Part shown: one piece after another, positions 1-64,000 of the stretch
Numbering within the stretch: position 1 is the stretch's first letter
How the letters are laid out: each line of letters starts with the position of its first letter
Source of the DNA: a bacterium
Lineage (GTDB): Bacteria > Auribacterota > UBA3054 > JAPLST01
DNA: 64,000 nt
Reading direction: 5' to 3'
NCBI GenBank assembly: GCA_026417575.1
Contig: JAOACZ010000128.1
Span: forward strand, 5,127 to 69,126
The notes under the pieces: generated by a model
Seen by the model: only the letters and a program-made list of their open reading frames with translations
Databases searched by the model: none
What the model was told of the DNA's origin: nothing
Program-made: the position numbers and the translations under genes

Positions 1-350
1 ATAAGAAAGTTGGTCCAGAAGGGCACGATGGTGAGGAGTAAGAGCGCATTGCGCAGGCCCGGCGTCGCCCGCGCAATGTAGTATGCCATGGGAATAGACA
101 GCACCAGTGAGATTAAGGTGGCTGCCGCACTCAGCCAGATCGTGCGCCAGATAATTGCCGGGTAGTTGGGATTGGCCAGGTGGCGCAATGTCTCGAGTGT
201 CCAGCCTGGGCCGAGTCCGCCATACATGTCTGCTGGCTTAAAGGTCATGGCAAAGACGATCAACGTGGGAACACAGAATAAGACCGAGAGCCAAACAAAC
301 GATGGTGTGGTGACCAGAATTTCATGGAGAGTGCGGCGAGAGGGAGCCAT
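1..350 (-). CDS. potB: Spermidine/putrescine ABC transporter permease PotB. Only the 5' part lies in the window; the gene continues past coordinate 1.
   Basis: Minus-strand ATG at 350 gives MAPSRRTLHEILVTTPSFVWLSVLFCVPTLIVFAMTFKP...LLLLTIVPFWTNFL, a typical PotB N-terminus. The ATG lies immediately 3' of the potA stop. Confidence 0.7.
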   Translation of the reverse strand, partial: MAPSRRTLHEILVTTPSFVWLSVLFCVPTLIVFAMTFKPADMYGGLGPGWTLETLRHLANPNYPAIIWRTIWLSAAATLISLVLSIPMAYYIARATPGLRNALLLLTIVPFWTNFL

Positions 351-351
351 G

Positions 352-1536
352 TTATACCTCCGCTCGCGGCGGCGCTGGTACCGCGCCATTTTGGCCCACT
401 TCTTCGGGTGGAGTCTGGATCAGCAGTTCGTCAGCTTCGCTATAACGCTCGAGCATGTAGCCATCATCAGCGTGCCACCAAATCCAGACGTCATCTTTCC
501 AACGAATGGGTTGTTCGTCGAGGAGAAAGCGGCCATGTTGTTGCGAAATCGCCAGACGATATTCATCTACGCGCACCCAATACTTTGTGTGCGAGCCGAG
601 ATAGATAATGTCTTCCACATTCGCGGAGATGAGGTTATAGCGCCCGTCTAGCTGGGGGCGCTCGCGCGAGATACGGAACTTTTCTGGCCGCACACTGAGG
701 TAGACGAGGTCGTTGACCTTCATCTTTTTATCGTTGAAGCAGACCACAGAAGGGAATCCGTCAATCTGCATTAAAATGTAATCATCATTGATAATCTCGG
801 CTACGCGCCCCTCGAAGAAGTTGGTGTCGCCGATGAAGGCGGCTACAAAACTACTGCGCGGCGCTTCGTACACTTCTGCGGGGGTACCGAGCTGCTCAAT
901 GCGGCCCTGGTTCATCACGGCGATGCGATCACTCAAACTCATCGCTTCGCCTTGGTCGTGTGTGACGTAGAGGAAGGTGATACCGACCTGGTCGTGGATG
1001 AGATCGAGTTCGATCAGCATGCGCTGGCGCAGCTTGAGATCTAGCGCAGCCAGGGGCTCGTCGAGAAGAAGCACGCTGGGTTTGTTGATCAGGGCGCGGG
1101 CGATGGCAACACGTTGTTTCTGCCCGCCGCTAATCTGGTGGGGTTTTTTGTGGGCGTGTTCTTCCATTTGGATGAGCGCGAGCATGCGTTCTACTTCATT
1201 GAAAATTTCGCGGCGTGGCCGCTTGGCGACGCGCAGGCCAAAGGCAATGTTTTCCCAGACCGAGAGGTGGGGAAAGAGGGCGTAGTTTTGGAAGATGGTA
1301 TTGACCTGACGGCGATTGGGCGGGAGATCGGTGATATCTACGCCATCGAGATAGATTCGTCCCGTGTCGGGTATTTCGAAGCCGCCGAGCATGCGAAGCA
1401 GGGTGGTTTTGCCGCAACCACTCGGGCCGAGAAGTGAAAAGAATTCGCCACGGCGCACGCCCAGGGAGACATGATCCACGGCGCGTAAACGGCCAAAGGT
1501 TTTGGACACGTCAACAAATTCGAGGAACTCCGCCAT
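352..1536 (-). CDS. potA: Spermidine/putrescine import ATP-binding protein PotA
   Basis: 394-aa ORF with Walker A GPSGCGKTT, ABC signature SGGQKQRVAIARAL, Walker B LLLDEPLAALD and a C-terminal TOBE-like domain. Confidence 0.85.
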   Translation of the reverse strand: MAEFLEFVDVSKTFGRLRAVDHVSLGVRRGEFFSLLGPSGCGKTTLLRMLGGFEIPDTGRIYLDGVDITDLPPNRRQVNTIFQNYALFPHLSVWENIAFGLRVAKRPRREIFNEVERMLALIQMEEHAHKKPHQISGGQKQRVAIARALINKPSVLLLDEPLAALDLKLRQRMLIELDLIHDQVGITFLYVTHDQGEAMSLSDRIAVMNQGRIEQLGTPAEVYEAPRSSFVAAFIGDTNFFEGRVAEIINDDYILMQIDGFPSVVCFNDKKMKVNDLVYLSVRPEKFRISRERPQLDGRYNLISANVEDIIYLGSHTKYWVRVDEYRLAISQQHGRFLLDEQPIRWKDDVWIWWHADDGYMLERYSEADELLIQTPPEEVGQNGAVPAPPRAEV

Positions 1537-1564
1537 GTACGTGCTGCAGGTTCCGTACGGGTAC

Positions 1565-1656
<92 letters not shown>

Positions 1657-1706
1657 CGCCGTTCTGCGGGAGCGCCGCCGCGCCGGCGCCCACAGCCCAA
1701 AACACA

Positions 1707-1782
<76 letters not shown>

Positions 1783-1820
1783 ACGCGCGCTCGTCAAGCG
1801 TTGTCCACTACAAGAAATGC

Positions 1821-1849
1821 ATTGTAGCAAAAAGCGACGGTGCTGTCAA
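1821..1849 (-). promoter_or_regulatory. Sigma70-type promoter for the tRNA-Lys/tRNA-Ser transcription unit
   Basis: Minus strand reads TTGACA (1849-1844), a 17-nt spacer, then TACAAT (1826-1821), about 35 nt upstream of the tRNA-Lys 5' end. Confidence 0.6.
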
Positions 1850-2388
1850 AGTCCAAAAGTGCGTAGCTGGTGTTTTTTTGCCGTGAACCGATGAGCACTA
1901 GCGATGTGCGTACTGATAAGTTCCGTGGCGCTTTCCTCGAGCAGGCTTGAAGTGAAGCGTTCTTTAGTACTCCCACGTGCATGCTACCCGTGTTGAATCC
2001 GCGCAGTCCATGTTCCTCAGGCGAGACGGCGCGAGGCGTGGAAGGCAGTACATTACCTGAAACGCGTTCATTCGTATGGCACGGATGGACCATCACCGGC
2101 ATCGCTTGCTCACCCAGCTGGGCGAAGAGTTCGTCCGCCCAAGCGACGTGCTGGTGAAGATTTCAATCGGCTGGTGAAATAAACATGCGTTCGTGTTTGA
2201 GATTCGCGGGGGTGTAAGGTTGCGCACGGAAAAAAAGTGCGCCAACGCGCGGGTCGTTCCCAGCACCATTCAAGTGCGGGCACTGAGGTTCTGGAGACGG
2301 CTGGTGTGACTGCCGCGTGCTCTCCGCAGAGCTCGCTTCGAGAGTCTTGCCGCAGAAGCGCGCGGGTTCCGCTACATCTTGGGGGGAC

Positions 2389-2417
2389 TTGATTTTTGAA
2401 CCACAATGTGCTACACT
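2389..2417 (+). promoter_or_regulatory. Sigma70-type promoter (TTGATT-17-TACACT) about 230 nt upstream of xerD
   Basis: TTGATT at 2389-2394, 17-nt spacer, TACACT at 2412-2417, predicted TSS near 2424. Confidence 0.5.
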
Positions 2418-2537
2418 ATACGCACGATGGCGAGCGAGATGCGGCATCCTTAGATGGATACACGACAAACAGCAAGTCCCTCCTCCACAAACCGATATCC
2501 ATGGCCGCATCTCAACGCTCAACATCATTCAGCCACC

Positions 2538-2585
2538 GCGGCTGGGAACGTCACCCCCAGGACAAGTACCAGCCGCTTTTTATTT
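2538..2585 (+). terminator. Candidate intrinsic terminator or attenuator hairpin followed by a U-run
   Basis: GCGGCTGG (2538-2545) pairs perfectly with CCAGCCGC (2569-2576) around a 23-nt loop, followed directly by TTTTTATTT (2577-2585). It lies 60 nt upstream of the xerD ATG. Confidence 0.35.
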
Positions 2586-2645
2586 CTTCGTGACGCGCGC
2601 TACCGCGCTTCACGCTCATGACGTCTCGCAGGCGAGCGCTTTCGC

Positions 2646-3569
2646 ATGCCAACGCCCGCTCACGAAAATCCGCTCCACACCGCAGTTCGCCAGTTCGTCC
2701 TTCATCTTCAGCTCGAACGTGGGTTGGCGCGCAACACCTGCCTGGCTTACGAAAACGATGTGCGGCTCTTCGGCGCGTTTCTGGCCCGGCATGGTATCAA
2801 TGCCTGGCACGAGGTCACACCTGCACATATTACTGACTTTCTCACCGAGCGCCATGCTCTCCGGCGTAGCGTGAATACTGTTTTGCGCGAGTTAATTGCC
2901 TTGCGCGTGTTCTTCCGATATCTGGTGCAAGAGAGAACGGTTCAGGAGGACGTGACCGCACGCGTGGAAGCACCTAAAGTGTGGCGTCTATTGCCAGAGG
3001 TGCTGAGCGAAGGGGAGATGCAACAGCTTCTGACAGCGCCGGATGAGCGCACGTGGCGTGGAGCGCGAGACAAAGCCATGCTTGAGTTGTTGTACGCGAC
3101 GGGTCTGCGGGTGAGTGAACTTGTGACCCTACGACTAGGTGACGTGGATTTGGAGAGCGGATTCTTGCGGTGTCGCGGGAAAGGCGGAAAAGAGCGTGTG
3201 GTTCCGATTGGCGCGCCGGCACGTGCGGCGCTGCGAGCTTACCTGTCATGGCGCGGATCGGGAGCGGGAGCCGAACCCCTTTTTTGTACCTCACGGCATA
3301 CAGCCATGACGCGTGTGAACTTTTGGAAACGCATTACTCAGTATGCAAAAAGGGCTGGGATTCTCAAGGCCGCGCATCCACACATCGTGCGCCATTCCTT
3401 TGCCACGCACTTACTTATGCATGGCGCTGACTTACGCGTGGTACAGGAGCTTCTCGGGCACGCAAACATCACGACCACGCAACGATACACGCACGTGGAC
3501 CATCAACGTTTACGCGCTGTGCATCGCCAATTCCATCCCCGTGCGCGCTTGCCGCGCGGTGAGGTATGA
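2646..3569 (+). CDS. xerD: Site-specific tyrosine recombinase XerD (chromosome dimer resolution)
   Basis: 307 aa with near-identity to XerD over the catalytic domain: LLYATGLRVSELV, GKGGKERVVP, HxxRHSFATHLL, LLGHANITTTQRYTHV. Confidence 0.8.
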   Translation: MPTPAHENPLHTAVRQFVLHLQLERGLARNTCLAYENDVRLFGAFLARHGINAWHEVTPAHITDFLTERHALRRSVNTVLRELIALRVFFRYLVQERTVQEDVTARVEAPKVWRLLPEVLSEGEMQQLLTAPDERTWRGARDKAMLELLYATGLRVSELVTLRLGDVDLESGFLRCRGKGGKERVVPIGAPARAALRAYLSWRGSGAGAEPLFCTSRHTAMTRVNFWKRITQYAKRAGILKAAHPHIVRHSFATHLLMHGADLRVVQELLGHANITTTQRYTHVDHQRLRAVHRQFHPRARLPRGEV

Positions 3570-3679
3570 GGGAAAGGCAAGCCCTCGTCAGCGAGTGTTT
3601 TGACACAGATGCGAACGTCGGGACAATGCCTCGTGGCGAAATGAACATTTGTCGTGAGGGTGGGAAAGGTGCCTTGGAT

Positions 3680-4759
3680 TCATTGATTTTTGACGACGTC
3701 ACTGAACGTTCTCTTTTTCAGGCCGTGATGGGCGACGGGGTCGGAAGCAAGAGGAACGCGTGTTGCAGCTACCATGGCCACCACGTTAGCAGGTTGCGTG
3801 TTTGGGAGCATGGCTTTGTGGCTGGGACCCACAATGATGCGTTCAGCACACGCACGCCGGAGCTCGCGCAGCGCTGCCGTGACCTCGGCAGATGTGGAAT
3901 GAACCAGCAGATCCTGCGTGTCCACCCCGCCCATAAAGACAAGCCGCGAGCCAAAGCGGGCGGCCTGGTCGGCGGGAACCATCCCCTTGGCACGTGTTAG
4001 CATGTGACGCTGGCAATCCACACCAGCTGCAGTCGGCTCGTCAATGTGTTCGCTGATAGCGCCGCATGAGTGCGGGGCTAAGACATACCCGTGCGCGTGT
4101 GCTTGTGCGGCAAATCGCGCATTCCAGGGGCGGAAGAAGGCGCGAAACACCGCGGGTGACATTAATAACCCAGTTTGCGTGCCGAAATCATTGCCCATGA
4201 AGCTGGCATCCATGCGCACCAGCTGCGCGATAGAACAGTTCGTTGACATCGCAGTAGAAACTGCACATTCGCTCGAGCGCCGCGTTCACCACGTCTGGCG
4301 CGAGGAGGAGCAAGGAGAGCAAATCTTCCGTGCCAAACAAATAGCACAGGTCATGAAAGAACGGTGTCCAGAGGCCACTCATGCGATAGTAGGGCCCGCA
4401 GGCGTCGAGGTGGGCAGGCGTCTCGTTAAAGTCGAGGTAACGAGCGTCAGGGAACGGCAGGTATCAACATCACCACGGTAGCGGGCAAAAGCCCTTTGCG
4501 CGCTAAGCCGTGGGAGGGTAGCTTCTCACCAGGGGCGCATGCTCATACCGGCGGGGTGGCTATACGTGGAAGCAAAGTGCTGCGGGCCGATCCAGCACAC
4601 GTTATCGCCCAGAAATTGCAGAAGTTCTTCGAGCGAGGTGCTGCCGAGCACGGTATGAAGCGTGGCTTGGATTTCTTGGGGAGGGCACCCGAGCCAGAAA
4701 GCGCAACGCTCCACCGGCACGCCAGCGATGAGGGCGTGCACGCGCGCACGGGGCGTCAC
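3680..4759 (-). pseudogene. Uroporphyrinogen-decarboxylase (URO-D/MtaA) family gene broken by frameshifts
   Basis: Three consecutive minus-strand pieces in different frames (4759-4526, 4382-4188, 4249-3680) each match successive parts of a URO-D family protein. The last piece carries FMGNDFGTQTGLLMSPAVF...LVFMGGVDTQDLL. Combined length is about 360 aa. Confidence 0.6.
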
Positions 4760-4801
4760 GCGAGTCCTCCTACCGAGCCCCGCTGCAGCGCGGAGATTTC
4801 C

Positions 4802-5691
4802 TCACGCCAGTGACAGGAGGGGATCGTGTCGGGCTTGGTGAGCGAGAGCGTAGCCGCCGCGTGCTCGAGGCGCAATGCCGCCGCCAACTCCATGCTTTCC
4901 GCAAGACCACCCCGATAGGCCGCCGGTAAACGCATCGCCAGCACCCACGGTATCTACCGCGATCAGGGGCCAGGTCGGCACGCTCACCGGCAACATGGAC
5001 ATGCTCTTGTAGCCACAACGGCCTGCCGCGTCTTGTGTGGTAACCACCGCCCGGCATCCAAGCGCCTGCAAGCGCCGCATCGCGGTCACCAAATCATCCC
5101 CCGACATACCCGCGCACACTACTGTTTCCGTTTCGTTCGGCGTGATGATATGAGCGCATGACAGATCACAAGTGGAGAGATCATGAGCAGGTGCAGGATT
5201 AAAGATCGTTTGCGCGCCGCACACCTCACCTAAACGCATTGCTGCCAGTGCGGCTCGAGATGAGTGTCAAGCTGCGTGATGATGACCACAGCATGCTCAA
5301 ACAGCTCACGCTGCGCCGCCAGATCATCCGGTGTCAGCGCACTATTTGCGCCCGATGACGGCAATGGGATTGTGCCGTTCGGTGTCCACGATGATGAAGC
5401 CCACACCAGTAGGTAAGTCTGCATGACGTTGCACGCCGCGAGTGGCTATACCTTCGTCGGCCATCAAGCGAAGCATGGCGTCCCCGTAGGCATCGTTGCC
5501 TACCGCGGCAATAATGCAGTGGATGCGCCCAGACGTGCTGCTTGTGAAGCCTGGTTAGATCACTTGCCGCCAAGCACGGCGCGAAATGAATTTCCAATAA
5601 CGGTTTTGCCGCTCACCGGCAGGCGTGGTATTTGGATGACTAGGTCCGTTGCATAGCTGCCCACGACGAGGATGCGTGCAGAAGAGGACAT
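4802..5691 (-). pseudogene. PfkB/ribokinase-family sugar kinase gene with an in-frame stop and frameshifts
   Basis: N-terminal piece MSSSARILVVGSYATDLVIQIPRLPVSGKTVIGNSFRAVLGGK runs into TGA. A second frame continues IIAAVGNDAYGDAMLRLMADEGIATRGVQRH. The C-terminal piece at 4802-5239 carries the PfkB signature AVDTVGAGDAF. Confidence 0.65.
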
Positions 5692-5866
5692 AAAGCAGCT
5701 CATTTACAGCTTACTGCAGCGCACGGGAAAGCTCACTCCAGTTGCTTAGCATGCGCGTTACCCAGCGCATGTGAGCGGAGGACAGGGCGGGAGACAACGG
5801 CATCAAGATCGCCGAGCGGCTGCGCAGGCGCCATATACTCCCGCCGCTGCCGGTGCGTCGCACACA

Positions 5867-8800
5867 TCAGCGTAACTCCACGTCCACGCGGGCCACCTCA
5901 CCTGTGCGCAAGCGCAGAGCAAGCTCAGTTGGTAGCCAGGGGCCCGCCACCGTGCAGGTGCTACCGTCGCGCATGCGGACGTGATACGTTGCCGGCGTAA
6001 CGGCGCGGGGCCCGAAAGTCGCGCGTCGTTGCGGATTGTGATAGACGAGGAGCGTGCCACCCAGAATGACGAACGCGCAGGCGTGCGCAGGAATCGTCAC
6101 CGTTTGCCTGCCCTCTAACGATTCCCACGTGCGCGTGACGGCGCGCCGCGTAAACAATTCCGCAGGAAGAATCGGTTGGAAACGCGCACGCAGCGCCCCT
6201 TGTGCGTCCAGAGAAAATATCCGCGCCGCGCCGCTCAGCTCTAACCACATACTGATGAACTCTACCGTTGCCCCGCTCAAGCGCGCGTAGAAACCGGTAC
6301 CATGAATGCGCCGATCTTCGTGCGCACTGCTGGCGATGAACGACGCATGCTCAAGCGGACTACGCCCGTAGCGCTGCGGCGGCTGGTAGGGCACAAGCGC
6401 GTCACGCGCCACAGCAAAAAATTGCTCGTATAGACCAGCGCGGAGCAGTGCAAAGAAATACTTGTACTCCATGTGCATCCACACGGATTGATTTTCGAGC
6501 CAGCCGGGCGGAAAGATATTTGCGCGGCCGATCTCCTGTGTGATCCGCGCCAACGGCGCGTTGAGCACGAACATGCGCAAGGTGCGGTCGTAGAGCGGGC
6601 TGCGAAGCACAGCTCGATGCAGCGCACGTGCTGCCGCGGGTCCCTCCAGCACATACATTACGCGCACCTGCGGCTCAAGAAACGGCGGCAAGGTTACGCG
6701 CGTGAACGACTCAGGCCAGACACACGGATGCCCGTCATGCCGACGCGGCGCACCGTCTGGGCCAGGGAGGACGCGGTACTGCGTCACGTTATAGAAAAAA
6801 TATCCGTGGTACAAGCCAGTGCGCTCGTCTCGGGCGCGGCGAATGGCACTCTGCAGCACCGTTTCCCACATTGCAAGCGTTTCTTGCAATTCATCCATGG
6901 TAATCGTTGTCGTCGCGCCGTCAACGCCGAGCCGCGTGTCAGTCAAGTAACGCTCCAGAGCGTCGTTACGCGCATGCCAGCGCGCGAGCGCTGTAGCGGA
7001 CGCATCCCACGAGGCTCTGAGATCGCGCACCAACTCTGCCAGTTCCACGCAACAGCTAATTCCACCGTGCGCCGGCAGGTGCGCGTGCAAAAACCGCACC
7101 AAGCGGAGTAATTCAGCCGTCTCGTTAATTGAAGAGCCGATAAGCCCCGGGAGGCCATTGAGGGCGTCGTTCCACCCCGGCCTGTTGCCACGCATTTCCA
7201 GCCCAAGTTCTTCAGGATCAAGCAAAGCCATCTTCACCGCTACCACGGAGAGAATCTTCTCGGACAACGTGGTGCGGTAGACCACGCCCTTGCCGTGCTC
7301 GGTGCGGACGCATGTCGGATCGTCTCGCCGCGCTGCAATTAACGCAGCTTTCTCAGGGTCGCGGGTGAGGGCATTGTGTTGGCGCACCACGCCACGCGCT
7401 TCGTCCAGGGTAAACCGCGTGTCGCGCGGCAGCATTATTTCGGGATTATCGTGATACGTATAGCTGCAGTCTTTAAAGAGAGCTGCAGCGGCGTGATCAG
7501 GATACACGGCGAGGTAATTTTCGAGTAAATCGAGGCAGTAGACCCAATGGTCAGACCAGTAGCCGTCGCTCCCTCCGAAGCGATCCACGCGGCGTGCGTG
7601 CGCCAGTAGGGTTGCAAGGACCTGCGGCGGGGGAAGTTTCTCTTGTAGCGCTGCGCGGGCGAGCTCCCCTGGTGTCGTGAGTGCGCCGGCAAATTTTGTT
7701 GCAAGTGTGCGGAGCTGCGCAGGCAGCGCACGTGTAGGCAGATCTATTGGGAGCGCGAACGCGGTGCCAAGGTAGACCAACGGATTGTTGCCATCCAGCT
7801 GGAGCGCGTTAAAAAATGTGCGCACGTTGGTCAATTCCACCGGCGGATGAAAGAGCACATCAGCGCGGCGATTCTGATTGATGTCGCGATAATTCGCATT
7901 GCCCTGAGAGTAATAGGCTGGCTCGAGCGCGAACCAGTTGTAATCGCGTTCCATGTCGCCATGCTTGCGAAAATAGAGATGAAAAATTTGCCGCCCCAGT
8001 GACACAGGGAGGCCACCACGCAGGACATTATCCAAATATGTTTGGCGGCAGTAATAGTCGAAGGTTGGCTGGGATGTCACCGTCCACATGCGGTCTTCAA
8101 TTTGGGCGATCAGACGCGCATTTTCGTCGCGCTTTTTGGCAAGCCAGTCTGGTTTTGCGAGCAGGGTCCGCAACCGTGTTACGTCGCGCGGCGCAGCGAC
8201 ATTGCCAACACAACTGAACCAGGTGCAACTGCTTCCTGCAGGCAGGTTCCGCGCAAAGCAAGCAAACGCACATGGCATAAACCCACGCGAGCGGAGAGCT
8301 CCGCGCCGCACCCGCCCATCGCGTGCCACCCAGGCTTGCGGCATATGCAGATCTCCGCCCTCATCGAAAATCTCGCGCGGATCGCCAATCATCTGCACCT
8401 GCGGTTGCCCCGCGCCCGTCACCACCGTGGTCAAGTAGTTAAAGGTTGTGTTGAAATCCGGCGTGACGGTGTCATAGTGAATGACGCGTGCGCGACTCAC
8501 CAGTACTCCCGGCGCTGGCGTGAGCGTCTCAATCACCCCAGCCTCCGTGTTGCTCATGTGCACATAGTCAGCCACGCACACACTGCCGGGGACAAAGCGC
8601 GCCACACCGTCCGCAATACGTACCAGCCGTGCTCGCCGGCTCGTGTTGGTAAGTGTCACCCAGCGCACCAGGGCGCCCCACGGCATTTGCGGCAGGGTAA
8701 AGTAAAGCACATGCACCCGCCACCCTAGCGACGGGTTGTCATCTTCAATCTCCAGCTCATGTGCGCGCACCCACAGGGTCTGTCGCGCTCCTTTCGCTCC

Positions 8801-9130
8801 CACGCGGAAAGGCTCATACACCTCGCCCGCGCTCCAAATGAACGTGCGGAACCCTTCCACACTCACACGCTGGTACGCTGTGTTGGCCGGATGATATGCC
8901 AAAATCGCTCCGTCTTTGTCGCGTGTCCCACAACTAGTAATCGCCTGACCGCGATTGCAATAGAAGACCCACATGGGAATGCCGTGCTCGCCTGCAATGC
9001 CGGGAAGGAAACTGGCAAATGGCCGTGCCTGGTGGTAGTTGTGTTGGACAAATGTGCCGTCCTGAAGCAGCGCCGAGTGGAACGTCGTCGCACCGGGTTT
9101 CATGGAGAAGAGAATAATCGCTGTGAACAA
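5867..9130 (-). CDS. Large cytoplasmic glycoside phosphorylase/hydrolase of the cellobiose-phosphorylase (GH94-like, six-hairpin) superfamily
   Basis: 1087 aa. Motifs YRDINQNRRADVLFHP and GWNDALNGLPG resemble the GH94 RDSNQD and ADWND catalytic regions. The true start may be the ATG at 9103 rather than the TTG at 9130. Confidence 0.5.
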   Translation of the reverse strand: MFTAIILFSMKPGATTFHSALLQDGTFVQHNYHQARPFASFLPGIAGEHGIPMWVFYCNRGQAITSCGTRDKDGAILAYHPANTAYQRVSVEGFRTFIWSAGEVYEPFRVGAKGARQTLWVRAHELEIEDDNPSLGWRVHVLYFTLPQMPWGALVRWVTLTNTSRRARLVRIADGVARFVPGSVCVADYVHMSNTEAGVIETLTPAPGVLVSRARVIHYDTVTPDFNTTFNYLTTVVTGAGQPQVQMIGDPREIFDEGGDLHMPQAWVARDGRVRRGALRSRGFMPCAFACFARNLPAGSSCTWFSCVGNVAAPRDVTRLRTLLAKPDWLAKKRDENARLIAQIEDRMWTVTSQPTFDYYCRQTYLDNVLRGGLPVSLGRQIFHLYFRKHGDMERDYNWFALEPAYYSQGNANYRDINQNRRADVLFHPPVELTNVRTFFNALQLDGNNPLVYLGTAFALPIDLPTRALPAQLRTLATKFAGALTTPGELARAALQEKLPPPQVLATLLAHARRVDRFGGSDGYWSDHWVYCLDLLENYLAVYPDHAAAALFKDCSYTYHDNPEIMLPRDTRFTLDEARGVVRQHNALTRDPEKAALIAARRDDPTCVRTEHGKGVVYRTTLSEKILSVVAVKMALLDPEELGLEMRGNRPGWNDALNGLPGLIGSSINETAELLRLVRFLHAHLPAHGGISCCVELAELVRDLRASWDASATALARWHARNDALERYLTDTRLGVDGATTTITMDELQETLAMWETVLQSAIRRARDERTGLYHGYFFYNVTQYRVLPGPDGAPRRHDGHPCVWPESFTRVTLPPFLEPQVRVMYVLEGPAAARALHRAVLRSPLYDRTLRMFVLNAPLARITQEIGRANIFPPGWLENQSVWMHMEYKYFFALLRAGLYEQFFAVARDALVPYQPPQRYGRSPLEHASFIASSAHEDRRIHGTGFYARLSGATVEFISMWLELSGAARIFSLDAQGALRARFQPILPAELFTRRAVTRTWESLEGRQTVTIPAHACAFVILGGTLLVYHNPQRRATFGPRAVTPATYHVRMRDGSTCTVAGPWLPTELALRLRTGEVARVDVELR

Positions 9131-9199
9131 CGCCTTTTGGTTACATGACGCTTGGGCTGCGCTGCCAACGTGCGTGTGGGTGACGCAGCGAAATAGCTA

Positions 9200-9228
9200 A
9201 GTATAGTCCTTCCTGTCGTACAAGTCAA
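9200..9228 (-). promoter_or_regulatory. Sigma70-type promoter for the GH94-like gene
   Basis: Minus strand reads TTGACT (9228-9223), a 17-nt spacer, then TATACT (9205-9200). Confidence 0.5.
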
Positions 9229-9373
9229 AAGGAGCGCGAACCACTAGGTCGGGCACGGTTGATTTCGCCACCGCAGCGACGGAAGTGATACAGCGCCACG
9301 AACATAAGCCCGCCGGGCCGGCATTCTCTCACAGGTGCAATACGTAAAAGCAGCCGTCACTGTGCGCAGTCAT

Positions 9374-9402
9374 TTGACGAAGTGCGATGAGTGTGATATA
9401 CT
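9374..9402 (+). promoter_or_regulatory. Sigma70-type promoter for the MBL-fold hydrolase/CryPro gene pair
   Basis: TTGACG (9374-9379), 17-nt spacer, then TATACT (9397-9402) preceded by TGTGA. It sits about 40 nt upstream of the ATG at 9444. Confidence 0.55.
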
Positions 9403-9443
9403 AGACTGGACAGTTACCATACTTACCCCACGAGTGTCCGACG

Positions 9444-10172
9444 ATGGATCGTTTCTTTTGGCTCGCTCCATGTGCTCTGCTTCCCTTTAGTGCCAACGCC
9501 GCAGCACCCTTCCCCAGCGATGACATCACCACATCAGTAGGTGTGGTGCGCATTTCGTTCCTGGGGCACGGCACCCTCATGCTCACGCATGGTCAAACGG
9601 TCATCCACGTGGATCCGTTTGGGCAGGTGGCTGATTACGCGTCGTTGCCCAAAGCCGATCTTATTCTCATTACACACGAACATTTCGACCATCTCGATCT
9701 GGCCGCAATCAAGAAAATTCGTACCGACAAAACGGCCATCATTGCTCCACCCATCTGTGCGAGCAGCCTGCCTGAAGCAATCCTGCTGCGCAACGGCGAG
9801 CACACCACCAAAGCCGGTATTGTCATCCACGCCGTGCCGGCGTACAACATCAAGCATGAACGTGCGCCTGGCAAACCGTTCCACCCACGCGGCGTGGGGA
9901 ACGGCTACATCCTCACCTTTGGTGACACTCGTCTTTACATCGCCGGTGATACGGAAAACACACCCGAAATGAAAGCTCTGACCAACATCACGGTCGCTTT
10001 TCTCCCAATGAACTTACCCTACACGATGACACCCGAAATGGTTGCCGACGCGGCGCGGGCATTCAAGCCAAAAATTCTCTATCCATATCATTACGGCGAT
10101 ACAGATCCAACACGGCTGACAAAGCTGCTGAAAGACACGGGCATTGAGGTGCGGATTCGCCCGATGCGATGA
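9444..10172 (+). CDS. Secreted MBL-fold metallo-hydrolase
   Basis: 242 aa with an N-terminal signal peptide (MDRFFWLAPCALLPFSANAAAP) and the metallo-beta-lactamase motif HEHFDHLD. Confidence 0.7.
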   Translation: MDRFFWLAPCALLPFSANAAAPFPSDDITTSVGVVRISFLGHGTLMLTHGQTVIHVDPFGQVADYASLPKADLILITHEHFDHLDLAAIKKIRTDKTAIIAPPICASSLPEAILLRNGEHTTKAGIVIHAVPAYNIKHERAPGKPFHPRGVGNGYILTFGDTRLYIAGDTENTPEMKALTNITVAFLPMNLPYTMTPEMVADAARAFKPKILYPYHYGDTDPTRLTKLLKDTGIEVRIRPMR

Positions 10173-11650
10173 GCAGCGCCACGGTCATTTTTCCGCACCA
10201 GTTGTTCGCAGACCATCCCGGGTTAGATCGTGGGCGGCGCATCGTTCTGGTTGAAGATCAGCTCTTCTTTCGTGATTGGCGGTACCCCGCGCGGTTTCAC
10301 AAGCACAAGTTGATCCTCCATCGCGCGAGTATGCGCGCCTACGCCACCCTGCTGCGCCAGCGTGGCTACGATGTCAGCTACCTTGAGTATGCGCCGGACC
10401 GCGAAATGTCCTATTTGTTTGCGCCTTTGCGCCGCGCAGGTGTGACTGAGATAGTCGTCGCGGAGGTGTGTGACTTCATGTTGGAAAAACGCGTGCGCCG
10501 CTACGCTAGGCAACACGGCATACGCATTACCGAGCTGTCGTCCCCTGGGTTTCTCACCCCACGTGATTGGCTGCTCAACCGACTACAAGGCAAGCAGCGC
10601 CTCAGCCTGACATCTTTCTACATTGCTCAGCGCAAACGTATGGGCATCTTGTTGGATAACGGCAAGCCACGCGGCGGCCGCTGGACGTATGACACCGCGA
10701 ATCGCCAACCGCTGCCCAAGAACCTTCCTGTTCCCCCACTTCCAACTATCTCGCCCTGCCCAGAGGTACGCGCGGCGATAGCCTACGTCACTCAGCACTG
10801 GCCTGACCACCCGGGTGAACCGTCGGCATTTTGGCTTCCGATCACACACGCAGCTGCAGCACAATGGCTCCAGCACTTTCTAGAACACCGTGTGATGCTG
10901 TTCGGCCCTTACCAAGACGCCATGCGTCGGGAGGAGCCTTTCCTCTTTCACTCAGTTCTCTCACCTCTGCTCAACATCGGCTTACTCACGCCCACCCAAG
11001 TGCTCGAGGCCGTGATAGCCGCCGCGCGTGAAAAGGATGTACCCCTTCCATCATTGGAGGGCTTCATCCGTCAGTTGATAGGTTGGCGTGAATTCGTCCG
11101 CGGCGTTTATCTTTTGCACGGCGTACGCCAGCGCACCAGTAATCACTGTGCTTCCACGCGGCCTATGCCAAGCGCGTTCTATCACGGAACTACGGGCCTC
11201 CTGCCCTTTGACACTGTCGTCGCGCGCGTGCAACGCCTGGCCTATTCTCATCACATTGAACGACTTATGATATTGGGGAACCTCATGCTGCTCTGTGGCA
11301 TTCATCCTGACGCAGTTTATACCTGGTTTATGGAGCTGTTCCTGGATGCCTACGATTGGGTCATGGTCCCAAACGTGTACGGCATGAGCCAGTATGCCGA
11401 TGGTGGCTTAATGACCACAAAACCCTACGTGTGCAGTTCACGCTATATCCGCAGGATGAGTGATTATCCTCGCGGTGCCTGGTGTGAAGTGTGGGATGCG
11501 CTCTACTGGCAGTTTATTGATCGGCAGCGCGCCACCCTGGAGGGCAGCCCGCGCACCGCAGTGATGCCGCGCATGTACGATCGGTTTACACCTTCGCGCC
11601 GAGCCGAGCTTGCACGCAAAGCAGAACAATTTCTCGCGCAGCTTACGTAA
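10169..11650 (+). CDS. Cryptochrome/photolyase-related protein (COG3046 'deoxyribodipyrimidine photolyase-related', CryPro-like)
   Basis: 493 aa. The C-terminal FAD-binding photolyase-like region reads LFGPYQDAMRREEPFLFHSVLSPLLNIGLLTP. Its ATG overlaps the upstream stop in an ATGA junction. Confidence 0.6.
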   Translation: MSSATVIFPHQLFADHPGLDRGRRIVLVEDQLFFRDWRYPARFHKHKLILHRASMRAYATLLRQRGYDVSYLEYAPDREMSYLFAPLRRAGVTEIVVAEVCDFMLEKRVRRYARQHGIRITELSSPGFLTPRDWLLNRLQGKQRLSLTSFYIAQRKRMGILLDNGKPRGGRWTYDTANRQPLPKNLPVPPLPTISPCPEVRAAIAYVTQHWPDHPGEPSAFWLPITHAAAAQWLQHFLEHRVMLFGPYQDAMRREEPFLFHSVLSPLLNIGLLTPTQVLEAVIAAAREKDVPLPSLEGFIRQLIGWREFVRGVYLLHGVRQRTSNHCASTRPMPSAFYHGTTGLLPFDTVVARVQRLAYSHHIERLMILGNLMLLCGIHPDAVYTWFMELFLDAYDWVMVPNVYGMSQYADGGLMTTKPYVCSSRYIRRMSDYPRGAWCEVWDALYWQFIDRQRATLEGSPRTAVMPRMYDRFTPSRRAELARKAEQFLAQLT

Positions 11651-12107
11651 CTTTTCCAACACTTCAGTCGGTTTTCGGCCAGAAGCACGCACCGCATGAC
11701 CTCTGCGCGGTTCGCTACGGCACAAAGTGTGGTGTCCCGCACTTTGACAGAGCTGACGCCGTGCTGCTAGGAATAAGAGTGTGTGTCGCACATCACATTA
11801 GGATAAGAATGTTCCTCCGACACTCAGAGGTTTTGGCACCGCTGATCCGTGTTGATCACGAGCGTGGGGTACACATGCTGCGTATTTACCCTGACAGTCC
11901 CCGGTGCCTCTTTTCGGCAGGCACACATACCCTCACTTATTCTCGGACCGCGCATCAGACGCAGAACTGGAGTGTGTCTGTTTTGGCCCGCAGCAGACGC
12001 AGGGGGTTCCAGATACCGCTACCGGGTAGTGTAGGAACGCAGTCCGAGGGCTGTGAAGCCCTGGAGGCTGCAACCTGTTGATGATGCTCTAACGCCAAAG
12101 CACTGAT

Positions 12108-13021
12108 TCACGCGCGGGTCTGCGCGCGCATAGGCGCGACAGCAAAGCCATTCGGAAACTCCTCTGAGAGTTGGTATTCGGCGACCCGTTCACAGAATTT
12201 CAAGTACTCAATACCGTCCTTCGCTGCCGTGTCGGCATCGGGGATCATGGGCGCGCTTTCAATCGTGCAGTAGCCTGTGTAGTTGATTTTTTTTAAGGCG
12301 CGCATGACGGCCTTGAAATCCACTGTGCCATACCCCGGGGTCAGTGAGTTCGAGTCGCGGAAGTGTACATGCCAGAGCAGATCGCCCGCGTCCATCACAG
12401 CTTCGTAAGGATTGAGCTCTTCAAAGTTAGCGTGAAACCAGTCAAGTTGGATGCCGATATTGTCACATCCGGTGGCACGGATCATGCGGCGGTGGTTCAT
12501 GGCGGTGTTGACATATTTGCCCATCTCCAAATGGTTGGTGGCCTCAAAGACGAGGCGCACGCCGCAGGTGCGCGCGTACTCGGCCATGCGGCGCAAGGCA
12601 TCCACCGCGATGGCGGTACACGCGGCCACATTGTCCGCAGTGATGTCGGCATGAATGGCCGCGGCGACCGTGACCAGGGGCGCACCCACTTCGGCGGCAA
12701 AATCAATCGAGGTTTTTGTTTCCGCCACCGCCAACTCGGCCGTTCGTGGTTCCGTGAGCGTTTTGAAGGTTGGCGAATAGGGATCCCACATCGCGCCCCA
12801 GCATTCATTAATGCAAGAGATCTCCATGCCGAATTCCTGTTTGAGCGCGCGGTGGGTGCGGGCATAGGCCGCCATGCTGACGCCCATCCCATAGCGTCCT
12901 TTCGGCGGCGTGAGTTCGATGGCATCATAGCCGAATTTCTTCAGGCGCTGATACGTCCGTTCCGGATGCAGGTAGGTTTCTTCCTGCCCGAAAGTCAACT
13001 GAAAATAGGAGTATTTGAAGG
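12108..13021 (-). CDS. Sugar phosphate isomerase/epimerase (xylose-isomerase-like TIM barrel)
   Basis: Start set at MPPFKYSYFQ (ATG 13021) with an AAGGAG RBS. The 304-aa product has the AP-endo2/xylose-isomerase-like fold (HVHFRDSN, IESAP). The ORF track's N-terminal extension lacks an RBS. Confidence 0.6.
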
Positions 13022-13050
13022 GCGGCATAGGTGGCTCCTTATGCGGGCGC

Positions 13051-14463
13051 TTAGTTGTGACGAAACACTTCCCATCCCAGATACTTCTCGGCCGCTTCCG
13101 CCAGGGCTTTTGCCACATGGCCACGCACCATGGCGACGTGATGCTCGAAGCCGTTTTGGCACAGCATGTCCAGCAGCTCCTGCAGGCGTTCCACATAGCA
13201 GACTGCCACGCCACCCACCGTGTCGGTGGGATCATTGGTGAATTCGCCTTCGCCGACGTACATTTTGATCACGCCGCGCGTGTCGTCGGTGGAGATTTTC
13301 AGGAAGGTCATTGGGCCGGGCGCTACATTGCCTTTGACGGCGCCAAAGCAGCGGTCCGCACCTAGGGCTGCGCCGAGAATGTCGAGCGTGCCGATCTCGC
13401 GGATGTGGCCGATGAAACTGCGCGGATAGTTTGAACAGTGGATGTTAATACACTTGTTTTCCTCATCATCGTAGTTGTTATTCCAGTCGAGGTAGCCCGG
13501 GGCATTACCTGTGGCCAGGCGCAGCATGTACATAGAGAGCGCGCCCATAACGTCCGTTTCGCAAGCACACGGCGTACCTTTTTCACCGAGCATGCTCATC
13601 GTGAGACAGGCCGCACAGCCGTAATTGTTCTGAATTGAAGCCCAGCATTGCATTGCGGCGGCGTCGCACTCATTGGCGGTGATCCATTGCTCGACAGCAA
13701 GGGAGAGTTTAGCCTGGCGCAGCAGGTGCTCGCTGGGCGTGCCCGGCGCGACCGGCCCGTAGGCCTGAATTTCGGCCACCCGCTGGCGCACAGCGTCGGT
13801 TTCGCCCATTGCCTGCGCCGCCGCAATAATCTCTGACAAATCCACAGCGCACACGTGCACGCCTGAAGCTTCGAGCAGCTTCTCGGAGAAACGCACGGTA
13901 TTAAATGGATCGGGCCGCTGGCCGATCATGCCAATGCGCGCCGTAGAAATACCCTTGACGATGCGGCAGACAGTGGCGAAGTAGTGCAAATCCGCGGTGA
14001 ACTCTTCGCTAGCAATATCGCACGTGTGGCGCGAGGTGTTGGTGATAGCGAAACCGCGCTGGTATAGATTGTTGCACACGGACAGTTTGCCGCAGAAGGC
14101 GTCGCGCCGGCGCGCCATGTCCATCTGAGCGACGCGGTCGGGGCTGGCCTGCACCATGATCGGCACATCCAAGCCGGCACGGGTGATCGTCTCAACCACG
14201 CCCAGTTCATCGCCGAAATTCGGCAAGAGGACAAGAATTCCGTCAATCTCCTCCGCGTGCTCGCGGAACAGCTTAGCGCAGATCTTGGCATCCGCTACTG
14301 TCTCGATGGCTCCGTGCGGTGTTGCATCTTCGGGTGGCAAAATAGCGCCGTAGCCAAGTTGGGCAAGTTTAGCTAGAATGTCCTTGCGCCCTTGCACGGC
14401 CAACGAGGCCGGGAAAAAGCCACGCGTGCCGACAATAACGCCAAATGTTACCCGTGTTTTCAT
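13051..14463 (-). CDS. L-fucose/L-arabinose isomerase family protein (FucI-like)
   Basis: 470 aa. Start set at MKTRVTFGVIVG (ATG 14463) after an AAGGAG RBS. Confidence 0.55.
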   Translation of the reverse strand: MKTRVTFGVIVGTRGFFPASLAVQGRKDILAKLAQLGYGAILPPEDATPHGAIETVADAKICAKLFREHAEEIDGILVLLPNFGDELGVVETITRAGLDVPIMVQASPDRVAQMDMARRRDAFCGKLSVCNNLYQRGFAITNTSRHTCDIASEEFTADLHYFATVCRIVKGISTARIGMIGQRPDPFNTVRFSEKLLEASGVHVCAVDLSEIIAAAQAMGETDAVRQRVAEIQAYGPVAPGTPSEHLLRQAKLSLAVEQWITANECDAAAMQCWASIQNNYGCAACLTMSMLGEKGTPCACETDVMGALSMYMLRLATGNAPGYLDWNNNYDDEENKCINIHCSNYPRSFIGHIREIGTLDILGAALGADRCFGAVKGNVAPGPMTFLKISTDDTRGVIKMYVGEGEFTNDPTDTVGGVAVCYVERLQELLDMLCQNGFEHHVAMVRGHVAKALAEAAEKYLGWEVFRHN

Positions 14464-14588
14464 GGGAGACTCCTTGAGGGGTGAAAAGGATGGTGGTGGC
14501 CGCTGCACAAAAAAACGTAGGCAAGAAAAGGCGGTGCGCACGCTCGGTGCGGCGCACGGAGAGACGGCGAGAGAGCACTAGCAGCGCG

Positions 14589-14909
14589 TTATTTTGTCGT
14601 ATCCTCATAATCAAACACGAGCACGGATGCGAGCCCATCTTCTAGCGCTGGGATGACAACATCAGTGGCGAACGCGACGTGCGCCGGGTGCGCCAGGTAG
14701 CGTTCGCGCGCCTCAATGCTGTCAAATTCCACGCGGATACCTTCGCGAAAACCCTTGTCCAAGTTTTCCGTGCTGTTGTTGTACACCCAGCGGAAGCTGC
14801 GGATTTCGGGAATAACGGCTTGCAGTGCGGCAAACTCTTCGCGCAGGCGCTGGAGCGTGGCGGAGTCCAGCTCCCTCTTCCACTTGAAAAACGCGTAGTG
14901 GACAATCAT
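14589..14909 (-). CDS. Dabb-type stress-responsive A/B-barrel protein
   Basis: 106-aa ORF; 4-bp overlap with the upstream VOC gene. Confidence 0.5.
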   Translation of the reverse strand: MIVHYAFFKWKRELDSATLQRLREEFAALQAVIPEIRSFRWVYNNSTENLDKGFREGIRVEFDSIEARERYLAHPAHVAFATDVVIPALEDGLASVLVFDYEDTTK

Positions 14910-15430
14910 GATTCCTCCTTGAATGCCGCCTGTTCTGGCGGCGGGAAGATGCGTTCTGGCGGATTGCGGCGTTTCGGGCGCTCAATCAGTTCGAGTGTGG
15001 TGCCGATCAAGTTTTCCGTGTCCAAATAGGCATAGTGGCCGTCATCGTCGGGGCCGAAACCGGCGCCATCTTGCGTCATCACAAGCCCACACGCGCGCGC
15101 TTGTTCGAGCGCGCGCTGCATATCGTTGGTCAGCACGCCGATGTGATGCACGCCGTAGCCGTGTTTTTTAACGAACTCGGCGTACACGGTGTCGCCTTCC
15201 AACGGTTGAATCAACTCAATGCGCATCGCGCCCACGTTGGCCAGCGCCACGCGCATGCGATACTCGGTCGGCTTGCCGTTGCGGGTCATGCGCTTTACCA
15301 GCGGTTTACCGTAGGTGTAAATGTGCCATGGCCCGACGCCGAACCGTTCCCAGTAATTCCGCACGGCCGCATCTAAGTCCGGGACGATGATTGCAATTTG
15401 CGCAATGTTATCCAATGGAAATGTCCTCAT
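14906..15430 (-). CDS. VOC/glyoxalase-family protein
   Basis: 174 aa with paired beta-alpha-beta-beta-beta modules (HIGV...; HHIGVLTNDMQRA). Confidence 0.5.
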   Translation of the reverse strand: MRTFPLDNIAQIAIIVPDLDAAVRNYWERFGVGPWHIYTYGKPLVKRMTRNGKPTEYRMRVALANVGAMRIELIQPLEGDTVYAEFVKKHGYGVHHIGVLTNDMQRALEQARACGLVMTQDGAGFGPDDDGHYAYLDTENLIGTTLELIERPKRRNPPERIFPPPEQAAFKEES

Positions 15431-15440
15431 TCCTGACTCC

Positions 15441-16505
15441 TCACGCGCGGCAAGAGCGCTCTACGTGATTGGTGAACACCACTTTCAGCGCGCGGCCTTC
15501 CGTGGCTTCCTTGACGCCGTCGGCAAAGGCGCTGAGTGGAAAACGGTGGGTGACGAGTTTGTCGCCGGGGATGCGGCCGCTGGCCAGCAACTGCAAGGCG
15601 CGCCCGTGATGGCGCGGAGCAAAGATCGTCGTGCCCATCACGTGCAGGGCGTTATAGTGGATCAGGTTGGTATTGAGGCCGGGGCGGCAGCGGTCGGCCG
15701 GCAAGCCGCCGAAGAGCAGTACCCGGCCGCCTTTGCGGGCGATTTCCAGCGCCTGCACTTGCGATTCAGGCGCGGGGTTGGCTGTGATCACGACGTCGGC
15801 GCCACGCCCGCCCGTGATCCGGCGCACCTCTTCAACAAGATCTACCTGCGCTATGTTTATCATGTGGTCAGGATGGAACTGTGTGCACAATTGCAGCCGC
15901 TCCGCAGACACGTCGGCGATAATCACAGTAGTTGCGCCGCGTGCGCGCGCCAACAACAGGTGAAGGCAGCCGACGGGCCCGGCGCCCAGCACCGCCACCG
16001 TGTCGCCCAACCCGACGCTGCCCGTCTCCTGCGCGTGAATGCACGACGATAGCGGCTCGGCCACAGTCGCCACCACCGGGTCGAGCCCGGCAGGAATGCG
16101 CCGAATCGTCCCGCGGTGCACGGCCTCGGCCGGTATGGCCACATATTCCGCAAAACCGCCTGGCCACACTTGCGCAATCTCACGGTAGCCGCTGCACAGC
16201 TCGAACCGTCCTTCCACGCAAAACTCACACACGCCACAATACACAAGCGGCGCAACGGAGAGCAGCTCGCCGCGCTGCCACGGCCCGCTGTACTGCGCGC
16301 CTGTTTCCACTACCACACCGCTAATCTCCTGCCCCACGACAAACGGCAGGGTAACTCGGTGATGGCCGTGACGCAACGTGCGCAAATCGCCGCCACACAG
16401 CCCGCACGCCAGGACCTGCAGCAACAGACCGCCAGCCGGGCAGGCGGGCGTTTCCAGTTCCACCAGCCCGTACTCACCAGGCGCGCGAATCAGAATTGCT
16501 TTCAT
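15441..16505 (-). CDS. Zn-dependent alcohol/polyol dehydrogenase (sorbitol/L-iditol dehydrogenase-like MDR)
   Basis: Motifs [19 protein letters not shown] and GAGPVG. Start chosen at MKAILIR (ATG 16505), which forms an ATGA overlap with the upstream stop. Confidence 0.7.
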
Positions 16506-17794
16506 GCGGGGTGCAACCATTTGTCCTGCTGACGGCGTAATTCAGCGATGAATGTATCTGTGCGTGCCATAAAATTCGCGGTGGTCATCGGCTGGCCTGC
16601 TGGAATATCAGCCGTGGCCCTGCCGCCCGGGGCAAGTCCGATGGGAATCATGCCGCCTAAACGTGCCTCAGCATACGTGTAAATGCGCCCGTAAATGTCG
16701 GCGCTGCCAATACCGCCCACTTGCTCACCTGCGCGAATCGGCCGCTTCGCCACGCACACCACTTCCGCGTGCATTGTCTGCGCCGCCACGGTCACTTCCT
16801 TCAACAGCACCGCCTCGGCGATGGATTGCGGCGTTTCAATGTCGCACAAGTGATACGGGCGGAAGAGCAGATAGTACGGCCCGCGCGCCTTCGTAATGAA
16901 CTCCATGTCCTTGCGCATGCGCGGGCTGTCGGTGTAGACGATGGCAAATACCCCGGGCGCGATGGCGCCAGTCGTGAAGTCCACGCAGCCGCGCCGCGAG
17001 AAGATGCCGCCGTCAGCTTTGGGGATGAATGTGGTCACCAGTTCATCTAATTCAGCCTTCGGGCCGTGCATGCCCGGCACGTCAGGCAACAGCCCGGTGG
17101 CGTTGGCAACTGCGGCCATCTCCACCATCGTCTTGGTGCCGTCTTTGAATGCTGCCAGCATTTTGGGATTCATGTCTTTGGCTGCGGCTTCTGCGGCACA
17201 ACGCTCAGGCGTAGCAGCGAAATCGATCGGATTGTTCTTGCCCTTGCCCAGACAAATCACTTCAAACCCCATCAGCACGGCTTGTTCGTACAGCATGGTA
17301 CACACACCCGGCTCGTCGCCCGAGGCGCCTGTGTACACCGCGCCGCGCGTGCGCGCCAAGTGGCTCAGGTACGCACCCACGGTGACATCCGTCTCAGCAT
17401 TGAGCATGATGATGGGTTTACCGTAATGAATAGATTCGTAGGCCACGCGCGCGCCGATGTCCGGCACGCCTGTGGCTTCCACATTGGCTTCAAGAGCTTC
17501 TAGGCGCGTCAGCAACAACGCGTCGGCCGTCACCAGCCGTTTACCCTGTCGCAGCGCGTCCTGCGCTTCGTTTTCGTTGTCAGTGACAACGATTTCGTCG
17601 CGCGGACACCCCAGCTCGCACAGCGTGTCTATGCCGCGCTGCGGCGCAATGTCGGCAATCGCGGCCACACGCATGCCTTCAACGCGCGCGACTACGTGCG
17701 CCAGCCCCGAACCCATCTGCCCGCAGCCTACAATGCCTACCCGTATCGGATCGTTCTGCCCAGCGCGTGCCCGCAACTTCCGTATCAACTCCAT
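16502..17794 (-). CDS. NAD(P)-binding oxidoreductase of the COG4091 'predicted homoserine dehydrogenase' family with a C-terminal SAF domain
   Basis: Start MELIRK (ATG 17794) after a GAGGAG RBS; Rossmann motif [10 protein letters not shown]. Confidence 0.5.
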
Positions 17795-17804
17795 GCTACG
17801 CTCC

Positions 17805-19361
17805 TCATATTGAACGTGCCCGCAACCGGGCCAGTTCACGGTAATCCTCTTTGACGTGCTCGTACAACCGCTTGTACAACGCAAAATATTCTTGATACCG
17901 GGCATGCGCCGCCGCATCCGGCTCAAGTGGTTCGACTAGCTCCACCCATTCTTTCGTCACTGAGAAATCCTTAAACACGCCCGTAGCAACACCGGCCAGG
18001 ATGGCATCGCCGTAGGGCGCGCCAACGCGGCTCTTTACCAGCACCGTGGGCACGTTAAACACATCAGTGATGATGCGGCGCCACAGCGCGCTCTTCGCCC
18101 CACCTTCATTCAACACAATCGGTCCACGAATTTGTTGCCCCGCCGCCGTGATGATGCGAAACGAATCGTACAGCGCGTACGCCACGGCCTCCATGGCAGC
18201 GCGCGCCACGTGCCCGCGGGTGTGGTTGAGCGACAGGCCGAAGATCACGGCGCGCGCGTGCACGTCCCAGATGGGTGTGCGCTCGCCCATCAAGAATGGT
18301 AGCATCACCAGCCCGCCGGCGCCGGCCGGCACGGCCGCCGCTTCACGGTTGATCAGCTCATACGTGTCCGTGCCGGTGGTGCGCTCTGCCGCCTTTTCGG
18401 CTAGGTAGAAATTGTCACGCAGGTAGCGCAGAAGCTGCCCGCCAGTCGTAGTCGTCGGTATGGTAACGAACACGGGCTGCTCCACCGTATCGGTCGTGTA
18501 ATTGCACGCAATCATACTGTCATGGAACGTCGGCGCGGTGTGAATAATGCCGAAATTGCCGCACGTGCCAAGATTCATTTGAATGTCACCATCCGCAATG
18601 GCGCCGGCGCCGCTCCAGCCAGCGTTGCAGTCCACCTGGCCGGCGGCCACTGGCGTTCCCGGCGCCAAACCAGTAGCTTCCGCGGCTGCGGCCGTTACTT
18701 CGCCCACCACGGCCGTACACGGATACAGGTCCGGAAACAATTCACGCGGGATGCCCACAGCGTCCAGCATAGGTTGGTTGAAGGTACGACCCAACAAATC
18801 ATACGCCACGCCGTAGAATGCCGCGCCGGAGTAATGCCCCGTGGCCACACCGGTTAGTTTCAGCGTAATGAAGCCGTCAATCGTCAACGCCTTCCACACA
18901 CGGCGAAACTGATCCGGGCGATTATCTCGCTCCCACATCAAGTTGATGATCGAGGGGTGGTCGTCGAGGCGGTTTTTGGTGACCGCGAATACGCGCGCTT
19001 CGCCCAGCAGATCTTTTACAGCCTGCACCTGGCGTGTGGCGCGGCGGTCCATCAGATTGTAGGCATTGCCAATCGGATTGTGCGCGCGGTCCACCATCAC
19101 CAGCGATGGCAGCGCGGACGACACAGCAACGCCACCAATTTCCCGGGCGGGGACACGCGCCTCGGCCAGCACCTGGCGGATCATGCGGCAGGCGGCGTCC
19201 CAGTAGCGTGCTGGCTCATGCTCCGACCAGCCTGGATGTGGTGTGAGAATAGGAAACTCTTCAAACGCGTAGGCACGCGTGCGGCCTTCACAGTCAATCA
19301 GCGCCGCTTTCGCGCCGCCGGTGCCATAGTCCAAGCCGAGTAGGTAGGGTCGCATTGTCAT
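17805..19361 (-). CDS. FGGY-family carbohydrate kinase (xylulokinase-like)
   Basis: 518 aa. N-terminal [15 protein letters not shown] phosphate-1 motif and FGGY C-terminal domain. Confidence 0.75.
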
Positions 19362-19416
19362 TGTGTGTCACCGTGGTATTTCCAGGTTCACGGGAGCCTC
19401 TCCCTGGAAGTAGCCC

Positions 19417-19445
19417 ATTTTACAAAATACATCGTAGAATTTCAA
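19417..19445 (-). promoter_or_regulatory. Sigma70-type promoter for the sugar-catabolism operon
   Basis: Minus strand reads TTGAAA (19445-19440), a 17-nt spacer, then TAAAAT (19422-19417), about 50 nt upstream of the kinase start. Confidence 0.5.
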
Positions 19446-19974
19446 GTAGATCTTGCATCCAAAAAAAACGCGCAACGTCCCTACGGCGTGTCACCCATTA
19501 TCGACAGCAGCGCATAGGTCGAATGAGAAAAAGCACAGCGATGGGTATAACCTGACTGGCCGAAACGATCCGTAACGCAGCTGTATGTGTCGTTACGCGG
19601 GACTGATAATGGAGTAAGGATAAGGACAGTAAAAATCCTGCTAACACGTCCCTCCTGTCAGGGGCCTGGTACCATAGGCACGCAAAAGACCGTGCGACTG
19701 CATCGGGGTGCGCAACGTAAAAAGTTTAGCATGTGCTGCTCATTGTGTTCAGCAAGGGCGTAAAGAAACTGCTGCTACCGACCTCACAGGCAGCGCTCTA
19801 CAGCTATCAGGGGCTTTTACCGCTCCTACGGTACGTCATCGCCACACCAATTAGGCGCGGCAAAACAGTCCCGGTGGTCACGCCCCGGATTACCGCACTC
19901 GGCGCAGTTGATGCAGAGCGCTGAGTGTTTTTTCGCACAGTGTTTGCAATGGCCGCAACGTTCTGGATGAGCGG

Positions 19975-21810
19975 CTAGTCTGCTTTTGCTGGCTCCAAGC
20001 GTGCGGGGCTCAACTTGTAGAGGGGAACATGCGCTTTAGCAGTCTGCATGCTCTTTCGGCATACTGCGTGTCTCCGTTGGAACGTGCGCATGAGCAGAAG
20101 GCAAACGCCACAGAGGAGCACGTGACCCGGCTCGGGGATATCGCCCACAAACACAGCGCTCATCGGCCCCCAGTTGCCCAGAGCGTCTTGACCGCGCACA
20201 TATACCAGCGCCTCCGGTCCGCCCAACATCGTGCTGTCCACATAGCCCACGACAGGTTCATAGACTGAGTCAAATGCTCCATCGGCGGCACTCATGGGAA
20301 TTGGCACCACCTGGGGATGAGTGAATGGAAGCAAAGCGCACTCTGCAGCGGCGACGAGATTGCTTCCCGTGCCGCGCTCGTCAATCACGGCCGAAACAAC
20401 AACCATGTTGCTCGGCGTCGGGACGAGTTCGAGCGCCAGCGCATCAGGCCCGGCAACTAACATGTATGGCGCGCGGGCGATCTTCGCAGCATAGATGAGA
20501 GCGCCGCGATTGGTCGGCCACTGGTCAGCATCAATGGCACTGTATGCCGGCATGAACGAAGTGCCCACTTCGAAGGTAAAGGCTGGAATACCGAGCTCGC
20601 CGTAGGCCCAATCCGTGCTATCACCGCTGGTCGAGTAAAGCGACGTACTGCTTTGACCAGCGCGGTAGCGATTGTAGCGTGCGAACTTTAATCCGATGGC
20701 GCGGAGCTCATTTGCATTCGGCGCTGGCGCGGCTGTGTCGCCCCACGGCCACAGGACGTAACGGCCGTAACTATGCAGCGAGATCAATAACCCGGTGGTG
20801 TTACTCGGGGCAGGGTCAGTGAGCAAAGGACCGCGCTGATCGGGAATCAGATTAGTTACCAACGCTTGCAGGGCGGCCACTTCCGGCTCTGACGCAGGGG
20901 CTGTTCCGCAGTAGACAAGACTACACGGAGCGGTGCTAATGCCGACGGTGCCCCAATGAAATGAGTGGTTGCGATTAAGGTCAATCCCATACTGGGCCCA
21001 GTCATCGGGTGGCCATGCGCTACAGCGATCCTGATGGGCATTTTTACGCTGCATGAAGGGCGGGCCATTAAAAGGCGGCAGCGTGCCGAGCGAGACGAGC
21101 CAATGTGCTTCGGGATTAACTAGTGGCACAATCCATGTTTCTTGTTCGTTGACAAGCCACGTGGCGTCTGGATCGTGTCCGTAGCCTTCAAGGAGCCAGT
21201 GCGCGAAGCGGATGGCCAATTCGGGCGTGGTAATTTCACGGGCATGAATTGCGGCCATCAGGAAGAAAACGGGCTTGGGGCCCGGCGTGTTGGTGGCGGT
21301 GATGCACAGGGCAAGCAGGTCATGCAACTCTTGTGTTTGCCCGCCTGGCGTTACGGTGCCACCTACTGACTTACAGTAGGCGTCGCCGTAATCAACGAGC
21401 CGAGCTAGGTGAGGGTAGGCAGCTGTCAGCGCGTTCAGGTGAGCGACAATCTCCTGCGCGGTTTTGTAGGCACCGTAAAACTCCTGCGGTGCGAAGCCCG
21501 CCGGCCGGCGCATAAAACGCGCCTGCGGGTGGGTTAGCTCGGCACTGCGTTCAGCGTCAATGCTCACACGCCATCCTTCGGCTTCCAGTTGAGCCAGCGT
21601 GCGGGGAGAGGCCGTGACGAGGACGTATCCCTCCTCGCGATCATTGAATTCATGCACATCGTAGCGTGCCACCAGGTCCTGCAACGCCGCCTCGGTCGGA
21701 TAATAGACGCGCGCCACGTAGAGCGGGGGCAGCTGTACGAGTTCTTGCTGCGCTGCAGCGACGAAGACGTTCAGGAGTAGGGCATAACCGAGGGCAAGGG
21801 AACACCTCAT
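19975..21810 (-). CDS. Secreted M14 zinc carboxypeptidase with a PEP-CTERM-like C-terminal signal
   Basis: Signal peptide MRCSLALGYALLLNVFVAAA and M14 motifs HAREITT and DLNRNHSFHWG. The C-terminus reads IPEPGHVLLCGVCLLLMRTFQRRH followed by about 30 further residues. Confidence 0.7.
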   Translation of the reverse strand: MRCSLALGYALLLNVFVAAAQQELVQLPPLYVARVYYPTEAALQDLVARYDVHEFNDREEGYVLVTASPRTLAQLEAEGWRVSIDAERSAELTHPQARFMRRPAGFAPQEFYGAYKTAQEIVAHLNALTAAYPHLARLVDYGDAYCKSVGGTVTPGGQTQELHDLLALCITATNTPGPKPVFFLMAAIHAREITTPELAIRFAHWLLEGYGHDPDATWLVNEQETWIVPLVNPEAHWLVSLGTLPPFNGPPFMQRKNAHQDRCSAWPPDDWAQYGIDLNRNHSFHWGTVGISTAPCSLVYCGTAPASEPEVAALQALVTNLIPDQRGPLLTDPAPSNTTGLLISLHSYGRYVLWPWGDTAAPAPNANELRAIGLKFARYNRYRAGQSSTSLYSTSGDSTDWAYGELGIPAFTFEVGTSFMPAYSAIDADQWPTNRGALIYAAKIARAPYMLVAGPDALALELVPTPSNMVVVSAVIDERGTGSNLVAAAECALLPFTHPQVVPIPMSAADGAFDSVYEPVVGYVDSTMLGGPEALVYVRGQDALGNWGPMSAVFVGDIPEPGHVLLCGVCLLLMRTFQRRHAVCRKSMQTAKAHVPLYKLSPARLEPAKAD

Positions 21811-22000
21811 ACTCCTAGTATACCACTATTACGTGGTGAATTGTTAGCGCGAGAGCAGGGTGTACCGTGAGGCGTGGTTAGGCTGTGCGTGTGTGGAGGC
21901 GCTGAGCGCTAGGCTGGCGACACTGTTTGCAGCGGCGCGTGCGGAGGAGCCAAAAGCGCGTTTAGCCCTGGCGTAATGTTTCCGTCGAGCGGAAACGCGG

Positions 22001-22029
22001 TTGCACTTTTGAGAGACTTTGAGTATAAT
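22001..22029 (+). promoter_or_regulatory. Consensus sigma70 promoter for uvrD/pcrA
   Basis: TTGCAC (22001-22006), 17-nt spacer, TATAAT (22024-22029). The first ATG downstream is at 22057. Confidence 0.6.
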
Positions 22030-22056
22030 TTGCTAGTTGAAGATAGGTATACTGCA

Positions 22057-24282
22057 ATGAGCGCTAGGCATACCCGACAAGGAGGGAGCATCTCCGTGGG
22101 CGGCACGTCACGTGTTGTCGGGGTGGATTTTCGCGCGGCGCTGAATGAGGTGCAATATGAGGCAGTAACGCACGGGGAGACGCCGTTATTAGTTGTCGCC
22201 GGAGCGGGCAGTGGCAAGACGCGGATACTGACGTATCGTGCGGCTTACTTGGCGGCGCAAGGGGTGCCGCCGGAGCAGATCTTGGCCGTCACTTTTACGA
22301 ATAAGGCGGCGGATGAGATGGCACGGCGGGTACACCAGCTTGTGAATGCGCGTGTTCCTGTGTCAACGTTTCACTCGTTGTGCCTACGGATGTTGCGCGA
22401 GCAGAGTGCGCGGATTCCGTATAGGCCCAACTTCGTGGTGTACGATAAGAGTGACCAGCTTGCGCTGATCAAGGAATGCATGCGACGTGTGCATGTTTCG
22501 GAGAAACACGCCAAGCCGCGTGCGTTTGCGAATGCCATCAGTCGTGCGAAGGATCGTTTGCTTGATGCAGCCCAATTTGGCGCGACGGTAAAGAGCTATT
22601 TAGAGGAAGCGGTTGCGCTGGTGTACCGGGAGTATGAGCAGGCGTTGCAGCGGGCGAACGCGATGGATTTTGACGATTTGATCATGCAATGCGTGCGGTT
22701 GTTGGAGCGGGTACCGGAGGTAGCGCAGTATTATCAGCAACGTTACGCGCACGTACTTGTGGACGAATTTCAAGACACGAACTACGCGCAGTACGTGCTG
22801 ATGAAGATTCTTGTGGCACCGCATCGGCGAGTAAGTGCGGTGGGAGACCCGGACCAGTCTATTTACCGCTTTCGCGGGGCAGAGATCCGGAACATTCTTG
22901 ATTTCGAGCGTGACTTTCCCGAGGCGCGGGTGATCACGCTGGAACAGAATTACCGGAGCACGGCGACGATTCTTGCCGCGGCCAACCGGGTCATCGCGCA
23001 CAATGTGGAGCGCAAGGAAAAAAGACTGTGGACACAGAATCCGGCAGGTGTGCCGGTGCAAGTATACCGCGCAGCGGACGAACATGATGAGGCGCGCGAG
23101 GTGGCGGCGCGTATACAGGCATTGGAACGAAATGGTGCGATTCGTTCGCTGCGCGATGTGGTGGTGTTTTATCGTGTGCATGCGCTTTCGCGCGTGTTTG
23201 AGGAGGCGTTTCGGCACGCACGTTTGCCGTACGTGATTGTGGGGGATGTAAGCTTTTATCAGCGGCGCGAAATAAAGGACATTGTGGCCTATTTGCGCGT
23301 GCTGGTGAATCCTGCAGACGACGTAAATGTGCGGCGGGTGTTGAACGTGCCGCCACGGGGGATTGGGGAAGCGACGGAGGAGATGATTGCGGAATGTGCG
23401 CAAGCGCGAGGGTGCTGCTTTTACGCGATGTTGGAGCAACCGGAGCAGTTGCCGCGGATGACGCCGACGTTGCGGCGGCGGTTACAAGAATTCACGGGGA
23501 TGATCGCACGCCTGCGCGCGGCGCGCGGGGAGGCGTTGCCGACGGAGCTGATTCGGCGGGTGCTGGACGAGACGAACTACATCGCGCAGATGTGCGGCTC
23601 CGATGATGTGCAGGATGTGGCGCGGCGAGAGAATATTCAGGAATTTCTCTCTGCGGCTGCAGACTATGAGAATAGCTGTCCGGAAACGGTGGCATCGCTC
23701 GAGGGCTTTTTGCATTCGATTGCCCTCACGGCGGAAATTGACACCTGGAACGACAGCGCTGACGCGGTGACGTTGATGACGATTCACAATGCCAAGGGGC
23801 TAGAGTTTCCGGTTGTCTTCATGGCGGGGCTGGAAGAGGATTTATTTCCGCACTACAACTCGCTGGAAGATCCTACGGACATTGAGGAAGAGCGGCGGTT
23901 ATGTTACGTTGGCATGACACGTGCGCAGGAACGGCTGATTTTGACCACGGCGGCACATCGGACTATTTTTGGGCTGCGCAAGGTGCGTGAACCTTCGCGT
24001 TTTTTGAGGGAATTGCCGGCGGAGGACGTTGAAACGACGTACAGTACGCAGCATGAGTTGATCAGCGCGCCAGAACCGCGGGCGCGGGTGTCACGTGCCA
24101 CGCCTGGCACAAATGGCGAGTACACGGCGGGAATGCGTGTGATGCATCATGTGTTTGGTCCGGGGCGGATCGTGTCTGTATGCGGCTCGGGCGACGCGGC
24201 GCGCTTAACGATCGAGTTTGAGCGCCTGCCGACGCCGAAGGTGCTTGTGGCGCAGTACGCGAAATTGCGGGTGGTAAAATGA
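22057..24282 (+). CDS. uvrD: ATP-dependent DNA helicase UvrD/PcrA
   Basis: Motifs LLVVAGAGSGKTRIL, VLVDEFQDTN and QNYRST plus full C-terminal UvrD-like domains. Start set at the ATG at 22057 because the promoter lies inside the track's 5'-extended ORF. Confidence 0.8.
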   Translation: MSARHTRQGGSISVGGTSRVVGVDFRAALNEVQYEAVTHGETPLLVVAGAGSGKTRILTYRAAYLAAQGVPPEQILAVTFTNKAADEMARRVHQLVNARVPVSTFHSLCLRMLREQSARIPYRPNFVVYDKSDQLALIKECMRRVHVSEKHAKPRAFANAISRAKDRLLDAAQFGATVKSYLEEAVALVYREYEQALQRANAMDFDDLIMQCVRLLERVPEVAQYYQQRYAHVLVDEFQDTNYAQYVLMKILVAPHRRVSAVGDPDQSIYRFRGAEIRNILDFERDFPEARVITLEQNYRSTATILAAANRVIAHNVERKEKRLWTQNPAGVPVQVYRAADEHDEAREVAARIQALERNGAIRSLRDVVVFYRVHALSRVFEEAFRHARLPYVIVGDVSFYQRREIKDIVAYLRVLVNPADDVNVRRVLNVPPRGIGEATEEMIAECAQARGCCFYAMLEQPEQLPRMTPTLRRRLQEFTGMIARLRAARGEALPTELIRRVLDETNYIAQMCGSDDVQDVARRENIQEFLSAAADYENSCPETVASLEGFLHSIALTAEIDTWNDSADAVTLMTIHNAKGLEFPVVFMAGLEEDLFPHYNSLEDPTDIEEERRLCYVGMTRAQERLILTTAAHRTIFGLRKVREPSRFLRELPAEDVETTYSTQHELISAPEPRARVSRATPGTNGEYTAGMRVMHHVFGPGRIVSVCGSGDAARLTIEFERLPTPKVLVAQYAKLRVVK

Positions 24283-24317
24283 GGTTGGAGGGTGCGCGGG
24301 GACGCACCTAGGCTGCC

Positions 24318-25562
24318 ATGTGCATGCTATCCGCGAGCGATCATCGGGTGAGCATCCAACCGTGTGCGACGTATGAGCGCGGACAAGTATTGGCGGCGCT
24401 GCGGGCGTGCTTAGGGCCATGGGGCGGGATGGGGGCGTTTGTGCGGGCGGGACAGCGAGTGCTGGTAAAGCCGAATTTGCTCATGGGAATAACACCGGCG
24501 GCGGCAGCGACGACGCATCCGGCAGTGGTTGATGCGGTACTGACGCTCGTGCGCGAAGTGGGTGGCGAGCCGATGGTGGGCGATAGTCCTGGGATCGGCG
24601 TGTTGGAACAGGTGATTGGGCCGACAGGAGTACGGGAGGTGATAGAAGAGCACGGGGCGGAGGTAGCCGATTTTACGCGCGAACAGGTGTTTGTCTGCGA
24701 GGACAATCTGATTGGCAAGCGCATTGCGTTGGCACGAGCACTCGCCCAGGCTGATGTGTACATCACGGTACCGAAGCTGAAAACACACGTGCAGTTGGTC
24801 CTGACGTGTGCGATCAAGAACCAGTATGGATTGATTCCGGGTGCGCGCAAAGGTGAATATCACATGCGCTTGCGGGATCGTGACACGCTGGCGGAGCTAC
24901 TGATTGATATTAATCGGATCGCGAAGCCGGCGCTGGGCATTGTGGATGCGATCGAGGCAATGGAGGGGGATGGGCCGAGTGGGGGGACACCACGGCACGT
25001 GGGATTGCTGCTTGCCGGCGCGGACATGACGGCGCTGGACGTGGTGGCAAGTGAACTGATCGGGTTAGACCCGGCGCACGTACCGACGATTCAGGCGGCG
25101 CGGCGGCGCGGGTATGGGGCGACATCACGGGCAGTTATTCAGGTGATTGGGCCGTGCTTAGAGGAGGTGCGTCCGGCAAGTTTTCGCCATGTAGGGCATT
25201 TGAAGGATATCCAATCGATTGTACCGGTACCGAAGTTTCTGCTGGGGTGGATACGGCGGCATTGGGCGCCGCGGCCGCGGATTGTGGCAGAGGCATGCAT
25301 TCGATGTTTTGCGTGTCGGAATGGGTGCCCGGTGCGGCCGCCGGCGATTGATCCGGCGCGGCCGGTGCGGCAACAAGTGGACGACCGGACGTGTATTCGT
25401 TGTTATTGCTGTCATGAGTTTTGCCCGGCGCATGCGATCGTATTGAAGCGGACGTGGTTAGCGCGGGTGATTTCTTTTACGCGGGTATTGGATTGGGTGG
25501 CGCGGCATTTGGGGCGCGTCGTGCAGTTGGTGGTGCGCCTGCGAGGGCCGGCGCATGTCTAG
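24318..25562 (+). CDS. DUF362-domain protein with a C-terminal 2x[4Fe-4S] ferredoxin module
   Basis: VLVKPNLL (DUF362 hallmark) and two CxxCxxCxxxCP motifs (CIRCFACRNGCP; CIRCYCCHEFCP). Confidence 0.55.
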   Translation: MCMLSASDHRVSIQPCATYERGQVLAALRACLGPWGGMGAFVRAGQRVLVKPNLLMGITPAAAATTHPAVVDAVLTLVREVGGEPMVGDSPGIGVLEQVIGPTGVREVIEEHGAEVADFTREQVFVCEDNLIGKRIALARALAQADVYITVPKLKTHVQLVLTCAIKNQYGLIPGARKGEYHMRLRDRDTLAELLIDINRIAKPALGIVDAIEAMEGDGPSGGTPRHVGLLLAGADMTALDVVASELIGLDPAHVPTIQAARRRGYGATSRAVIQVIGPCLEEVRPASFRHVGHLKDIQSIVPVPKFLLGWIRRHWAPRPRIVAEACIRCFACRNGCPVRPPAIDPARPVRQQVDDRTCIRCYCCHEFCPAHAIVLKRTWLARVISFTRVLDWVARHLGRVVQLVVRLRGPAHV

Positions 25563-25613
25563 AGTCGGACGGGTCGGACGAGCTGGTCGGAGGAGTAAGG
25601 CGCACGTTGGGCT

Positions 25614-26618
25614 ATGAGGAGTGGGCGTGGCTGGGTGGTTGTGCGGTGTGGGGTGTACGTAGCTGTGGCGGGGTACGCGATGAGCTTGCTTGTGCGCATG
25701 CCTGGGGAGAGTTGGCGGCGGCCGCTTCCGCCGCTGACTGAGGTGCACGCTGCGCTGGCAGAAGCTCTGCATCGTGATGTGACTTATCTGGCTGGGGAAC
25801 TCGGGCCACGGCATGTGTGGCGACCGGAATATCTTGCAGCAGCACGTTCGTTTATCTCGGCGGCATTGAGCAACGCTGGGTTGATGGTGGCTCACTATGA
25901 CTATGTCGTGGTGTCAGTGACCTGCACGATTATTGAAGCCACGTTGCTTGGGCATAGGCGTCCAGAAGAGATCGTTGTAGTGGGGGCGCATTATGACACA
26001 ATCGAGGGAACACCTGGTGCGGATGATAATGCCTCAGGCGTAGCAGCATTGCTGGCGCTGGGTCGTTTGCTGGCATCACATCAGCCAGCGCGCACGATTC
26101 GGTTTGTGGCGTTTCCAAATGAAGAGCCGCCCTTTTTTCAAACCCGCGAGATGGGGAGCAGAGTGTACGCGGCACTGTGCCGGGGACGGGGCGACAGAAT
26201 ACAAGCCATGCTGGCACTTGAGATGCTGGGCTACTACAGCGAGAAGGAAGGTTCACAGGGATTTCCGCCGCTGTTGGGGCCATTCTTGCGTCCGTGGTAC
26301 CCATCGCGGGGAAATTTTGTCGGGTTTGTAAGCAATCTTCGCTCGCTGTGGCTGCTACGGCGCGTGGTGGGAACGTTTCGCCGTGCGGCAGAGATGCCTG
26401 CAGAAGGCGCGGTCTTACCAACGGTGCTAAGTGGCTTGTCCGACAACTGGTCGTTTTGGCAAGAAGGGTATCCCGCAGTGATGGTGACCGACACGGCTAT
26501 GTTTCGTAACCCTCACTATCACTTGGCGAGCGATCTTCCTGAGACGTTGGATTACGAACGTATGGCACGAGTGGTCGGCGGTTTAGAAGTGGTGGTCCGT
26601 GCGTTAGCCAACGAGTAG
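25614..26618 (+). CDS. M28-family aminopeptidase; start codon uncertain
   Basis: VVVGAHYDTIEGTPGADDNASGVAALLAL (Zn ligands) and FVAFPNEEPPFF. Confidence 0.6.
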   Translation: MRSGRGWVVVRCGVYVAVAGYAMSLLVRMPGESWRRPLPPLTEVHAALAEALHRDVTYLAGELGPRHVWRPEYLAAARSFISAALSNAGLMVAHYDYVVVSVTCTIIEATLLGHRRPEEIVVVGAHYDTIEGTPGADDNASGVAALLALGRLLASHQPARTIRFVAFPNEEPPFFQTREMGSRVYAALCRGRGDRIQAMLALEMLGYYSEKEGSQGFPPLLGPFLRPWYPSRGNFVGFVSNLRSLWLLRRVVGTFRRAAEMPAEGAVLPTVLSGLSDNWSFWQEGYPAVMVTDTAMFRNPHYHLASDLPETLDYERMARVVGGLEVVVRALANE

Positions 26619-26772
26619 GGTGGATGTGCCGCTATCGCATGGTGGGAGGGCGCGCGCAAACACTTGGGCGGGAGGGGACCGAACCGAGAAAATGTTATAC
26701 TAGGTGTGGGCGCAACATAAGCCCAAGGCACGCTCTTGTCCTACCGTTGTGTCACACACTCAAGGATCTGCC

Positions 26773-28779
26773 ATGAAAATGCAGCTTTTGCGGTGGTTGC
26801 GAGATGCTTCTCTCTGTGGCGTCGCGTTGGTCTTCTGCTTTATCCTCAACGATAATAGCCTTGCGGCGCCAGTGAGCACGCCGCAGGCGTATACAGCTGC
26901 GCTGAGCTTTGTGTGCCTGCGTTTTCCGGCACGGCCCGGGGCGGCGGTGCGCAGTATCACGGCACGAGGGCGTTCGGCCCTGGGGATTGCACGAGTGGGG
27001 CGCATGCGGGGTTCTGGGGGGCGCACGATCGCGTTTCTCGCGCAGTTGACACCGCGAGGTTTTGTCCTTTTGCGTGCGGATGACGAGCTCCCTCCGCTCA
27101 AGCTGTACAGCGACACGACGATGTTTGAGAATCTGCCTGGATGGGCGCGGAGGGTGGTGGCCGAGGAGTTAGAGGAGGAGCTCCTGGAACTTTTGCGACG
27201 ACGGACCGGGGGCGTGGTGCGGGTGCGCTCATTTACTGGCGCGTGGCAGGCGTTAGCTGGGAACGCGGGGGAGAACGGGGCTCATGGTACTGAGGAGTGG
27301 GTGGGGGCAGCGGCGGTGGGGCCGTTGTTATCGACGGCGTGGGATCAAGGTGACCCGTACAACCTGCACATGCCAACGGTAAGTGGGGCACCGAGTGGCT
27401 ATGGTGGTCGTGCGCCGGCGGGGTGCGGAGCGATCGCGTTAGCACAAATTTTGCGTTATCATACGAAACCCGCCCAGATTGCGAGTGACGAGACGTACAC
27501 AGACAATAATGGCTCGTGTCGCGGCACGCATTCGGCGAGCAAGGCTGGCCTGACACCGTATGATTGGGCGAATATGCCTGCAAGCGTGACATCGGGAAGT
27601 TCTGCGGTGCAGAAGAACGCGGTGGCGCAGCTGATTTGGCATTGTGCCGTTGCCCTGCATATGGACTTTGAAGCGAACGGGAGCGGGTCGTCGACCAGCG
27701 CGGCGGTGAGTGCCTTACGTACACTTTTTGGTTACACGTGCGACAACTACGTGACCCGTAGTGGGTTCAGTGATAGCGCATGGTTTGCCAAACTGAGCAA
27801 CGATATCAACGCGGCCAAACCGGTAGAGTATGTAATTACCTCGAGTGAGGGTGGTCACATGGTAGTGTGTGATGGGGTGACAGGGACGAGTCAGATTCAC
27901 CTCAATTTTGGGTGGGGAACGTTTTTGCCTGGCGCGACCGCGTGGTACGATTTGAACAGTATCGTCGCGGGCGGCTCGACGTGGACGACGCATGGTGCGA
28001 TTTTCAACATTACGCCGCCGACGAGCGGCACAGCGCCGACGGTTACGGCTTTTAGCATCAACAATGGGGCGGCATCTACGTCCACGCGTACGGTAAGCTT
28101 GAACAATACGTGTAGCGGATCGCCGACAGAGTATATGGCAAGTGAGAGCAGCAGTTTTTCTGGGGCGAGCTGGCTGCCGTACAGTCCAGCGCCCAGTTTC
28201 ACGCTGAGCAGCGGCAATGGGACGAAAACGGTGTACTTTAAGGTACGAAATTCATTTGGCACGTCGAGTGCGGCGGCGGACACGATTACGCTCAATGAGA
28301 GCAGCTATCCGCCTCTGGTGGTTTTGCGGATGCGGGAGAAGATCAATTGGGCCAAAGGGGGTGTGGGGTCGGGGGTGGTAAGCGTGGCGGTGCCGACAGC
28401 TTTGACGAGTTTGGCGTCCTTTCTCCCGTCGTACAGTGAGGTCATGCGCATTTCTGCGGATGGCACGCAGTGGTTGCTCTGCCCGAGCGGTGAGTTTATC
28501 AAGGCTGATAAAAACTACACCAAGTTAGTGTACTTTTCAAAGAGTGGCGCGTCGTTCCGTAAGACGGTAATGCGCCTCGCTGGGGGGTATTTGTTCATTA
28601 CGCGGACGCATGCGAATGCACTGAACCGCGAGTTTGGGTATCAGGTTACTTCAGCGGGGACGGCGGGGTGGCAACAAAAGACCGTGTATGTACGCGTGAA
28701 TTTCAGTGGTGTACAGGGGGAAGGTACGCACACGATTACGTATAAGACCGTAGACGGCCTGGTTACCACAATTAAGTGA
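26773..28779 (+). CDS. Secreted C10-family cysteine peptidase (streptopain/interpain-like) with additional C-terminal domains
   Basis: Start MKMQLLRWL (ATG 26773, AAGGA RBS, signal peptide). Catalytic Cys context GCGAIALAQILRYH matches streptopain GCVATATAQIMKYH. His context GGHMVVCDG matches GGHAFVIDG. Confidence 0.7.
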   Translation: MKMQLLRWLRDASLCGVALVFCFILNDNSLAAPVSTPQAYTAALSFVCLRFPARPGAAVRSITARGRSALGIARVGRMRGSGGRTIAFLAQLTPRGFVLLRADDELPPLKLYSDTTMFENLPGWARRVVAEELEEELLELLRRRTGGVVRVRSFTGAWQALAGNAGENGAHGTEEWVGAAAVGPLLSTAWDQGDPYNLHMPTVSGAPSGYGGRAPAGCGAIALAQILRYHTKPAQIASDETYTDNNGSCRGTHSASKAGLTPYDWANMPASVTSGSSAVQKNAVAQLIWHCAVALHMDFEANGSGSSTSAAVSALRTLFGYTCDNYVTRSGFSDSAWFAKLSNDINAAKPVEYVITSSEGGHMVVCDGVTGTSQIHLNFGWGTFLPGATAWYDLNSIVAGGSTWTTHGAIFNITPPTSGTAPTVTAFSINNGAASTSTRTVSLNNTCSGSPTEYMASESSSFSGASWLPYSPAPSFTLSSGNGTKTVYFKVRNSFGTSSAAADTITLNESSYPPLVVLRMREKINWAKGGVGSGVVSVAVPTALTSLASFLPSYSEVMRISADGTQWLLCPSGEFIKADKNYTKLVYFSKSGASFRKTVMRLAGGYLFITRTHANALNREFGYQVTSAGTAGWQQKTVYVRVNFSGVQGEGTHTITYKTVDGLVTTIK

Positions 28780-30157
28780 TCTCACTGCCACGCAGGGTGG
28801 TTGCGCGCCGCTGCAAGCAGAGCAGGAGCAGCGCGGCGAGCACCGTTGGCAGGAACCCCTCAGGGACCGTTTCATAGCAGCCCATATCGACATGCTGGCC
28901 TTGAATGCGAGGCTGGTGGTCTAAGTCCCAGGGGAGGGCGGCGGCGGTGTCATCGCCTGCTTCAAGGCAGGGCGAATGTGCCTGAAGATGAAAGTTACCG
29001 GCGAGGCTGTTGACGAAGAGGGGCGGATTAGTGATGTTGCCTAGGCCGGTGAGGGCGATTGGTGTGCAGGAGTAATGGGCTTTGAGACCGCTGGTATTTA
29101 CTTCGGGGGAGGAGTTTTCATAGACGATGCTGTTGGTCAGCCCGCCGCCACCGATCCCGCCAGGATTGCCGTGATTGCGGGCAATGGTACAGTTGACGAG
29201 GGAACAGGCGGAGGCGCCGCCGAAGCCTTGGGCGGCCTCGTTATAGGCGAGGAGGCAGTTGTACAGGCGGGCGGCCGCGGCGCCGCCGGCGAAGTTGCTG
29301 TTACTGCTGATATTAGCGATAAAGCGGCAACGCTGGTAGGTACCGCCGCTGGCGCCGCCATGACCAAGTAGGCTGACGTTGCTCGCGATGAGGGAATCGA
29401 AGGCGAACGTATTCAACGTGCCCGCGGCGGTGCTAGCGCGGTTCGCGGTGACGATGCAGTTACTTATGAAGCTGGCATCGGCGCCGCCCCCTGCCAGGGA
29501 TTCATTTTCGCTGATGAGGCAGTTTTGCGCGGTAACAGAGTAGCATCCGCCACCGCCACTGGCGGGGCTGTTTTGGCCGCGGGCGAAATTGCCGGTGAGG
29601 ATGCAGTCTGCGAGGTCACTGAAGGCCGCGCCGCCACCAAAACCGACTGAGCCGGTGTTGGCAGTATTTTTGATAATGCGGCAGTTGCGGACGGTGCCGT
29701 AGTAGACGCCTCCGCCGCGTGCGGCGCCGCGGTTGTGTGCAAGTACGCAGTGACGAATCAGCGGGTTGGTGCTGGCACATTCTATGCCCGCGCCGAACCC
29801 GCTGTAGAAGAAATTGCTGACCGTGAAGGCAACGAAGGTACCGTTGTTGCTGCCGAGGTACACGCCGCCGATATAGGTGAAGGGCCTGGGGGTGATGACC
29901 GTCCATGCAGCACCGAAAGCGCCGCTGACAGTGAGCTGGTTGGTAATAATGAGCCTGGCGGCAAGGCGATAGATGCCGCTGTAGACCAGGACGAGATCGT
30001 TTGGCATAGCGAGGTCTACCGCTGATTGAATGTTCGTGGCGGCGCCGGCCCAGCCATTCGTAAATGGTGGGATGTGGGCACCGTGTAAGGCGACGTAGCG
30101 AGTTGTTGCGGAGAGTGGCAGCACTGCGAGCAGGCAGAAGAAGACGTAGCGTTTCAT
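28772..30157 (-). CDS. Secreted right-handed parallel beta-helix (pectate-lyase-like) repeat protein with a PEP-CTERM-like tail
   Basis: Signal peptide MKRYVFFCLLAVLPLSA and many Gly/Asn-rich beta-helix rungs. The C-terminus reads VPEGFLPTVLAALLLLCLQRR plus 10 further aa. It overlaps the C10 gene convergently by 8 bp. Confidence 0.6.
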   Translation of the reverse strand: MKRYVFFCLLAVLPLSATTRYVALHGAHIPPFTNGWAGAATNIQSAVDLAMPNDLVLVYSGIYRLAARLIITNQLTVSGAFGAAWTVITPRPFTYIGGVYLGSNNGTFVAFTVSNFFYSGFGAGIECASTNPLIRHCVLAHNRGAARGGGVYYGTVRNCRIIKNTANTGSVGFGGGAAFSDLADCILTGNFARGQNSPASGGGGCYSVTAQNCLISENESLAGGGADASFISNCIVTANRASTAAGTLNTFAFDSLIASNVSLLGHGGASGGTYQRCRFIANISSNSNFAGGAAAARLYNCLLAYNEAAQGFGGASACSLVNCTIARNHGNPGGIGGGGLTNSIVYENSSPEVNTSGLKAHYSCTPIALTGLGNITNPPLFVNSLAGNFHLQAHSPCLEAGDDTAAALPWDLDHQPRIQGQHVDMGCYETVPEGFLPTVLAALLLLCLQRRATTLRGSEIT

Positions 30158-30433
30158 GAGCGCCCTCGATCTGAGGGAGAAGTAGACCGCGCTCTCGAAG
30201 CAGAGAGCGTGGAGAGATCACCTTGTTTATGAACAGGATAGCATGTTTCAGGCAGTGAGAACAACTATCGAGGCGCGTGTCTGCCTGTGGACTGAATTAC
30301 GAGAAGGGCCGAGCATGGCACCCGACAGGCTTCCCGCGGTAGGACGAGAACGCGCGCAGCACTGCGGTACTCAATTTTAAGGAGGCGCGTGACAGTGCGT
30401 GGAAGCTGAATATGGTATAATCACAGTCCATGC

Positions 30434-31714
30434 ATGAAGCTTAGGATGACGTACAACGGCACTGATATGAAGTGGCAAGAAGCCTTAGCCGCGTGGTTTA
30501 CGCAGCATACGGAAGAGGGTGTCGCTCTCTTACGTGACTTAGTGCGCCAGGACACGGTGAATCCGCCTGGCAACGAATACCGCGCCGCGGAAGTGGTGAC
30601 GGGGTATCTGCAGCGCTACGGGATTCCCTCCACGTGCTACGAAGGTGCTCCGGGGCGAACCAACGTGCTCGCGCGCATTGGAGATGGTGCTCCTGTGGTG
30701 TTCGTGCCGGCGCACACGGATGTCGTGCCAGTGGGTGACGGTTGGACACACGATCCGTTCGATCCTGTCGTACGTGATGGTTTTATCTACGGGCGCGGGG
30801 TAGCAGACGACAAGGGGCCGCTGACCTCGCTGCTGATGCTGGCGGCATTTTTGAAGCAGTACGAGGGGGCGTTTCGCGGTACGTTGCTTGCAGGGGCAGT
30901 AGCAGATGAGGAGTGCGGGTCGACTTATGGACTTGGGTACCTTCTGGAGCAGAAGTTAGTCTCGGCCGATTATGCCATTGTGCCTGATACGGGCGCTTCG
31001 ATATATCGCGTTTCATGTGGCGAGAAGGGGTTGTTGCACGTAGAAGTGACGTTCACCGGCGCGCAGGCGCACGGCTCGACGCCGGAACAGGGATGCAATG
31101 CCGCCTGGGCGGCGTGGGAGTTTCTGGCGGCGCTGCGGGCAGAGTTCGGCGACCAGATCGGGTACTGCCCTGCGAGTGCGCATGCGTGGTTCACTCCAAC
31201 CAGCATCAATCTTGCCCAGGTGCAAGGCGGGGAGGTGTACAACATTGTTCCTGGTCAGTGTCGCGTGCGCTTGGATATTCGCTATGTTCCGGGCGAAACG
31301 CAGGAGGCTTGGTTGGCACGCCTGCGTGGCTACGCCCAGCAGGTGCGCGACCGCCAGCAGTGCCGTGGGTTCGACGTGCGTGTGGCGGCGCACATGCCTC
31401 CTTATGTTGTCGAAGCTGACAGCCCGCTCATCACCGCAGTGGACAAAGCCGTGCGGGCTTTCACTGGGCGCCGGATTGAGTGCGTAGGGATGAGTGGTAC
31501 GACCGTATGCAAGCAACTTATCCAGCACGGGATTCCTGCAATCGGGTGGTCGCAGGACTCCCAGCACCAGGCGCACATGGCCAATGAACGACTGGCTTTG
31601 TCAGAGTTGCGTACATTTGGCGTCGTCCTTGGCTTAGCATTTCTCGCTCTGGGTAACAATCTCGAGGCCATTCGCGATGGCTGCACGTCCGAATATTCTG
31701 GTGATTCTCACTGA
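30434..31714 (+). CDS. M20-family peptidase (ArgE/DapE/acetylornithine-deacetylase-like); alternative ATGs at 30446 and 30467
   Basis: PAHTDVVPVGDGW, GRGVADDKG and DEECGS metal-binding motifs. Confidence 0.65.
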   Translation: MKLRMTYNGTDMKWQEALAAWFTQHTEEGVALLRDLVRQDTVNPPGNEYRAAEVVTGYLQRYGIPSTCYEGAPGRTNVLARIGDGAPVVFVPAHTDVVPVGDGWTHDPFDPVVRDGFIYGRGVADDKGPLTSLLMLAAFLKQYEGAFRGTLLAGAVADEECGSTYGLGYLLEQKLVSADYAIVPDTGASIYRVSCGEKGLLHVEVTFTGAQAHGSTPEQGCNAAWAAWEFLAALRAEFGDQIGYCPASAHAWFTPTSINLAQVQGGEVYNIVPGQCRVRLDIRYVPGETQEAWLARLRGYAQQVRDRQQCRGFDVRVAAHMPPYVVEADSPLITAVDKAVRAFTGRRIECVGMSGTTVCKQLIQHGIPAIGWSQDSQHQAHMANERLALSELRTFGVVLGLAFLALGNNLEAIRDGCTSEYSGDSH

Positions 31715-33194
31715 CCAGCAGCGCTACGACTCGATCAGCGCGCTCGGCAATTCGATTATTCGTACACCGCACTATGACCGCGTTGTTCGCGAGGGTACGA
31801 CGTTCACTGAAGCGTACACGCCCTCTCCTGAATGTGTGCCTGCGCGGTGTTCCTTTACGATGGGGCAGTACCCCGCCCGCACCGGCTGTTACGCGAACGG
31901 GTATGACTGGCCTTTTGAGCAGAAAGAAACTCTGATGGCCGCTCTGGCGCGCACCGGTTATTACACGCATGGCGTCGGCAAGATGCATTTTGAGCCGGCA
32001 GCAACTGCGCATGAACTTCACGGCTTTCACGCGCGTGAACGCCAAGAGGAAATTGTCAAGCGCCCGGAGCATGATGACTATCTCCAGTATCTGTGGGCTC
32101 ACGGGTACACCCATATTACTGACCCGCATGGTGTGCGTGGGGAGATGTACTACATACCGCAGCCCGCGCAAATGCCGGCCGCGCTGCACCCAACGCAATG
32201 GGTGGGTGATCGTGCTGAGGCGTTTCTGCGTGCGCGTAAGCGCGGTGACGGTCCGTGGTTTCTGTTCGTCTCGTTCGTCCATCCGCATCCGCCGTTCTGC
32301 CCACCTGCGCCGTGGCACAAGCTCTATCGCGATTTGGACGTGCCGCTGCCGTTCATTCCACCGGACGCGCAACGCCTCTGGCTTTTCGTCAACCATGCGC
32401 AGAATCGCACCAAGCGGCGCGATCGTGGCATGGACTTGAATCTGCTGCGCGTGCAGCGCGCCTATTACTACGCTTGCGTTTCTTTTATTGATTACCAAAT
32501 TGGGCGGATGCTGGCAGCGCTGGAAGAAACAGGCGCTTTGGATGACACGATGATTGTGTGCACGACGGATCATGGTGAGCTGCTCGGGGACTACGGTTGT
32601 TATGGAAAGCGGAGTTATCATGATCCGGTGACACGGATTCCGTTGGTTATTCGTTATCCGCGCCTATTCGAGCCCGGCGCGCGCTGTCGCACGCCTGCTT
32701 CGTTGCTTGATGTGACTGCAACCATTCTCGAGCTAGCTGGCGCATCTTTCGCCACGCATAGTTGCGACGGCGTCTCGCTTTGCGCGCTTGCGGGTGGCGC
32801 GTATGCGGATCGCACGGTCTTCGCGCAGCTCAACCAAGCTGGTGATGGGATCTATATGGCTGTGAATCGTGAGTGGAAATATGTGTACAGCGCACCTGAC
32901 CAGCGCGAACTTCTTTTTGACCGCGTGCGCGACCCCTACGACACGATTGACTGCGCGGGGCAATGGCAACGCAGCCTGCCATGGAAAAAGGCGCAGGAAG
33001 AGCTACGTGCGTCGCTGCTTGCCTTTCTTCGTGAGGCAGGTGAAACGGATGCACTCGATGGTGACCACTGGCGTGTGTACCCGAAGAAAACAATGCCCGA
33101 CAACCCTGACGCAGGTCTACTTTACCAGGATCATCCCTGGGCGGAGCAGTTCATCCCCGGCTATTCGCGTCACGAACGTCCATTTGCGTCATAA
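31677..33194 (+). CDS. Sulfatase (arylsulfatase-family) with no signal peptide
   Basis: MAARPNILVILTDQQRYD start and formylglycine motif CVPARCSFTMG (CxPxR). 38-bp overlap with the upstream M20 gene. Confidence 0.75.
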   Translation: MAARPNILVILTDQQRYDSISALGNSIIRTPHYDRVVREGTTFTEAYTPSPECVPARCSFTMGQYPARTGCYANGYDWPFEQKETLMAALARTGYYTHGVGKMHFEPAATAHELHGFHARERQEEIVKRPEHDDYLQYLWAHGYTHITDPHGVRGEMYYIPQPAQMPAALHPTQWVGDRAEAFLRARKRGDGPWFLFVSFVHPHPPFCPPAPWHKLYRDLDVPLPFIPPDAQRLWLFVNHAQNRTKRRDRGMDLNLLRVQRAYYYACVSFIDYQIGRMLAALEETGALDDTMIVCTTDHGELLGDYGCYGKRSYHDPVTRIPLVIRYPRLFEPGARCRTPASLLDVTATILELAGASFATHSCDGVSLCALAGGAYADRTVFAQLNQAGDGIYMAVNREWKYVYSAPDQRELLFDRVRDPYDTIDCAGQWQRSLPWKKAQEELRASLLAFLREAGETDALDGDHWRVYPKKTMPDNPDAGLLYQDHPWAEQFIPGYSRHERPFAS

Positions 33195-33217
33195 CACGCC
33201 TACCACACTTACGCATT

Positions 33218-34051
33218 ATGCCACGCATTCATCCATTAGCCGTCGTTGATCCGCACGCGGAAGTGGCCGATGATGTGGAGATCGGGCCGTTCTGTATCAT
33301 TGGGCCGCATGTGAAAATTGGCCCGCAAACGCGCCTGATTGGCCAGTGCTACATTACAGGGCATACCACCATCGGAGCGCGCAACGTAATTTACCCGAAC
33401 GTGTGCATTGGGGCTGAGCCGCAAGATTTCGCTTTTGATCCTGCAACAATTTCGTATGTGCACATTGGAGACGAGAACGTCTTCCGTGAGGGGGTGACGA
33501 TTCATGCTGGCACGAAGCCTGAATCTGCGACAATTATCGGCAATCGTAATTTTCTGATGGTGAATTCGCACATTGGACATAACTGCCGGATCGGGAATGA
33601 GGTGATCATGGCCAATTGCGCGCTGATGGCGGGGTACGTGGAGGTGCAAGACGGATGCTTCATCTCAGGCCTGACAGCAGCGCGGCAGTTTTGTCGAATT
33701 GGGCGTTTAGCGATGATGTGGGGCCTCTCAGCTATTTCTAAGGATCTGCCGCCGTTTATGATAGTGAACGGGCGGAACGGGGATGTAGCAGGTGTAAACG
33801 TCGTGGCGTTACGGCGGCGCAAGTATCCGCCAGCGACCATCAACGCGCTGCGGAAGGTGCATACGATTTTTTTCCGCAGGGGGCGGAGCGTGAGCACAGC
33901 TTTGGAAATGATTCGCAAGGAAGTGCCACAGTTACCCGAAGTAGAGGAATTTATTCGGTTTGTCGAGAGCAGTGAGCGCGGGGTGTTGTTGGGGCGCGAT
34001 GCGCGGGCCAAACGCCTGGCGGGGGAGCGCGATACGACAGACGAGGGGTAA
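33218..34051 (+). CDS. lpxA: Acyl-ACP--UDP-N-acetylglucosamine O-acyltransferase LpxA
   Basis: 277 aa with left-handed beta-helix hexapeptide repeats; N-terminus MPRIHPLAVVDPHAEVADDVEIGPFCIIGPHVKIG is typical of LpxA. Confidence 0.7.
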   Translation: MPRIHPLAVVDPHAEVADDVEIGPFCIIGPHVKIGPQTRLIGQCYITGHTTIGARNVIYPNVCIGAEPQDFAFDPATISYVHIGDENVFREGVTIHAGTKPESATIIGNRNFLMVNSHIGHNCRIGNEVIMANCALMAGYVEVQDGCFISGLTAARQFCRIGRLAMMWGLSAISKDLPPFMIVNGRNGDVAGVNVVALRRRKYPPATINALRKVHTIFFRRGRSVSTALEMIRKEVPQLPEVEEFIRFVESSERGVLLGRDARAKRLAGERDTTDEG

Positions 34052-34374
34052 AAGCGTGGGGCGGTGTTTTTGTTGCCAGCGCGACGTGGCTTAGCGGCGG
34101 GGGCAAGGCAGTCAGAGAGCAGACACGCTAGTCTGCGTGGGGGAGGAGTGTATGAGCTTGGCCATTTACCTCGTTACCTGGGTGGGTGGAAGCGTGAGGA
34201 GAACATGATCGTGCGTGCTATCCTCCAGGGATTGCGCGTGTGGCGAGGCTGAGACAAGCTGCGTGCTAGGCGAGGGTGAGAATGCGTATTGTTACGCGGT
34301 TCGGCGAGGGCGGGCGTATCACAGGCAGAAGGAAGCGTTGCTTTCCGTGCTGTGGGATGCGCGTGGGTGGGAGA

Positions 34375-34403
34375 TTGAAATTTGGCCGAAAATGCGGTAA
34401 AAT
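34375..34403 (+). promoter_or_regulatory. Sigma70-type promoter for gltBD
   Basis: TTGAAA (34375-34380), 17-nt spacer, TAAAAT (34398-34403). This leaves a leader of about 90 nt that contains a 14-codon uORF at 34428-34472. Confidence 0.55.
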
Positions 34404-34497
34404 TTTTTTAAGCAGGAAAGGTAGGTGATGACGACAACAAGAAGGACACGTGTTGAACGATGGAACGAGTGAGCCGTACCAGCGAGAGGCGGCGGCC

Positions 34498-37400
34498 ATG
34501 CCGGCGCCGTATGGGCTGTACGATACGGCATACGATCATGATAGTTGCGGAGTTGGGTTTGTTGCCGATCTGAGCGGGGAGCCGCAGCACGAGCTAATTG
34601 AAGCGGCACTGCAAGTATTGGTGAATTTGGAGCATCGCGGAGCGATCGGGGGCGATGCTGCGACGGGTGACGGGGCGGGGATTTTATTGCAGATGCCGGA
34701 CGCGTTTTTGCGCGGGGAGTGTGCGGGGATAGGGATACGGCTGCCGGAGCGTGGGCGTTACGGGGCGGGGTTAGTGTTTTTGCCGCGGGAGGCGGGGCGG
34801 GCGGAGGTATGTCGCAAGATTTTCGAGCAGGTAGTTGAGGAAGAGGGGTGTGAGGTGTTAGGGTGGCGGGTGGTGCCGATGGAGGCGGGCGGGCTGGGGG
34901 TGTTGTCGCGGGCGACGCAGCCGACGATGGAGCAGTTGTTTGTGGGGTGTGGGAGGCGGACGGTGGAGGAATTTGCGCGTCGGCTGTACATCATTCGGCG
35001 GCGGGTAGAGAACGCGGTGGCGGCGCGGCGGGATGGCGATTACAGTCAGTTTTATGTACCGAGCTTATCGCCGCACACAATTGTGTACAAGGGGATGCTC
35101 ACGGGGACGCAGTTGCAGCAATTTTTCCCTGAATTTCATGATGCGCGGTTTGCGGCGGCGTTTGCGGTGGTACATCAGCGCTTTAGCACGAACACGTTGC
35201 CGACGTGGAGTTTGGCCCAGCCATTCCGCTATGTAGCCCACAACGGTGAGATCAACACGCTGCGCGGAAATGTGAACCGGATGCACGCGCTGGAGGCACA
35301 GTTTGCTTCACCATTGTTTGGGGAAGACATAGAAAAGATCAAGCCGGTGATTGTAGAAGGGGGGAGCGATTCGGCGATGTTTGACAATGCGCTGGAATTA
35401 CTGATCATGGCGGGGCGCTCGCTGCCTCATGCGGCGATGATGATGGTACCGGAGGCGTGGGGCCCGAAGTACACGATGAGTGAGGACAAGCGCGCGTTTT
35501 ACGAGTACCACGCGGCGATTATGGAGCCATGGGACGGGCCGGCGGCGATGGTGATTACTGATGGACGCTACATTGGCGCGTTGTTGGACCGGAATGGGTT
35601 GCGGCCAGCGCGGTACACGATAACGCGGGACGGGCTGATTGTGATGGCCTCGGAGACTGGGGTAATCGAGATGGAGGGGGCGCGGATTCAGAAGCGCGGG
35701 CGGTTGCAGCCGGGGAAGATGTTCTTGGTGGACATGGTGCAGCGGCGGGTAGTTTCGGACAGCGAGATTAAGGGACAGATATCGCGGCAGAAGCCGTACC
35801 GGCGCTGGGTACGCGATAATGTGATCCACTTGCGGGGATTGTTTGCGCCGTCGGAGTTACCGGTGCCGTCACCGGCGGAGCTGTTGCAGTGGCAGCATGC
35901 GTTTGGATATACGGAAGAAGAGCTGAAAATGATTTTAGCGCCGATGGCGTCGCAGGGGCAAGAGCCAGTGGGATCGATGGGCAATGATGCAGCGTTGGCG
36001 GTGTTGTCGAATAAGCCACGGCTGCTTTTTGACTACTTCAAGCAATTGTTTGCGCAGGTAACGAACCCGCCGATTGATCCTTTGCGGGAGGAGTTGGTGA
36101 TGTCGTTGATGAGCTTTATCGGGCGGGTGGGGAACATTTTGGAGGAGAAGCCGGAGCATTGTCGGCAGCTAAAGTTGCCCCATCCGATTTTGATGCCGGC
36201 GGATGTGGATCGGTTGCGGGGAAGCAAGCATCCGGGGTTGGTGGTGCGGGAGTTGGAGATGCTTTTTCCGGCGGGGGGTGGGGGCGAGGAGCTGGCGGCG
36301 GCACTGAATGCGCTGTTTAAGGAGGCGGAAGAATGTGTGCGCGCGGGGGCGACGATTTTGATTTTGAGTGACCGTAACGTGTCTGCGAAGCGCGCGCCAA
36401 TACCAGCGTTGCTGGCGGTATCGGGATTGCATCACTATTTGATCCGCAAGGGGCTGCGGACGTTGTGTGGGCTGGTAGTGGAGACAGGAGAGGCGCGGGA
36501 AGTAAATCATTTTTGTTTGCTGATTAGCTACGGGGCGAGTGCGATCTGCCCCTATGTGGCGTTAGCGACGGTGCGGTCGTTGGCGGAGCAGGGGTTGTTG
36601 GAGCACCCGATGACAGCGGACGAGGCAGTGGATGCATATGTGACGGCGGTGAAAAAGGGGATTTTGAAGACGCTAAGCCGGATGGGTATTTCGACGGTGC
36701 GCAGCTATCGCGGGGCGCAGATTTTCGAAGCGATTGGGCTTGCGAAGGAAGTGACGGAGATGTATTTTGCGCGGACGGCGTCGCGGATTGGGGGTGTTGG
36801 GTTAGATGTGATTGCGCGGGAAGCAAACATGCGCCATGCGGGCGCCTTTCCGAAGGTGGGGGCGCCGTCGGTGTTGCTGCCGGTGGGGGGTGAGTATCAC
36901 GAGCGGGTGGAGGGCGAGCGGCACTTGTTTACGCCGGAGGCGATTTACTTATTACAACTGGCGACACGGACGAACGACTACAGCGTCTATCAGCGGTATG
37001 CGCGGTGTATTGATGATCAGTCGGAGGCCCGTGTGACGCTGCGGAGTTTGCTACGGTTCAGGCCGGGGACGCCCGTGCCGGTGGAGGAAGTGGAGCCGGT
37101 GGAGGCGATTACGCGGCGGTTCGTGACTGCGGCGATGTCCTACGGTTCGATTAGCAAGGAGGCGCATGAAGCGATTGCGATTGCGTTGAATCGGATTGGG
37201 GGGCGAAGCAACTCGGGCGAAGGGGGCGAAGATCCGGAGCGGTATATTCCGCTACCAAATGGGGATTTGCGCGTATCGCGGATCAAGCAGGTGGCGTCGG
37301 CGCGGTTTGGTGTGACGATTGAGTACTTGATTAACGCGGATGAGTTGCAGATAAAGATTGCGCAAGGAGCGAAGCCAGGGGAGGGGGGACAATTGCCGGG

Positions 37401-39039
37401 TCACAAGGTGAGTGAAGACATAGCGCGGGTGCGGCACACGACGCCGGGGGTGACCTTGATTTCTCCGCCGCCGCATCATGACATTTATTCAATTGAGGAC
37501 CTTGCGCAGCTTATTTACGATTTAAAGATGGCCAATCCGCGGGCGAAGGTGTCGGTGAAGCTAGTGTCCGAAGTAGGTGTCGGCACGATTGCTGCGGGTG
37601 TGGCGAAAGCGAAAGCGGATTTGGTGTTGATTGCTGGCTACGATGGAGGGACGGGAGCATCGCCGCTGACGTCGATTAAGCATTGCGGGCTACCGTGGGA
37701 GCTCGGGTTAGTGGAGACGCAGCATGCATTGATTGCGAATCATTTGCGCGATCGGATAGTGGTGCAAGCAGATGGGCAGATGCGGACGGGGCGGGACGTT
37801 GTGATTGCGGCATTGCTGGGCGCGGAGGAATACGGTTTTGGGACGGTGATTTTGGTGACGCTGGGGTGTATATTGATGCGGAAATGCCATTTGAACACGT
37901 GTCCGGTGGGGGTGGCGACGCAGGATCCAGTGTTACGGTCGCGTTTTACGGGGAGTCCGGACTATGTGGAGCGCTACCTGCGCTTTGTGGCGCGGGACGT
38001 GCGCGAGCACATGGCGCGGTTAGGGTTCCGCACAATGGATGAGATGATTGGGCGGGTAGAGATGCTTGATTTCGAGCCGGCGGTGGAGCACTGGAAAGCG
38101 AGGGGGGTGGATTTGCGGCCATTACTGGCGCCGCCGCCAGGGAATGGCATGGTACGGCGGTGTGTGCGCGGGCAGGAACACGAGGTCAACAAGTCGCTGG
38201 ATGTAGAGTTAATTCAGCTGGCCGCGCCGGCGTTTGAGGATCCGCCACGGGCGGTAGCGCAGAGTTTACGGATTCGGAATGTGCATCGGACGGTGGGGGC
38301 GATGTTAAGTGGTGAAGTAACGCGGCGTTGGGGGGCGCGTGGGTTGCCACGCGATACGATACGGTTTACGTTTACTGGGTCGGCGGGGCAAAGTTTTGGT
38401 GCGTTTCTTGCGCCGGGGATCACGTTGCGATTGGAAGGGGACGCGAATGACTATGTGGGCAAGGGTCTTTCTGGCGGGACGATCATCGTGGTACCGCCGC
38501 GAGATGCGCACTTTGTGGCGCATGAGAACATCATAGTGGGTAACGTGGTGTTGTACGGGGCGACATCGGGAGAGTTGTACGTGTGTGGGATGGCAGGGGA
38601 GCGTTTTGCGGTACGGAACAGTGGGGCCATTGCGGTAGTTGAGGGTGTGGGTGATCACGGTTGTGAATACATGACGGGAGGGCGGGTGGTGGTATTGGGG
38701 CAGACCGGTGTTAATTTTGCGGCGGGGATGAGTGGAGGAATAGCGTACGTGTATGATGAAAACGAGCTGTTTGGCACGCGCTGCAATTTAGATATGGTTG
38801 ATTTAGAAACTGTGTGGACGGAAGCGGACCAGCGCGAATTGCATGCGCTGATTACGCAGCATTTAATGTACACGGGGAGTGCACGTGCGCAGTACATACT
38901 GGACAATTGGGAGACGTGTTACCCCTTATTTGTGAAGGTGATGCCGATGGACTACAAGCGCGTGCTGGAACGAATGCGGGTGCAGGAGCATACAGATAAC
39001 GAAGCGGTGCCGGCGACGGAGGAGGTTTTCCGTGGGTAA
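34498..39039 (+). CDS. gltB: Glutamate synthase large subunit
   Basis: Start chosen at [25 protein letters not shown] (GATase class-II N-terminal Cys). FMN domain and C-terminal GXGXG domain are present; about 1513 aa. Confidence 0.9.
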
Positions 39040-40462
39040 GCCAACAGGGTTCATGGAATATACGCGTGTTGATCCGCCGAAGGAGCCGGTAGCGGAGCGC
39101 CTGCAGCATTATCACGAGTTTGAGAAGCTGCTTCCAGAGGCGGAACTGCGGCGGCAGGCGGCACGTTGCATGGATTGCGGGATACCGTTCTGTCACATGT
39201 ATGGCTGTCCGGTGATCAATTTGATTCCGGATTGGAACGACATGGTGTATCGGGGGCAGTGGCGGAAGGCGTTAGAGTTGTTGCATGCGACGAATAATTT
39301 GCCGGAGATCACGGGGCGGGTGTGTCCGGCGCCATGCGAGCCGGCGTGCACGCTGTCAATTAATCAGCCGGCGGTGACAATCAAGCATATTGAGTTAGAG
39401 ATAATTGAGCGAGGGTTTCGGGAGGGGTGGGTGGTGCCGCAGAAGGCGCCGGTGCGCACACACAAGCGAGTAGCGGTGATAGGATCGGGGCCGGCGGGGC
39501 TGGCAGCGGCGCAGCAATTGGCGCGGCGGGGGCACACAGTAGTGTTGTTTGAGCGTGACGACCGTGTGGGCGGCCTGTTGCGCTACGGGATTCCGGATTT
39601 TAAGTTAGAGAAATGGGTGTTGGACCGGCGGATGGAGCAACTGGCGGCGGAGGGGGTGGTGTTTGAGCCGAATGTGAACGCGGGCGTAGATATTACGCCA
39701 GCGGAGTTACGGCGGCGATTTGATGCGGTGTTGTTAGCAACGGGGGCGGGGGTGCCGCGCGATTTGCGGGTACCGGGGCGGGAGTTGGCTGGGGTGCATT
39801 TTGCGATGGAGTTTTTGACGCAGAACAACCGACGGATTGCGGGCGACACGATTGATCCTGTGCGGATGATTACAGCGAAAGGGAAGCACGTGGTAGTGAT
39901 TGGTGGGGGAGACACTGGGTCAGATTGCATAGGTACGTCGTTGCGGCAGGGGGCGGTCAAGGTGACGCAGTTGGAGCTCTTGCCGAAGCCGCCGGAGCAG
40001 CGAAGTGAGCGGAATCCGTGGCCGGAGTGGCCTTGGGTGCTGCGGACGTCGACGTCGCACGAGGAGGGCTGCGAGCGGATGTGGAGCGTGGATACGAAGG
40101 AGTTGCTGGGGGATGGGACGCGCGTGACGGGGCTACGCGCAGTGCGGTTGGAATGGAGCGATCCAGATGCGCAGGGGCGGCGTACGTACAGAGAAATAGC
40201 AGGATCAGAGTTTGTGTTGAAGGCGGATTTAGTATTGTTGGCGATGGGGTTTGTGCATGTGGAGCACGGACCTCTGGTACGGGAGTGGGAGCTGGCTTTA
40301 GATTCGCGTGGGAATATAGCGGTCGATCGGTCGTACATGACGTCGTTGGCGGGGGTCTTTGCTGCGGGCGACAGCATGATGGGGGCATCGCTGGTGGTAC
40401 GCGCAATCAATCACGGGCGCCGCGCGGCTGCGGCGATTGACGCGTACTTGCAGCAAATCTAG
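39032..40462 (+). CDS. gltD: Glutamate synthase small subunit (NADPH-dependent)
   Basis: Fe-S Cys cluster (CMDCGIPFC...CPAPCEPAC) and FAD/NAD Rossmann motifs [14 protein letters not shown] and [12 protein letters not shown]. 8-bp overlap with gltB. Confidence 0.9.
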
Positions 40463-40524
40463 CCTGGGCACTTCAGCGTAGTTGGCCTAGTCGTGGAAAG
40501 CAGTAGCAGCGCGGAACGGGGGAA

Positions 40525-41751
40525 TTATTCCCTGGCGAAGGCAGCGACACGGGCGTCTGTGTCGTTCGTCAGGCGCGCGAGAAGAGCACGGGCTGCCTGA
40601 TTTGTTTCCATGCGCAGGCGGAATGCAAGGAAGCGCCGTGTATCTCTATCCTGCTCGCGCACAACTGGCGCGAGGAGGTGAGTGGTACGGGGAAGAGAAG
40701 CGAGGCAATCAATGGCTGCCGCGCGCGCCGTGAACGAGGTGCTGCGCAGAGAGGGCTGAACGTCGGCTAGTTTGGCCGAGAGTTGACCTGGTAAGCGCCA
40801 GAGGGTGAGGACGAGCATTGCTTCTGAGGAGATCGTGTTAATGGTAAACAGAATGGAAGAGGGTTGCTCCCAATTCCAACGGCAGGTATCGCGATCGCGG
40901 TTGCGGTTGGCGCGTAGGGCACGCCGCAACGTGGCGGCGCGCTGATCGGCGGACATTCGGAGGTTATAGACGGCGCGATACACAGGTTTATCCCAGAGGA
41001 ACGCGTAGGGATGCTGGCAGAGTAATTCAAGTGGTTGCAACGCCTGCGGCGCGCGAGAATGATCGAGGAGCACAGCGGCCGTGGTGAGGGCTTCCAGGGT
41101 CGTCCGCACGTCGAAGATCGTGTTGTTTCCAGCGGAGCGGTGTGGGAAGTCTAGGTCGGGAGCAGCTCCTGAGGGAGAAGGTGTGGCGCCCTGTAGATCT
41201 GGAAAAAGCTCTGGCCGAGCACGTACGGCAAACGCCCAAGCTGGTGTGAGGGGTTCGAGGCTACGCACATAGATAACGGGGGGAAGTGTGTGGAGTAAGC
41301 GCGTGATTTCTGCTGCGATCAACTCGTACACAGCAGGGTAGCGTGCGCGGTAGAGAGCCACGCAGGCAGCGGGCGTTAGGCGAAAGTGGTCGCGAATTAC
41401 GCTGTCAGCAGTAGGGTCATGAGTGCGCAGAGTAGCGAGCGCATGCAAGGCGTAGCCACGTGCAATATCAAGACTTTTTGGGTTGACCGTAGCGATTGTA
41501 CCAGCTTCGAACTCGTCACATCGTTGCAAGATGGCAGCGAGGGCGCGTACGCTGCGCTGATCGGGCAATTGAGCGAGGCGTATGGCATACTGCCGGAGTT
41601 CACTTGGAGAGAGAGCCAGGCGAGCGGCGTGCTCATACCGCTCGATTTCAGCCAGCTGGTCAGGGGAGAGAGCTGGCGCTGGGATGGCGCAGAGTACGGC
41701 GAGGAGTGCGCCAAGGAGTGATCGCCAGCGGGGGAATGGGCGGGAGGTCAT
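40525..41751 (-). CDS. Secreted alpha-helical repeat (HEAT/ARM-like) protein
   Basis: Start set at MTSRPFPRWRSLLGALLAVLCAIPAPALS (signal peptide), whose ATG forms an ATGA overlap with the upstream stop. Leu/Ala/Arg-rich helical repeats throughout. The track's 5' extension would overlap the upstream gene by 211 bp. Confidence 0.5.
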   Translation of the reverse strand: MTSRPFPRWRSLLGALLAVLCAIPAPALSPDQLAEIERYEHAARLALSPSELRQYAIRLAQLPDQRSVRALAAILQRCDEFEAGTIATVNPKSLDIARGYALHALATLRTHDPTADSVIRDHFRLTPAACVALYRARYPAVYELIAAEITRLLHTLPPVIYVRSLEPLTPAWAFAVRARPELFPDLQGATPSPSGAAPDLDFPHRSAGNNTIFDVRTTLEALTTAAVLLDHSRAPQALQPLELLCQHPYAFLWDKPVYRAVYNLRMSADQRAATLRRALRANRNRDRDTCRWNWEQPSSILFTINTISSEAMLVLTLWRLPGQLSAKLADVQPSLRSTSFTARAAAIDCLASLPRTTHLLAPVVREQDRDTRRFLAFRLRMETNQAARALLARLTNDTDARVAAFARE

Positions 41752-51597: not shown

Positions 51598-51621
51598 CAG
51601 ACCCCTGACGGTGCGATTAGT

Positions 51622-52137
51622 TTATTTGCATTCGCCGCACGGGGGTGGACAGGCTGGAGGACAGCTCGGCGGGCACGGCTTCTTCCAGGACTTTTTGCCC
51701 TTGCACGGGTAGGGGCAGGGGCGGCCCTTGGGTGCGAGCGGGATGCAGCCTTGCCGTGGATTTACGTACGTTTGCTTTGTGGGTGGGATCCAGCGCGCAT
51801 CCCACACAAAATCTGGCACGAGGTCATGGTAGTACAGGCCTTTGCCCGTCAGCCCGAACGTGACGACATCTGTTACGCCTGCGAGCTCACGCCAGGTTGT
51901 TAAAAAAGCACCTTTGATCGGCCCGCTGAGGAAGCCTACGATCGGGATGCGGGAGTTTTCATAAATCAGGCCACGCGGAATTTCGAGCCAGCCCGTCATG
52001 ATGTTCGCGAAACCGCGCGCCACCCCGTAAGCCGGGTTGATCGGTTTGGCGCCAGACGGCCTCGCCTGGTGCGACTTGCCAGCCATCAATGTCGTTGCTG
52101 CCATCAGAACGGCAAGTGCACATGCGAGTGCTTTCAT
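51622..52137 (-). CDS. Small secreted family protein (recalled as 'exosortase system-associated, TIGR04073-like') fused to a Cys/Pro-rich C-terminal tail
   Basis: Signal peptide MKALACALAVLMAATTLMA. Family core is GFANIMTGWLEIPRGLIYEN...GFLSGPIKG...GLTGKG...PDFVWDARW. The tail CPYPCKGKKSWKKPCPPSCPPACPPPCGECK has four Cx3C motifs and one CxxC. GAGGAG RBS. Confidence 0.6.
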   Translation of the reverse strand: MKALACALAVLMAATTLMAGKSHQARPSGAKPINPAYGVARGFANIMTGWLEIPRGLIYENSRIPIVGFLSGPIKGAFLTTWRELAGVTDVVTFGLTGKGLYYHDLVPDFVWDARWIPPTKQTYVNPRQGCIPLAPKGRPCPYPCKGKKSWKKPCPPSCPPACPPPCGECK

Positions 52138-52207
52138 ATCTGCTCCTCAGGTTAGGGTTATGCGCGCCGCACACGGCGGCTGCGCCGGAGAGCTGCGATT
52201 CTGGTGT

Positions 52208-52237
52208 ATTGTACCACACCTCCAGGGCTGTTTGCAA
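52208..52237 (-). promoter_or_regulatory. Sigma70-type promoter for the 52137-to-40525 minus-strand gene string
   Basis: Minus strand reads TTGCAA (52237-52232), an 18-nt spacer, then TACAAT (52213-52208). This sits about 65 nt upstream of the ATG at 52137. Confidence 0.5.
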
Positions 52238-52241
52238 TGCT

Positions 52242-52270
52242 TTGACTCTCTCACGGCCTTCTGCTATAAT
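52242..52270 (+). promoter_or_regulatory. Consensus sigma70 promoter for the aminopeptidase gene, back-to-back with the minus-strand promoter
   Basis: TTGACT (52242-52247), 17-nt spacer, TATAAT (52265-52270). The predicted TSS falls at or next to the GTG at 52278. Confidence 0.55.
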
Positions 52271-52277
52271 TTCGCTA

Positions 52278-53366
52278 GTGAGAACAGAATGGATAGAGCG
52301 TTGGGCGCGCTTGTTGGTGCGCCATGCGATACGTGTGACCCGCGGCAGCGTGATTAAAGTTCGCGGTACGGTGGAGGCGCGCGCGTTGATGACCGCCGTA
52401 TACGCGGAACTGCTGCGTGCGGGCGCGCATCCGCGCATGACAGCTGTGCTCCCTGAGTTGACGCATCTTTTCTACACCTTGGCGAGTCGTGAGCAGCTCG
52501 GCTACCTCTCGCCGCTCGACGTGCATGAAGCGCGGCATTGTGATGGCTTTATCACGATCAAAAGCGATACCAACACCCGCGAGCTCTCGACCATTCCAGC
52601 GGAAAAACAGGTTATCACGATGAAAGCGGCGAAGCCACTTTCTGACATTATTATCAAGAACGACAACTGGACACTAACACTCTACCCGACCGCGGCCTAT
52701 GCGCAGGACGCCGACATGGCCATGAGCGAATTTGAAACGTTTGTGGCCAAGGCGTTATTTCTGGACAAATCCGATCCAGTGGCAGCCTGGCAGGAGCAAG
52801 AGCGCTGGCAGGCCAAGCTGGTGCGGCGGCTGGCAGCGGCAAAAACGGTGCGAATTGTCGGTCACGATACGGACCTTTCGCTGAGCGTAGCGGGGCGCAC
52901 GGTCCTCAATGACGGTGGGCATCACAACATCCCCGGGGGTGAGATTTTCACAGCGCCGCTCGAGACAAGTGCAGAGGGACGCATTCGCTACACGTATCCG
53001 GTCGTGGCGTACGGGCGTGAAATCAGCGACATTTATCTTGAATTTGCGCGTGGAAGAGTCGTCAAAGCTAGTGCGGCCAAACATGAGGAATTTTTACACA
53101 AGATGTTAGACATGGATGCGGGTGCACGTTATCTTGGTGAGTTTGGGATTGGTACGAATTATGGCATTCAGCGGTTTGTGCGCAACATTCTGTTCGATGA
53201 AAAGATTGGGGGGAGTGTGCATCTTGCTGTCGGCCGCAGCTATCCGAAGTGCGGTGGCCGCAACAAATCCGCGCTGCATTGGGACATGATTAAGGATCTG
53301 CGTCAAGGTGGCATGTTGTATTTTGATGGAACGCTTGTGCAGCGTGACGGGAAGTTTCTCATTTGA
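52278..53366 (+). CDS. M29-family (AmpS/PepS-like) aminopeptidase, probably leaderless with a GTG start
   Basis: WIERWARLLVRHAIRVTRGSVIKVRG aligns with the AmpS N-terminus. There is no in-frame ATG between the promoter and this region. The track's ORF begins upstream of and inside the divergent promoter. Confidence 0.55.
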   Translation: MRTEWIERWARLLVRHAIRVTRGSVIKVRGTVEARALMTAVYAELLRAGAHPRMTAVLPELTHLFYTLASREQLGYLSPLDVHEARHCDGFITIKSDTNTRELSTIPAEKQVITMKAAKPLSDIIIKNDNWTLTLYPTAAYAQDADMAMSEFETFVAKALFLDKSDPVAAWQEQERWQAKLVRRLAAAKTVRIVGHDTDLSLSVAGRTVLNDGGHHNIPGGEIFTAPLETSAEGRIRYTYPVVAYGREISDIYLEFARGRVVKASAAKHEEFLHKMLDMDAGARYLGEFGIGTNYGIQRFVRNILFDEKIGGSVHLAVGRSYPKCGGRNKSALHWDMIKDLRQGGMLYFDGTLVQRDGKFLI

Positions 53367-53382
53367 TGCGCAGGAGGCTGGT

Positions 53383-54081
53383 ATGAAAGCGTTCATTACG
53401 TGTGTGATCCTCCTTGTGATGGCAAGCTCGCTTTACGCGGCGCAGGATGTGCTTATTCTCAAAACGAAGAAACGCCTGGTCGGAACGGTGACAAATGTCA
53501 CGGAGCGCGGGTTGAGCATTCGCACGGCTCAGGGACTGTTTACGTATCCGTGGGAGGCGTTGCACGAGCAGTCCTTAAAGATCTACAATCCGCCGATGTA
53601 CGAGAAGCTGATGGAGCAGCGACGCAAAGCGTTTGAAGAACTCAAGCGCAAGCAAGGCCTAGTACAGTACAAAGGGCGGTGGATGACGCCGAAACAGAAA
53701 GAGGCGGCAGAGATGCGCGATAAGGGCATGGATTTGTTTGAGGGCAAATGGCTACCCACTAACGAGATCGCGGCGATTAAATTCCGTCGCCAGATGGAAG
53801 CTGAAGGCAAGATTGAATACAAAGGGCAGTGGTATACGGAAGCTGAACTTGCGGAAGTGAAGGAAATGGAGCGCAACCGTGGTCTGAAGGTGGGCATGAA
53901 AGAAGATGAAGTCATTGCCAAGTGGGGCAAGCCCACGCGGCGAAAGGAGTCTGAGTCATTTAAGGCCCAGCAGATGGAAATGTGGTTTTACGCGCGAGAA
54001 GACGAGGGTGTCGAAGATCGGTTGTTGTTCAAGATGGGTACGCTGAGCGAAATTCAGCTTGACCAACCGTTGTCAGAATAA
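53383..54081 (+). CDS. Secreted hypothetical protein with three YKG(R/Q)W repeats and a C-terminal BamE/SmpA-OmlA-like segment
   Basis: Start MKAFITCVILLVMASSLYAAQD (signal peptide) after an AGGAGG RBS. Repeats LVQYKGRWMTPKQKEAAEMR, LFEGKWLPTNEIAAIKFRR and IEYKGQWYTEAELAEVKEM. C-terminal segment is GMKEDEVIAKWGKP. Confidence 0.5.
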   Translation: MKAFITCVILLVMASSLYAAQDVLILKTKKRLVGTVTNVTERGLSIRTAQGLFTYPWEALHEQSLKIYNPPMYEKLMEQRRKAFEELKRKQGLVQYKGRWMTPKQKEAAEMRDKGMDLFEGKWLPTNEIAAIKFRRQMEAEGKIEYKGQWYTEAELAEVKEMERNRGLKVGMKEDEVIAKWGKPTRRKESESFKAQQMEMWFYAREDEGVEDRLLFKMGTLSEIQLDQPLSE

Positions 54082-54111
54082 CCGTGTAACGTAACCAGAG
54101 GAGCGATCGAA

Positions 54112-54312
54112 TGTCACGTCATCCCAGCTTCGGCAAAACTGGCATTGTCAAGAAACGTAACGTGTTAAAACGCTTTCAACGGATTGATCTTCTAAGAAAG
54201 CAGGGGCGCTTTAAGGAAGGCGACTCTGTCTACGGCTTGCCCAAGACCAAACCGCAGGCGTGAGGCCGGGCATGAGGATTCCCGTCATTGCGGGCAATTG
54301 GAAGATGCATAA
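54112..54312 (+). CDS. Small basic protein of about 66 aa, not in the supplied ORF track; resembles the PVC-type 'small basic protein' family
   Basis: GAGGAG RBS 7 nt upstream of the ATG. Product is MSRHPSFGKTGIVKKRNVLKRFQRIDLLRKQGRFKEGDSVYGLPRPNRRREAGHEDSRHCGQLEDA. The 3' end overlaps the tpiA start in another frame. Confidence 0.45.
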
Positions 54313-55036
54313 GACCGTGGCCGAGGCTGTGGCCACGGTGACTGAGTTGAAAAGGCGGCTGGCGGGTGTGACTGGCGTGAAGGTGGTGGTGTGCCCGCCG
54401 TTTCTCGCCATAAAGGCGGTGGCAGATGCTCTCGGTGGTACGGCGATCGGCGTGGGTGCGCAGGATTGTTTTTGGGAAAGCTTTGGCGCGTTTACGGGCG
54501 AGGTGAGCCCGGAGATGATCAAAGAAGCGGGTGCGACGTATGTCATCATTGGCCATAGCGAGCGCCGCCAGTATTTTCACGAAACGAACGAGACCGTGAA
54601 CAAGAAAGTTAAAAAGGCGCTGGCAGCGGGTTTGACGCCGATCGTGTGCGTAGGCGAGACGTTAGCCGAGCGGGAAGCCGGGCAAACGGAACGGGTGGTG
54701 AATGATCACGTGACGAAAGGGCTGGCGGGGTTGAACGCGCATGAGGTAAGGCGGTGTATCATCGCGTACGAGCCTGTGTGGGCGATTGGGACGGGCAAGA
54801 CGGCTACACCCCAGCAAGCGCAGGAAGTGCACGCGTTTATCCGGCAACGCCTTGCGCAGTTGTGGGATTCTGCGACCGCCGCCACGGTGATCATCCAATA
54901 TGGGGGCAGTGTCAAGCCAGAGAACATTAAGGAGCTCATGGCCGAGCCGGACATTGACGGCGCGCTGGTGGGCGGCGCGAGCCTGGAAGCCGCCTCGTTT
55001 GAAAAAATCGTGAAGTACAACGGACCGATGACGTAA
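54272..55036 (+). CDS. tpiA: Triosephosphate isomerase
   Basis: MRIPVIAGNWKMHKT start and AIGHSERR catalytic motif. The ATG at 54272 is preferred over the track's GTG at 54260. Confidence 0.85.
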   Translation: MRIPVIAGNWKMHKTVAEAVATVTELKRRLAGVTGVKVVVCPPFLAIKAVADALGGTAIGVGAQDCFWESFGAFTGEVSPEMIKEAGATYVIIGHSERRQYFHETNETVNKKVKKALAAGLTPIVCVGETLAEREAGQTERVVNDHVTKGLAGLNAHEVRRCIIAYEPVWAIGTGKTATPQQAQEVHAFIRQRLAQLWDSATAATVIIQYGGSVKPENIKELMAEPDIDGALVGGASLEAASFEKIVKYNGPMT

Positions 55037-55290
55037 GCAGGCGCGTTAAATTACGGAGGAGCCAGAAAAGCCTTGTCGTGAGCACCACGGCGAAACAGAT
55101 GCTTCATGGACGCAGTGGCTGTCGCGAAAGGAGATTGTATCGAAGCCCGCGGCAGCCAGTTGGTGTGAGATTCGTGACGGTCAGGACCCGATTGCCCGTC
55201 TTTGAGTGTGCTTGTGCGGGAATTTTATGTTTACGTTTCTTTCACATCAATTTGCGGTGATCTTTATTTCGGCGACGTAGCATCTGTACG

Positions 55291-56256
55291 ATGCGGTGGT
55301 TTTGGTTAATTTGCGCACTGATGTCGGCCTTGGCAACAAGGGCGTACGCCGCAGGTGAGGGGCCAGGAAGCTTGATAGTGATTACGAATGCGCGCTACGT
55401 TGCGCGCGGCGGGAACGACGGGGATAGTTTTCACGTAGCGCTCGATGGTCAGGTGCGCGCGGTGCGTTTGTACTTCGTCGACACGCCAGAAACGACGGCG
55501 TCAGAACTAACCGTGCGTCGGGTGCGTGAGCAGATGCGCTATTTTGGACACACGAATCCGGCGCACACTGTGGCGTATGGGCATCGTGCGGCGGCGTTCA
55601 CGCGCCGGCTGCTGCGTCAGCCGTTCACTGTCTATACGGCGTTTGCCAATGCGCTCGGCAGCACGGAGGGCGGGCGTATCTATGTGTTCGTGGTGACTGC
55701 GGACGGCAAAGATCTTGGCGAGGAGTTGGTGAGGCGTGGACTGGCACGCGCCTATGGCATGGGCCGCACCACGCCTAGTGGCCTTTCGCGTGAAGAGTAC
55801 GCAGCCCGGCTGTGCGACTTGGAACTGGTAGCGGCGATGACGCGCGCGGGGGCATGGGAGGCGAGCGTACCTGAACGTTTGGTGAAGCTACGCGCGCAGG
55901 AGCGGGAGGAAGCGCAGGGAGTGCGTGCAATCACGAGCTCCCTCGCTGCGCAACATTCGCGCATTAACCTGAACACCGCGACACGCGAGGAACTGATGCA
56001 GCTTAAGGGTGTCGGTGCCAAGCGCGCGGAAGCAATTATGCGTGCGCGGCCCTTTACGTCAGCTGCGGACGTGTTTTCGCGTGCCAGGCTTGCCACGGCG
56101 CGTAACGCACGCGATACTCTCCCAGGTGGAATGGTAAAACTGGGGGCACGGTTGCACTCAGCGCGGGTGAGGCTGCGTAGTGCCCTCTTAGGCCATGCGC
56201 TCGATAACGTGGCGCCCAAACTCCGAACACTTGACTTCGCGGGCTCCTTCCATTAG
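55291..56256 (+). CDS. Secreted nuclease fusing a staphylococcal-nuclease (SNase) domain to a ComEA-like helix-hairpin-helix DNA-binding domain
   Basis: Signal peptide [20 protein letters not shown]. SNase-like segment [24 protein letters not shown]. HhH segment [31 protein letters not shown]. The 3' end overlaps icd convergently by 69 bp. Confidence 0.55.
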
Positions 56257-57459
56257 TCGCGCAAAATCATATGTGACAATCTTGTCCGCGATAGTGCGCT
56301 CAAGTCCCCGCACGATCAAATCGGCTGCTTCCTGCCACCCCAAGTATTCGAACATCATCACACCGGAAAGGATTACCGAGCCAGGGTTCACGACGTCTTT
56401 ATCTGCGTATTTCGGAGCAGTGCCGTGGGTCGCTTCGAAGATGGCATGGCCGGTCATGTAGTTGATATTCGCGCCGGGGGCAATTCCAATTCCGCCCACT
56501 TGCGCTGCGAGCGCGTCGGAGAGATAATCACCATTCAGGTTCATGGTTGCCAACACGTCAAACTCTCTGGCGCGGGTAAGGGTCTGTTGGAAGCAAATAT
56601 CGGCGATGACATCCTTGATCAAAAGCTTGCCAGCAGCAAGTGCGGCCTGCTGTTCTGCGTTTGCCGCGGCCTCGCCGCGTTCTTTCTTTGTGTGTTCCCA
56701 TTGCTGCCAAGTATAGACCTTGTCAGCGAATTCACGCTCGGCCACCTCATAGCCCCAGGTGCGGAAGGCTCCTTCGGTGTACTTCATAATATTGCCTTTG
56801 TGAACCAAGGTGACACTGCGGCGCTTGTGCTTAAGGGCGTAGGTGATGGCGGCGCGGACGAGGCGCTCTGTTCCTTCGCGTGAGACGGGCTTGATACTGA
56901 TGCCCGCGGTGGCGGGGAAGCGTATCTTGGCAAACTCGGCGGGGAAGTGTTCCTTGAGAAGGCCAAGGAAGCGATCGCGCTCTGGCGTGCCGTCTTGAAA
57001 TTCGATCCCAGTGTAGATGTCCTCCGTGTTCTCGCGGAAGATGACCATGTTGACATCTTGAGGGCATTTGACCGGGGAGGGGACGCCTTCAAACCAGCGT
57101 ACCGGGCGCAGGCAGACGTACAAATCAAGCAACTTGCGCAGAGCGACATTTAAGCTGCGAATCCCGCCACCCACAGGTGTTGTGAGCGGGCCTTTGATGG
57201 CCACGCGGTAGGTGCTGATCGCGTCAAGTGTGGCTTGGGGCAGCCAGTCGCCCGTCTGTGCAAACGCCTTTTCTCCGGCGAGAACTTCCAGCCACTCAAT
57301 ACGGCGCGTGCCACGATACGCCAGGCGCACAGCGGCGTCAAACACCGGTTGTGCCGCACGCCAGATATCGCGCCCGGTACCGTCGCCTTCAATGAACGGA
57401 ATGGTGGGCGTGTCAGGTACACACAGCGCACCGCTGGGGTCAAGTACAATTGTTGCCAT
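56188..57459 (-). CDS. icd: NADP-dependent isocitrate dehydrogenase (homodimeric prokaryotic type)
   Basis: 423 aa with the IDH/IMDH signature region [25 protein letters not shown]. Confidence 0.85.
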
Positions 57460-57468
57460 GAGACTTGT

Positions 57469-58887
57469 TTAGTACCGGTAATGAGGCGGCTTGTACGGTC
57501 CGTCAATGTCAACGCCGATGTACGCGGCCTGCTCGGGGGTGAGCCGCGTCAATTTGGCGCCAAGCTTTTCTAAATGTAGGCGAGCCACTTCCTCGTCAAG
57601 CTTTTTCGACAAGGTGGTCACGCCAATTGGTTTGCGTTCGCGCGCCAAATCAATTTGGGCCATGACTTGGTTGGTGAATGAGTTTGACATGACGAAGGAA
57701 GGGTGGCCTGTGGCGCAGCCTAGATTCACAAGTCGGCCCTCAGCGAGCAAGTAAATCGAGTGACCGTCGGGAAATGTGTACATATCCACTTGCGGTTTGA
57801 TGTTGGTGCGTTTGACGCCGGGTGCTCTCTTCAATGCGTCCACTTGGATTTCGTTGTCGAAGTGTCCGATGTTGCAGACGATGGACTGGTCGAGCATCTT
57901 TTCCATGTGTTCCAAGCGGATGACGTTGATGTTGCCGGTAGCCGTCACAAAGATAGTGGCTTCAGCCAATGCGTCCTCGACGGTGGTGACTTTGTAGCCC
58001 TCCATGGCAGCCTGCAGGGCACAGATAGGATCGATCTCAGTAACTAGTACACGCGCGCCAAACCCGCGCATGGATTGACAGCATCCTTTGCCCACATCGC
58101 CGTAGCCGCACACGCATACCGTCTTGCCCGCGACCATTACACCCAGTGCGCGCTTCAGCCCGTCGGCGAGTGATTCGCGACAACCGTACAAATTGTCGAA
58201 TTTCGACTTGGTAACCGAATCGTTTACGTTGATGGCAGGGAAAAGAAGGGTGCCGTTTTGCAGCATCTGGTACAAGCGGTTGACGCCGGTCGTGGTCTCT
58301 TCCGAGACGCCACGAATCTCCTTGACAATGCGGTGCCAGTACGTGCGGTCGCGCTTCAGCTGCCGTTTGAGAATCGCGTTGACCACAGCAAGTTCTTTGT
58401 TGCCGTTATCATCCTCGAGGATGGCTGGGTTTTCCTCGGCGGCGTAGCCACGGTGAATCAGTAAGGTGGCATCACCTCCGTCATCCACGATTTGATGTGG
58501 GCCTTTACCGCCCGGGAAGCTTAAAGCGCGCCGTGTACACTCCCAGTACTCTTCCAGCGTTTCTCCTTTCCACGCGAAGACAGGAATGCCAGCCTTCGCA
58601 ATTGCGGCTGCTGCGTCGTCCTGGGTGGAGAAAATGTTGCATGAGGCCCACTGCACCTGTGCACCGAGAGCCCGCAAAGTCTCGATCAACACAGCCGTCT
58701 CGGTCGTCATGTGCAACGAGCCAGTGATACGCAGCCCTTTCAGTGGCTGCTCCTTGGCATATTTTTCTCGCGTAGCCATGAGGCCGGGCATCTCATGTTC
58801 TGCAATCGTGATTTCCTTTCGGCCAGCCTCGGCAAGGCGAATATCCGCGACTTTATACTTGAGTTTGCTGTAATCCGGTAATCTCAT
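57469..58887 (-). CDS. ahcY: Adenosylhomocysteinase
   Basis: 472 aa, [27 protein letters not shown]-terminus and the NAD-binding motif CGYGDVGKG. Confidence 0.9.
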
Positions 58888-58933
58888 AGCATCTCATGGG
58901 TGATAAGTGAGAGAAACAACCAGGGACAAACTT

Positions 58934-59560
58934 TCAGTACGGTGTTTCCATATTTTCTTCGACGGCTTCTTCCTCCTCGAACTCGACTTGGAGGCTTTCT
59001 TCGCCTGGGGCGGGTGGCGCGTAGGGGGACCACTGTGCTGCGAACACAAATTCCGGAAAGAGGTCAGGTGAGAATGCACTTGGTCCGGTCATACCGAACA
59101 TCATGACATCCACAACTCCGAGGACGGCGCGGGAAGTCATGAAGAAGAGACCTTTTAGCAAGCCGCTTCCTATGCCAAGGACCGGAAAATTGACATTTTC
59201 AATAACCAGGTTGCGGGGCAATTCCAGCCAGCAGGTAGAAAGGTTTACGCATCCACGAAAGAAGGCCCAGGGAGGGTTGAGCTCGCGCGGGTAGGTGGGG
59301 CGGGGCGGGGGTGCGGGCGTTGGTACTGGCGTAGGAGTTGGCAACGCCGCAGCCTCTGTCGCAGGCTTGGCAGCCGCTGTTGGCGCTACTGGCGGAGGGC
59401 TCACAGGGGTGGGAGCGGAGGGGGGCGTTGCGAGCGTTGGTGCATTAGTTGCGATTGCATTAGCGCTCACATGTGCCACCGTGCTGATGTTTGTCGCGTG
59501 CGTAAGCCACGCACTGCCCAGGGCAATTGTTAGGCTCGCGATCAAGCGCTGTGTCTTCAT
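58934..59560 (-). CDS. Small secreted family protein, paralog A, with a Pro-rich N-terminal linker
   Basis: Signal peptide; core FFRGCVNLSTCWLELPRNLVIEN...GIGSGLLKG...FGMTGPS...PEFVFAAQW. AAGGAG RBS. Confidence 0.55.
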   Translation of the reverse strand: MKTQRLIASLTIALGSAWLTHATNISTVAHVSANAIATNAPTLATPPSAPTPVSPPPVAPTAAAKPATEAAALPTPTPVPTPAPPPRPTYPRELNPPWAFFRGCVNLSTCWLELPRNLVIENVNFPVLGIGSGLLKGLFFMTSRAVLGVVDVMMFGMTGPSAFSPDLFPEFVFAAQWSPYAPPAPGEESLQVEFEEEEAVEENMETPY

Positions 59561-59634
59561 CTGGAACTCCTTGTGACGTCTGGTGTGGCGAATAGCTCAT
59601 CTATGCAAGATGGGTAGACTCCTCCTCATGCAGC

Positions 59635-60042
59635 TTAGTAGAGCTCAGCTTTGTCCGAGAGCCAGGGGTCTTCCCACGGATAATCAGGCACGGCCGTAGC
59701 ATAGCCATAATGGCCCGTGTAACCAACGGAAAGCAGGTCCACCACGCCGAACAGCGTGCGCATCGCAGTCATAGTTGTGCCCATGAGAGGGCCGGTGAGC
59801 ACTGCCGAGAGAGGCCTTCGAGTGAATTCGTAACTTAAATTGCGGGGCAGCTCGAGCCAGCCCAACAGCACATTGGCTGCGCCGCGTTGCATCCCGAAAC
59901 GCATGGCCTCGCCTGTGGTGTCAAACTCGTATTCTGGCATGAGGGCGAAGGCAGCGTCGTCTCCCTCATTTTGGGCGCGCACGAGCGTGGGATTGGACAC
60001 TATGAGAAGAATCGTGACGAGTATTGCTGCAAAAGGTTTCAT
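59635..60042 (-). CDS. Small secreted family protein, paralog B
   Basis: Start MKPFAAILVTILLIV (signal peptide, GGAGAC RBS). Core GMQRGAANVLLGWLELPRNLSYEF...GPLMG...SVGYTGHYG...PDYPWEDPW. Confidence 0.55.
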   Translation of the reverse strand: MKPFAAILVTILLIVSNPTLVRAQNEGDDAAFALMPEYEFDTTGEAMRFGMQRGAANVLLGWLELPRNLSYEFTRRPLSAVLTGPLMGTTMTAMRTLFGVVDLLSVGYTGHYGYATAVPDYPWEDPWLSDKAELY

Positions 60043-60069
60043 GAAAGAACGTCTCCGTGACATAAGGGA

Positions 60070-60843
60070 TTACCGTGGGGGGCGGGGTGTGCCGCCGGGG
60101 AGTGTTGGGTCAGCCACGCTAGCTGCTGGTGGCGGAGGGGCAAGGGATGGAGCGCTGCGTACACGTGCATCTGTAGTGCCCACCGTGACGGGGGCTGTGC
60201 CCGGCTGAACAATTTTGCGTGGGGTAGCTGGGCCAACGGGTTCGTCGCTGGTGTGAAGTGTAGGCGGCTGGAGCGTTTCGTGATAGAACCAATCGCCTTG
60301 CCACACGAAGTCAGGGTAACCGCGCGCCAACCGTATGTCGCCGAAGTAACCCAGAGTCACTATGTCGGCCACACCCGCCGACATTCGGCTCATACCGCCG
60401 CCGAGGCCAGCTAGCCATGACGTGCCCAGTGCTTCATACCATGGGCGCTGGCTAGAGAATTCATACGTGAAGCCGCGCACAAGCTCGCCGGGCCAGAGGG
60501 TGAGGTTGGCAAACCCTCGCCAGAGACCGAAACCCATGACACGCCAGAGAGCAGTTGTGCGCATGGGAGGGGCGGTAAGTTCCTGGTAAGCGGATTCGCT
60601 GAGCAGATCGAGGTCCGGCACAGCCGCAGGTTGTGCGCCCGTAGGGCGAGCTTGCCCCAGCTCGGCGCGCGGAACCACAGGCGCGGCGAGCGGCAATCGC
60701 TCGGGAGCCGACGTTGGCGCACTCGCGCCAGCGCGCCCCACTACGCTTGTCGCCGGCTCCAATACCTGTGGTAACAGGACGTCGCCGTGTGCCAGCCATG
60801 CGGTGGCCACTACTGCTGCCCCAAGCCAACGGAGCGTCTTCAT
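60070..60843 (-). CDS. Small secreted family protein, paralog C
   Basis: Start MKTLRWLGAAVVATAWLAHG (signal peptide). Core GLWRGFANLTLWPGELVRGFTYEF...GLGGGMSR...LGYFGD...PDFVWQGDW. Confidence 0.5.
   Translation of the reverse strand: MKTLRWLGAAVVATAWLAHGDVLLPQVLEPATSVVGRAGASAPTSAPERLPLAAPVVPRAELGQARPTGAQPAAVPDLDLLSESAYQELTAPPMRTTALWRVMGFGLWRGFANLTLWPGELVRGFTYEFSSQRPWYEALGTSWLAGLGGGMSRMSAGVADIVTLGYFGDIRLARGYPDFVWQGDWFYHETLQPPTLHTSDEPVGPATPRKIVQPGTAPVTVGTTDARVRSAPSLAPPPPAASVADPTLPGGTPRPPR

Positions 60844-64000: not shown

Follow-up and report, generated by a model that had tools for sequence, protein, structure and literature searches.

A conserved, predicted non-coding RNA directly upstream of xerD in uncultured bacterial lineages, with a possible role as a xerD leader

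Results

We found that a promoter and a hairpin located 5' of xerD in the 64,000-nucleotide stretch of DNA analysed here (the window) bracket what, on comparative sequence evidence, is a genuine non-coding RNA, ~150 nt long and strongly conserved, that lies outside the described RNA families. Familiar in kind, it forms a new RNA family, with seven distinct sequences known. Between an attenuator and a trans-acting sRNA, the context favours a xerD leader, and we put the chance at about one in two that the element is a clade-specific structured xerD leader ending at an intrinsic terminator, with the locus yielding a short RNA plus a read-through xerD transcript.

Comparative contigs were drawn from a XerD homology search (relatives 57–74% identical). 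The window and four other uncultured lineages make up the set G1–G5, and a sixth lineage, G6, retains the promoter together with the RNA's 3' half; the set holds seven distinct sequences, all metagenomic, with P0013 (no DNA) and P0016 (contig end) left out. Among G1–G5 the block at 2374–2586 is 79–88% identical, compared to 63–77% for the adjacent xerD coding sequence and 12–38%, the random level, for the flanks. This unit is the sole conserved portion of the 863-bp spacer between tRNA-Lys and xerD, and its edges match the proposed promoter and the terminator with its U-run, giving a comparative outline to the non-coding unit of roughly 160 nt that the initial annotation had proposed by eye. 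Such conservation points to selection on the RNA itself, whose rate of change is below that of the gene beside it. The spacer had also been called unusually long, at 860 bp; it measures 863 bp, a length that the element leaves unexplained, with positions 1850–2373 empty and showing no conservation. The remainder of the spacer (1783–2373) gave no nucleotide match to the compared loci and only chance-level translated matches, and its ORFs had no Pfam domain.

Read directly from the sequence, a sigma-70-type promoter occupies 2389–2417 on the plus strand, with the −35 hexamer TTGATT at 2389–2394, a 17-nt spacer and an extended −10 of the form TGcTACACT (TG at 2409–2410, TACACT at 2412–2417), which would place the start of transcription near 2424. 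This is the promoter originally described, and its orthologues in the relatives have the form TTGAC[T/A]-17-TA[C/T][A/G]AT with TG, all with the 17-nt spacer and at a constant distance to the RNA core. Relatives' promoters match 10–11 of 12 consensus positions, compared to 8 of 12 plus the TG extension in the window copy. With hexamers 17 nt apart, within the 16–18 nt expected of such sites, and a conserved position, the element qualifies as a predicted sigma-70 promoter. After the −10 the first ~8 nt vary, and conservation then picks up at GATGG. Immediately 5' of the −35 lies a conserved box, ACATCTTGGGGGGAC (2374–2388, plus strand), in which ATCTTGGGGGG shows no variation in G1–G5, the sequence farther upstream being unalignable; its conservation is absent in G6, and from its placement the box may be an operator or activator site.

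A simple consensus scanner listed neither the promoter nor the hairpin of the window copy, the promoter because 8 of 12 positions is under the cut-off of 9/12 and the hairpin because its 23-nt loop is longer than the 8-nt limit. The window copy is therefore unremarkable on motif strength alone, and it is conservation, not motif strength, that raises the promoter-hairpin interval above chance.

The first ~100 nt of the transcript are predicted to fold into a long imperfect hairpin, made of helices P1 and P2, that displays a 35-nt C/A-rich loop. In both the MFE and centroid structures the 5' strand of P1 (GATG / GAGC(G) / GAGATGCGGC; 2426–2445, plus strand) pairs with the 3' strand at 2504–2526 (GCCGCATCTC aac GCTC aa CATC; plus strand), and one P1 pair, at alignment columns 43–124, covaries from C-G to U-A. 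The 5' strand of P2, ATGGATA (2454–2460, plus strand), is a perfect 7-bp complement of its 3' strand, TATCCAT (2496–2502, plus strand); the helix is in the RNAalifold consensus, and TATCCA is unchanged in seven of seven sequences. By eye in the A2 alignment, the innermost flanking pair of P2 is U-A in L087, G-C in L081 and L084, and a mismatch in the window and L088. The loop itself (2461–2495, plus strand; CACGACAAACAGCAAGTCCCTCCTCCACAAACCGA) is G-poor and includes CCCTCCTCC and a C-rich motif, CCCUCCUCC; its core, ACAAACAGCAAGTCCCTCCTCCACAAACCG, is invariant in G1–G5, with the exception of a 1-nt deletion just 5' of the core in L088. The G6 counterpart of this core is a related pyrimidine tract, CCTTTCTTCCACAGCCGA, and in place of the C-rich motif G6 has CCUUUCUUCC, internally paired. 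A conserved linker at 2527–2537 (plus strand), ATTCAGCCACC in the window and ATACAGCAACC in most relatives, leads to a third helix, P3.

P3 is a hairpin at 2538–2576 on the plus strand (−18.5 kcal/mol) whose arms, GCGGCTGG (2538–2545) and CCAGCCGC (2569–2576), form 8 perfect pairs, 7 of them G-C, around a 23-nt loop, GAACGTCACCCCCAGGACAAGTA. The loop holds an inner 3-bp GTC/GAC helix and has only 3 variable positions among six lineages. The inverted repeat thus stands where it was first noted, and its loss from relatives, which the initial annotation had offered as a possible refutation, is not what we found: the hairpin is retained in all six lineages, and at columns 150–182 five sequences have a G-C stem pair and two an A-U, with one G-U seen. 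It is followed by the T-run TTTTTATTT (2577–2585, plus strand; read directly), the U-tract of the predicted intrinsic terminator. A U-run of at least 5 T, 0–5 nt past the stem, is present in all G1–G5, beyond which the sequence is unalignable; it is immediate in the window, offset by 3–5 nt in L088, L084 and L087, and replaced by a C-run in G6. The stem is GC-rich, as in intrinsic terminators, but the 23-nt loop exceeds the 3–8 nt of the scanner's definition. With its 8 GC-rich pairs and immediate U-run, the predicted window terminator looks efficient. Two by-eye ideas concerning P3 were dropped as unsupported, namely an ECF-type promoter (GGAAC-N16-GTA) within its loop and a pairing of its C-run with a G-run 5' of the −35, which in G6 occupies another position in the promoter.

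We assessed these helices by folding energy and by the comparative alignment that had been called for at the outset. The fold of the interval has a z-score of −4.39 against shuffles on the plus strand (0 of 200 shuffles equal) and −2.84 on the minus strand. In the consensus structure 90% of cells are paired, compared to 28–48% when partners are slid by 1–3 columns, and the covariation score is 0.154 versus at most 0.09 in the slid controls. Compensatory changes are few, in P1 and P3, and 10 G-U cells are compatible with the plus strand only. Folding energy, the paired fraction and the small number of compensatory and G-U changes thus support helices P1, P2 and P3 as predictions. G6 conserves the 3' strand of P1, not its 5' partner; it lacks P1 (fold z = −0.78) while keeping the sequence of the 3' half, and pairing with the 5' half is therefore not the sole cause of conservation in the 3' half.

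An alternative pairing joins TGGCCGC (2502–2508) to GCGGCTG (2538–2544). The resulting candidate anti-terminator hairpin has −10 to −14 kcal/mol in G1 and G3–G5, a different pairing in L088 and no counterpart in G6; it is weaker than P1 and P3, varies too little for covariation, and consists of GC-rich 5–8-mers that may match by chance.

Compared across lineages, the interval is non-coding, with no frame common to all, in keeping with the original remark that it holds no convincing ORF. A small protein gene (a 55-aa ORF at 2454–2621 or a 65-aa ORF at 2396–2593) or a leader peptide (MASEMRHP, 2427–2453) would fit the 44–72-aa ORFs that overlap the block in several lineages, the AUG about 3 nt from the inferred start in G1–G5, and the small number of P3 substitutions, most of which fall in one codon phase by our own count in the A2 alignment. 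However, reading frames are broken by indels of 1 nt in L088, 4 nt in L087 and 1 nt in L081, the last shared by four independent contigs, and the C-terminal halves of the ORFs are therefore unrelated. L081 is without a start codon in the frame common to the window and L084, the near-identical L091 and L095 differ by a stop, with L095 closed and L091 open in the longest frame, and the variable sites of the mini-ORF are first and second codon positions that covary with the opposite strand of P1. The indels, the stop and a null Pfam result speak against the coding readings, including that of the 8-codon ORF at the 5' end, and we give them next to no credence.

We then compared the RNA to known families. 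At gathering score, Rfam 15 (4227 models) identified two tRNAs in the window and nothing else; at E up to 10, region 1700–2750 gave, besides the tRNAs, three snoRNA-type chance matches of 14–16 bits, and at the loci of five relatives no match overlapped the RNA. None of the riboswitch, T-box or ribosomal-protein-leader models in Rfam 15 matched it. ARAGORN found no tmRNA in positions 1–8000, only tRNA-Ser (1565–1656) and tRNA-Lys (1707–1782, minus strand). The family scan proposed in the initial annotation thus agrees with its failure to recognise SRP, RNase P, tmRNA or 6S signatures by eye. A highly divergent housekeeping RNA (6S, small SRP RNA or similar) missed by the Rfam models would suit a length of ~150–165 nt, a strong promoter and very high conservation in a lineage without close reference genomes, but it is very improbable given the null Rfam search, which extended to E up to 10 for the window copy and over five relatives' RNAs. 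The architecture also argues against it: two independent hairpins with unpaired ends are neither the single end-closed rod with a central bubble of 6S nor an SRP domain IV hairpin. In addition, the G6 copy is without the 5' domain and runs into xerD, and the RNA is missing from sister lineages at this locus. Nor does the RNA have the architecture of cuckoo/CcsR RNAs, as its one CCCUCCUCC lies in a 35-nt loop carried by a hairpin of ~100 nt and is missing from the second hairpin.

The xerD gene (2646–3569, plus strand; 307 aa) encodes a protein with Pfam domains Phage_integrase and Phage_int_SAM_1 that is an ordinary XerD by best hits and 100% identical to NCBI MCX7847558.1, 'site-specific tyrosine recombinase XerD'. 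Its ATG at 2646 lies 60 nt past the T-run, the distance first reported. The intervening 60-nt spacer (2586–2645, plus strand) has no recognisable promoter or Shine-Dalgarno sequence and is unconserved, with 12–38% pairwise identity between lineages and 71% only in the close pair L081–L084. In none of the lineages did the scan, which recognises near-consensus sites only, find a second sigma-70-like promoter in the stretch from P3 to the xerD ATG; a weak or alternative-sigma xerD promoter may lie in the spacer. L081 has a TACACT 13 nt 5' of the ATG. Leaders in the window genome are apparently short or absent.

In six of six lineages the RNA lies 31–89 nt 5' of xerD on the same strand. The gene 5' of the RNA varies (tRNA-Lys, a metallo-beta-lactamase-fold gene, an 86-aa ORF with pdxJ, or an STN-domain gene), as does the gene 3' of xerD (URO-D, a tRNA with efp, or an NPCBM-domain gene). 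The G6 hairpin is without a U-run, and 31 nt separate its end from the ATG (38 nt if one counts from the conserved loop pattern), so that the RNA there is most simply the xerD 5' UTR.

The RNA is single-copy in the 64-kb window, and a covariance model (R1) found no additional copies across 938 kb of other xerD neighbourhoods. P0014 and P0018 have a different gene immediately 5' of xerD and no RNA, and a XerD scan of GTDB representative genomes, a set without a member of the source lineage, returned relatives of at most 50% identity, none with the RNA. A homology search with AhcY was uninformative on taxonomy, as many phyla matched at about 77% identity. Sister lineages L104 and L089 (XerD 62–64% identical) are without it at the locus; both carry a promoter of similar form, TTGCCT-17-TACAAT with CTGTGCTACAAT, which lies ~200 nt 5' of xerD in L104 and at a shorter distance in L089, and the leaders behind it are unrelated to the window RNA. 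A metagenome scan with the P3-loop pattern found five loci, with a new sequence variant at one only; a viral scan with the same pattern found none, and BLAST against plasmids and phages gave no matches.

Discussion

If the RNA is a xerD leader, transcription would begin near 2424 and most transcripts would end at the P3/U-run near 2580, giving an RNA of ~150–160 nt, while a fraction would read through the hairpin into xerD and supply its message, because no other promoter is recognisable ahead of the gene. The level of read-through could be set by competition between P1 and the alternative pairing: the P1 3' strand (TCCAnnGCCGC) is similar to the terminator's 3' arm and could pair with its 5' counterpart, GCGGCTGG. 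A factor bound at the invariant loops, be it a protein, a small molecule or an RNA, could open P1 and so disfavour the terminator. The terminated product could also accumulate and act as an sRNA, both roles being compatible.

Several comparisons argue for the leader. The same-strand linkage to xerD holds in six lineages despite differing neighbours, the sister lineages L104 and L089 place unrelated leaders behind a similar promoter, and the candidate anti-terminator, a modelled structure, recurs in G1 and G3–G5. Against it, the efficient-looking terminator of the window suits a free-standing sRNA gene, the anti-terminator is weak, built from GC-rich 5–8-mers and lost in G6, and the invariance of the P3 loop exceeds what an expression platform alone would usually show. 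The possible weak or alternative-sigma xerD promoter, and conservation of the 3' half in G6 without P1, also speak against it.

The main rival, which we consider possible though doubtful, is an independent trans-acting sRNA with its own promoter, intrinsic terminator and C-rich seed. Its single-stranded CCCUCCUCC (large loop) and CCCCC (P3 loop) would pair with G-rich sites of target mRNAs, with CCCUCCUCC and CACCCCCAG as candidate pairing sequences, and its place beside xerD would be inherited gene order. Strong, conserved promoter and canonical terminator in the window fit such a gene, as do a U-run retained in all G1–G5 while the following sequence varies, long invariant unpaired stretches atop varying stems, an unconserved spacer toward xerD, and C-rich anti-Shine-Dalgarno-like loops, a known signature of sRNAs that target ribosome-binding sites (PMC4615179). 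However, the G6 copy has no terminator and continues into xerD, and the RNA is always found with xerD despite rearrangement on both sides, with a single copy in the 64 kb of the window and none in the 938 kb of other xerD neighbourhoods. Shine-Dalgarno sequences are little used in the window, missing at most of 37 putative long-ORF starts examined, and predicted pairing of the loop with these 37 start regions was at the level of shuffled seeds (33% of shuffles as good). Near-complementary 13-mers were more frequent than expected (7 versus 1.4), but they lie inside or antisense to genes, not at starts.

Some single-recombinase Xer systems keep the dif site beside the recombinase gene, and the conserved block could be a DNA-level element, either an extended operator or promoter or a site where the neighbouring tyrosine recombinase recombines DNA. 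Conservation does extend to the untranscribed box 5' of the −35 and to the promoter spacer, G6 conserves the 3' half although its RNA pairing partner is gone, and the symmetric change in the P3 arms would likewise keep a DNA palindrome. Yet a protein-binding site would be much shorter than the ~150 bp of near-invariant sequence, the dif core ATAAT-N-TATATTATGT was unmatched at up to 3 mismatches in the whole window, and the P3 arms are 23 bp apart, not 6–8. The 10 G-U cells and the strand asymmetry of folding fit RNA rather than duplex DNA, and conservation stops exactly at the U-run. We regard this explanation as quite unlikely.

Among terminator/anti-terminator leaders are some that end at a riboswitch terminator and also function in trans, such as Listeria SreA and SreB. 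Like attenuator leaders, the window element has a predicted promoter, a structured 5' leader and a predicted terminator shortly before an ORF on the same strand, is strictly linked to one gene, and has an upstream segment that may pair with the 5' arm of the terminator; G6, which keeps the element without the U-run, resembles cases in which lineages differ in their expression platforms. In known riboswitches the terminator can normally vary freely; in the window, by contrast, the terminator hairpin, including its 23-nt loop, is the most conserved part.

As a ~150-nt promoter-to-terminator unit, the RNA also resembles sRNAs with C-rich loops (cuckoo/CcsR/alpha-r14, with CCUCCUCCC loops; PMC4615179). 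Cuckoo RNAs have 2–4 adjacent hairpins of 24–50 nt with the motif CCUCCUCCC in each 9–27-nt loop, and Staphylococcus RNAIII and RsaE-type RNAs have UCCC/CCCC loops (PMC4615179). The CCCUCCUCC of the window has 8 of the 9 bases of the cuckoo motif, also within a hairpin loop, and a second C-run lies in another loop; unlike cuckoo, the RNA has no Rfam match, its host uses few Shine-Dalgarno sequences, and G6 has CCUUUCUUCC for the motif.

The searchable literature contains no precedent for leader-RNA control of xerD or xerC, no xerD leader, and no xerD-linked RNA other than STAXI (Ssbp, Topoisomerase, Antirestriction, XerDC Integrase), a motif of tandem small-pseudoknot repeats, often with UUCG tetraloops, found near mobile-element genes (Weinberg et al. 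2010, PMC2864571). Both are conserved structured motifs near a XerDC-type integrase gene, but the window element is single-copy, has another architecture, lies beside chromosomal xerD and matches no Rfam family.

A functional tie between the RNA and the recombinase, as a sensing leader (riboswitch-like or protein-responsive) that gates xerD or as an RNA partner of XerD, seems to us improbable; under it, the 35-nt and 23-nt loops would be candidate surfaces for contact with a ligand, protein or nucleic acid. Recombinases that work with bridge RNAs are of a different kind from the tyrosine-recombinase family. IS110/IS1111 bridge (seek) RNAs are encoded just 5' of the recombinase gene (PMC11208158), and the window element is likewise a structured RNA of ~150–180 nt that lies directly 5' of, and on the same strand as, a site-specific recombinase gene. 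The two are alike in position only: bridge-RNA loops vary with target and donor DNA whereas those of the window RNA are invariant, and the window gene is an ordinary XerD that shows no signs of a mobile element and has no match among plasmids or phages.

What began as a by-eye promoter-plus-hairpin call has become a comparative result, an RNA that evolves more slowly than the adjacent gene. Were it an RNA partner of XerD, its place just 5' of the gene would parallel that of bridge RNAs and their IS110 recombinases; were it a sensing leader, xerD expression, and hence chromosome-dimer resolution, would be gated by a cellular signal. If the leader reading is true, this would give a first case of a Xer recombinase under RNA-level control. 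Otherwise the RNA would represent a new sRNA family, from a lineage without reference genomes or known regulatory RNAs.

A conserved, previously undescribed RNA upstream of xerD

The initial annotation had proposed a transcript of about 160 nt, either a small RNA or a xerD attenuator, bracketed by a promoter and a hairpin with a T-run, and each of these elements was found in the sequence as described. The promoter consists of TTGATT (2389-2394), a 17-nt spacer and TACACT (2412-2417), with TG two bases 5' of the latter as an extended -10, and the inverted repeat of GCGGCTGG (2538-2545) and CCAGCCGC (2569-2576) forms a perfect 8-bp stem (P3) with a 23-nt loop and a folding energy of -18.5 kcal/mol, followed by TTTTTATTT at 2577-2585 and by the xerD ATG at 2646. 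A consensus scanner listed neither the promoter (8/12 matches) nor the hairpin, the latter because its loop is too long, and the motifs of the window copy are not strong enough to draw attention by themselves. The plus strand of 2424-2588 folds with z = -4.39 relative to shuffled sequences, and the minus strand with z = -2.84. Rfam 15, run on the whole window with the gathering cut-off and on 1700-2750 with an E-value limit of 10, returned only two tRNAs, and the RNA matches no family; by ARAGORN, Rfam and the consensus structure it is not SRP, tmRNA or 6S RNA, none of which had been matched by eye either.

The window XerD is the same protein as NCBI MCX7847558.1, which comes from a metagenome-assembled genome, and GTDB representative genomes contain no XerD closer than about 50% identity. 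We therefore compare metagenomic contigs encoding XerD with 57-74% identity, together with one further variant found by a pattern search of JGI metagenomes, giving seven distinct RNA sequences from six lineages: G1 (the window), G2 (contig L088), G3 (L087), G4 (L081, L082, L083 and L096), G5 (L084, L085 and L086) and G6 (L091, L092 and L094, plus the variant L095). When the entire spacer was compared by BLAST with the sequence upstream of xerD in the relatives, a single block aligned, window 2374-2586, at 82-85% identity. Between lineages G1-G5, leaving out the close pair L081-L084 (RNA 93%, xerD 92%), pairwise identity is 79-88% for the block, compared to 63-77% (nucleotide) and 67-81% (protein) for the adjacent xerD coding sequence, about 27-38% for the hairpin-to-ATG spacer and about 13-38% for the 200 nt upstream of the promoter. 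Both flanks differ as much as unrelated sequence does, so the RNA evolves more slowly than neighbouring xerD.

Conservation begins about 15 nt 5' of the -35 element, at an invariant ATCTTGGGGGG, loosens across the first ~8 transcribed bases, returns at GATGG and ends at the T-run. Every relative retains the 17-nt promoter spacer and the TG before the -10, with a consensus of TTGAC[T/A] and TA[C/T][A/G]AT scoring 10-11/12, and the hairpin is kept in all six lineages. G6 preserves the promoter and the 3' half (81% identity, CCACAGCCGATATCCA through the hairpin), with a different 5' half that contains an extra hairpin and with a C-run in place of the T-run. A covariance model of the RNA recovered only the known copies in 938 kb, including the whole window and 80 distant xerD loci, and plasmid, phage and viral-contig collections contained nothing similar.

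Structure and coding potential

RNAalifold on the seven sequences predicted three helices: P1 (2426-2445 with 2504-2526, split into three segments), P2 (2454-2460 with 2496-2502, around a 35-nt loop) and, after an 11-nt linker (2527-2537), the terminator hairpin P3. Standard pairs occupy 90% of alignment cells, compared to 28-48% after sliding the 3' partners by 1-3 columns, and the covariation score is 0.154 versus 0.02-0.09 in the slid controls. Clear compensatory changes include C-G to U-A in P1 and G-C to A-U in P3 of G6, and one pair next to P2 reads U-A in L087, G-C in L081 and L084. From seven sequences, this alignment is supportive of the predicted helices, not statistically decisive. 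The consensus helices contain ten G-U cells that would be C-A mismatches on the opposite strand, identifying the plus strand as the transcribed one. Stems vary and loops are constant: ACAAACAGCAAGTCCCTCCTCCACAAACCG is invariant in G1-G5, and the P3 loop has only three variable positions across all six lineages, suggesting that the loops may contact a protein, ligand or RNA.

The proposal that the interval is non-coding held up in the comparison. Open reading frames of 44-72 aa overlap the block in single lineages and none is common to lineages; indels (a 1-nt deletion in L088, a 4-nt deletion in L087 and a 1-nt insertion in L081, identical in four independent contigs) render the peptides unrelated beyond the first ~15 residues. 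L081 has no start codon in the frame common to the window and L084, in L095 a stop codon interrupts a frame that is open in its close relative L091, and Pfam matched no spacer ORF. A short ORF starting ~3 nt from the inferred transcription start spans 8, 8, 6 and 6 codons in four lineages and runs on for 72 codons in L087; its variable sites are codon positions 1 and 2, which covary with the opposite P1 strand. The few P3 substitutions, counted by eye in the alignment, fall mostly in one codon phase, which we treat as chance because there are only about ten and the frames are broken elsewhere.

Linkage to xerD and the surrounding genes

All six lineages have the RNA on the xerD strand, 31-89 nt 5' of the gene. 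Upstream of the RNA is tRNA-Lys in the window, a metallo-beta-lactamase-fold gene in G4 and G5, an 86-aa ORF and pdxJ in G3, and an STN-domain gene with its own terminator in G6; downstream of xerD are URO-D on the other strand (window and G2), a tRNA and efp (G3-G5) or an NPCBM-domain gene (G6). The metallo-beta-lactamase-fold (242 aa) and DPRP (493 aa) pair that adjoins the RNA in G4 and G5 (L081 1218-3424) is inverted in the window, 7 kb downstream of the RNA (9444-11650), and a peptidase M14 gene is also common to the window (19975-21810) and L081; this gene order points to local inversions around the RNA and xerD. Since neighbours differ on both sides and the pair has moved, the RNA and xerD are the only unit kept together.

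No lineage has a second sigma-70-like promoter between P3 and the xerD ATG, and in G6 the hairpin, lacking a U-run, ends 31 nt before the ATG. The RNA is absent from the sister lineages L104/L105 and L089/L090 (XerD 62-64% identical), where xerD is preceded by a similar promoter, TTGCCT-17-TACAAT with CTGTGCTACAAT, and then by unrelated leaders; in more distant relatives another gene lies directly upstream of xerD. Comparison of L104 2272-2500 with L089 2973-3090 reveals in L104 an extra ~110-135-nt insert, not in L089, with three strong hairpins (GGGAG...CTCCC twice and GGATGGAGGC...GCCTCCATGC), which may represent either another kind of leader element or a short repeat that inserted there. 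In L089 (GCA_026398485.1, JAPLST010000228.1, 2818-2874), a run of N lies about 100 nt 5' of the xerD promoter and precedes ACGTGTGCTCTTCCGATCT, which we take to be Illumina adapter sequence; the two are probably an assembly or scaffolding artefact.

The unusually long spacer, estimated at 860 bp, measures 863 bp, as tRNA-Lys occupies 1707-1782 on the minus strand and xerD starts at 2646. A near-consensus minus-strand promoter at 1821-1849 (TTGACA, 17 nt, TACAAT with TG; 11/12 matches), ~40 nt upstream of tRNA-Lys and tRNA-Ser (1565-1656, minus strand), presumably drives both tRNA genes and explains the first ~70 nt. The following ~520 bp (1850-2373) are unconserved, their ORFs have no Pfam match and they show no significant translated similarity to any relative locus compared; they are probably a trace of the rearrangement that brought the tRNA genes here. 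In relatives, too, 300-1000 nt 5' of the RNA are unassigned, with a called 76-79-aa ORF lacking Pfam matches in L082 and L083. Between hairpin and ATG, G4 (L081 3957-3979) and G5 (L084 3960-3983) carry three TAGGAC/TAAGAC repeats at 8-9-nt spacing, L087 has one TAGGAC immediately 3' of the T-run, and L088 (375-408) has a 17-nt tandem duplication, GTGTGCCTACGTGCTTT twice; AGGAC also occurs within the invariant P3 loop, and the TAGGAC-type repeats may be a protein-binding motif. Downstream, xerD in G3-G5 is followed by a tRNA gene (L081 and L084 4922-4993, L087 4921-4992), efp and a gene with a tRNA-synt_2 domain that may be epmA, for the EF-P lysyl-transferase. In the window and L088, URO-D and PfkB follow on the opposite strand; the window copies (3680-4759 and 4802-5683, minus) are broken by 3 and at least 5 in-frame stops and have a garbled middle section, and the L088 orthologues are intact (338 and 294 aa); the disruptions mark either pseudogenes or errors in the local assembly of the metagenome-assembled genome.

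A leader of xerD or a free-standing RNA

Both functions originally suggested find support, and the evidence leans to the reading in which xerD has a structured 5' leader; this explains all six lineages most simply, and we give it about an even chance (0.5). In G1-G5 such a leader would end at the intrinsic terminator, so that the strong promoter would yield mostly a short RNA of about 150 nt and read-through would supply a low-level xerD message. A possible switch would pair the P1 3' strand (TCCAnnGCCGC), which resembles the terminator 3' arm, with the terminator 5' arm instead, in the classical attenuator layout of 1:2/3:4 versus 2:3. For G1 and G3-G5 the predicted energy of this alternative pairing is -10 to -14 kcal/mol, less stable than either P1 or P3; G6 has lost the pairing, and it is too invariant for a covariation check.

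The main rival, a free-standing trans-acting sRNA, is judged less likely. It would suit the canonical terminator of the window, the U-run kept in five lineages and the resemblance of CCCUCCUCC to the anti-Shine-Dalgarno loop motif of cuckoo/CcsR RNAs (PMC4615179), but G6 lacks a terminator, the RNA always stays linked to xerD, and target predictions within the window did not exceed those for shuffled seeds. It also counts against the sRNA that Shine-Dalgarno sequences are little used in this genome, with several start codons just 3' of a -10-like hexamer. Among 37 putative long-ORF starts in the window, most are without a Shine-Dalgarno sequence and several have TATACT or TATAAT a few bases 5' (e.g. 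21810 minus, 26704 plus and 30434 plus), which suggests that leaderless or very-short-leader mRNAs may be common in this organism. Three further readings are each very improbable: a site acting at the DNA level, a housekeeping RNA that has diverged, and a small protein. The leader and sRNA readings can hold together, as an sRNA derived from the leader.

The RNA would work most like terminator-based leaders and belongs to no described leader or riboswitch family; no xerD leader RNA was found in the searchable literature. It is not a cuckoo RNA, having one motif in one large loop and a second hairpin without it, and its likeness to IS110 bridge RNAs is positional only. STAXI, a known motif near XerDC integrases, was rejected as its identity because STAXI consists of tandem pseudoknots (PMC2864571). 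The RNA is real, conserved, non-coding and previously undescribed, a new family of a familiar kind that is confined to a small uncultured clade.

Follow-up and report, generated by a model that had tools for sequence, protein, structure and literature searches.

Which substrate a seven-gene operon of unusual composition would break down, and by what chemistry, is the question raised by the minus strand at positions 12108-19361 of the 64,000-nt stretch of bacterial DNA analysed here (the window). An ORF and Pfam check recovers all seven co-directional genes (Table 1), in the order and with the families given by a previous sequence-only reading, whose observation is confirmed and whose interpretation is partly supported. 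The genes form a real operon, tightly packed, sugar-catabolic, of non-textbook composition and served by a single promoter. This promoter, confirmed where it had been proposed, matches 10 of 12 consensus positions and is the top sigma-70-like match in a scan from 11.6 to 20 kb; six promoter-like sites were found in the scanned region against 3.4 expected, so that agreement with the consensus is in itself weak evidence for a promoter.

Table 1. Features of the operon, in the order of transcription (positions in the window).
Feature	Position	Strand	Remarks
Sigma-70-like promoter TTGAAA-17 nt-TAAAAT	19417..19445	-	56 nt upstream of kinase ATG; read directly
FGGY-family sugar kinase, xylulokinase-like, 518 aa	17805..19361	-	FGGY_N + FGGY_C
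DXR-II/DRL-type NAD(P)-dependent oxidoreductase, 430 aa	16502..17794	-	PF21135 DRL_cat, 208.8 bits
Zn-dependent medium-chain dehydrogenase (Zn-ADH), 354 aa	15441..16505	-	ADH_N + ADH_zinc_N
VOC/glyoxalase-fold protein, 174 aa	14906..15430	-	Glyoxalase_4, 72.6 bits
Dabb (dimeric alpha/beta barrel) protein, 106 aa	14589..14909	-	PF07876, 68.4 bits
Spacer, 125 nt	14464..14588	-	Seam between the two modules
AraA/FucI-fold aldose-ketose isomerase-like protein, 470 aa	13051..14463	-	Fucose_iso_C sole Pfam match
Xylose-isomerase-like TIM barrel, ketose-3-epimerase-like, 306 aa	12108..13028	-	AP_endonuc_2, 129.5 bits

Overlaps of the ATGA type, previously described as several, exist at two junctions only (DRL stop/Zn-ADH start and VOC stop/Dabb start), the remaining intergenic gaps being 10, 10, 125 and 22 nt, and a GAGGAG ribosome-binding site precedes the DRL ATG at 17794. 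The 125-nt spacer, which could conceivably act as attenuator, terminator or internal promoter, contains a hairpin (GTGCGC...GCGCAC) with T-runs after it and an AAGGAG ribosome-binding site; its fold is no better than that of shuffled sequence (z = -1.2), and an Rfam search of the spacer gave no match. The flanking genes (M14 peptidase, UvrD, a photolyase-related protein and a metallo-beta-lactamase-fold protein) are unrelated. No transporter or regulator was found within about 10 kb of the operon, in line with the earlier claim, and no GH140 gene in the 64-kb window.

The key gene of the operon is the second one. Its product had been described as a COG4091 SAF-domain oxidoreductase; it is an oxidoreductase, but the SAF match falls under the cut-off (19.8 bits against 21) and its PF21135 assignment had been missed. 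More precisely, it is a member of the DXR-II/DRL family, a relative of a skeleton-rearranging enzyme of the isoprenoid pathway. The DRL of Brucella abortus (3UPL/3UPY, PF21135), its only solved relative, aligns end to end over residues 3-427 of the window protein (E = 2.6e-95, 40% identity), sharing the domain architecture, the Rossmann GxGxxG and the anchor and signature residues. However, the window DRL falls in a separate clade and lies inside a sugar-catabolic operon (kinase, Zn-ADH, VOC, isomerase), not being a stand-alone enzyme of the MEP pathway. The residues that anchor fosmidomycin or the substrate phosphate (K191, K193 and T229) and those that separate active DXR-II from inactive DLO1/2 (G121, H250 and R320) (PMC3847144) are all conserved in it.

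The conversion of DXP to MEP is the sole activity demonstrated for this family, and the MEP pathway of some bacteria depends on DXR-II alone (PMC3847144). The DRL could then be the host's isoprenoid DXP reductoisomerase, placed in a sugar operon by accident. This would be extremely improbable, as the synteny with kinase, Zn-ADH and VOC under SorC control is kept across phyla, an ATGA overlap couples the translation of DRL to that of the adjoining gene, many related loci hold two DRL paralogues, and DXR-II is found too in organisms without the MEP pathway (PMC3847144).

A comparison of gene neighbourhoods, the check suggested by the sequence-only reading, covered 85 related loci, 57 of them of at least 15 kb and 58 of the closest (window) type. 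Dozens of loci show the order kinase-DRL-ZnADH-VOC(-FucI-like-TIM) again, with homologues 55-81% identical from at least eight phyla, including Planctomycetota, Kiritimatiellia, Bacteroidota, Chloroflexota, Spirochaetota and Bacillota, which argues that the arrangement is more than chance. No characterised operon was found to match that of the window, which is one copy of an uncharacterised sugar-breakdown cluster spread over many bacterial phyla. DRL, Zn-ADH and VOC are the invariant core; the kinase is present in 52/58 closest-type loci and VOC in 49/58 (after Zn-ADH in most loci, 58-83% identity). The isomerase (37/58) and the TIM barrel gene, which always travels with it, are optional. A Dabb homologue occurs in one other locus only (L032) among the 85, and the Dabb gene is a lineage-specific insertion. 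Then, of the COG4091, Dabb and VOC trio that had been set outside any textbook route, the non-textbook composition stands, but the three do not form a unit.

Regulators of the SorC family are present in 46/85 loci, along with CUT1 or CUT2 sugar ABC transporters. The window copy is stripped-down, without transporter, regulator or glycosidase, whereas its relatives carry SorC, ABC transporters and GH140; the absence of the first two is therefore peculiar to this copy. Of the 89 nearest ORFs outside the core, 11 fall in GH140 'Apiosidase' (PF13204), more than in any other family; it is the only recurrent glycosidase there, and GH140-bearing loci amount to 19/85 overall and 16/57 of those of at least 15 kb, in six phyla. 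For example, the closest relative (L001) has a copy two genes upstream, and in a Bacteroides MAG the cluster is flanked by two copies; the Planctomycetota copies match the Pfam model weakly (52 bits). Genes for GH95 and sulfatases also lie close to some related loci.

A cluster built around a DXR-like skeleton-rearranging enzyme would probably straighten a branched plant sugar such as apiose. Our tentative preference is that the operon degrades a branched-chain five-carbon sugar, D-apiose from plant pectins being the most probable candidate. In this scheme, the AraA/FucI-fold isomerase would convert the aldose D-apiose into the achiral ketose apulose, the Zn-dependent dehydrogenase would reduce apulose to one apiitol enantiomer (2-C-hydroxymethyl-D-erythritol), and the xylulokinase-like FGGY kinase would phosphorylate the terminal CH2OH next to CHOH, giving the 1'-hydroxy analogue of methylerythritol phosphate (MEP). 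The DXR-II/DRL-type enzyme would perform the DXP-reductoisomerase reaction in reverse, with NAD(P)+ oxidising a branch CH2OH to an aldehyde and the skeleton then rearranging (alpha-ketol, by retro-aldol/aldol) to linear D-xylulose 5-phosphate for the pentose-phosphate pathway. Compared with DXR, the direction would be opposite, oxidative and from branched to linear, and the whole would be redox-neutral with one ATP spent. What the substrate is, in which order and direction the steps run and what stereochemistry they follow are inferred, the chemistry drawing on the established DXR mechanism together with our own reasoning.

Several features bear on this scheme. E174M, F178Q, P346A and V351H are specific to the window-type clade with respect to DXR-II, and window-type DRLs are polar at 178 (Q) and 351 (H, N or Y) where DXR-II has F and V, which may suit a substrate with one more hydroxyl. 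The kinase, XylB-like, and the Zn-ADH, of the polyol/ketose dehydrogenase type, would both fit the scheme. The kinase has XylB as its top NCBIfam model (291.9 bits against a cut-off of 380), with FGGY kinases, xylulose kinase and LsrK as neighbours in the PDB. The closest NCBIfam models of the Zn-ADH are Tdh, IolM, GatD and IdnD, all under cut-off; Tdh and IolM score best, which disagrees with the previous label of sorbitol-DH-like, and its PDB neighbours are Tdh and sorbitol dehydrogenase. The isomerase-like protein has no match in the PDB by sequence or by profile, and it is nearest to the copies in L094 and L095, not to that in L001. Its AlphaFold model (pLDDT 90.1) resembles L-arabinose isomerases (TM 0.82) and L-fucose/D-arabinose isomerases (TM 0.72-0.76) in Foldseek, at 11-14% identity; the FucI likeness claimed for it then holds for the fold only. 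This full AraA/FucI fold implies a free aldose as the substrate.

The isomerase also bears on the L-fucose, L-rhamnose or other 6-deoxy-hexose pathway first suggested for the operon. Its Fucose_iso_C domain and the GH95 and sulfatase genes near some related loci would agree with such a route, which is nonetheless very unlikely: class II aldolase, lactaldehyde reductase, mutarotase and permease are absent from the operon, the kinase scores 106.9 on the fuculokinase (FucK) model against a cut-off of 470.9 and 37 on the rhamnulokinase (RhaB) model against 528, and the isomerase does not match the NCBIfam FucI model. The L-fucose, L-rhamnose and pentitol candidates are thus unsupported. As in araBAD and fucPIKAO, an AraA/FucI-fold isomerase and an FGGY kinase share one operon, but the epimerase AraD or the aldolase FucA is missing, all equivalog models stay under cut-off, and the isomerase is distant from both AraA and FucI.

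Other observations count against the apiose scheme. The catalytic His of the window Zn-ADH is lost, as it reads GQE where about 70 orthologues keep the catalytic GHE motif. VOC, weakly similar to methylmalonyl-CoA epimerase, is a conserved core gene without a role in the scheme, which assigns no step to the TIM barrel and Dabb proteins either. GH140 has a single characterised activity, and the window itself lacks GH140, transporter and regulator. The relatives' transporters resemble those of E. coli for apiose in a generic way (34-43% identity; RbsB-like by NCBIfam). Moreover, the configuration of C1-phosphorylated D-apiitol is opposite to that of MEP, so that a stereochemical reset via achiral apulose is needed.

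The TIM barrel protein adds a further difficulty. Described before as xylose-isomerase-like, it is closer to ketose 3-epimerases than to xylose isomerase: it scores highest on the models of IolO (119 bits) and psicose 3-epimerase (83 bits), without reaching either cut-off, and in the PDB it has D-tagatose/D-psicose/L-ribulose 3-epimerases and TM0416 as neighbours. Apulose, whose C3 is quaternary, cannot be the substrate of a ketose 3-epimerase. Together with the isomerase and the XylB-like kinase, this protein would be enough for an unbranched route from aldopentose to xylulose-5-P, for example from D- or L-arabinose through a ketopentose and its 3-epimer to the 5-phosphate, the DRL being a polyol- or sugar-phosphate dehydrogenase without rearrangement. 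The Listeria DRL gene sits where gut operons have sorbitol-6-P dehydrogenase, and a KpsF/GutQ-like arabinose-5-P isomerase accompanies a paralogous DRL' module, which would agree with this. Such a pentose or pentitol route is, however, unlikely, because it would make the invariant core of DRL, Zn-ADH and VOC redundant and would rely on the optional isomerase and TIM barrel; the DRL residues for catalysis and substrate binding in the rearranging reaction are fully conserved, and the GH140 linkage is left unexplained. IolM and IolO/TM0416 of the Thermotoga maritima myo-inositol route are best or near-best NCBIfam/PDB neighbours of genes 3 and 7, but the scores are far under cut-off (164 against 450 and 119 against 300), and IolN, IolG and other inositol genes are absent from the operon.

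The contexts of true DXR-II genes are catabolic as well, which counts in favour of the scheme. In Rhizobiaceae, Terrarubrum, Priestia and Listeria these genes share their operons with either a glucitol-type PTS or a kinase and PDH/acetoin-DH-like E1E2E3. Agrobacterium, S. meliloti and Aminobacter have an ABC transporter and/or kinase, DRL and E1a-E1b-E2(-Lpd-LipA), Terrarubrum a glucitol-type PTS with DRL-E1-E2, and Priestia DRL with an FGGY kinase and a PDH-like complex. E1/E2 come straight after DRL in 4/4 alphaproteobacterial loci inspected, adjoin the Priestia locus and are also found in 7-8 loci of the window type, the co-directional L019 among them; L019, L006 and L005 join the same core to PDH-like E1/E2. 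In the gut-type (glucitol PTS) operons of Listeria, Ligilactobacillus and Terrarubrum, the DRL homologue replaces the polyol-phosphate dehydrogenase beside GutM, EIIA/B/C and SorC, which supports a polyol-phosphate substrate for the family. The window differs from these by its soluble FGGY kinase in place of a PTS and by the added Zn-ADH, VOC, isomerase and epimerase-like genes.

From these contexts, the kinase could make MEP from 2-C-methyl-D-erythritol or DXP from 1-deoxy-D-xylulose, and the DRL would interconvert MEP and DXP. The DXP would be degraded, via Zn-ADH and VOC here and elsewhere by a PDH/acetoin-DH-like complex to acetyl-CoA and glyceraldehyde-3-P, or salvaged into isoprenoid, thiamine and PLP synthesis. 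We regard this as possible but doubtful. It relies on the only activity demonstrated for the family, and every DXP/fosmidomycin-binding residue is conserved. XylB-type kinases phosphorylate deoxyxylulose, and the sorbitol PTS reportedly imports methylerythritol in Salmonella, in work by Testa and coworkers from 2004 (cited in PMC3994034). Also, xylulose-5-P as the product would leave PDH-like E1/E2 without a purpose, so that a methyl-ketone product (DXP) fits L019, L006 and L005 better. Nonetheless, E1/E2 are absent from most window-type loci, residues 178 and 351 differ from DXR-II, and a polyol would need neither aldose-ketose isomerase nor ketose epimerase nor glycosidase, whereas the isomerase is frequent and GH140 enriched. 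Free methylerythritol is not known to abound in anoxic sediments as a source of carbon.

For the preferred apiose reading, the literature search returned, from the library searched, no paper linking DRL or DXR-II to apiose or catabolism, and the operon matches no characterised apiose pathway. These pathways (Carter et al. 2018, as summarised in PMC13001218, PMC11747546 and PMC12994016; E. coli ST131 cluster ECSF_RS02670-02715) share with the relatives' loci a SorC regulator, a CUT2 ABC transporter (with DUF2291 in L003), an FGGY kinase and, via GH140, the link to plant-pectin degradation. By contrast, the transketolase AptA/B, the SDR pair, ApnO, OiaK and the RuBisCO-like protein are absent from the window operon, the ApsI and ApnO families being compared by description only; the kinase shares 22% identity with AplK, the apulose kinase of E. 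coli, and is not its orthologue, and DRL, the central enzyme family of the operon, is in none of the routes described. The nearest solved relatives of the Dabb protein are plant HS1 and olivetolic acid cyclase. As for the chemistry proposed for DRL, the known oxidative apiose route also uses an enzyme of oxidation plus hydroxymethyl migration, ApnO.

The seven ORFs of the operon region all run in one direction, and their starts were picked from homologue alignments together with ribosome-binding sites. Pfam matched every one of the seven family names given in the sequence-only reading, and the single promoter described there, TTGAAA-17-TAAAAT at 19445-19417, is the top sigma-70-like match within 11.6-20 kb. 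The genes overlap by ATGA at two junctions, the remaining gaps being 10, 10, 125, and 22 nt. No transporter or regulator lies close to the operon, as had also been noted, the neighboring genes being unrelated, and this copy has no glycosidase gene either. A search of Rfam over 11-21 kb returned no riboswitch, leader, or other element, and a terminator scan 3' of the last gene gave nothing convincing. The operon is best filed as sugar-catabolic, its pathway being undescribed and centered on a DXR-II-type enzyme.

Genes of the operon in window coordinates, in order of transcription
Gene product	Coordinates	Strand	Assigned by
FGGY kinase	17805-19361	-	Pfam
DRL-type oxidoreductase	16502-17794	-	Pfam PF21135
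Zn-ADH	15441-16505	-	Pfam
VOC protein	14906-15430	-	Pfam
Dabb protein	14589-14909	-	Pfam
Fucose_iso_C protein	13051-14463	-	Pfam
AP_endonuc_2 TIM barrel	12108-13028	-	Pfam

The DXR-II-type enzyme is the product of the second gene, a deoxyxylulose phosphate (DXP) reductoisomerase-like (DRL) protein that scores 208.8 bits against PF21135, the 'oxidoreductase DRL' catalytic domain (gathering cut-off 27). Its sole solved relative is the DXP-reductoisomerase-like enzyme of Brucella abortus (3UPL), residues 10-436 of which align with residues 3-427 of the window DRL (E = 2.6e-95, 40% identity). The family comprises DXR-II, for eleven members of which the formation of methylerythritol phosphate (MEP) was demonstrated, and DLO1 and DLO2, both of unknown function (PMC3847144). 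In the same work, fosmidomycin or the substrate is anchored by Lys191, Lys193, and Thr229, and DXR-II is set apart from DLO1/DLO2 by Gly121, His250, and Arg320, also by T229 and Val351 (PMC3847144). The anchoring residues K191, K193, and T229 are kept in the window DRL and in nearly all of 86 homologues of its own clade (window-type), one of them having Ser at 229; G121, H250, and R320 are likewise kept in the window DRL and nearly all orthologues, H250 being missing in a few. Position 351 is His in the window DRL and Asn or Tyr in relatives, versus the Val of DXR-II. The window-type clade carries Met, Gln, Ala, and His at positions 174, 178, 346, and 351, versus Glu, Phe, Pro, and Val, so that the dimer-interface residues E174 and F178 are replaced. 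Four DRL clades can be distinguished, with a mutual identity of ~40-45% and the same active-site residues.

A protein search returned thousands of homologues, the nearest (81%) being from a Kiritimatiellia MAG, and scanning species-representative genomes added 80 loci with identities of 55-68%. These belong to Planctomycetota, Bacteroidota, Chloroflexota, Spirochaetota, Bacillota, Verrucomicrobiota, KSB1, Calditrichota, and one deltaproteobacterium. With the seven window proteins as tblastn queries, the order kinase-DRL-ZnADH-VOC is found to recur, with the isomerase-like gene usually after or near this core and the TIM barrel gene often present. The comparison of neighborhoods around the FucI-like and DRL genes (the latter called COG4091 in the sequence-only reading) reveals a context that recurs across phyla. 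One related locus (L094) has the arrangement SorC-isomerase-TIM-ABC transporter-kinase-DRL-ZnADH-VOC, and another (L095) holds the isomerase-TIM pair on its own. The Dabb gene was detected at one further locus only among 85. That the DRL is a biosynthetic DXR placed here by accident, a possibility to be set beside both the MEP-making relatives and this recurring gene order, is hardly credible.

Neighboring ORFs were clustered, and counts over 85 loci were obtained with the aid of Pfam and tblastn. SorC-type regulators are found at 46 loci, a KpsF/GutQ-like SIS isomerase at 30, DUF6786 at 11, and DUF4432 at 10; Peripla_BP_4 ABC transporters accompany ~25 of the 83 clustered loci. Of the 89 nearest ORFs outside the core, 11 belong to PF13204, 'Apiosidase' (GH140), more than to any other Pfam family. 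Genes of GH140 type occur, across six phyla, at 19 of the 85 loci, the count being 16 when only the 57 loci of 15 kb or more are considered; for a rare GH family no more than 20 kb from a randomly chosen gene, ~1% would be expected, this being a rough estimate and not a computed value. In the closest relative of the window, a GH140 gene is located two genes upstream, and in a Bacteroides MAG two GH140 genes and a GH95 gene surround the cluster. The sole characterized GH140 enzyme acts on rhamnogalacturonan-II, from which it frees chains that contain D-apiose (bioRxiv 10.64898/2026.03.13.711244).

The SIS isomerase is part of another module, paralogous to the first, with the order SIS-ZnADH'-DRL'-FGGY'-RpiR, where primes denote the paralogues. 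This module (L086 15838-20296, L087 15657-21293, and many of the loci L008-L083) often lies beside the first one, sometimes sharing a single isomerase gene with it, and includes the RpiR regulator and DUF6786, its identities being ~40% for ZnADH', ~40% for DRL', and 25-29% for FGGY'. Also, in several relatives, the stretch from the transporter or GH140 genes to the kinase gene encodes conserved proteins of ~400-690 aa without a Pfam match (L086 6270-8330, L087 6344-8326, and, in the closest relative of the window, L001 4229-5449 and 7030-8418); they are possible candidates for glycosidases not yet described or for accessory pathway proteins. In a locus from Verrucomicrobiae (L019 12837-20885, minus strand), the opposite-strand genes beside the cluster encode two aminotransferases, a Zn-ADH, a split transketolase, an AraC regulator, and a DUF1537-type (four-carbon acid sugar) kinase, which looks like another uncharacterized sugar-acid locus.

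Regarding the isomerase-like protein, neither sequence nor profile searches gave a match in the PDB, and a fold search succeeded. Its AlphaFold model (pLDDT 90.1) has the three-domain AraA/FucI fold, and Foldseek pairs it with L-arabinose isomerases at a TM of 0.82 (E = 1e-21) and with L-fucose/D-arabinose isomerases at 0.72-0.76, the identity being 11-14%. Because this confident model superposes on the AraA/FucI folds, the protein is placed in the free-aldose isomerase superfamily, of which it is a divergent member. Orthology to FucI or AraA was rejected, no NCBIfam model of either having matched; its sole NCBIfam match is the sulfoquinovose isomerase model, at 106 bits versus a cut-off of 700.

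The kinase scores 291.9 bits with the XylB model TIGR01312 versus a cut-off of 380.25 and, by this measure, is XylB-like and not an XylB equivalog. In the Zn-ADH, the nearest types of which are Tdh, IolM, GatD, and sorbitol dehydrogenase, both ADH domains are present and the Cys of GLCGGD is kept. However, residue 59 is Gln (CAG, 16331-16329, minus strand) in place of the catalytic-zinc His, giving GQE in this copy only, whereas GHE is retained in ~70 orthologues and in the ZnADH' paralogues. This could be a consensus or assembly error of the MAG, a polymorphism, or an inactivating defect. The VOC protein resembles uncharacterized glyoxalase-fold proteins and, weakly, methylmalonyl-CoA epimerase. 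Finally, the TIM barrel protein, although nearest to the ketose 3-epimerases and TM0416/IolO, falls below their equivalog level (PsicseEpim 82.9 versus 300, IolO 119 versus 300), its PDB neighbors DTE, DPE, and TM0416 aligning over the C-terminal half with E ~1e-19.

Judged by these models and domains, the operon fails the tests for membership of the fuc, ara, lsr, or known apiose systems. The sequence-only reading had proposed an L-fucose, L-rhamnose, or pentitol-like route. A fucose or rhamnose route would agree with the Fucose_iso_C domain of the isomerase-like protein, but an L-fucose operon (fucPIKAO) does not hold, the kinase being far under the FucK cut-off (106.9 versus 470.9), the isomerase being no FucI orthologue, and no aldolase or permease gene lying in or near the operon; we consider this route very improbable. 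The analogy with the AI-2 (lsr) system, which would combine a kinase, a Dabb protein, and dicarbonyl chemistry, was dropped because all models remain below cut-off (LsrK 194 versus 528, no LsrF, no LsrG match for Dabb) and Dabb is not conserved.

For apiose, a transketolase route is described in Pectobacterium and E. coli (PMC13001218), and oxidative ApnO/OiaK/RLP routes are also reported (PMC11747546, PMC12994016). The window differs from the former in that its kinase shares only 22% identity with AplK, the apulose kinase of E. coli, and no AptA/AptB match is present, and from the latter in that the domains of ApsD, ApnL, ApnO, OiaK, and the RuBisCO-like OiaC/OiaX (list per PMC11747546) are found in none of the seven proteins. 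For the kinase, orthology to its counterpart in the apiose cluster of E. coli was rejected, the likeness of transporter and regulator being generic only. No characterized apiose pathway, as far as the known sets are described in the papers citing them, has the enzyme set of this operon.

The DRL family was also followed elsewhere. On plasmid records, tblastn found 90 homologues, and the DXR-II proteins of Agrobacterium, S. meliloti, and Aminobacter (~73% identity to the Brucella enzyme) are directly followed by E1-alpha, E1-beta, and E2 genes. The Agrobacterium and S. meliloti loci add LpdA and LipA, and also a SorC regulator, a CUT1 ABC transporter, and a PfkB kinase. In Priestia, the DRL is accompanied by SorC, an MFS transporter, an FGGY kinase, and a PDH-like complex, and in Terrarubrum a DRL-E1-E2 unit faces a glucitol-type PTS with GutM, EI, and SorC. 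The E1/E2 proteins score at or slightly below the PDH equivalog cut-offs, and similar genes join window-type clusters in 7-8 loci, a Verrucomicrobiae MAG having a co-directional E2-E1-kinase-DRL-ZnADH-VOC array. Residues 178 and 351 (Q with H/N/Y versus F with V) were tried as a means of telling loci with PDH-like E1/E2 or GH140 genes from loci without them and gave no clean separation. The loci combining classical DXR-II (the clade of the Brucella enzyme) with PDH/acetoin-DH-like E1-alpha/E1-beta/E2 (L090 8974-16274, L091 8974-16188, L096 7968-12635, L097 7974-12708, and L089 1-12212) are carried by alphaproteobacterial and Priestia plasmids, the E1/E2 genes of Priestia being adjacent to DXR-II.

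In Listeria monocytogenes (L092 6796-11608) and Ligilactobacillus salivarius (L093 8001-12797), the DRL gene lies within a glucitol-type PTS operon with SorC, GutM, and EIIC/B/A, in the place of the polyol-phosphate dehydrogenase, and in L. salivarius fsa and tkt come after the operon. An unbranched pentose or pentitol route, in which the DRL would be a plain dehydrogenase, is to be weighed with this position and the XylB-like kinase on one side and the kept DXR-II active-site residues on the other; we regard it as quite unlikely. Functional DXR-II is found in organisms without the MEP pathway, and both the reason for this and the role of the related oxidoreductases are questions raised by PMC3847144. 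The PTS or transporter-kinase, E1/E2, and SorC contexts, the shared residues, and these organisms make the DRL family look catabolic: a polyol would be taken up and phosphorylated, by a PTS or by a transporter and a kinase, and the DRL would then convert the polyol phosphate. For the classical clade, this suggests, in our view, a route from methylerythritol through MEP and DXP to acetyl-CoA and glyceraldehyde-3-P. Methylerythritol is reported to be imported by the sorbitol PTS (Testa et al. 2004, as cited in PMC3994034). A methylerythritol/deoxyxylulose route in the window would likewise fit the shared active site and the E1/E2 genes of some window-type clusters, but the window type adds an isomerase predicted to act on a free aldose, a Zn-ADH predicted to act on a ketose/polyol pair, and a link with GH140, and we consider such a route unlikely.

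Our own tentative reading, plausible on the gene content but far from assured, is that a branched C5 sugar, with apiose as the first candidate, would be catabolized through a reverse DXR-type step; the general part (branched C5 substrate and reverse step) carries a larger share of our confidence than apiose itself. By the established DXR mechanism, the reverse reaction requires a quaternary carbinol carbon that bears a primary alcohol, and an adjacent CH(OH)-CH2-O-phosphate arm; apiitol 1-phosphate corresponds exactly to MEP carrying a hydroxyl on its methyl group. D-apiitol-1-P has, at the CHOH, the configuration opposite to MEP. Apulose, the ketose isomer of apiose, is achiral, and therefore its reduction can give the apiitol enantiomer that matches MEP. 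Apiose would then be converted to apulose by the isomerase, apulose to apiitol by the Zn-ADH, apiitol to apiitol phosphate by the kinase, and apiitol phosphate to D-xylulose-5-P by the DRL, in a redox-neutral scheme that would use four conserved genes. The scheme gives no role to the VOC protein, the epimerase-like TIM barrel, or Dabb, and leaves the occasional E1/E2 genes unexplained. What probability remains goes to something not yet thought of. Our literature search found no paper tying DRL or DXR-II to apiose, apiitol, or methylerythritol catabolism.

A joint reading, possible but more doubtful, is that the DXR-II/DRL family would be primarily catabolic, its members acting as 'branched pentitol-phosphate dehydrogenases (isomerising)'. 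The window-type clade would then serve a fifth, redox-neutral pathway for D-apiose, linearizing the branched skeleton, and the classical clade would pass 2-C-methyl-D-erythritol, by way of MEP and DXP, to a dedicated PDH-like complex splitting DXP into acetyl-CoA and glyceraldehyde-3-P. This would explain DXR-II in bacteria without the MEP pathway, a puzzle that becomes directly testable. If true, the only known alternative DXP reductoisomerase family would work in sugar breakdown, and its rare rearrangement of the carbon skeleton would yield an ordinary pentose phosphate from a branched plant sugar. A new apiose route would also exist in anaerobic polysaccharide degraders (Planctomycetota, Kiritimatiellia, Bacteroidota, Spirochaetota, and Anaerolineae) that recycle pectin and the cell walls of seagrass and duckweed. 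Moreover, functional hypotheses would become available for thousands of metagenomic genes that are labeled 'homoserine dehydrogenase-like', 'SAF domain protein', or 'fucose isomerase' at present.

The window operon itself reads, by its identities, as a mosaic. Genes 1-4 show 80-83% identity to the Kiritimatiellia locus, whereas genes 6-7 show 77-82% to other metagenomic lineages versus 67% and 76% to that locus. At the seam (14464-14909) lie the gene for Dabb, rare among the loci, and the 125-nt spacer, which contains a T-run and a hairpin, this hairpin folding no better than shuffled sequence.

In the surrounding window, the GC skew of the plus strand is +0.14 to +0.34 (4-kb windows) over 20000-56000, irrespective of gene orientation, with a magnitude of up to 0.66 at third codon positions. 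The operon falls in a near-skewless part (1-20000; also 56000-64000), sharply unlike the adjacent 35 kb, the skew switching abruptly in the 165-nt gap between an M14 peptidase gene (19975-21810) and uvrD/pcrA (21976-24282). The pattern is not symmetric, unlike that of an origin, and an inversion, a recent acquisition, or a chimeric contig are possible causes of the switch. Peptidase genes (M14, M28, C10, M20, and M29) are numerous in the window, which also contains a sulfatase gene (31677-33194), a tyrosine recombinase gene (2646-3569), and three long minus-strand ORFs of 1087, 461, and 477 aa without a Pfam match (5867-9130, 28772-30157, and 40525-41958, respectively).

Follow-up and report, generated by a model that had tools for sequence, protein, structure and literature searches.

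The question raised by this locus is whether the residues that follow the basic cluster in two PEP-CTERM-like C-terminal tails, 30 of them in an M14 zinc carboxypeptidase and 10 in a parallel beta-helix protein, constitute a modified form of the sorting signal or are incidental to it. The window, that is, the whole stretch of 64 kb of DNA that was analysed, carries both genes on its minus strand, and the first-pass annotation had read their extra residues as a possible lineage-specific variant of the signal. Both quoted peptides are present where that annotation had placed them, in open reading frames of 611 and 461 aa that are identical to NCBI gene calls (100% identity in each case, P0001 being the call for the M14 gene), and both proteins had been labelled rightly: Pfam Peptidase_M14 (PF00246) is matched by the first at 161 bits (E 6e-47, against a gathering threshold of 21.6), and the second models as a parallel beta-helix. 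In descriptive terms the two extensions are unusually long, as had been claimed. The median in the PEP-CTERM reference set is 3 extra residues and 87% of its proteins have fewer than 10 (Haft et al. 2006, PMC1569441), and because this baseline is short, +10 is borderline and +30 atypical. Coordinates of all features considered are collected in Table 1.

Table 1. Features of the two genes, their C-terminal tails and the exosortase context, in window coordinates (aa, residue numbers of the respective protein).
Feature	Position	Strand	Basis
M14 zinc carboxypeptidase gene	19975..21810	minus	611 aa translation; Pfam PF00246 match at aa 156-426
M14 probable Sec signal peptide (aa 1-20, MRCSLALGYALLLNVFVAAA, followed by QQ)	21751..21810	minus	judged from sequence and hydrophobic segment at position 1
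M14 signature motif I-P-E-P (aa 558-561)	20128..20139	minus	P559, E560, P561 invariant in ten top homologues; codons conserved in DNA alignment A2
M14 hydrophobic transmembrane segment GHVLLCGVCLLLM (13 aa, aa 562-574)	20089..20127	minus	sequence; low-confidence helix prediction from aa 561
M14 basic cluster RTFQRRH (aa 575-581)	20068..20088	minus	R575 invariant in alignment A1
M14 post-basic extension AVCRKSMQTAKAHVPLYKLSPARLEPAKAD (30 aa, aa 582-611)	19978..20067	minus	no protein or DNA homology to relatives' extensions; pLDDT <50
M14 stop codon	19975..19977	minus	
Secreted right-handed parallel beta-helix protein, 461 aa	28772..30157	minus	translation; structure model; fold matches
Choice-of-anchor Q domain (aa 388-430)	28868..28996	minus	NF041518, 31.2 bits vs cutoff 25; directly precedes VPEG
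Beta-helix signature motif V-P-E-G (aa 431-434), relaxed PEP	28856..28867	minus	VPEP, VPES, VPEA at equivalent position in relatives
Beta-helix hydrophobic segment FLPTVLAALLLLCLQ (aa 435-449)	28811..28855	minus	sequence; low-confidence helix prediction aa 435-460
Beta-helix basic pair RR (aa 450-451)	28805..28810	minus	sequence
Beta-helix extension ATTLRGSEIT (10 aa, aa 452-461)	28775..28804	minus	not homologous to P0123/P0124 extensions; absent in P0122
Beta-helix stop codon	28772..28774	minus	
AsmA-family / DUF748 protein	46133..49192		
TIGR04073 'exosortase system-associated' paralogue	51622..52137	minus	50.0 bits, exactly at cutoff 50
Three tandem TIGR04073-like paralogues (58934..59560, 59635..60063, 60070..60909)	58934..60909	minus	37.5, 47.2, 19.7 bits; all under cutoff 50

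Translation of the M14 gene gives a C-terminus that reads ...VGDIPEPGHVLLCGVCLLLMRTFQRRH followed by the extension AVCRKSMQTAKAHVPLYKLSPARLEPAKAD and the stop, the elements being arranged in the order ...GNWGPMSAVFVGD-IPEP-GHVLLCGVCLLLM-RTFQRRH and then 30 more residues. GC at third codon positions is 0.57 in the extension and 0.65 in the body of the gene, a difference that is not significant for 30 codons. The AlphaFold model of this protein is poor (pLDDT 55, from a 10-sequence alignment) and was used for the tail helix only. The 613-bp spacer that follows the stop codon was scanned for terminators, promoters and Rfam families, and nothing relevant emerged.

The beta-helix protein was modelled with considerably better scores as a right-handed parallel beta-helix (mean pLDDT 85.6, pTM 0.85), with fold matches in the PDB to Pel9A, PL6 lyases, AlgE epimerases and Rhombotarget A, and it reached no family in the Pfam search. 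Its C-terminus reads ...YETVPEGFLPTVLAALLLLCLQRR followed by ATTLRGSEIT and the stop, in the order ...GCYET-VPEG-FLPTVLAALLLLCLQ-RR and then 10 residues, with one more R lying five residues beyond RR; in the comparison with PEP-CTERM signals, the hydrophobic stretch after the motif was scored as the 14-aa FLPTVLAALLLLCL. The choice-of-anchor Q domain was found in all ten homologues tested (8 of them above the cutoff), where it is followed either by VPE[P/S/A], a helix and basic residues, or by a different, very short G-T-hydrophobic-R tail. The window protein behaves as a member of the choice-of-anchor Q proteins (NF041518), its domain stopping right before the sorting tail and the tails varying among homologues, and no difference from the family was found for it; alternation between tails after a common domain is the trait from which the family takes its name. 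Its closest relative reads VPEP, and V-P-E is kept in 4/4 members of its clade, with variation at the third motif position among PEP, PES, PEA and PEG.

We conclude, from sequence and homology, that both tails occupy the slot of a sorting signal and that this signal is of PEP-CTERM type. The N-termini of the two proteins are signal-peptide-like as judged from sequence, each with an n-region that is basic, a hydrophobic core and small residues in the c-region. The architecture of motif, helix and basic cluster recognised in both tails by the first-pass annotation is supported by homology, with PEP conserved among M14 relatives and the choice-of-anchor Q domain placed before VPEG. In particular, P559, E560, P561 and R575, the latter being the first Arg past the helix, are invariant in 10/10 top-scoring M14 relatives, which share 51-73% identity over the alignment and were picked by score and not by tail. 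Among the 120 best M14 homologues, 29 carry [IVLT]PEP, a helix and a basic tail, and many of these end within 0-6 residues; canonical tails such as IPEPLLFINCYLTFIIYFFRKRIF and VPEPAGLLVLVLLLLRRK, each followed by the stop, are found among the more distant relatives. The junction seen in the beta-helix protein recurs as ...GAFEYVPEP...RRRR, with a canonical end (...GAFEYVPEPLTGHVCATAAIVTLLHRRRR and stop), in a PKD-like protein of the relative L001.

A detector of the succession motif, helix and basic cluster, run over the window and 84 fetched loci, returned 11 tails among 2364 ORFs of at least 150 aa versus 1 in a reversed-tail control, and these patterns are therefore not due to chance. Within the 64-kb window it located two PEP-type tails; relative L001 has a second type. 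The PEP-CTERM assignment is firmer for the M14 peptidase than for the beta-helix protein, because the motif of the latter is PEG and its basic cluster consists only of RR.

Profile searches contributed less. The scan with TIGR02595 that had been proposed as a check, extended to PF07589, gave no match at E<=10 for the full window proteins or for their isolated tails. This is a test of low power, because textbook-looking tails of homologues fail it too: six canonical M14-homologue tails used as control, VPEPAGLLVLVLLLLRRK among them, were likewise without a TIGR02595 match, and the sole match to this model was the beta-helix relative P0124 (VPEP), at 14.3 bits versus a cutoff of 16. The isolated M14 tail did show weak matches (E 0.006-0.3) to seven curated PEP-CTERM family models, all of them aligning to the extreme C-terminal end of the profile. 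Curated PEP-CTERM models miss both proteins and also canonical tails of their relatives, and exosortase substrates of uncultured GC-rich lineages can therefore be expected to be under-called.

Compared with the known PEP-CTERM/exosortase system (EpsH, Xrt; TIGR02595, PF07589), the window proteins likewise combine a signal peptide, an [IV]PE[PG] motif (PEP in the M14 peptidase, VPEG instead in the beta-helix protein; the known signal has a near-invariant PEP), a hydrophobic helix of 13-15 residues where the known signal has ~14, and an Arg-rich cluster; the region contains more than one such protein, some orthologues have canonical tails, and the host is probably a diderm. On the contrary, the tails do not end near the extreme C-terminus (+30 for the M14 peptidase and a borderline +10 for the beta-helix protein, versus the published median of 3), PEG is present in the beta-helix protein, scores stay below the curated HMM cutoffs, and the 64-kb window holds no exosortase. 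The LPXTG/sortase, GlyGly-CTERM and MYXO-CTERM systems, among others, follow the same tripartite logic, in which motif, helix and basic cluster lie at the C-terminal end of the protein or close to it; from these systems the window tails differ by a PE(P) motif in place of LPXTG, GG or a Cys-containing one. NCBIfam models of signals of the LPXTG, GlyGly and MYXO-CTERM types gave no match to the window tails, and the one negligible MYXO-CTERM match (E=8) concerned a homologue tail used as control. The beta-helix model resembles Rhombotarget A, itself a substrate of one tripartite-signal system.

Regarding the genomic context, no exosortase gene was found within the 64-kb window, the multi-pass membrane proteins there being limited to a DsbD homologue and a PstA-like permease. 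The expansion of an 'exosortase-associated' family noted in the first-pass annotation is real and consists of four TIGR04073-type paralogues, of which one scores right at the cutoff while the other three fall short of it. The AsmA-family protein indicates a host that would have an outer membrane. Paralogues and AsmA-family protein alike are indirect evidence of a possible exosortase system.

Extensions were compared across the lineage in a set of 12 tails from independent assemblies of 57-64% GC, belonging to three protein families and not fully independent of each other. Post-basic lengths are 30, 20, 15, 15, 2, 8 and 35 aa in the M14 orthologues, 10, 1, 23 and 21 aa in the beta-helix orthologues, and 0 in the PKD-like protein of L001 (...VPEP...LLHRRRR and stop); the beta-helix orthologue with 1 extra residue, P0122, is canonical too and ends in ...RMRKVKE. 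Apart from the most similar M14 pairs, the extension sequences are unrelated across the lineage, and both their length and their sequence differ even between orthologues that are 71-77% identical. Neither length nor sequence of the extra tail is common to the other PEP-type candidates, a point on which the annotation had asked for a comparison.

Similar limits are seen in the DNA. An alignment of four M14 3' ends (A2) is conserved up to the PEP codons, retains only hydrophobicity across the helix and becomes unalignable past the basic cluster. In L082 and L083 the M14 3' end runs over that of a convergent glutathione peroxidase gene, by 66 and 84 nt, respectively, and in L001 over that of a PfkB kinase gene, by 86 nt; overlap with differing downstream genes implies that the extension is encoded by whichever DNA comes next. 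Downstream of the window M14 gene no significant match to a remnant of the peroxidase or PfkB gene was detected, as might have been expected had the window extension been a rearrangement scar.

Lengths were then set against a neutral model in which the reading frame simply runs to the next stop. With the composition of the window (58% GC) each codon has a probability of 0.034 of being a stop, and the model gives a probability of 0.71 for at least 10 codons and of 0.35 for at least 30. No difference from a geometric distribution was found for the 12 lineage lengths (KS p = 0.23). None of the tails in the lineage exceeds 35 aa versus ~29% predicted by the pure geometric model (P = 0.017), and since such tails are fewer than predicted, tails of extreme length may be under mild negative selection. 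Tails with at least 10 residues account for 8/12 in the lineage versus 13% in the PMC1569441 set (binomial 2.5e-5), the 12 tails representing by our estimate about six independent extension events. We attribute the excess of long tails to relaxed constraint together with GC content; across 29 M14 PEP tails that are phylogenetically non-independent, longer extensions go with higher values of a proxy for GC content (Spearman 0.47, p = 0.011). GC content alone may be an incomplete explanation of how frequent long tails are, since the 2006 set took in GC-rich genomes too.

Both tails thus present the tripartite architecture with a conserved motif, followed by extensions that are not conserved and whose lengths fit a neutral model. 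We consider it likely that both are enzymes exported through Sec to the cell surface or the extracellular space and bear a PEP-CTERM-type tripartite signal, and that their extensions are incidental, unconstrained tails rather than a modified signal. In the established model for such signals the motif lies on the periplasmic side of the membrane and the basic cluster on the cytoplasmic side, and the sorting enzyme cuts at the motif, the remainder being discarded; we infer by analogy that the window proteins would adopt this membrane topology and be cleaved by an exosortase. Following export of both through Sec, the exosortase would cut at the motif, the mature protein would be released or transferred, and the helix together with all residues C-terminal of it would be thrown away. 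Post-basic residues would then be invisible to selection and the reading frame would continue to the next chance stop in a lineage of ~58-64% GC: since these residues would be both cytoplasmic and discarded, the position of the stop codon would be unconstrained, and chance run-on into downstream DNA would thus produce incidental tails of variable length and unrelated sequence. Such invisibility would explain the invariant motif, the variable hydrophobic helix, the kept basic residues and the drifting stop codon.

A functional lineage-specific variant of PEP-CTERM, in which an extended cytoplasmic tail is recognised by the sorting machinery, is highly improbable. The lineage is deep-branching and uncharacterised, its frequency of tails with at least 10 residues clearly surpasses that of the 2006 set, and the window M14 extension is net basic (6 K/R versus 2 D/E), all of which would suit a recognised element. 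However, charge is inconsistent, the extension of P0003 being net acidic unlike that of the window M14 protein, and recognition is hard to reconcile with (i) extensions that range from 0 to 35 aa without a common sequence and with lengths consistent with the neutral model, (ii) canonical tails in the same lineage, namely +0 in the L001 PKD-like protein and +1 in P0122, and (iii) DNA homology that ends at the basic cluster, the extension in relatives being the antisense of the 3' end of another gene that differs from relative to relative. The proposal of a lineage-specific variant made by the first-pass annotation is not sustained by these data. A distinct exosortase subtype with other rules of tolerance or recognition, or a signal repurposed as a stable membrane anchor, is very unlikely as well; it is entertained because long tails are the rule in this lineage and the beta-helix motif is relaxed to VPE-x.

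It is unlikely, too, that the tails never were, or have ceased to be, exosortase substrates, and that they simply anchor the proteins in the membrane, with a short stretch left in the cytoplasm, or persist as the decaying remains of a sorting signal. Such an interpretation would agree with the remark that dramatically longer-tailed PEP-CTERM examples may be non-functional (Haft et al. 2006, PMC1569441), with the atypical length of the tails, with the relaxed third motif position in the beta-helix clade, with the curated models not being reached, and with the lack of an exosortase within the 64-kb window. Against it, PEP is invariant in M14 orthologues down to ~50% identity while the neighbouring helix varies, which indicates selection on the motif itself, needless for a plain anchor; V-P-E is retained throughout the four beta-helix clade members, and TIGR04073 paralogues are present in the window. 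Because the motif stays invariant while the tail drifts, a long post-basic tail alone is no proof of a dead PEP-CTERM signal. An artefactual origin of the extensions, be it an indel from sequencing or assembly or a stop codon overlooked close to the 3' ends, would be conceivable in a source that is a MAG, but is exceedingly unlikely. In the two other frames of the M14 3' end a stop is reached 18 codons (+1) and 9 codons (+2) after the basic cluster, and a frameshift close to the cluster would therefore yield a protein shorter than in the 30-codon reading; nonetheless, extensions are also carried by orthologues that come from different samples and were assembled independently, six of the M14 protein and two of the beta-helix protein, and the NCBI gene calls match both ORFs.

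With incidental tails as the preferred explanation, the finding is largely ordinary and the understanding of the sorting system remains unchanged. For the biology of this uncharacterised bacterial lineage, it adds two enzymes, the M14 peptidase and the beta-helix protein, that likely act at the cell surface or outside the cell. With carboxypeptidase T-like M14 peptidases the window protein has in common the M14 catalytic domain and a conserved C-terminal beta-rich domain ending in ...GNWGPxSAxF. In an alignment search of GTDB representative genomes, the top match to the M14 protein was a Chloroflexota sequence, at 52%. For PcrA, the relatives at 52-85% identity are metagenome proteins, and matches from named taxa, which belong to mixed phyla, start at 47% and below. 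The clade of the window protein adds a PEP-type anchor to the shared domains, whereas the Chloroflexota relatives end in PKD domains, in a short aromatic-LP-hydrophobic tail, or in nothing.

Among the 120 best homologues of the M14 zinc carboxypeptidase, 52 (within proteins P0011-P0120; loci L002-L081) lack the transmembrane helix, and these, which derive mostly from Chloroflexota MAGs, carry at their C-terminal end a very short conserved aromatic-[LFVI]-P-hydrophobic tail, exemplified by YLPLIRAD, FLPAVTRP, YLPIAIRD and FVPLVVRD, each followed directly by the stop. This tail occupies the site that is filled by the PEP-CTERM signal in the clade of the window protein. It returned no matches among the models run, and it may constitute a distinct C-terminal signal. 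A short tail, G-[TL]-hydrophobic(4-5)-R and then stop, also recurs in distant homologues of the choice-of-anchor Q beta-helix protein (P0131, P0133, P0135, P0136, P0140, P0141, P0145 and P0154; for instance, SGTIFIFR, GTVILVR, ATMLLIR and GLLLMVR), these proteins stopping 8-10 residues past the choice-of-anchor Q domain.

Within related loci, M14 and the gene that lies downstream in convergent orientation overlap at their 3' ends by 66-86 nt; the downstream gene encodes a peroxidase (loci L082 and L083) or PfkB (L001). Since the CTG codons of the Leu-rich M14 helix are read on the opposite strand as CAG, thereby doubling as a Gln-rich tail on the peroxidase, M14 and its convergent neighbour appear to over-run each into the other.

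Both tailed genes of the window lie inside a cluster of predicted peptidases at 19975..31714, and the gene order PcrA-DUF362-M28 is kept in the related locus L086. Close relatives of the window PcrA and M14 proteins were found only in metagenome assemblies, and identity to any named taxon never exceeds 52% for M14 and 47% for PcrA, which suggests, as judged from these sequence comparisons, that the source lineage is deep and poorly sampled.

The window further encodes four small secreted paralogues of the exosortase system-associated family TIGR04073 (cutoff, 50 bits), three of them in tandem, together with a large secreted protein of 1263 aa that contains two DUF3857 domains and transglutaminase-like cores and is devoid of a sorting tail. 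Two adjacent tRNA genes are also present.

Features of the window and 3' overlaps in related loci
Feature	Position	Strand	Score
tRNA, first of pair	1568..1656	-	RF00005 (Rfam), 64 bits
tRNA, second of pair	1710..1782	-	RF00005 (Rfam), 71 bits
Predicted M14 peptidase	19975..21810	-	
Predicted M28 peptidase	25614..26618		
Predicted C10 cysteine peptidase	26704..28779		158 bits
Predicted M20 ArgE/DapE-type deacylase	30434..31714		
DUF3857 protein	41748..45539	-	
TIGR04073 paralogue	51622..52137	-	50.0 bits
TIGR04073 paralogue	58934..59560	-	37.5 bits
TIGR04073 paralogue	59635..60063	-	47.2 bits
TIGR04073 paralogue	60070..60909	-	19.7 bits
M14/downstream-gene overlap	L082:5110-5175		
M14/downstream-gene overlap	L083:10370-10453		
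M14/downstream-gene overlap	L001:11724-11809

Follow-up and report, generated by a model that had tools for sequence, protein, structure and literature searches.

Organization of the locus

The window, the whole 64,000-nucleotide stretch analysed here, contains a gene of the TIGR04073 family whose product ends in a Cys-, Pro- and Lys-rich tail. This gene heads a co-directional, tightly spaced run of five genes on the minus strand. The features of the run, and three further family members elsewhere in the window, are as follows.

52208..52237, minus strand: promoter-like site TTGCAA-N18-TACAAT with a TG extension, from a consensus scan, ~70 nt upstream of the ATG
52162..52185, minus strand: GC-rich inverted repeat GCGC-A-GCCGC / CGTGT / GCGGC-GCGC in the 5' leader, conserved in six close loci
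51622..52137, minus strand: TIGR04073 gene with the tail, 171 codons and a stop codon
52078..52137, minus strand: signal peptide MKALACALAVLMAATTLMAG, residues 1 to ~20, read from the sequence with an inferred cleavage site
51778..52047, minus strand: family core, residues 31-120, a helical hairpin and ordered loop (AlphaFold2)
51628..51747, minus strand: Cys/Pro/Lys tail, residues 131-170, with 8 Cys (sequence, composition and AlphaFold2)
51049..51597, minus strand: thioredoxin (Trx)-fold lipoprotein (Pfam PF00085 at 1.8e-12 over 97 residues), separated from the tailed gene by a 24-nt gap
50800..51030, minus strand: FmdB-family zinc ribbon (TIGR02605, PF09723), 76 aa, with no signal peptide and a C-terminal CPSAGCGSCK
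49189..50781, minus strand: DsbD, a three-domain thiol:disulfide electron transporter (Pfam DsbD_N, DsbD_TM and Thioredoxin_7)
46133..49192, minus strand: AsmA-like / DUF748 protein, 1019 aa, with a 4-nt overlap between its start and the DsbD stop
58934-59560, 59635-60063 and 60070-60909, minus strand: three tandem TIGR04073 paralogs (family HMM)

The reading frame at 51622-52137 reported in the initial annotation is real, and its product is identical to hypothetical protein N2595_06160 of an NCBI MAG. The proposal that it is the first gene of an operon with the Trx-fold lipoprotein and DsbD is borne out by recurrence of the same gene order on six other contigs. No terminator-like site is found between the operon genes. 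The -35 and extended -10 blocks of the promoter-like site are kept in all seven loci at which the gene cluster occurs, the distant locus L017 included. Downstream, the leader inverted repeat is followed by CATAAC and then by a GGAG ribosome-binding site. By eye, the inner stem of the repeat shows complementary changes in L005 and L027; RNAalifold recovers 7 pairs with no double-sided changes, the single-sequence z-score is -0.17 and the leader has no Rfam match. The repeat is a candidate RNA hairpin or palindromic operator.

DsbD has its alpha, transmembrane and gamma domains, each with a Cys pair, and the catalytic Cys 117, 124, 224, 342, 467 and 470 are invariant in all seven cluster loci. 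The lipoprotein has SAPC at the position aligned with WCGPC of Escherichia coli TrxA; L001, L004 and L029 share SAPC with the window, whereas L005, L017 and L027 have SAPS. Its only Cys that is invariant across the seven loci is that of the lipobox. The Trx fold retains the cis-Pro loop (VPT). The missing CxxC indicates that the lipoprotein cannot be a catalytic member of a relay, and a redox relay through this protein is rejected on the SAPC and SAPS replacements. The FmdB zinc ribbon is kept at the same operon place in the cluster loci, and the AsmA-like protein has three Cys that are invariant across them. Because the only Trx-fold partner in the operon is without a CxxC, the tail is the only Cys-rich exported product of the operon.

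The tailed protein and its family

The NCBIfam model TIGR04073 ('exosortase system-associated protein') matches residues 39-98 of the tailed protein with a borderline score of 50.0 bits (cutoff 50, E = 2.3e-13), and a family HMM that we built from 150 relatives matches residues 3-132 with E = 2.1e-53. The family assignment made in the initial annotation thus holds under profile search. The count of four other members in the window does not: the family HMM finds three, the tandem paralogs listed above. These have no Cys after their cores, in agreement with the earlier remark that the genes at 58.9-60.9 kb are without such a tail. No Pfam family matches the tailed protein. Like the small secreted proteins that TIGR04073 describes, it has a putative N-terminal signal peptide; a hydrophobic N-terminal helix (residues 2-16) is common to all of its homologs, and 36 alignment columns are invariant among 18 of them.

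AlphaFold2 with a shallow 18-sequence alignment gave a pLDDT of 57, and we used a run with a 150-sequence alignment. In this model residues 31-120 have pLDDT values above 90; helices 35-63 and 67-92 make up a hairpin, and an ordered loop comes after them. Structure comparison found no related solved structure for this core. Residues 121-171 have a pLDDT of ~55 with no helix or other structure, and the tail is predicted to be disordered. The product is thus a Sec-exported protein made up of a helical-hairpin core of ~90 residues and a basic tail that is intrinsically disordered.

Searching 1.84 billion representatives with a profile returned 221 relatives. Proteins with at least three Cys after the core are found only in the closest subfamily (roughly P0001-P0031), which has two forms. 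Short forms have a Cys-rich basic tail at their end; in long forms (~250 aa), a Pro-rich linker with a few Cys leads into a conserved amphipathic C-terminal helix (...RIKAMDARIxEIEKRAGIW). P0011 is a long-form paralog from the same MAG as the tailed protein, and short and long forms stand in tandem in other lineages (L010, L018 and L022). The Cys-rich tail of the short form and the amphipathic helix of the long form could be alternative association devices.

The tail had been described as a possible undescribed fusion. It is a genuine addition to the family core, and our literature search found no paper on TIGR04073; it is not, however, a separate domain that has been fused, given that C-terminal extensions with Cys occur throughout the subfamily, in its long forms as well. 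Among GTDB species genomes we found a single relative of the tailed protein, and the lineage is therefore rare. Neither exosortase nor PEP-CTERM was matched among the scanned proteins of the 64-kb window.

Composition and cysteine spacing of the tail

The tailed protein ends in ...CPYPCKGKKSWKKPCPPSCPPACPPPCGECK, and the tail string as given in the sequence analysis is ...QGCIPLAPKGRPCPYPCKGKKSWKKPCPPSCPPACPPPCGECK. The tail contains four Cx3C units (CPYPC, CPPSC, CPPAC and CPPPC) and one CxxC, the terminal CGEC, which is the arrangement originally reported. The accompanying count of 35 residues with 10 Cys needs correction, as the string quoted there is 31 residues long and includes 7 Cys. 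In the mature protein, Cys occupies eight positions (131, 141, 145, 155, 159, 163, 167 and 170), and one more Cys at position 6 lies inside the signal peptide. The last 52 residues carry a net charge of +9. At the Cys frequency of the window (1.75%), the probability of at least 7 Cys in 31 residues is ~1e-6.

We compared Cys spacings with shuffled sequences for the 33 subfamily tails that have at least three Cys. Cx3C occurs 48 times against 10.7 +/- 3.1 in the shuffles, a ~4.5-fold excess reached by none of 2,000 shuffles, and 23 times against 6.5 when the window clade is left out. CC is depleted (2 observed, 15.1 expected) and CxC is not enriched (9 observed, 13.4 expected). Cx3C is a signature of the subfamily. 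Short tails are enriched in Cys (7.4x), Lys (5.5x), Pro (2.8x) and Gln (1.7x) and depleted in Arg (0.58x) and His (0.52x), with Met at background (1.07x); hydrophobic residues are scarce (Leu 0.12x, Ile 0.3x, Phe 0.21x, Ala 0.33x). The Cys count of a tail is often odd (5, 7 or 9).

Several familiar kinds of element are rejected on the same data. The tail is not a C-terminal sorting signal such as PEP-CTERM, MYXO-CTERM or GlyGly-CTERM, as it has no hydrophobic stretch. It is not a haem c attachment site: there is no CxxCH, the sole CxxC reads CGECK, and the corresponding CGGC[QR] or CGHCK of the orthologs is never followed by His. A twin Cx3C or CHCH arrangement of the small Tim type is disfavoured by the Pro-filled Cx3C units and by the lack of a predicted helix in residues 121-171. 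The tail has no sequence match to any solved structure, metal-binding proteins included.

Conservation of the tail

All five ortholog clusters with 63-71% identity to the tailed protein (P0002-P0006) have a Cys/Pro/Lys tail, ending in PC-PPPCGGC[QR], CPPRCGHCK or ECGCR. Two more tailed relatives, L027/L028 and L029, were found through a neighbouring gene. The number of tail units varies among the orthologs: the L027/L028 tail is the P0003 tail with one extra CPPP unit. In L029 the last two Cys are gone, with codons AGC and TGG in their places, so that SGGW replaces CGGC. The L005 tail has CGC at its end, and that of L017 has a single CxxC between Met-rich flanks (PGMMQPGQPGP-CGKC-PMMQPGQPG) and a poly-Asp end. 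Because the L029 tail is without the two terminal Cys and that of L017 has one CxxC only, no individual Cys of the tail is essential.

Tail Cys and Pro are retained across the orthologs despite synonymous changes (TGC/TGT and CCN). The codons of the tail itself are mixed (TGC and TGT for Cys; CCA, CCC, CCG and CCT for Pro), and TRF detects no tandem repeat in its DNA. This combination, in which all seven close orthologs keep the tail with synonymous codon changes and no DNA tandem repeat, indicates protein-level selection on the tail. The tail is thus neither missing nor frameshift-derived in relatives, a concern raised in the initial annotation. A frameshift or read-through origin is rejected because all close orthologs have the tail, the stop codon lies 24 nt from the next gene and the synonymous changes fall at Cys and Pro codons. 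A recent slippage repeat is likewise rejected, given the negative TRF result and the mixed codon usage.

Conservation of the operon and linkage to DsbD

The order tailed TIGR04073 gene, Trx-fold lipoprotein, FmdB, DsbD and AsmA-like gene is found on seven distinct contigs, the window and those of L001/L003, L004, L005, L027/L028, L029 and L017. It is probably present on the P0002 contig too, with DsbD P0175, as the contigs of these two genes are equal in length. The 4-nt overlap of the DsbD and AsmA-like genes recurs in L001, L004, L005, L027 and L029. L017 represents a deep lineage, in which identity to the window proteins is 53% for the TIGR04073 protein, 36% for the Trx-fold lipoprotein, 45% for DsbD and 29% for the AsmA-like protein.

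The nearest named relatives of the DsbD come from MAGs of Kiritimatiellae, Lentisphaerae, Verrucomicrobia and Chlamydiae, all members of the PVC group, so that the source bacterium is probably a Kiritimatiellota-like member of this group; we found no paper linking DsbD with Kiritimatiellae. More distant orthologs have other neighbours: DsbD P0195, which is 50% identical to the window DsbD, adjoins rubredoxin and rubrerythrin genes, and DsbD P0191 adjoins YHS, AhpC and ferritin genes. These contexts tie the DsbD of this group to oxidant defence. The L017 DsbD (45%) is no closer to that of the window than are DsbDs in other contexts (50%), and the linkage of the tail to DsbD therefore goes beyond recent common descent.

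In each of the seven cluster loci the TIGR04073 member linked to DsbD is a tailed form; a long form never takes this place. Four long-form loci with adequate flanks (L006, L015, L018b and L023) have no DsbD, Trx or zinc-ribbon gene, and neither has L007, for which the downstream flank is only 1.7 kb; the P0020 and P0025 contigs are too short to reveal neighbours. There is also no DsbD, Trx or zinc-ribbon gene near the short Cys-rich forms L008 and L018a. The tail can therefore work with no DsbD gene beside it, and the idea that Cys-rich tails always neighbour dsbD or trx genes fails outside the window clade, in L008 and L018.

A possible DsbD-recharged thiol ladder

What is new at this locus, as far as can be read from the sequences, is a conserved and undescribed Cys-ladder tail on an uncharacterized secreted family, placed in a conserved DsbD operon with a catalytically dead Trx partner; its function is inferred. 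We favour, tentatively and at less than even confidence, the reading that the tail is a thiol ladder recharged by DsbD that acts as a reversible envelope cross-linker or oxidant sink. The operon's own DsbD would have the tail as its dedicated thiol client in the periplasm. Its Cys, one at every fourth residue and spaced by prolines, would form the rungs of a Cx3C ladder. Because the CPPxC geometry should disfavour loop closure within one chain, oxidation of these Cys would lead mainly to intermolecular disulfides; prolines between cysteines have the same effect in the IgG hinge. The frequently odd Cys counts are also easier to reconcile with pairing between molecules or with free thiols than with a fold closed inside one chain. 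Further arguments for the ladder are the Cx3C periodicity of the subfamily, the conserved operon with its intact DsbD and redox-dead Trx fold, the oxidant-defence genes around distant DsbD orthologs, the C/K/P/Q composition shared with SPRR2 and the disulfide-stabilized Pro/Cys-rich protein reported for planctomycete envelopes.

Oxidation would then join copies of the protein covalently to one another or to partners in the envelope, consume oxidants, or both; alternatively, the tail thiols may be sacrificial nucleophiles that DsbD recycles. DsbD, carrying electrons from the cytoplasm, would re-reduce or reshuffle the tail disulfides. The Lys-rich stretch may hold the tail on anionic envelope material, and the Cys-less Trx-fold lipoprotein may be a non-catalytic holder or adaptor.

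Several observations stand against this reading. The shared operon of DsbD and the tail may instead reflect another DsbD client, for instance c-type cytochrome maturation or invariant Cys residues in the AsmA-like protein. Cys-rich tails occur with no DsbD nearby in L008 and L018, and the L029 and L017 tails are short of Cys. Pairing a reductase with a structural disulfide network in one operon would also be unusual.

A more ambitious version, which we consider improbable, treats the five-gene unit as an unrecognized envelope redox module of the PVC group. DsbD would directly recharge a disordered Cys ladder that is not of the Trx fold and that is presented by the catalytically dead Trx-fold lipoprotein; coupling of the ladder to an AsmA-like intermembrane bridge would yield a redox-switchable covalent tether or an oxidant shield of the outer envelope. 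To our knowledge, all characterized clients of DsbD and ScsB are folded proteins, either thioredoxin-fold or peroxiredoxin. If the ladder reading is true, a disordered Cys-ladder client widens the known uses of periplasmic reducing power, and the locus provides a first functional handle on TIGR04073 and on the envelope redox biology of uncultured Kiritimatiellota-like bacteria.

Alternative readings

The main rival, raised already in the initial annotation and placed by us on the unlikely side, is that the tail is a soft-metal thiolate element for Cu(I), possibly Zn or Cd, that buffers or chaperones periplasmic metal while DsbD keeps its Cys reduced. The tails resemble metallothioneins in combining many Cys with many Lys, in being disordered when free of metal and in changing their Cys number rapidly; Met residues flank the CGKC of the distant ortholog L017, and Met and His are both frequent in the L008 tail. 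Across the tails as a whole, however, His is depleted (0.52x) and Met is no more than background (1.07x). One distant DsbD ortholog has a YHS-domain gene in its neighbourhood, and the DsbD family is tied to copper tolerance through Scs, in which ScsB and ScsC bind Cu+ (PMC10907172); the cluster loci, however, have no copper efflux pump, oxidase or sensor gene. The Cys spacing argues against this rival: CC and CxC, the hallmark spacings of metallothioneins, are depleted while Cx3C is in excess, which disfavours a classical metallothionein, and the inferred geometry of Pro-filled Cx3C sets neighbouring thiols poorly for chelating one ion. That the tail matches no solved metal-binding protein points the same way. 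A tail that does bind metal would stand out among thiolate metal buffers of the periplasm, as it is built without metallothionein spacing.

It is unlikely, in our estimate, that the tail has no dedicated redox link. On this account it is a basic, Pro-stiffened low-complexity spacer or polyanion binder whose Cys are tolerated or form incidental disulfides; DsbD serves other clients, and the operon is centred on envelope biogenesis by the AsmA-like protein, with the small protein and the lipoprotein as partners. AsmA-like proteins such as YdbH do work with a small lipoprotein and periplasmic partners from the same operon. Translational coupling of DsbD to the AsmA-like gene in every close locus fits this account, as do the redox-dead lipoprotein, the tails that have no DsbD nearby and the dispensability of individual Cys in L029 and L017. 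What it leaves unexplained is the Cys themselves: their 7.4-fold enrichment, strict Cx3C periodicity and synonymous-site variation argue for selection on Cys. It also does not predict that DsbD is accompanied by the tailed form, and never by the long form, in all seven cluster loci, and our literature search found no paper linking AsmA-like proteins with DsbD.

We regard as hardly credible the speculative idea of a thioredoxin split in trans, in which the C-G-x-C of the tail docks in the vestigial groove of the Cys-less lipoprotein and the alpha domain of DsbD recognizes and reduces the composite, which then works as a disulfide reductase or isomerase: most cluster-linked tails do end in a thioredoxin/PDI-type CGEC, CGGC, CGHC or CGKC, the Trx fold keeps its cis-Pro loop (VPT) though the CxxC is gone and the two genes are adjacent in all loci, 24 nt apart, but L029 has SGGW for CGGC, L005 has CGC and the arrangement has no precedent.

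Comparison with known systems

Among its own family, the tailed protein has the TIGR04073 core and small secreted build, and the window holds three plain paralogs. It differs from most members in its Cys/Pro/Lys ladder of ~40 residues and in the setting of its gene, which is a DsbD operon rather than an exosortase context.

The operon as a whole most resembles the Scs operon (scsABCD) and related DsbD-ScsB pathways, in which a DsbD-family transporter and an envelope protein of the Trx fold are likewise encoded together with a small Cys-containing protein of unassigned role, the product of the first gene (PMC10907172, PMC3322552). It also departs from them. The Trx-fold partner here is without a CxxC, unlike the redox-active ScsC and ScsD. 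The first gene is unrelated to ScsA, and FmdB and AsmA-like genes belong to the unit. A copper link is known for Scs only.

Metallothioneins and Csp share with the tail a high Cys content with Lys and a variable number of Cys. In the tail, by contrast, Cx3C with Pro is dominant and CC and CxC are depleted, and the AlphaFold2 model of the tail is not a helical bundle of the Csp kind.

Among the Cys/Pro-rich envelope proteins of the PVC group, chlamydial OmcA and OmcB are disulfide-stabilized. Planctomycete envelopes are also reported to contain Pro/Cys-rich protein stabilized by disulfides (PMC3035269). The tailed protein, as an exported Cys/Pro-rich sequence, resembles these proteins, but there is no sequence relationship, and the Cys-rich part here is a short tail on a helical-hairpin protein rather than a large structural protein.

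The IgG3 hinge has CPxCP repeats. It shares with the SPRR2/LCE cornified-envelope precursors and with the tail Pro-separated Cys, a variable number of units and a disordered or extended region. The likeness to SPRR2 and LCE extends to composition, as P, K, C and Q dominate the tail and SPRR2, a cross-bridging and antioxidant protein of the cornified envelope, is made up of P, Q, K and C (PMC7465315). The SPRR and IgG-hinge parallels are of composition only: the tail has no homology to SPRR2/LCE and the resemblance is convergent, the setting here is the bacterial periplasm, and transglutaminase cross-linking is not part of the parallel. If the DsbD-recharged ladder reading is true, the Cx3C/Pro/Lys ladder would be a convergent bacterial counterpart of these eukaryotic cross-bridging and antioxidant proteins.

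A predicted redox-dead partner and divergence of the tail

The gene for the tailed TIGR04073 protein is constantly paired with that for a thioredoxin-fold lipoprotein, found at the following positions in the window, in two further contigs carrying the cluster (L005 and L027) and in a distant lineage (L017):
Window 51049-51597 (-), thioredoxin-fold lipoprotein
L005 891-1451, counterpart
L017 811-1404, counterpart
L027 3660-4175, counterpart

In this lipoprotein the CxxC motif is replaced by SAPC or SAPS and a C-terminal KLLAPGTIPPHRK is conserved. Judged from its sequence, the protein is a redox-dead thioredoxin fold.

The tail itself differs between orthologues. The close orthologue at L029 168-671 is missing the two terminal Cys (PPPSGGWR versus PPPCGGCR), owing to two separate codon changes, one to AGC and the other to TGG. 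The distant orthologue at L017 244-786 has a tail of PGMMQPGQPGP-CGKC-PMMQPGQPGQQGP, followed by a basic stretch and lastly by eight Asp; it contains only two Cys, with Met-rich, quasi-symmetric flanks, and ends in poly-Asp.

Sequence elements and genes in and around the operon

Two elements upstream of the tailed gene are kept across six or seven loci:
52208-52237 (-), promoter-like site, TTGCAA-N18-TGnTACAAT
52162-52185 (-), GC-rich inverted repeat in the 5' leader

Changes in the inner stem of the inverted repeat in L005 and L027 appear, by eye, to be compensatory. The repeat has no match in Rfam; it could form a hairpin in the leader or serve as a palindromic operator.

Further genes in the window are as follows:
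52089-53366 (+), M29 aminopeptidase open reading frame as listed, overlapping the tailed gene at its 5' end
41748-45539 (-), 1,263-residue protein containing a transglutaminase core and DUF3857, directly downstream of the AsmA-like gene
1568-1782 (-), two tRNA genes, the sole Rfam matches within the window

The Pfam match of the aminopeptidase begins at its residue 68, and there is a strong promoter-like site at 52242-52270. The gene therefore probably starts downstream of the listed position and is probably transcribed divergently from the tailed gene. The transglutaminase-core neighbour is of note in view of the tail's Lys/Gln/Cys/Pro composition, but the gene is absent from the corresponding position in L001 and L005.

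Between the thioredoxin-fold and DsbD genes, cluster loci encode a small cytoplasmic protein:
50800-51030 (-), FmdB-family zinc-ribbon protein

It has a C-terminal Cys cluster of its own (CPSAGCGSCK), and could have a regulatory role or work with DsbD as its partner in the cytoplasm. In the window and five other cluster contigs there is a 4-nt overlap between the stop codon of the DsbD gene and the start codon of the AsmA-like one:
Window 49189-49192
L001 10910-10913
L004 10481-10484
L005 3338-3341
L027 6020-6023
L029 3062-3065

This arrangement suggests that DsbD, a reductant transporter, and the AsmA-like protein, of the intermembrane-bridge type, are translationally coupled.

Relatives of the cluster proteins elsewhere

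In other lineages two TIGR04073 forms, one short and Cys-rich, the other long and with a helix at its C-terminus, are encoded in tandem (L010 179-1391, L018 5270-6624 and L022 674-1870), suggesting that the two act as a pair. The window contains a further tandem group:
58934-61538 (-), three TIGR04073 paralogues and an upstream putative lipoprotein gene

The extensions of these paralogues are Pro/Ala-rich or acidic and lack Cys, the upstream gene encodes a putative lipoprotein of 215 residues without a family match, and the region adjoins PhoU and Pst phosphate-transport genes.

DsbD orthologues with approximately 48-50% identity occur at L030 5081-7632 and L031 4073-7767. Genes for rubredoxin, rubrerythrin, AhpC/Redoxin, ferritin and YHS-domain proteins surround them, a setting related to oxidative stress or metals rather than the TIGR04073 cluster.
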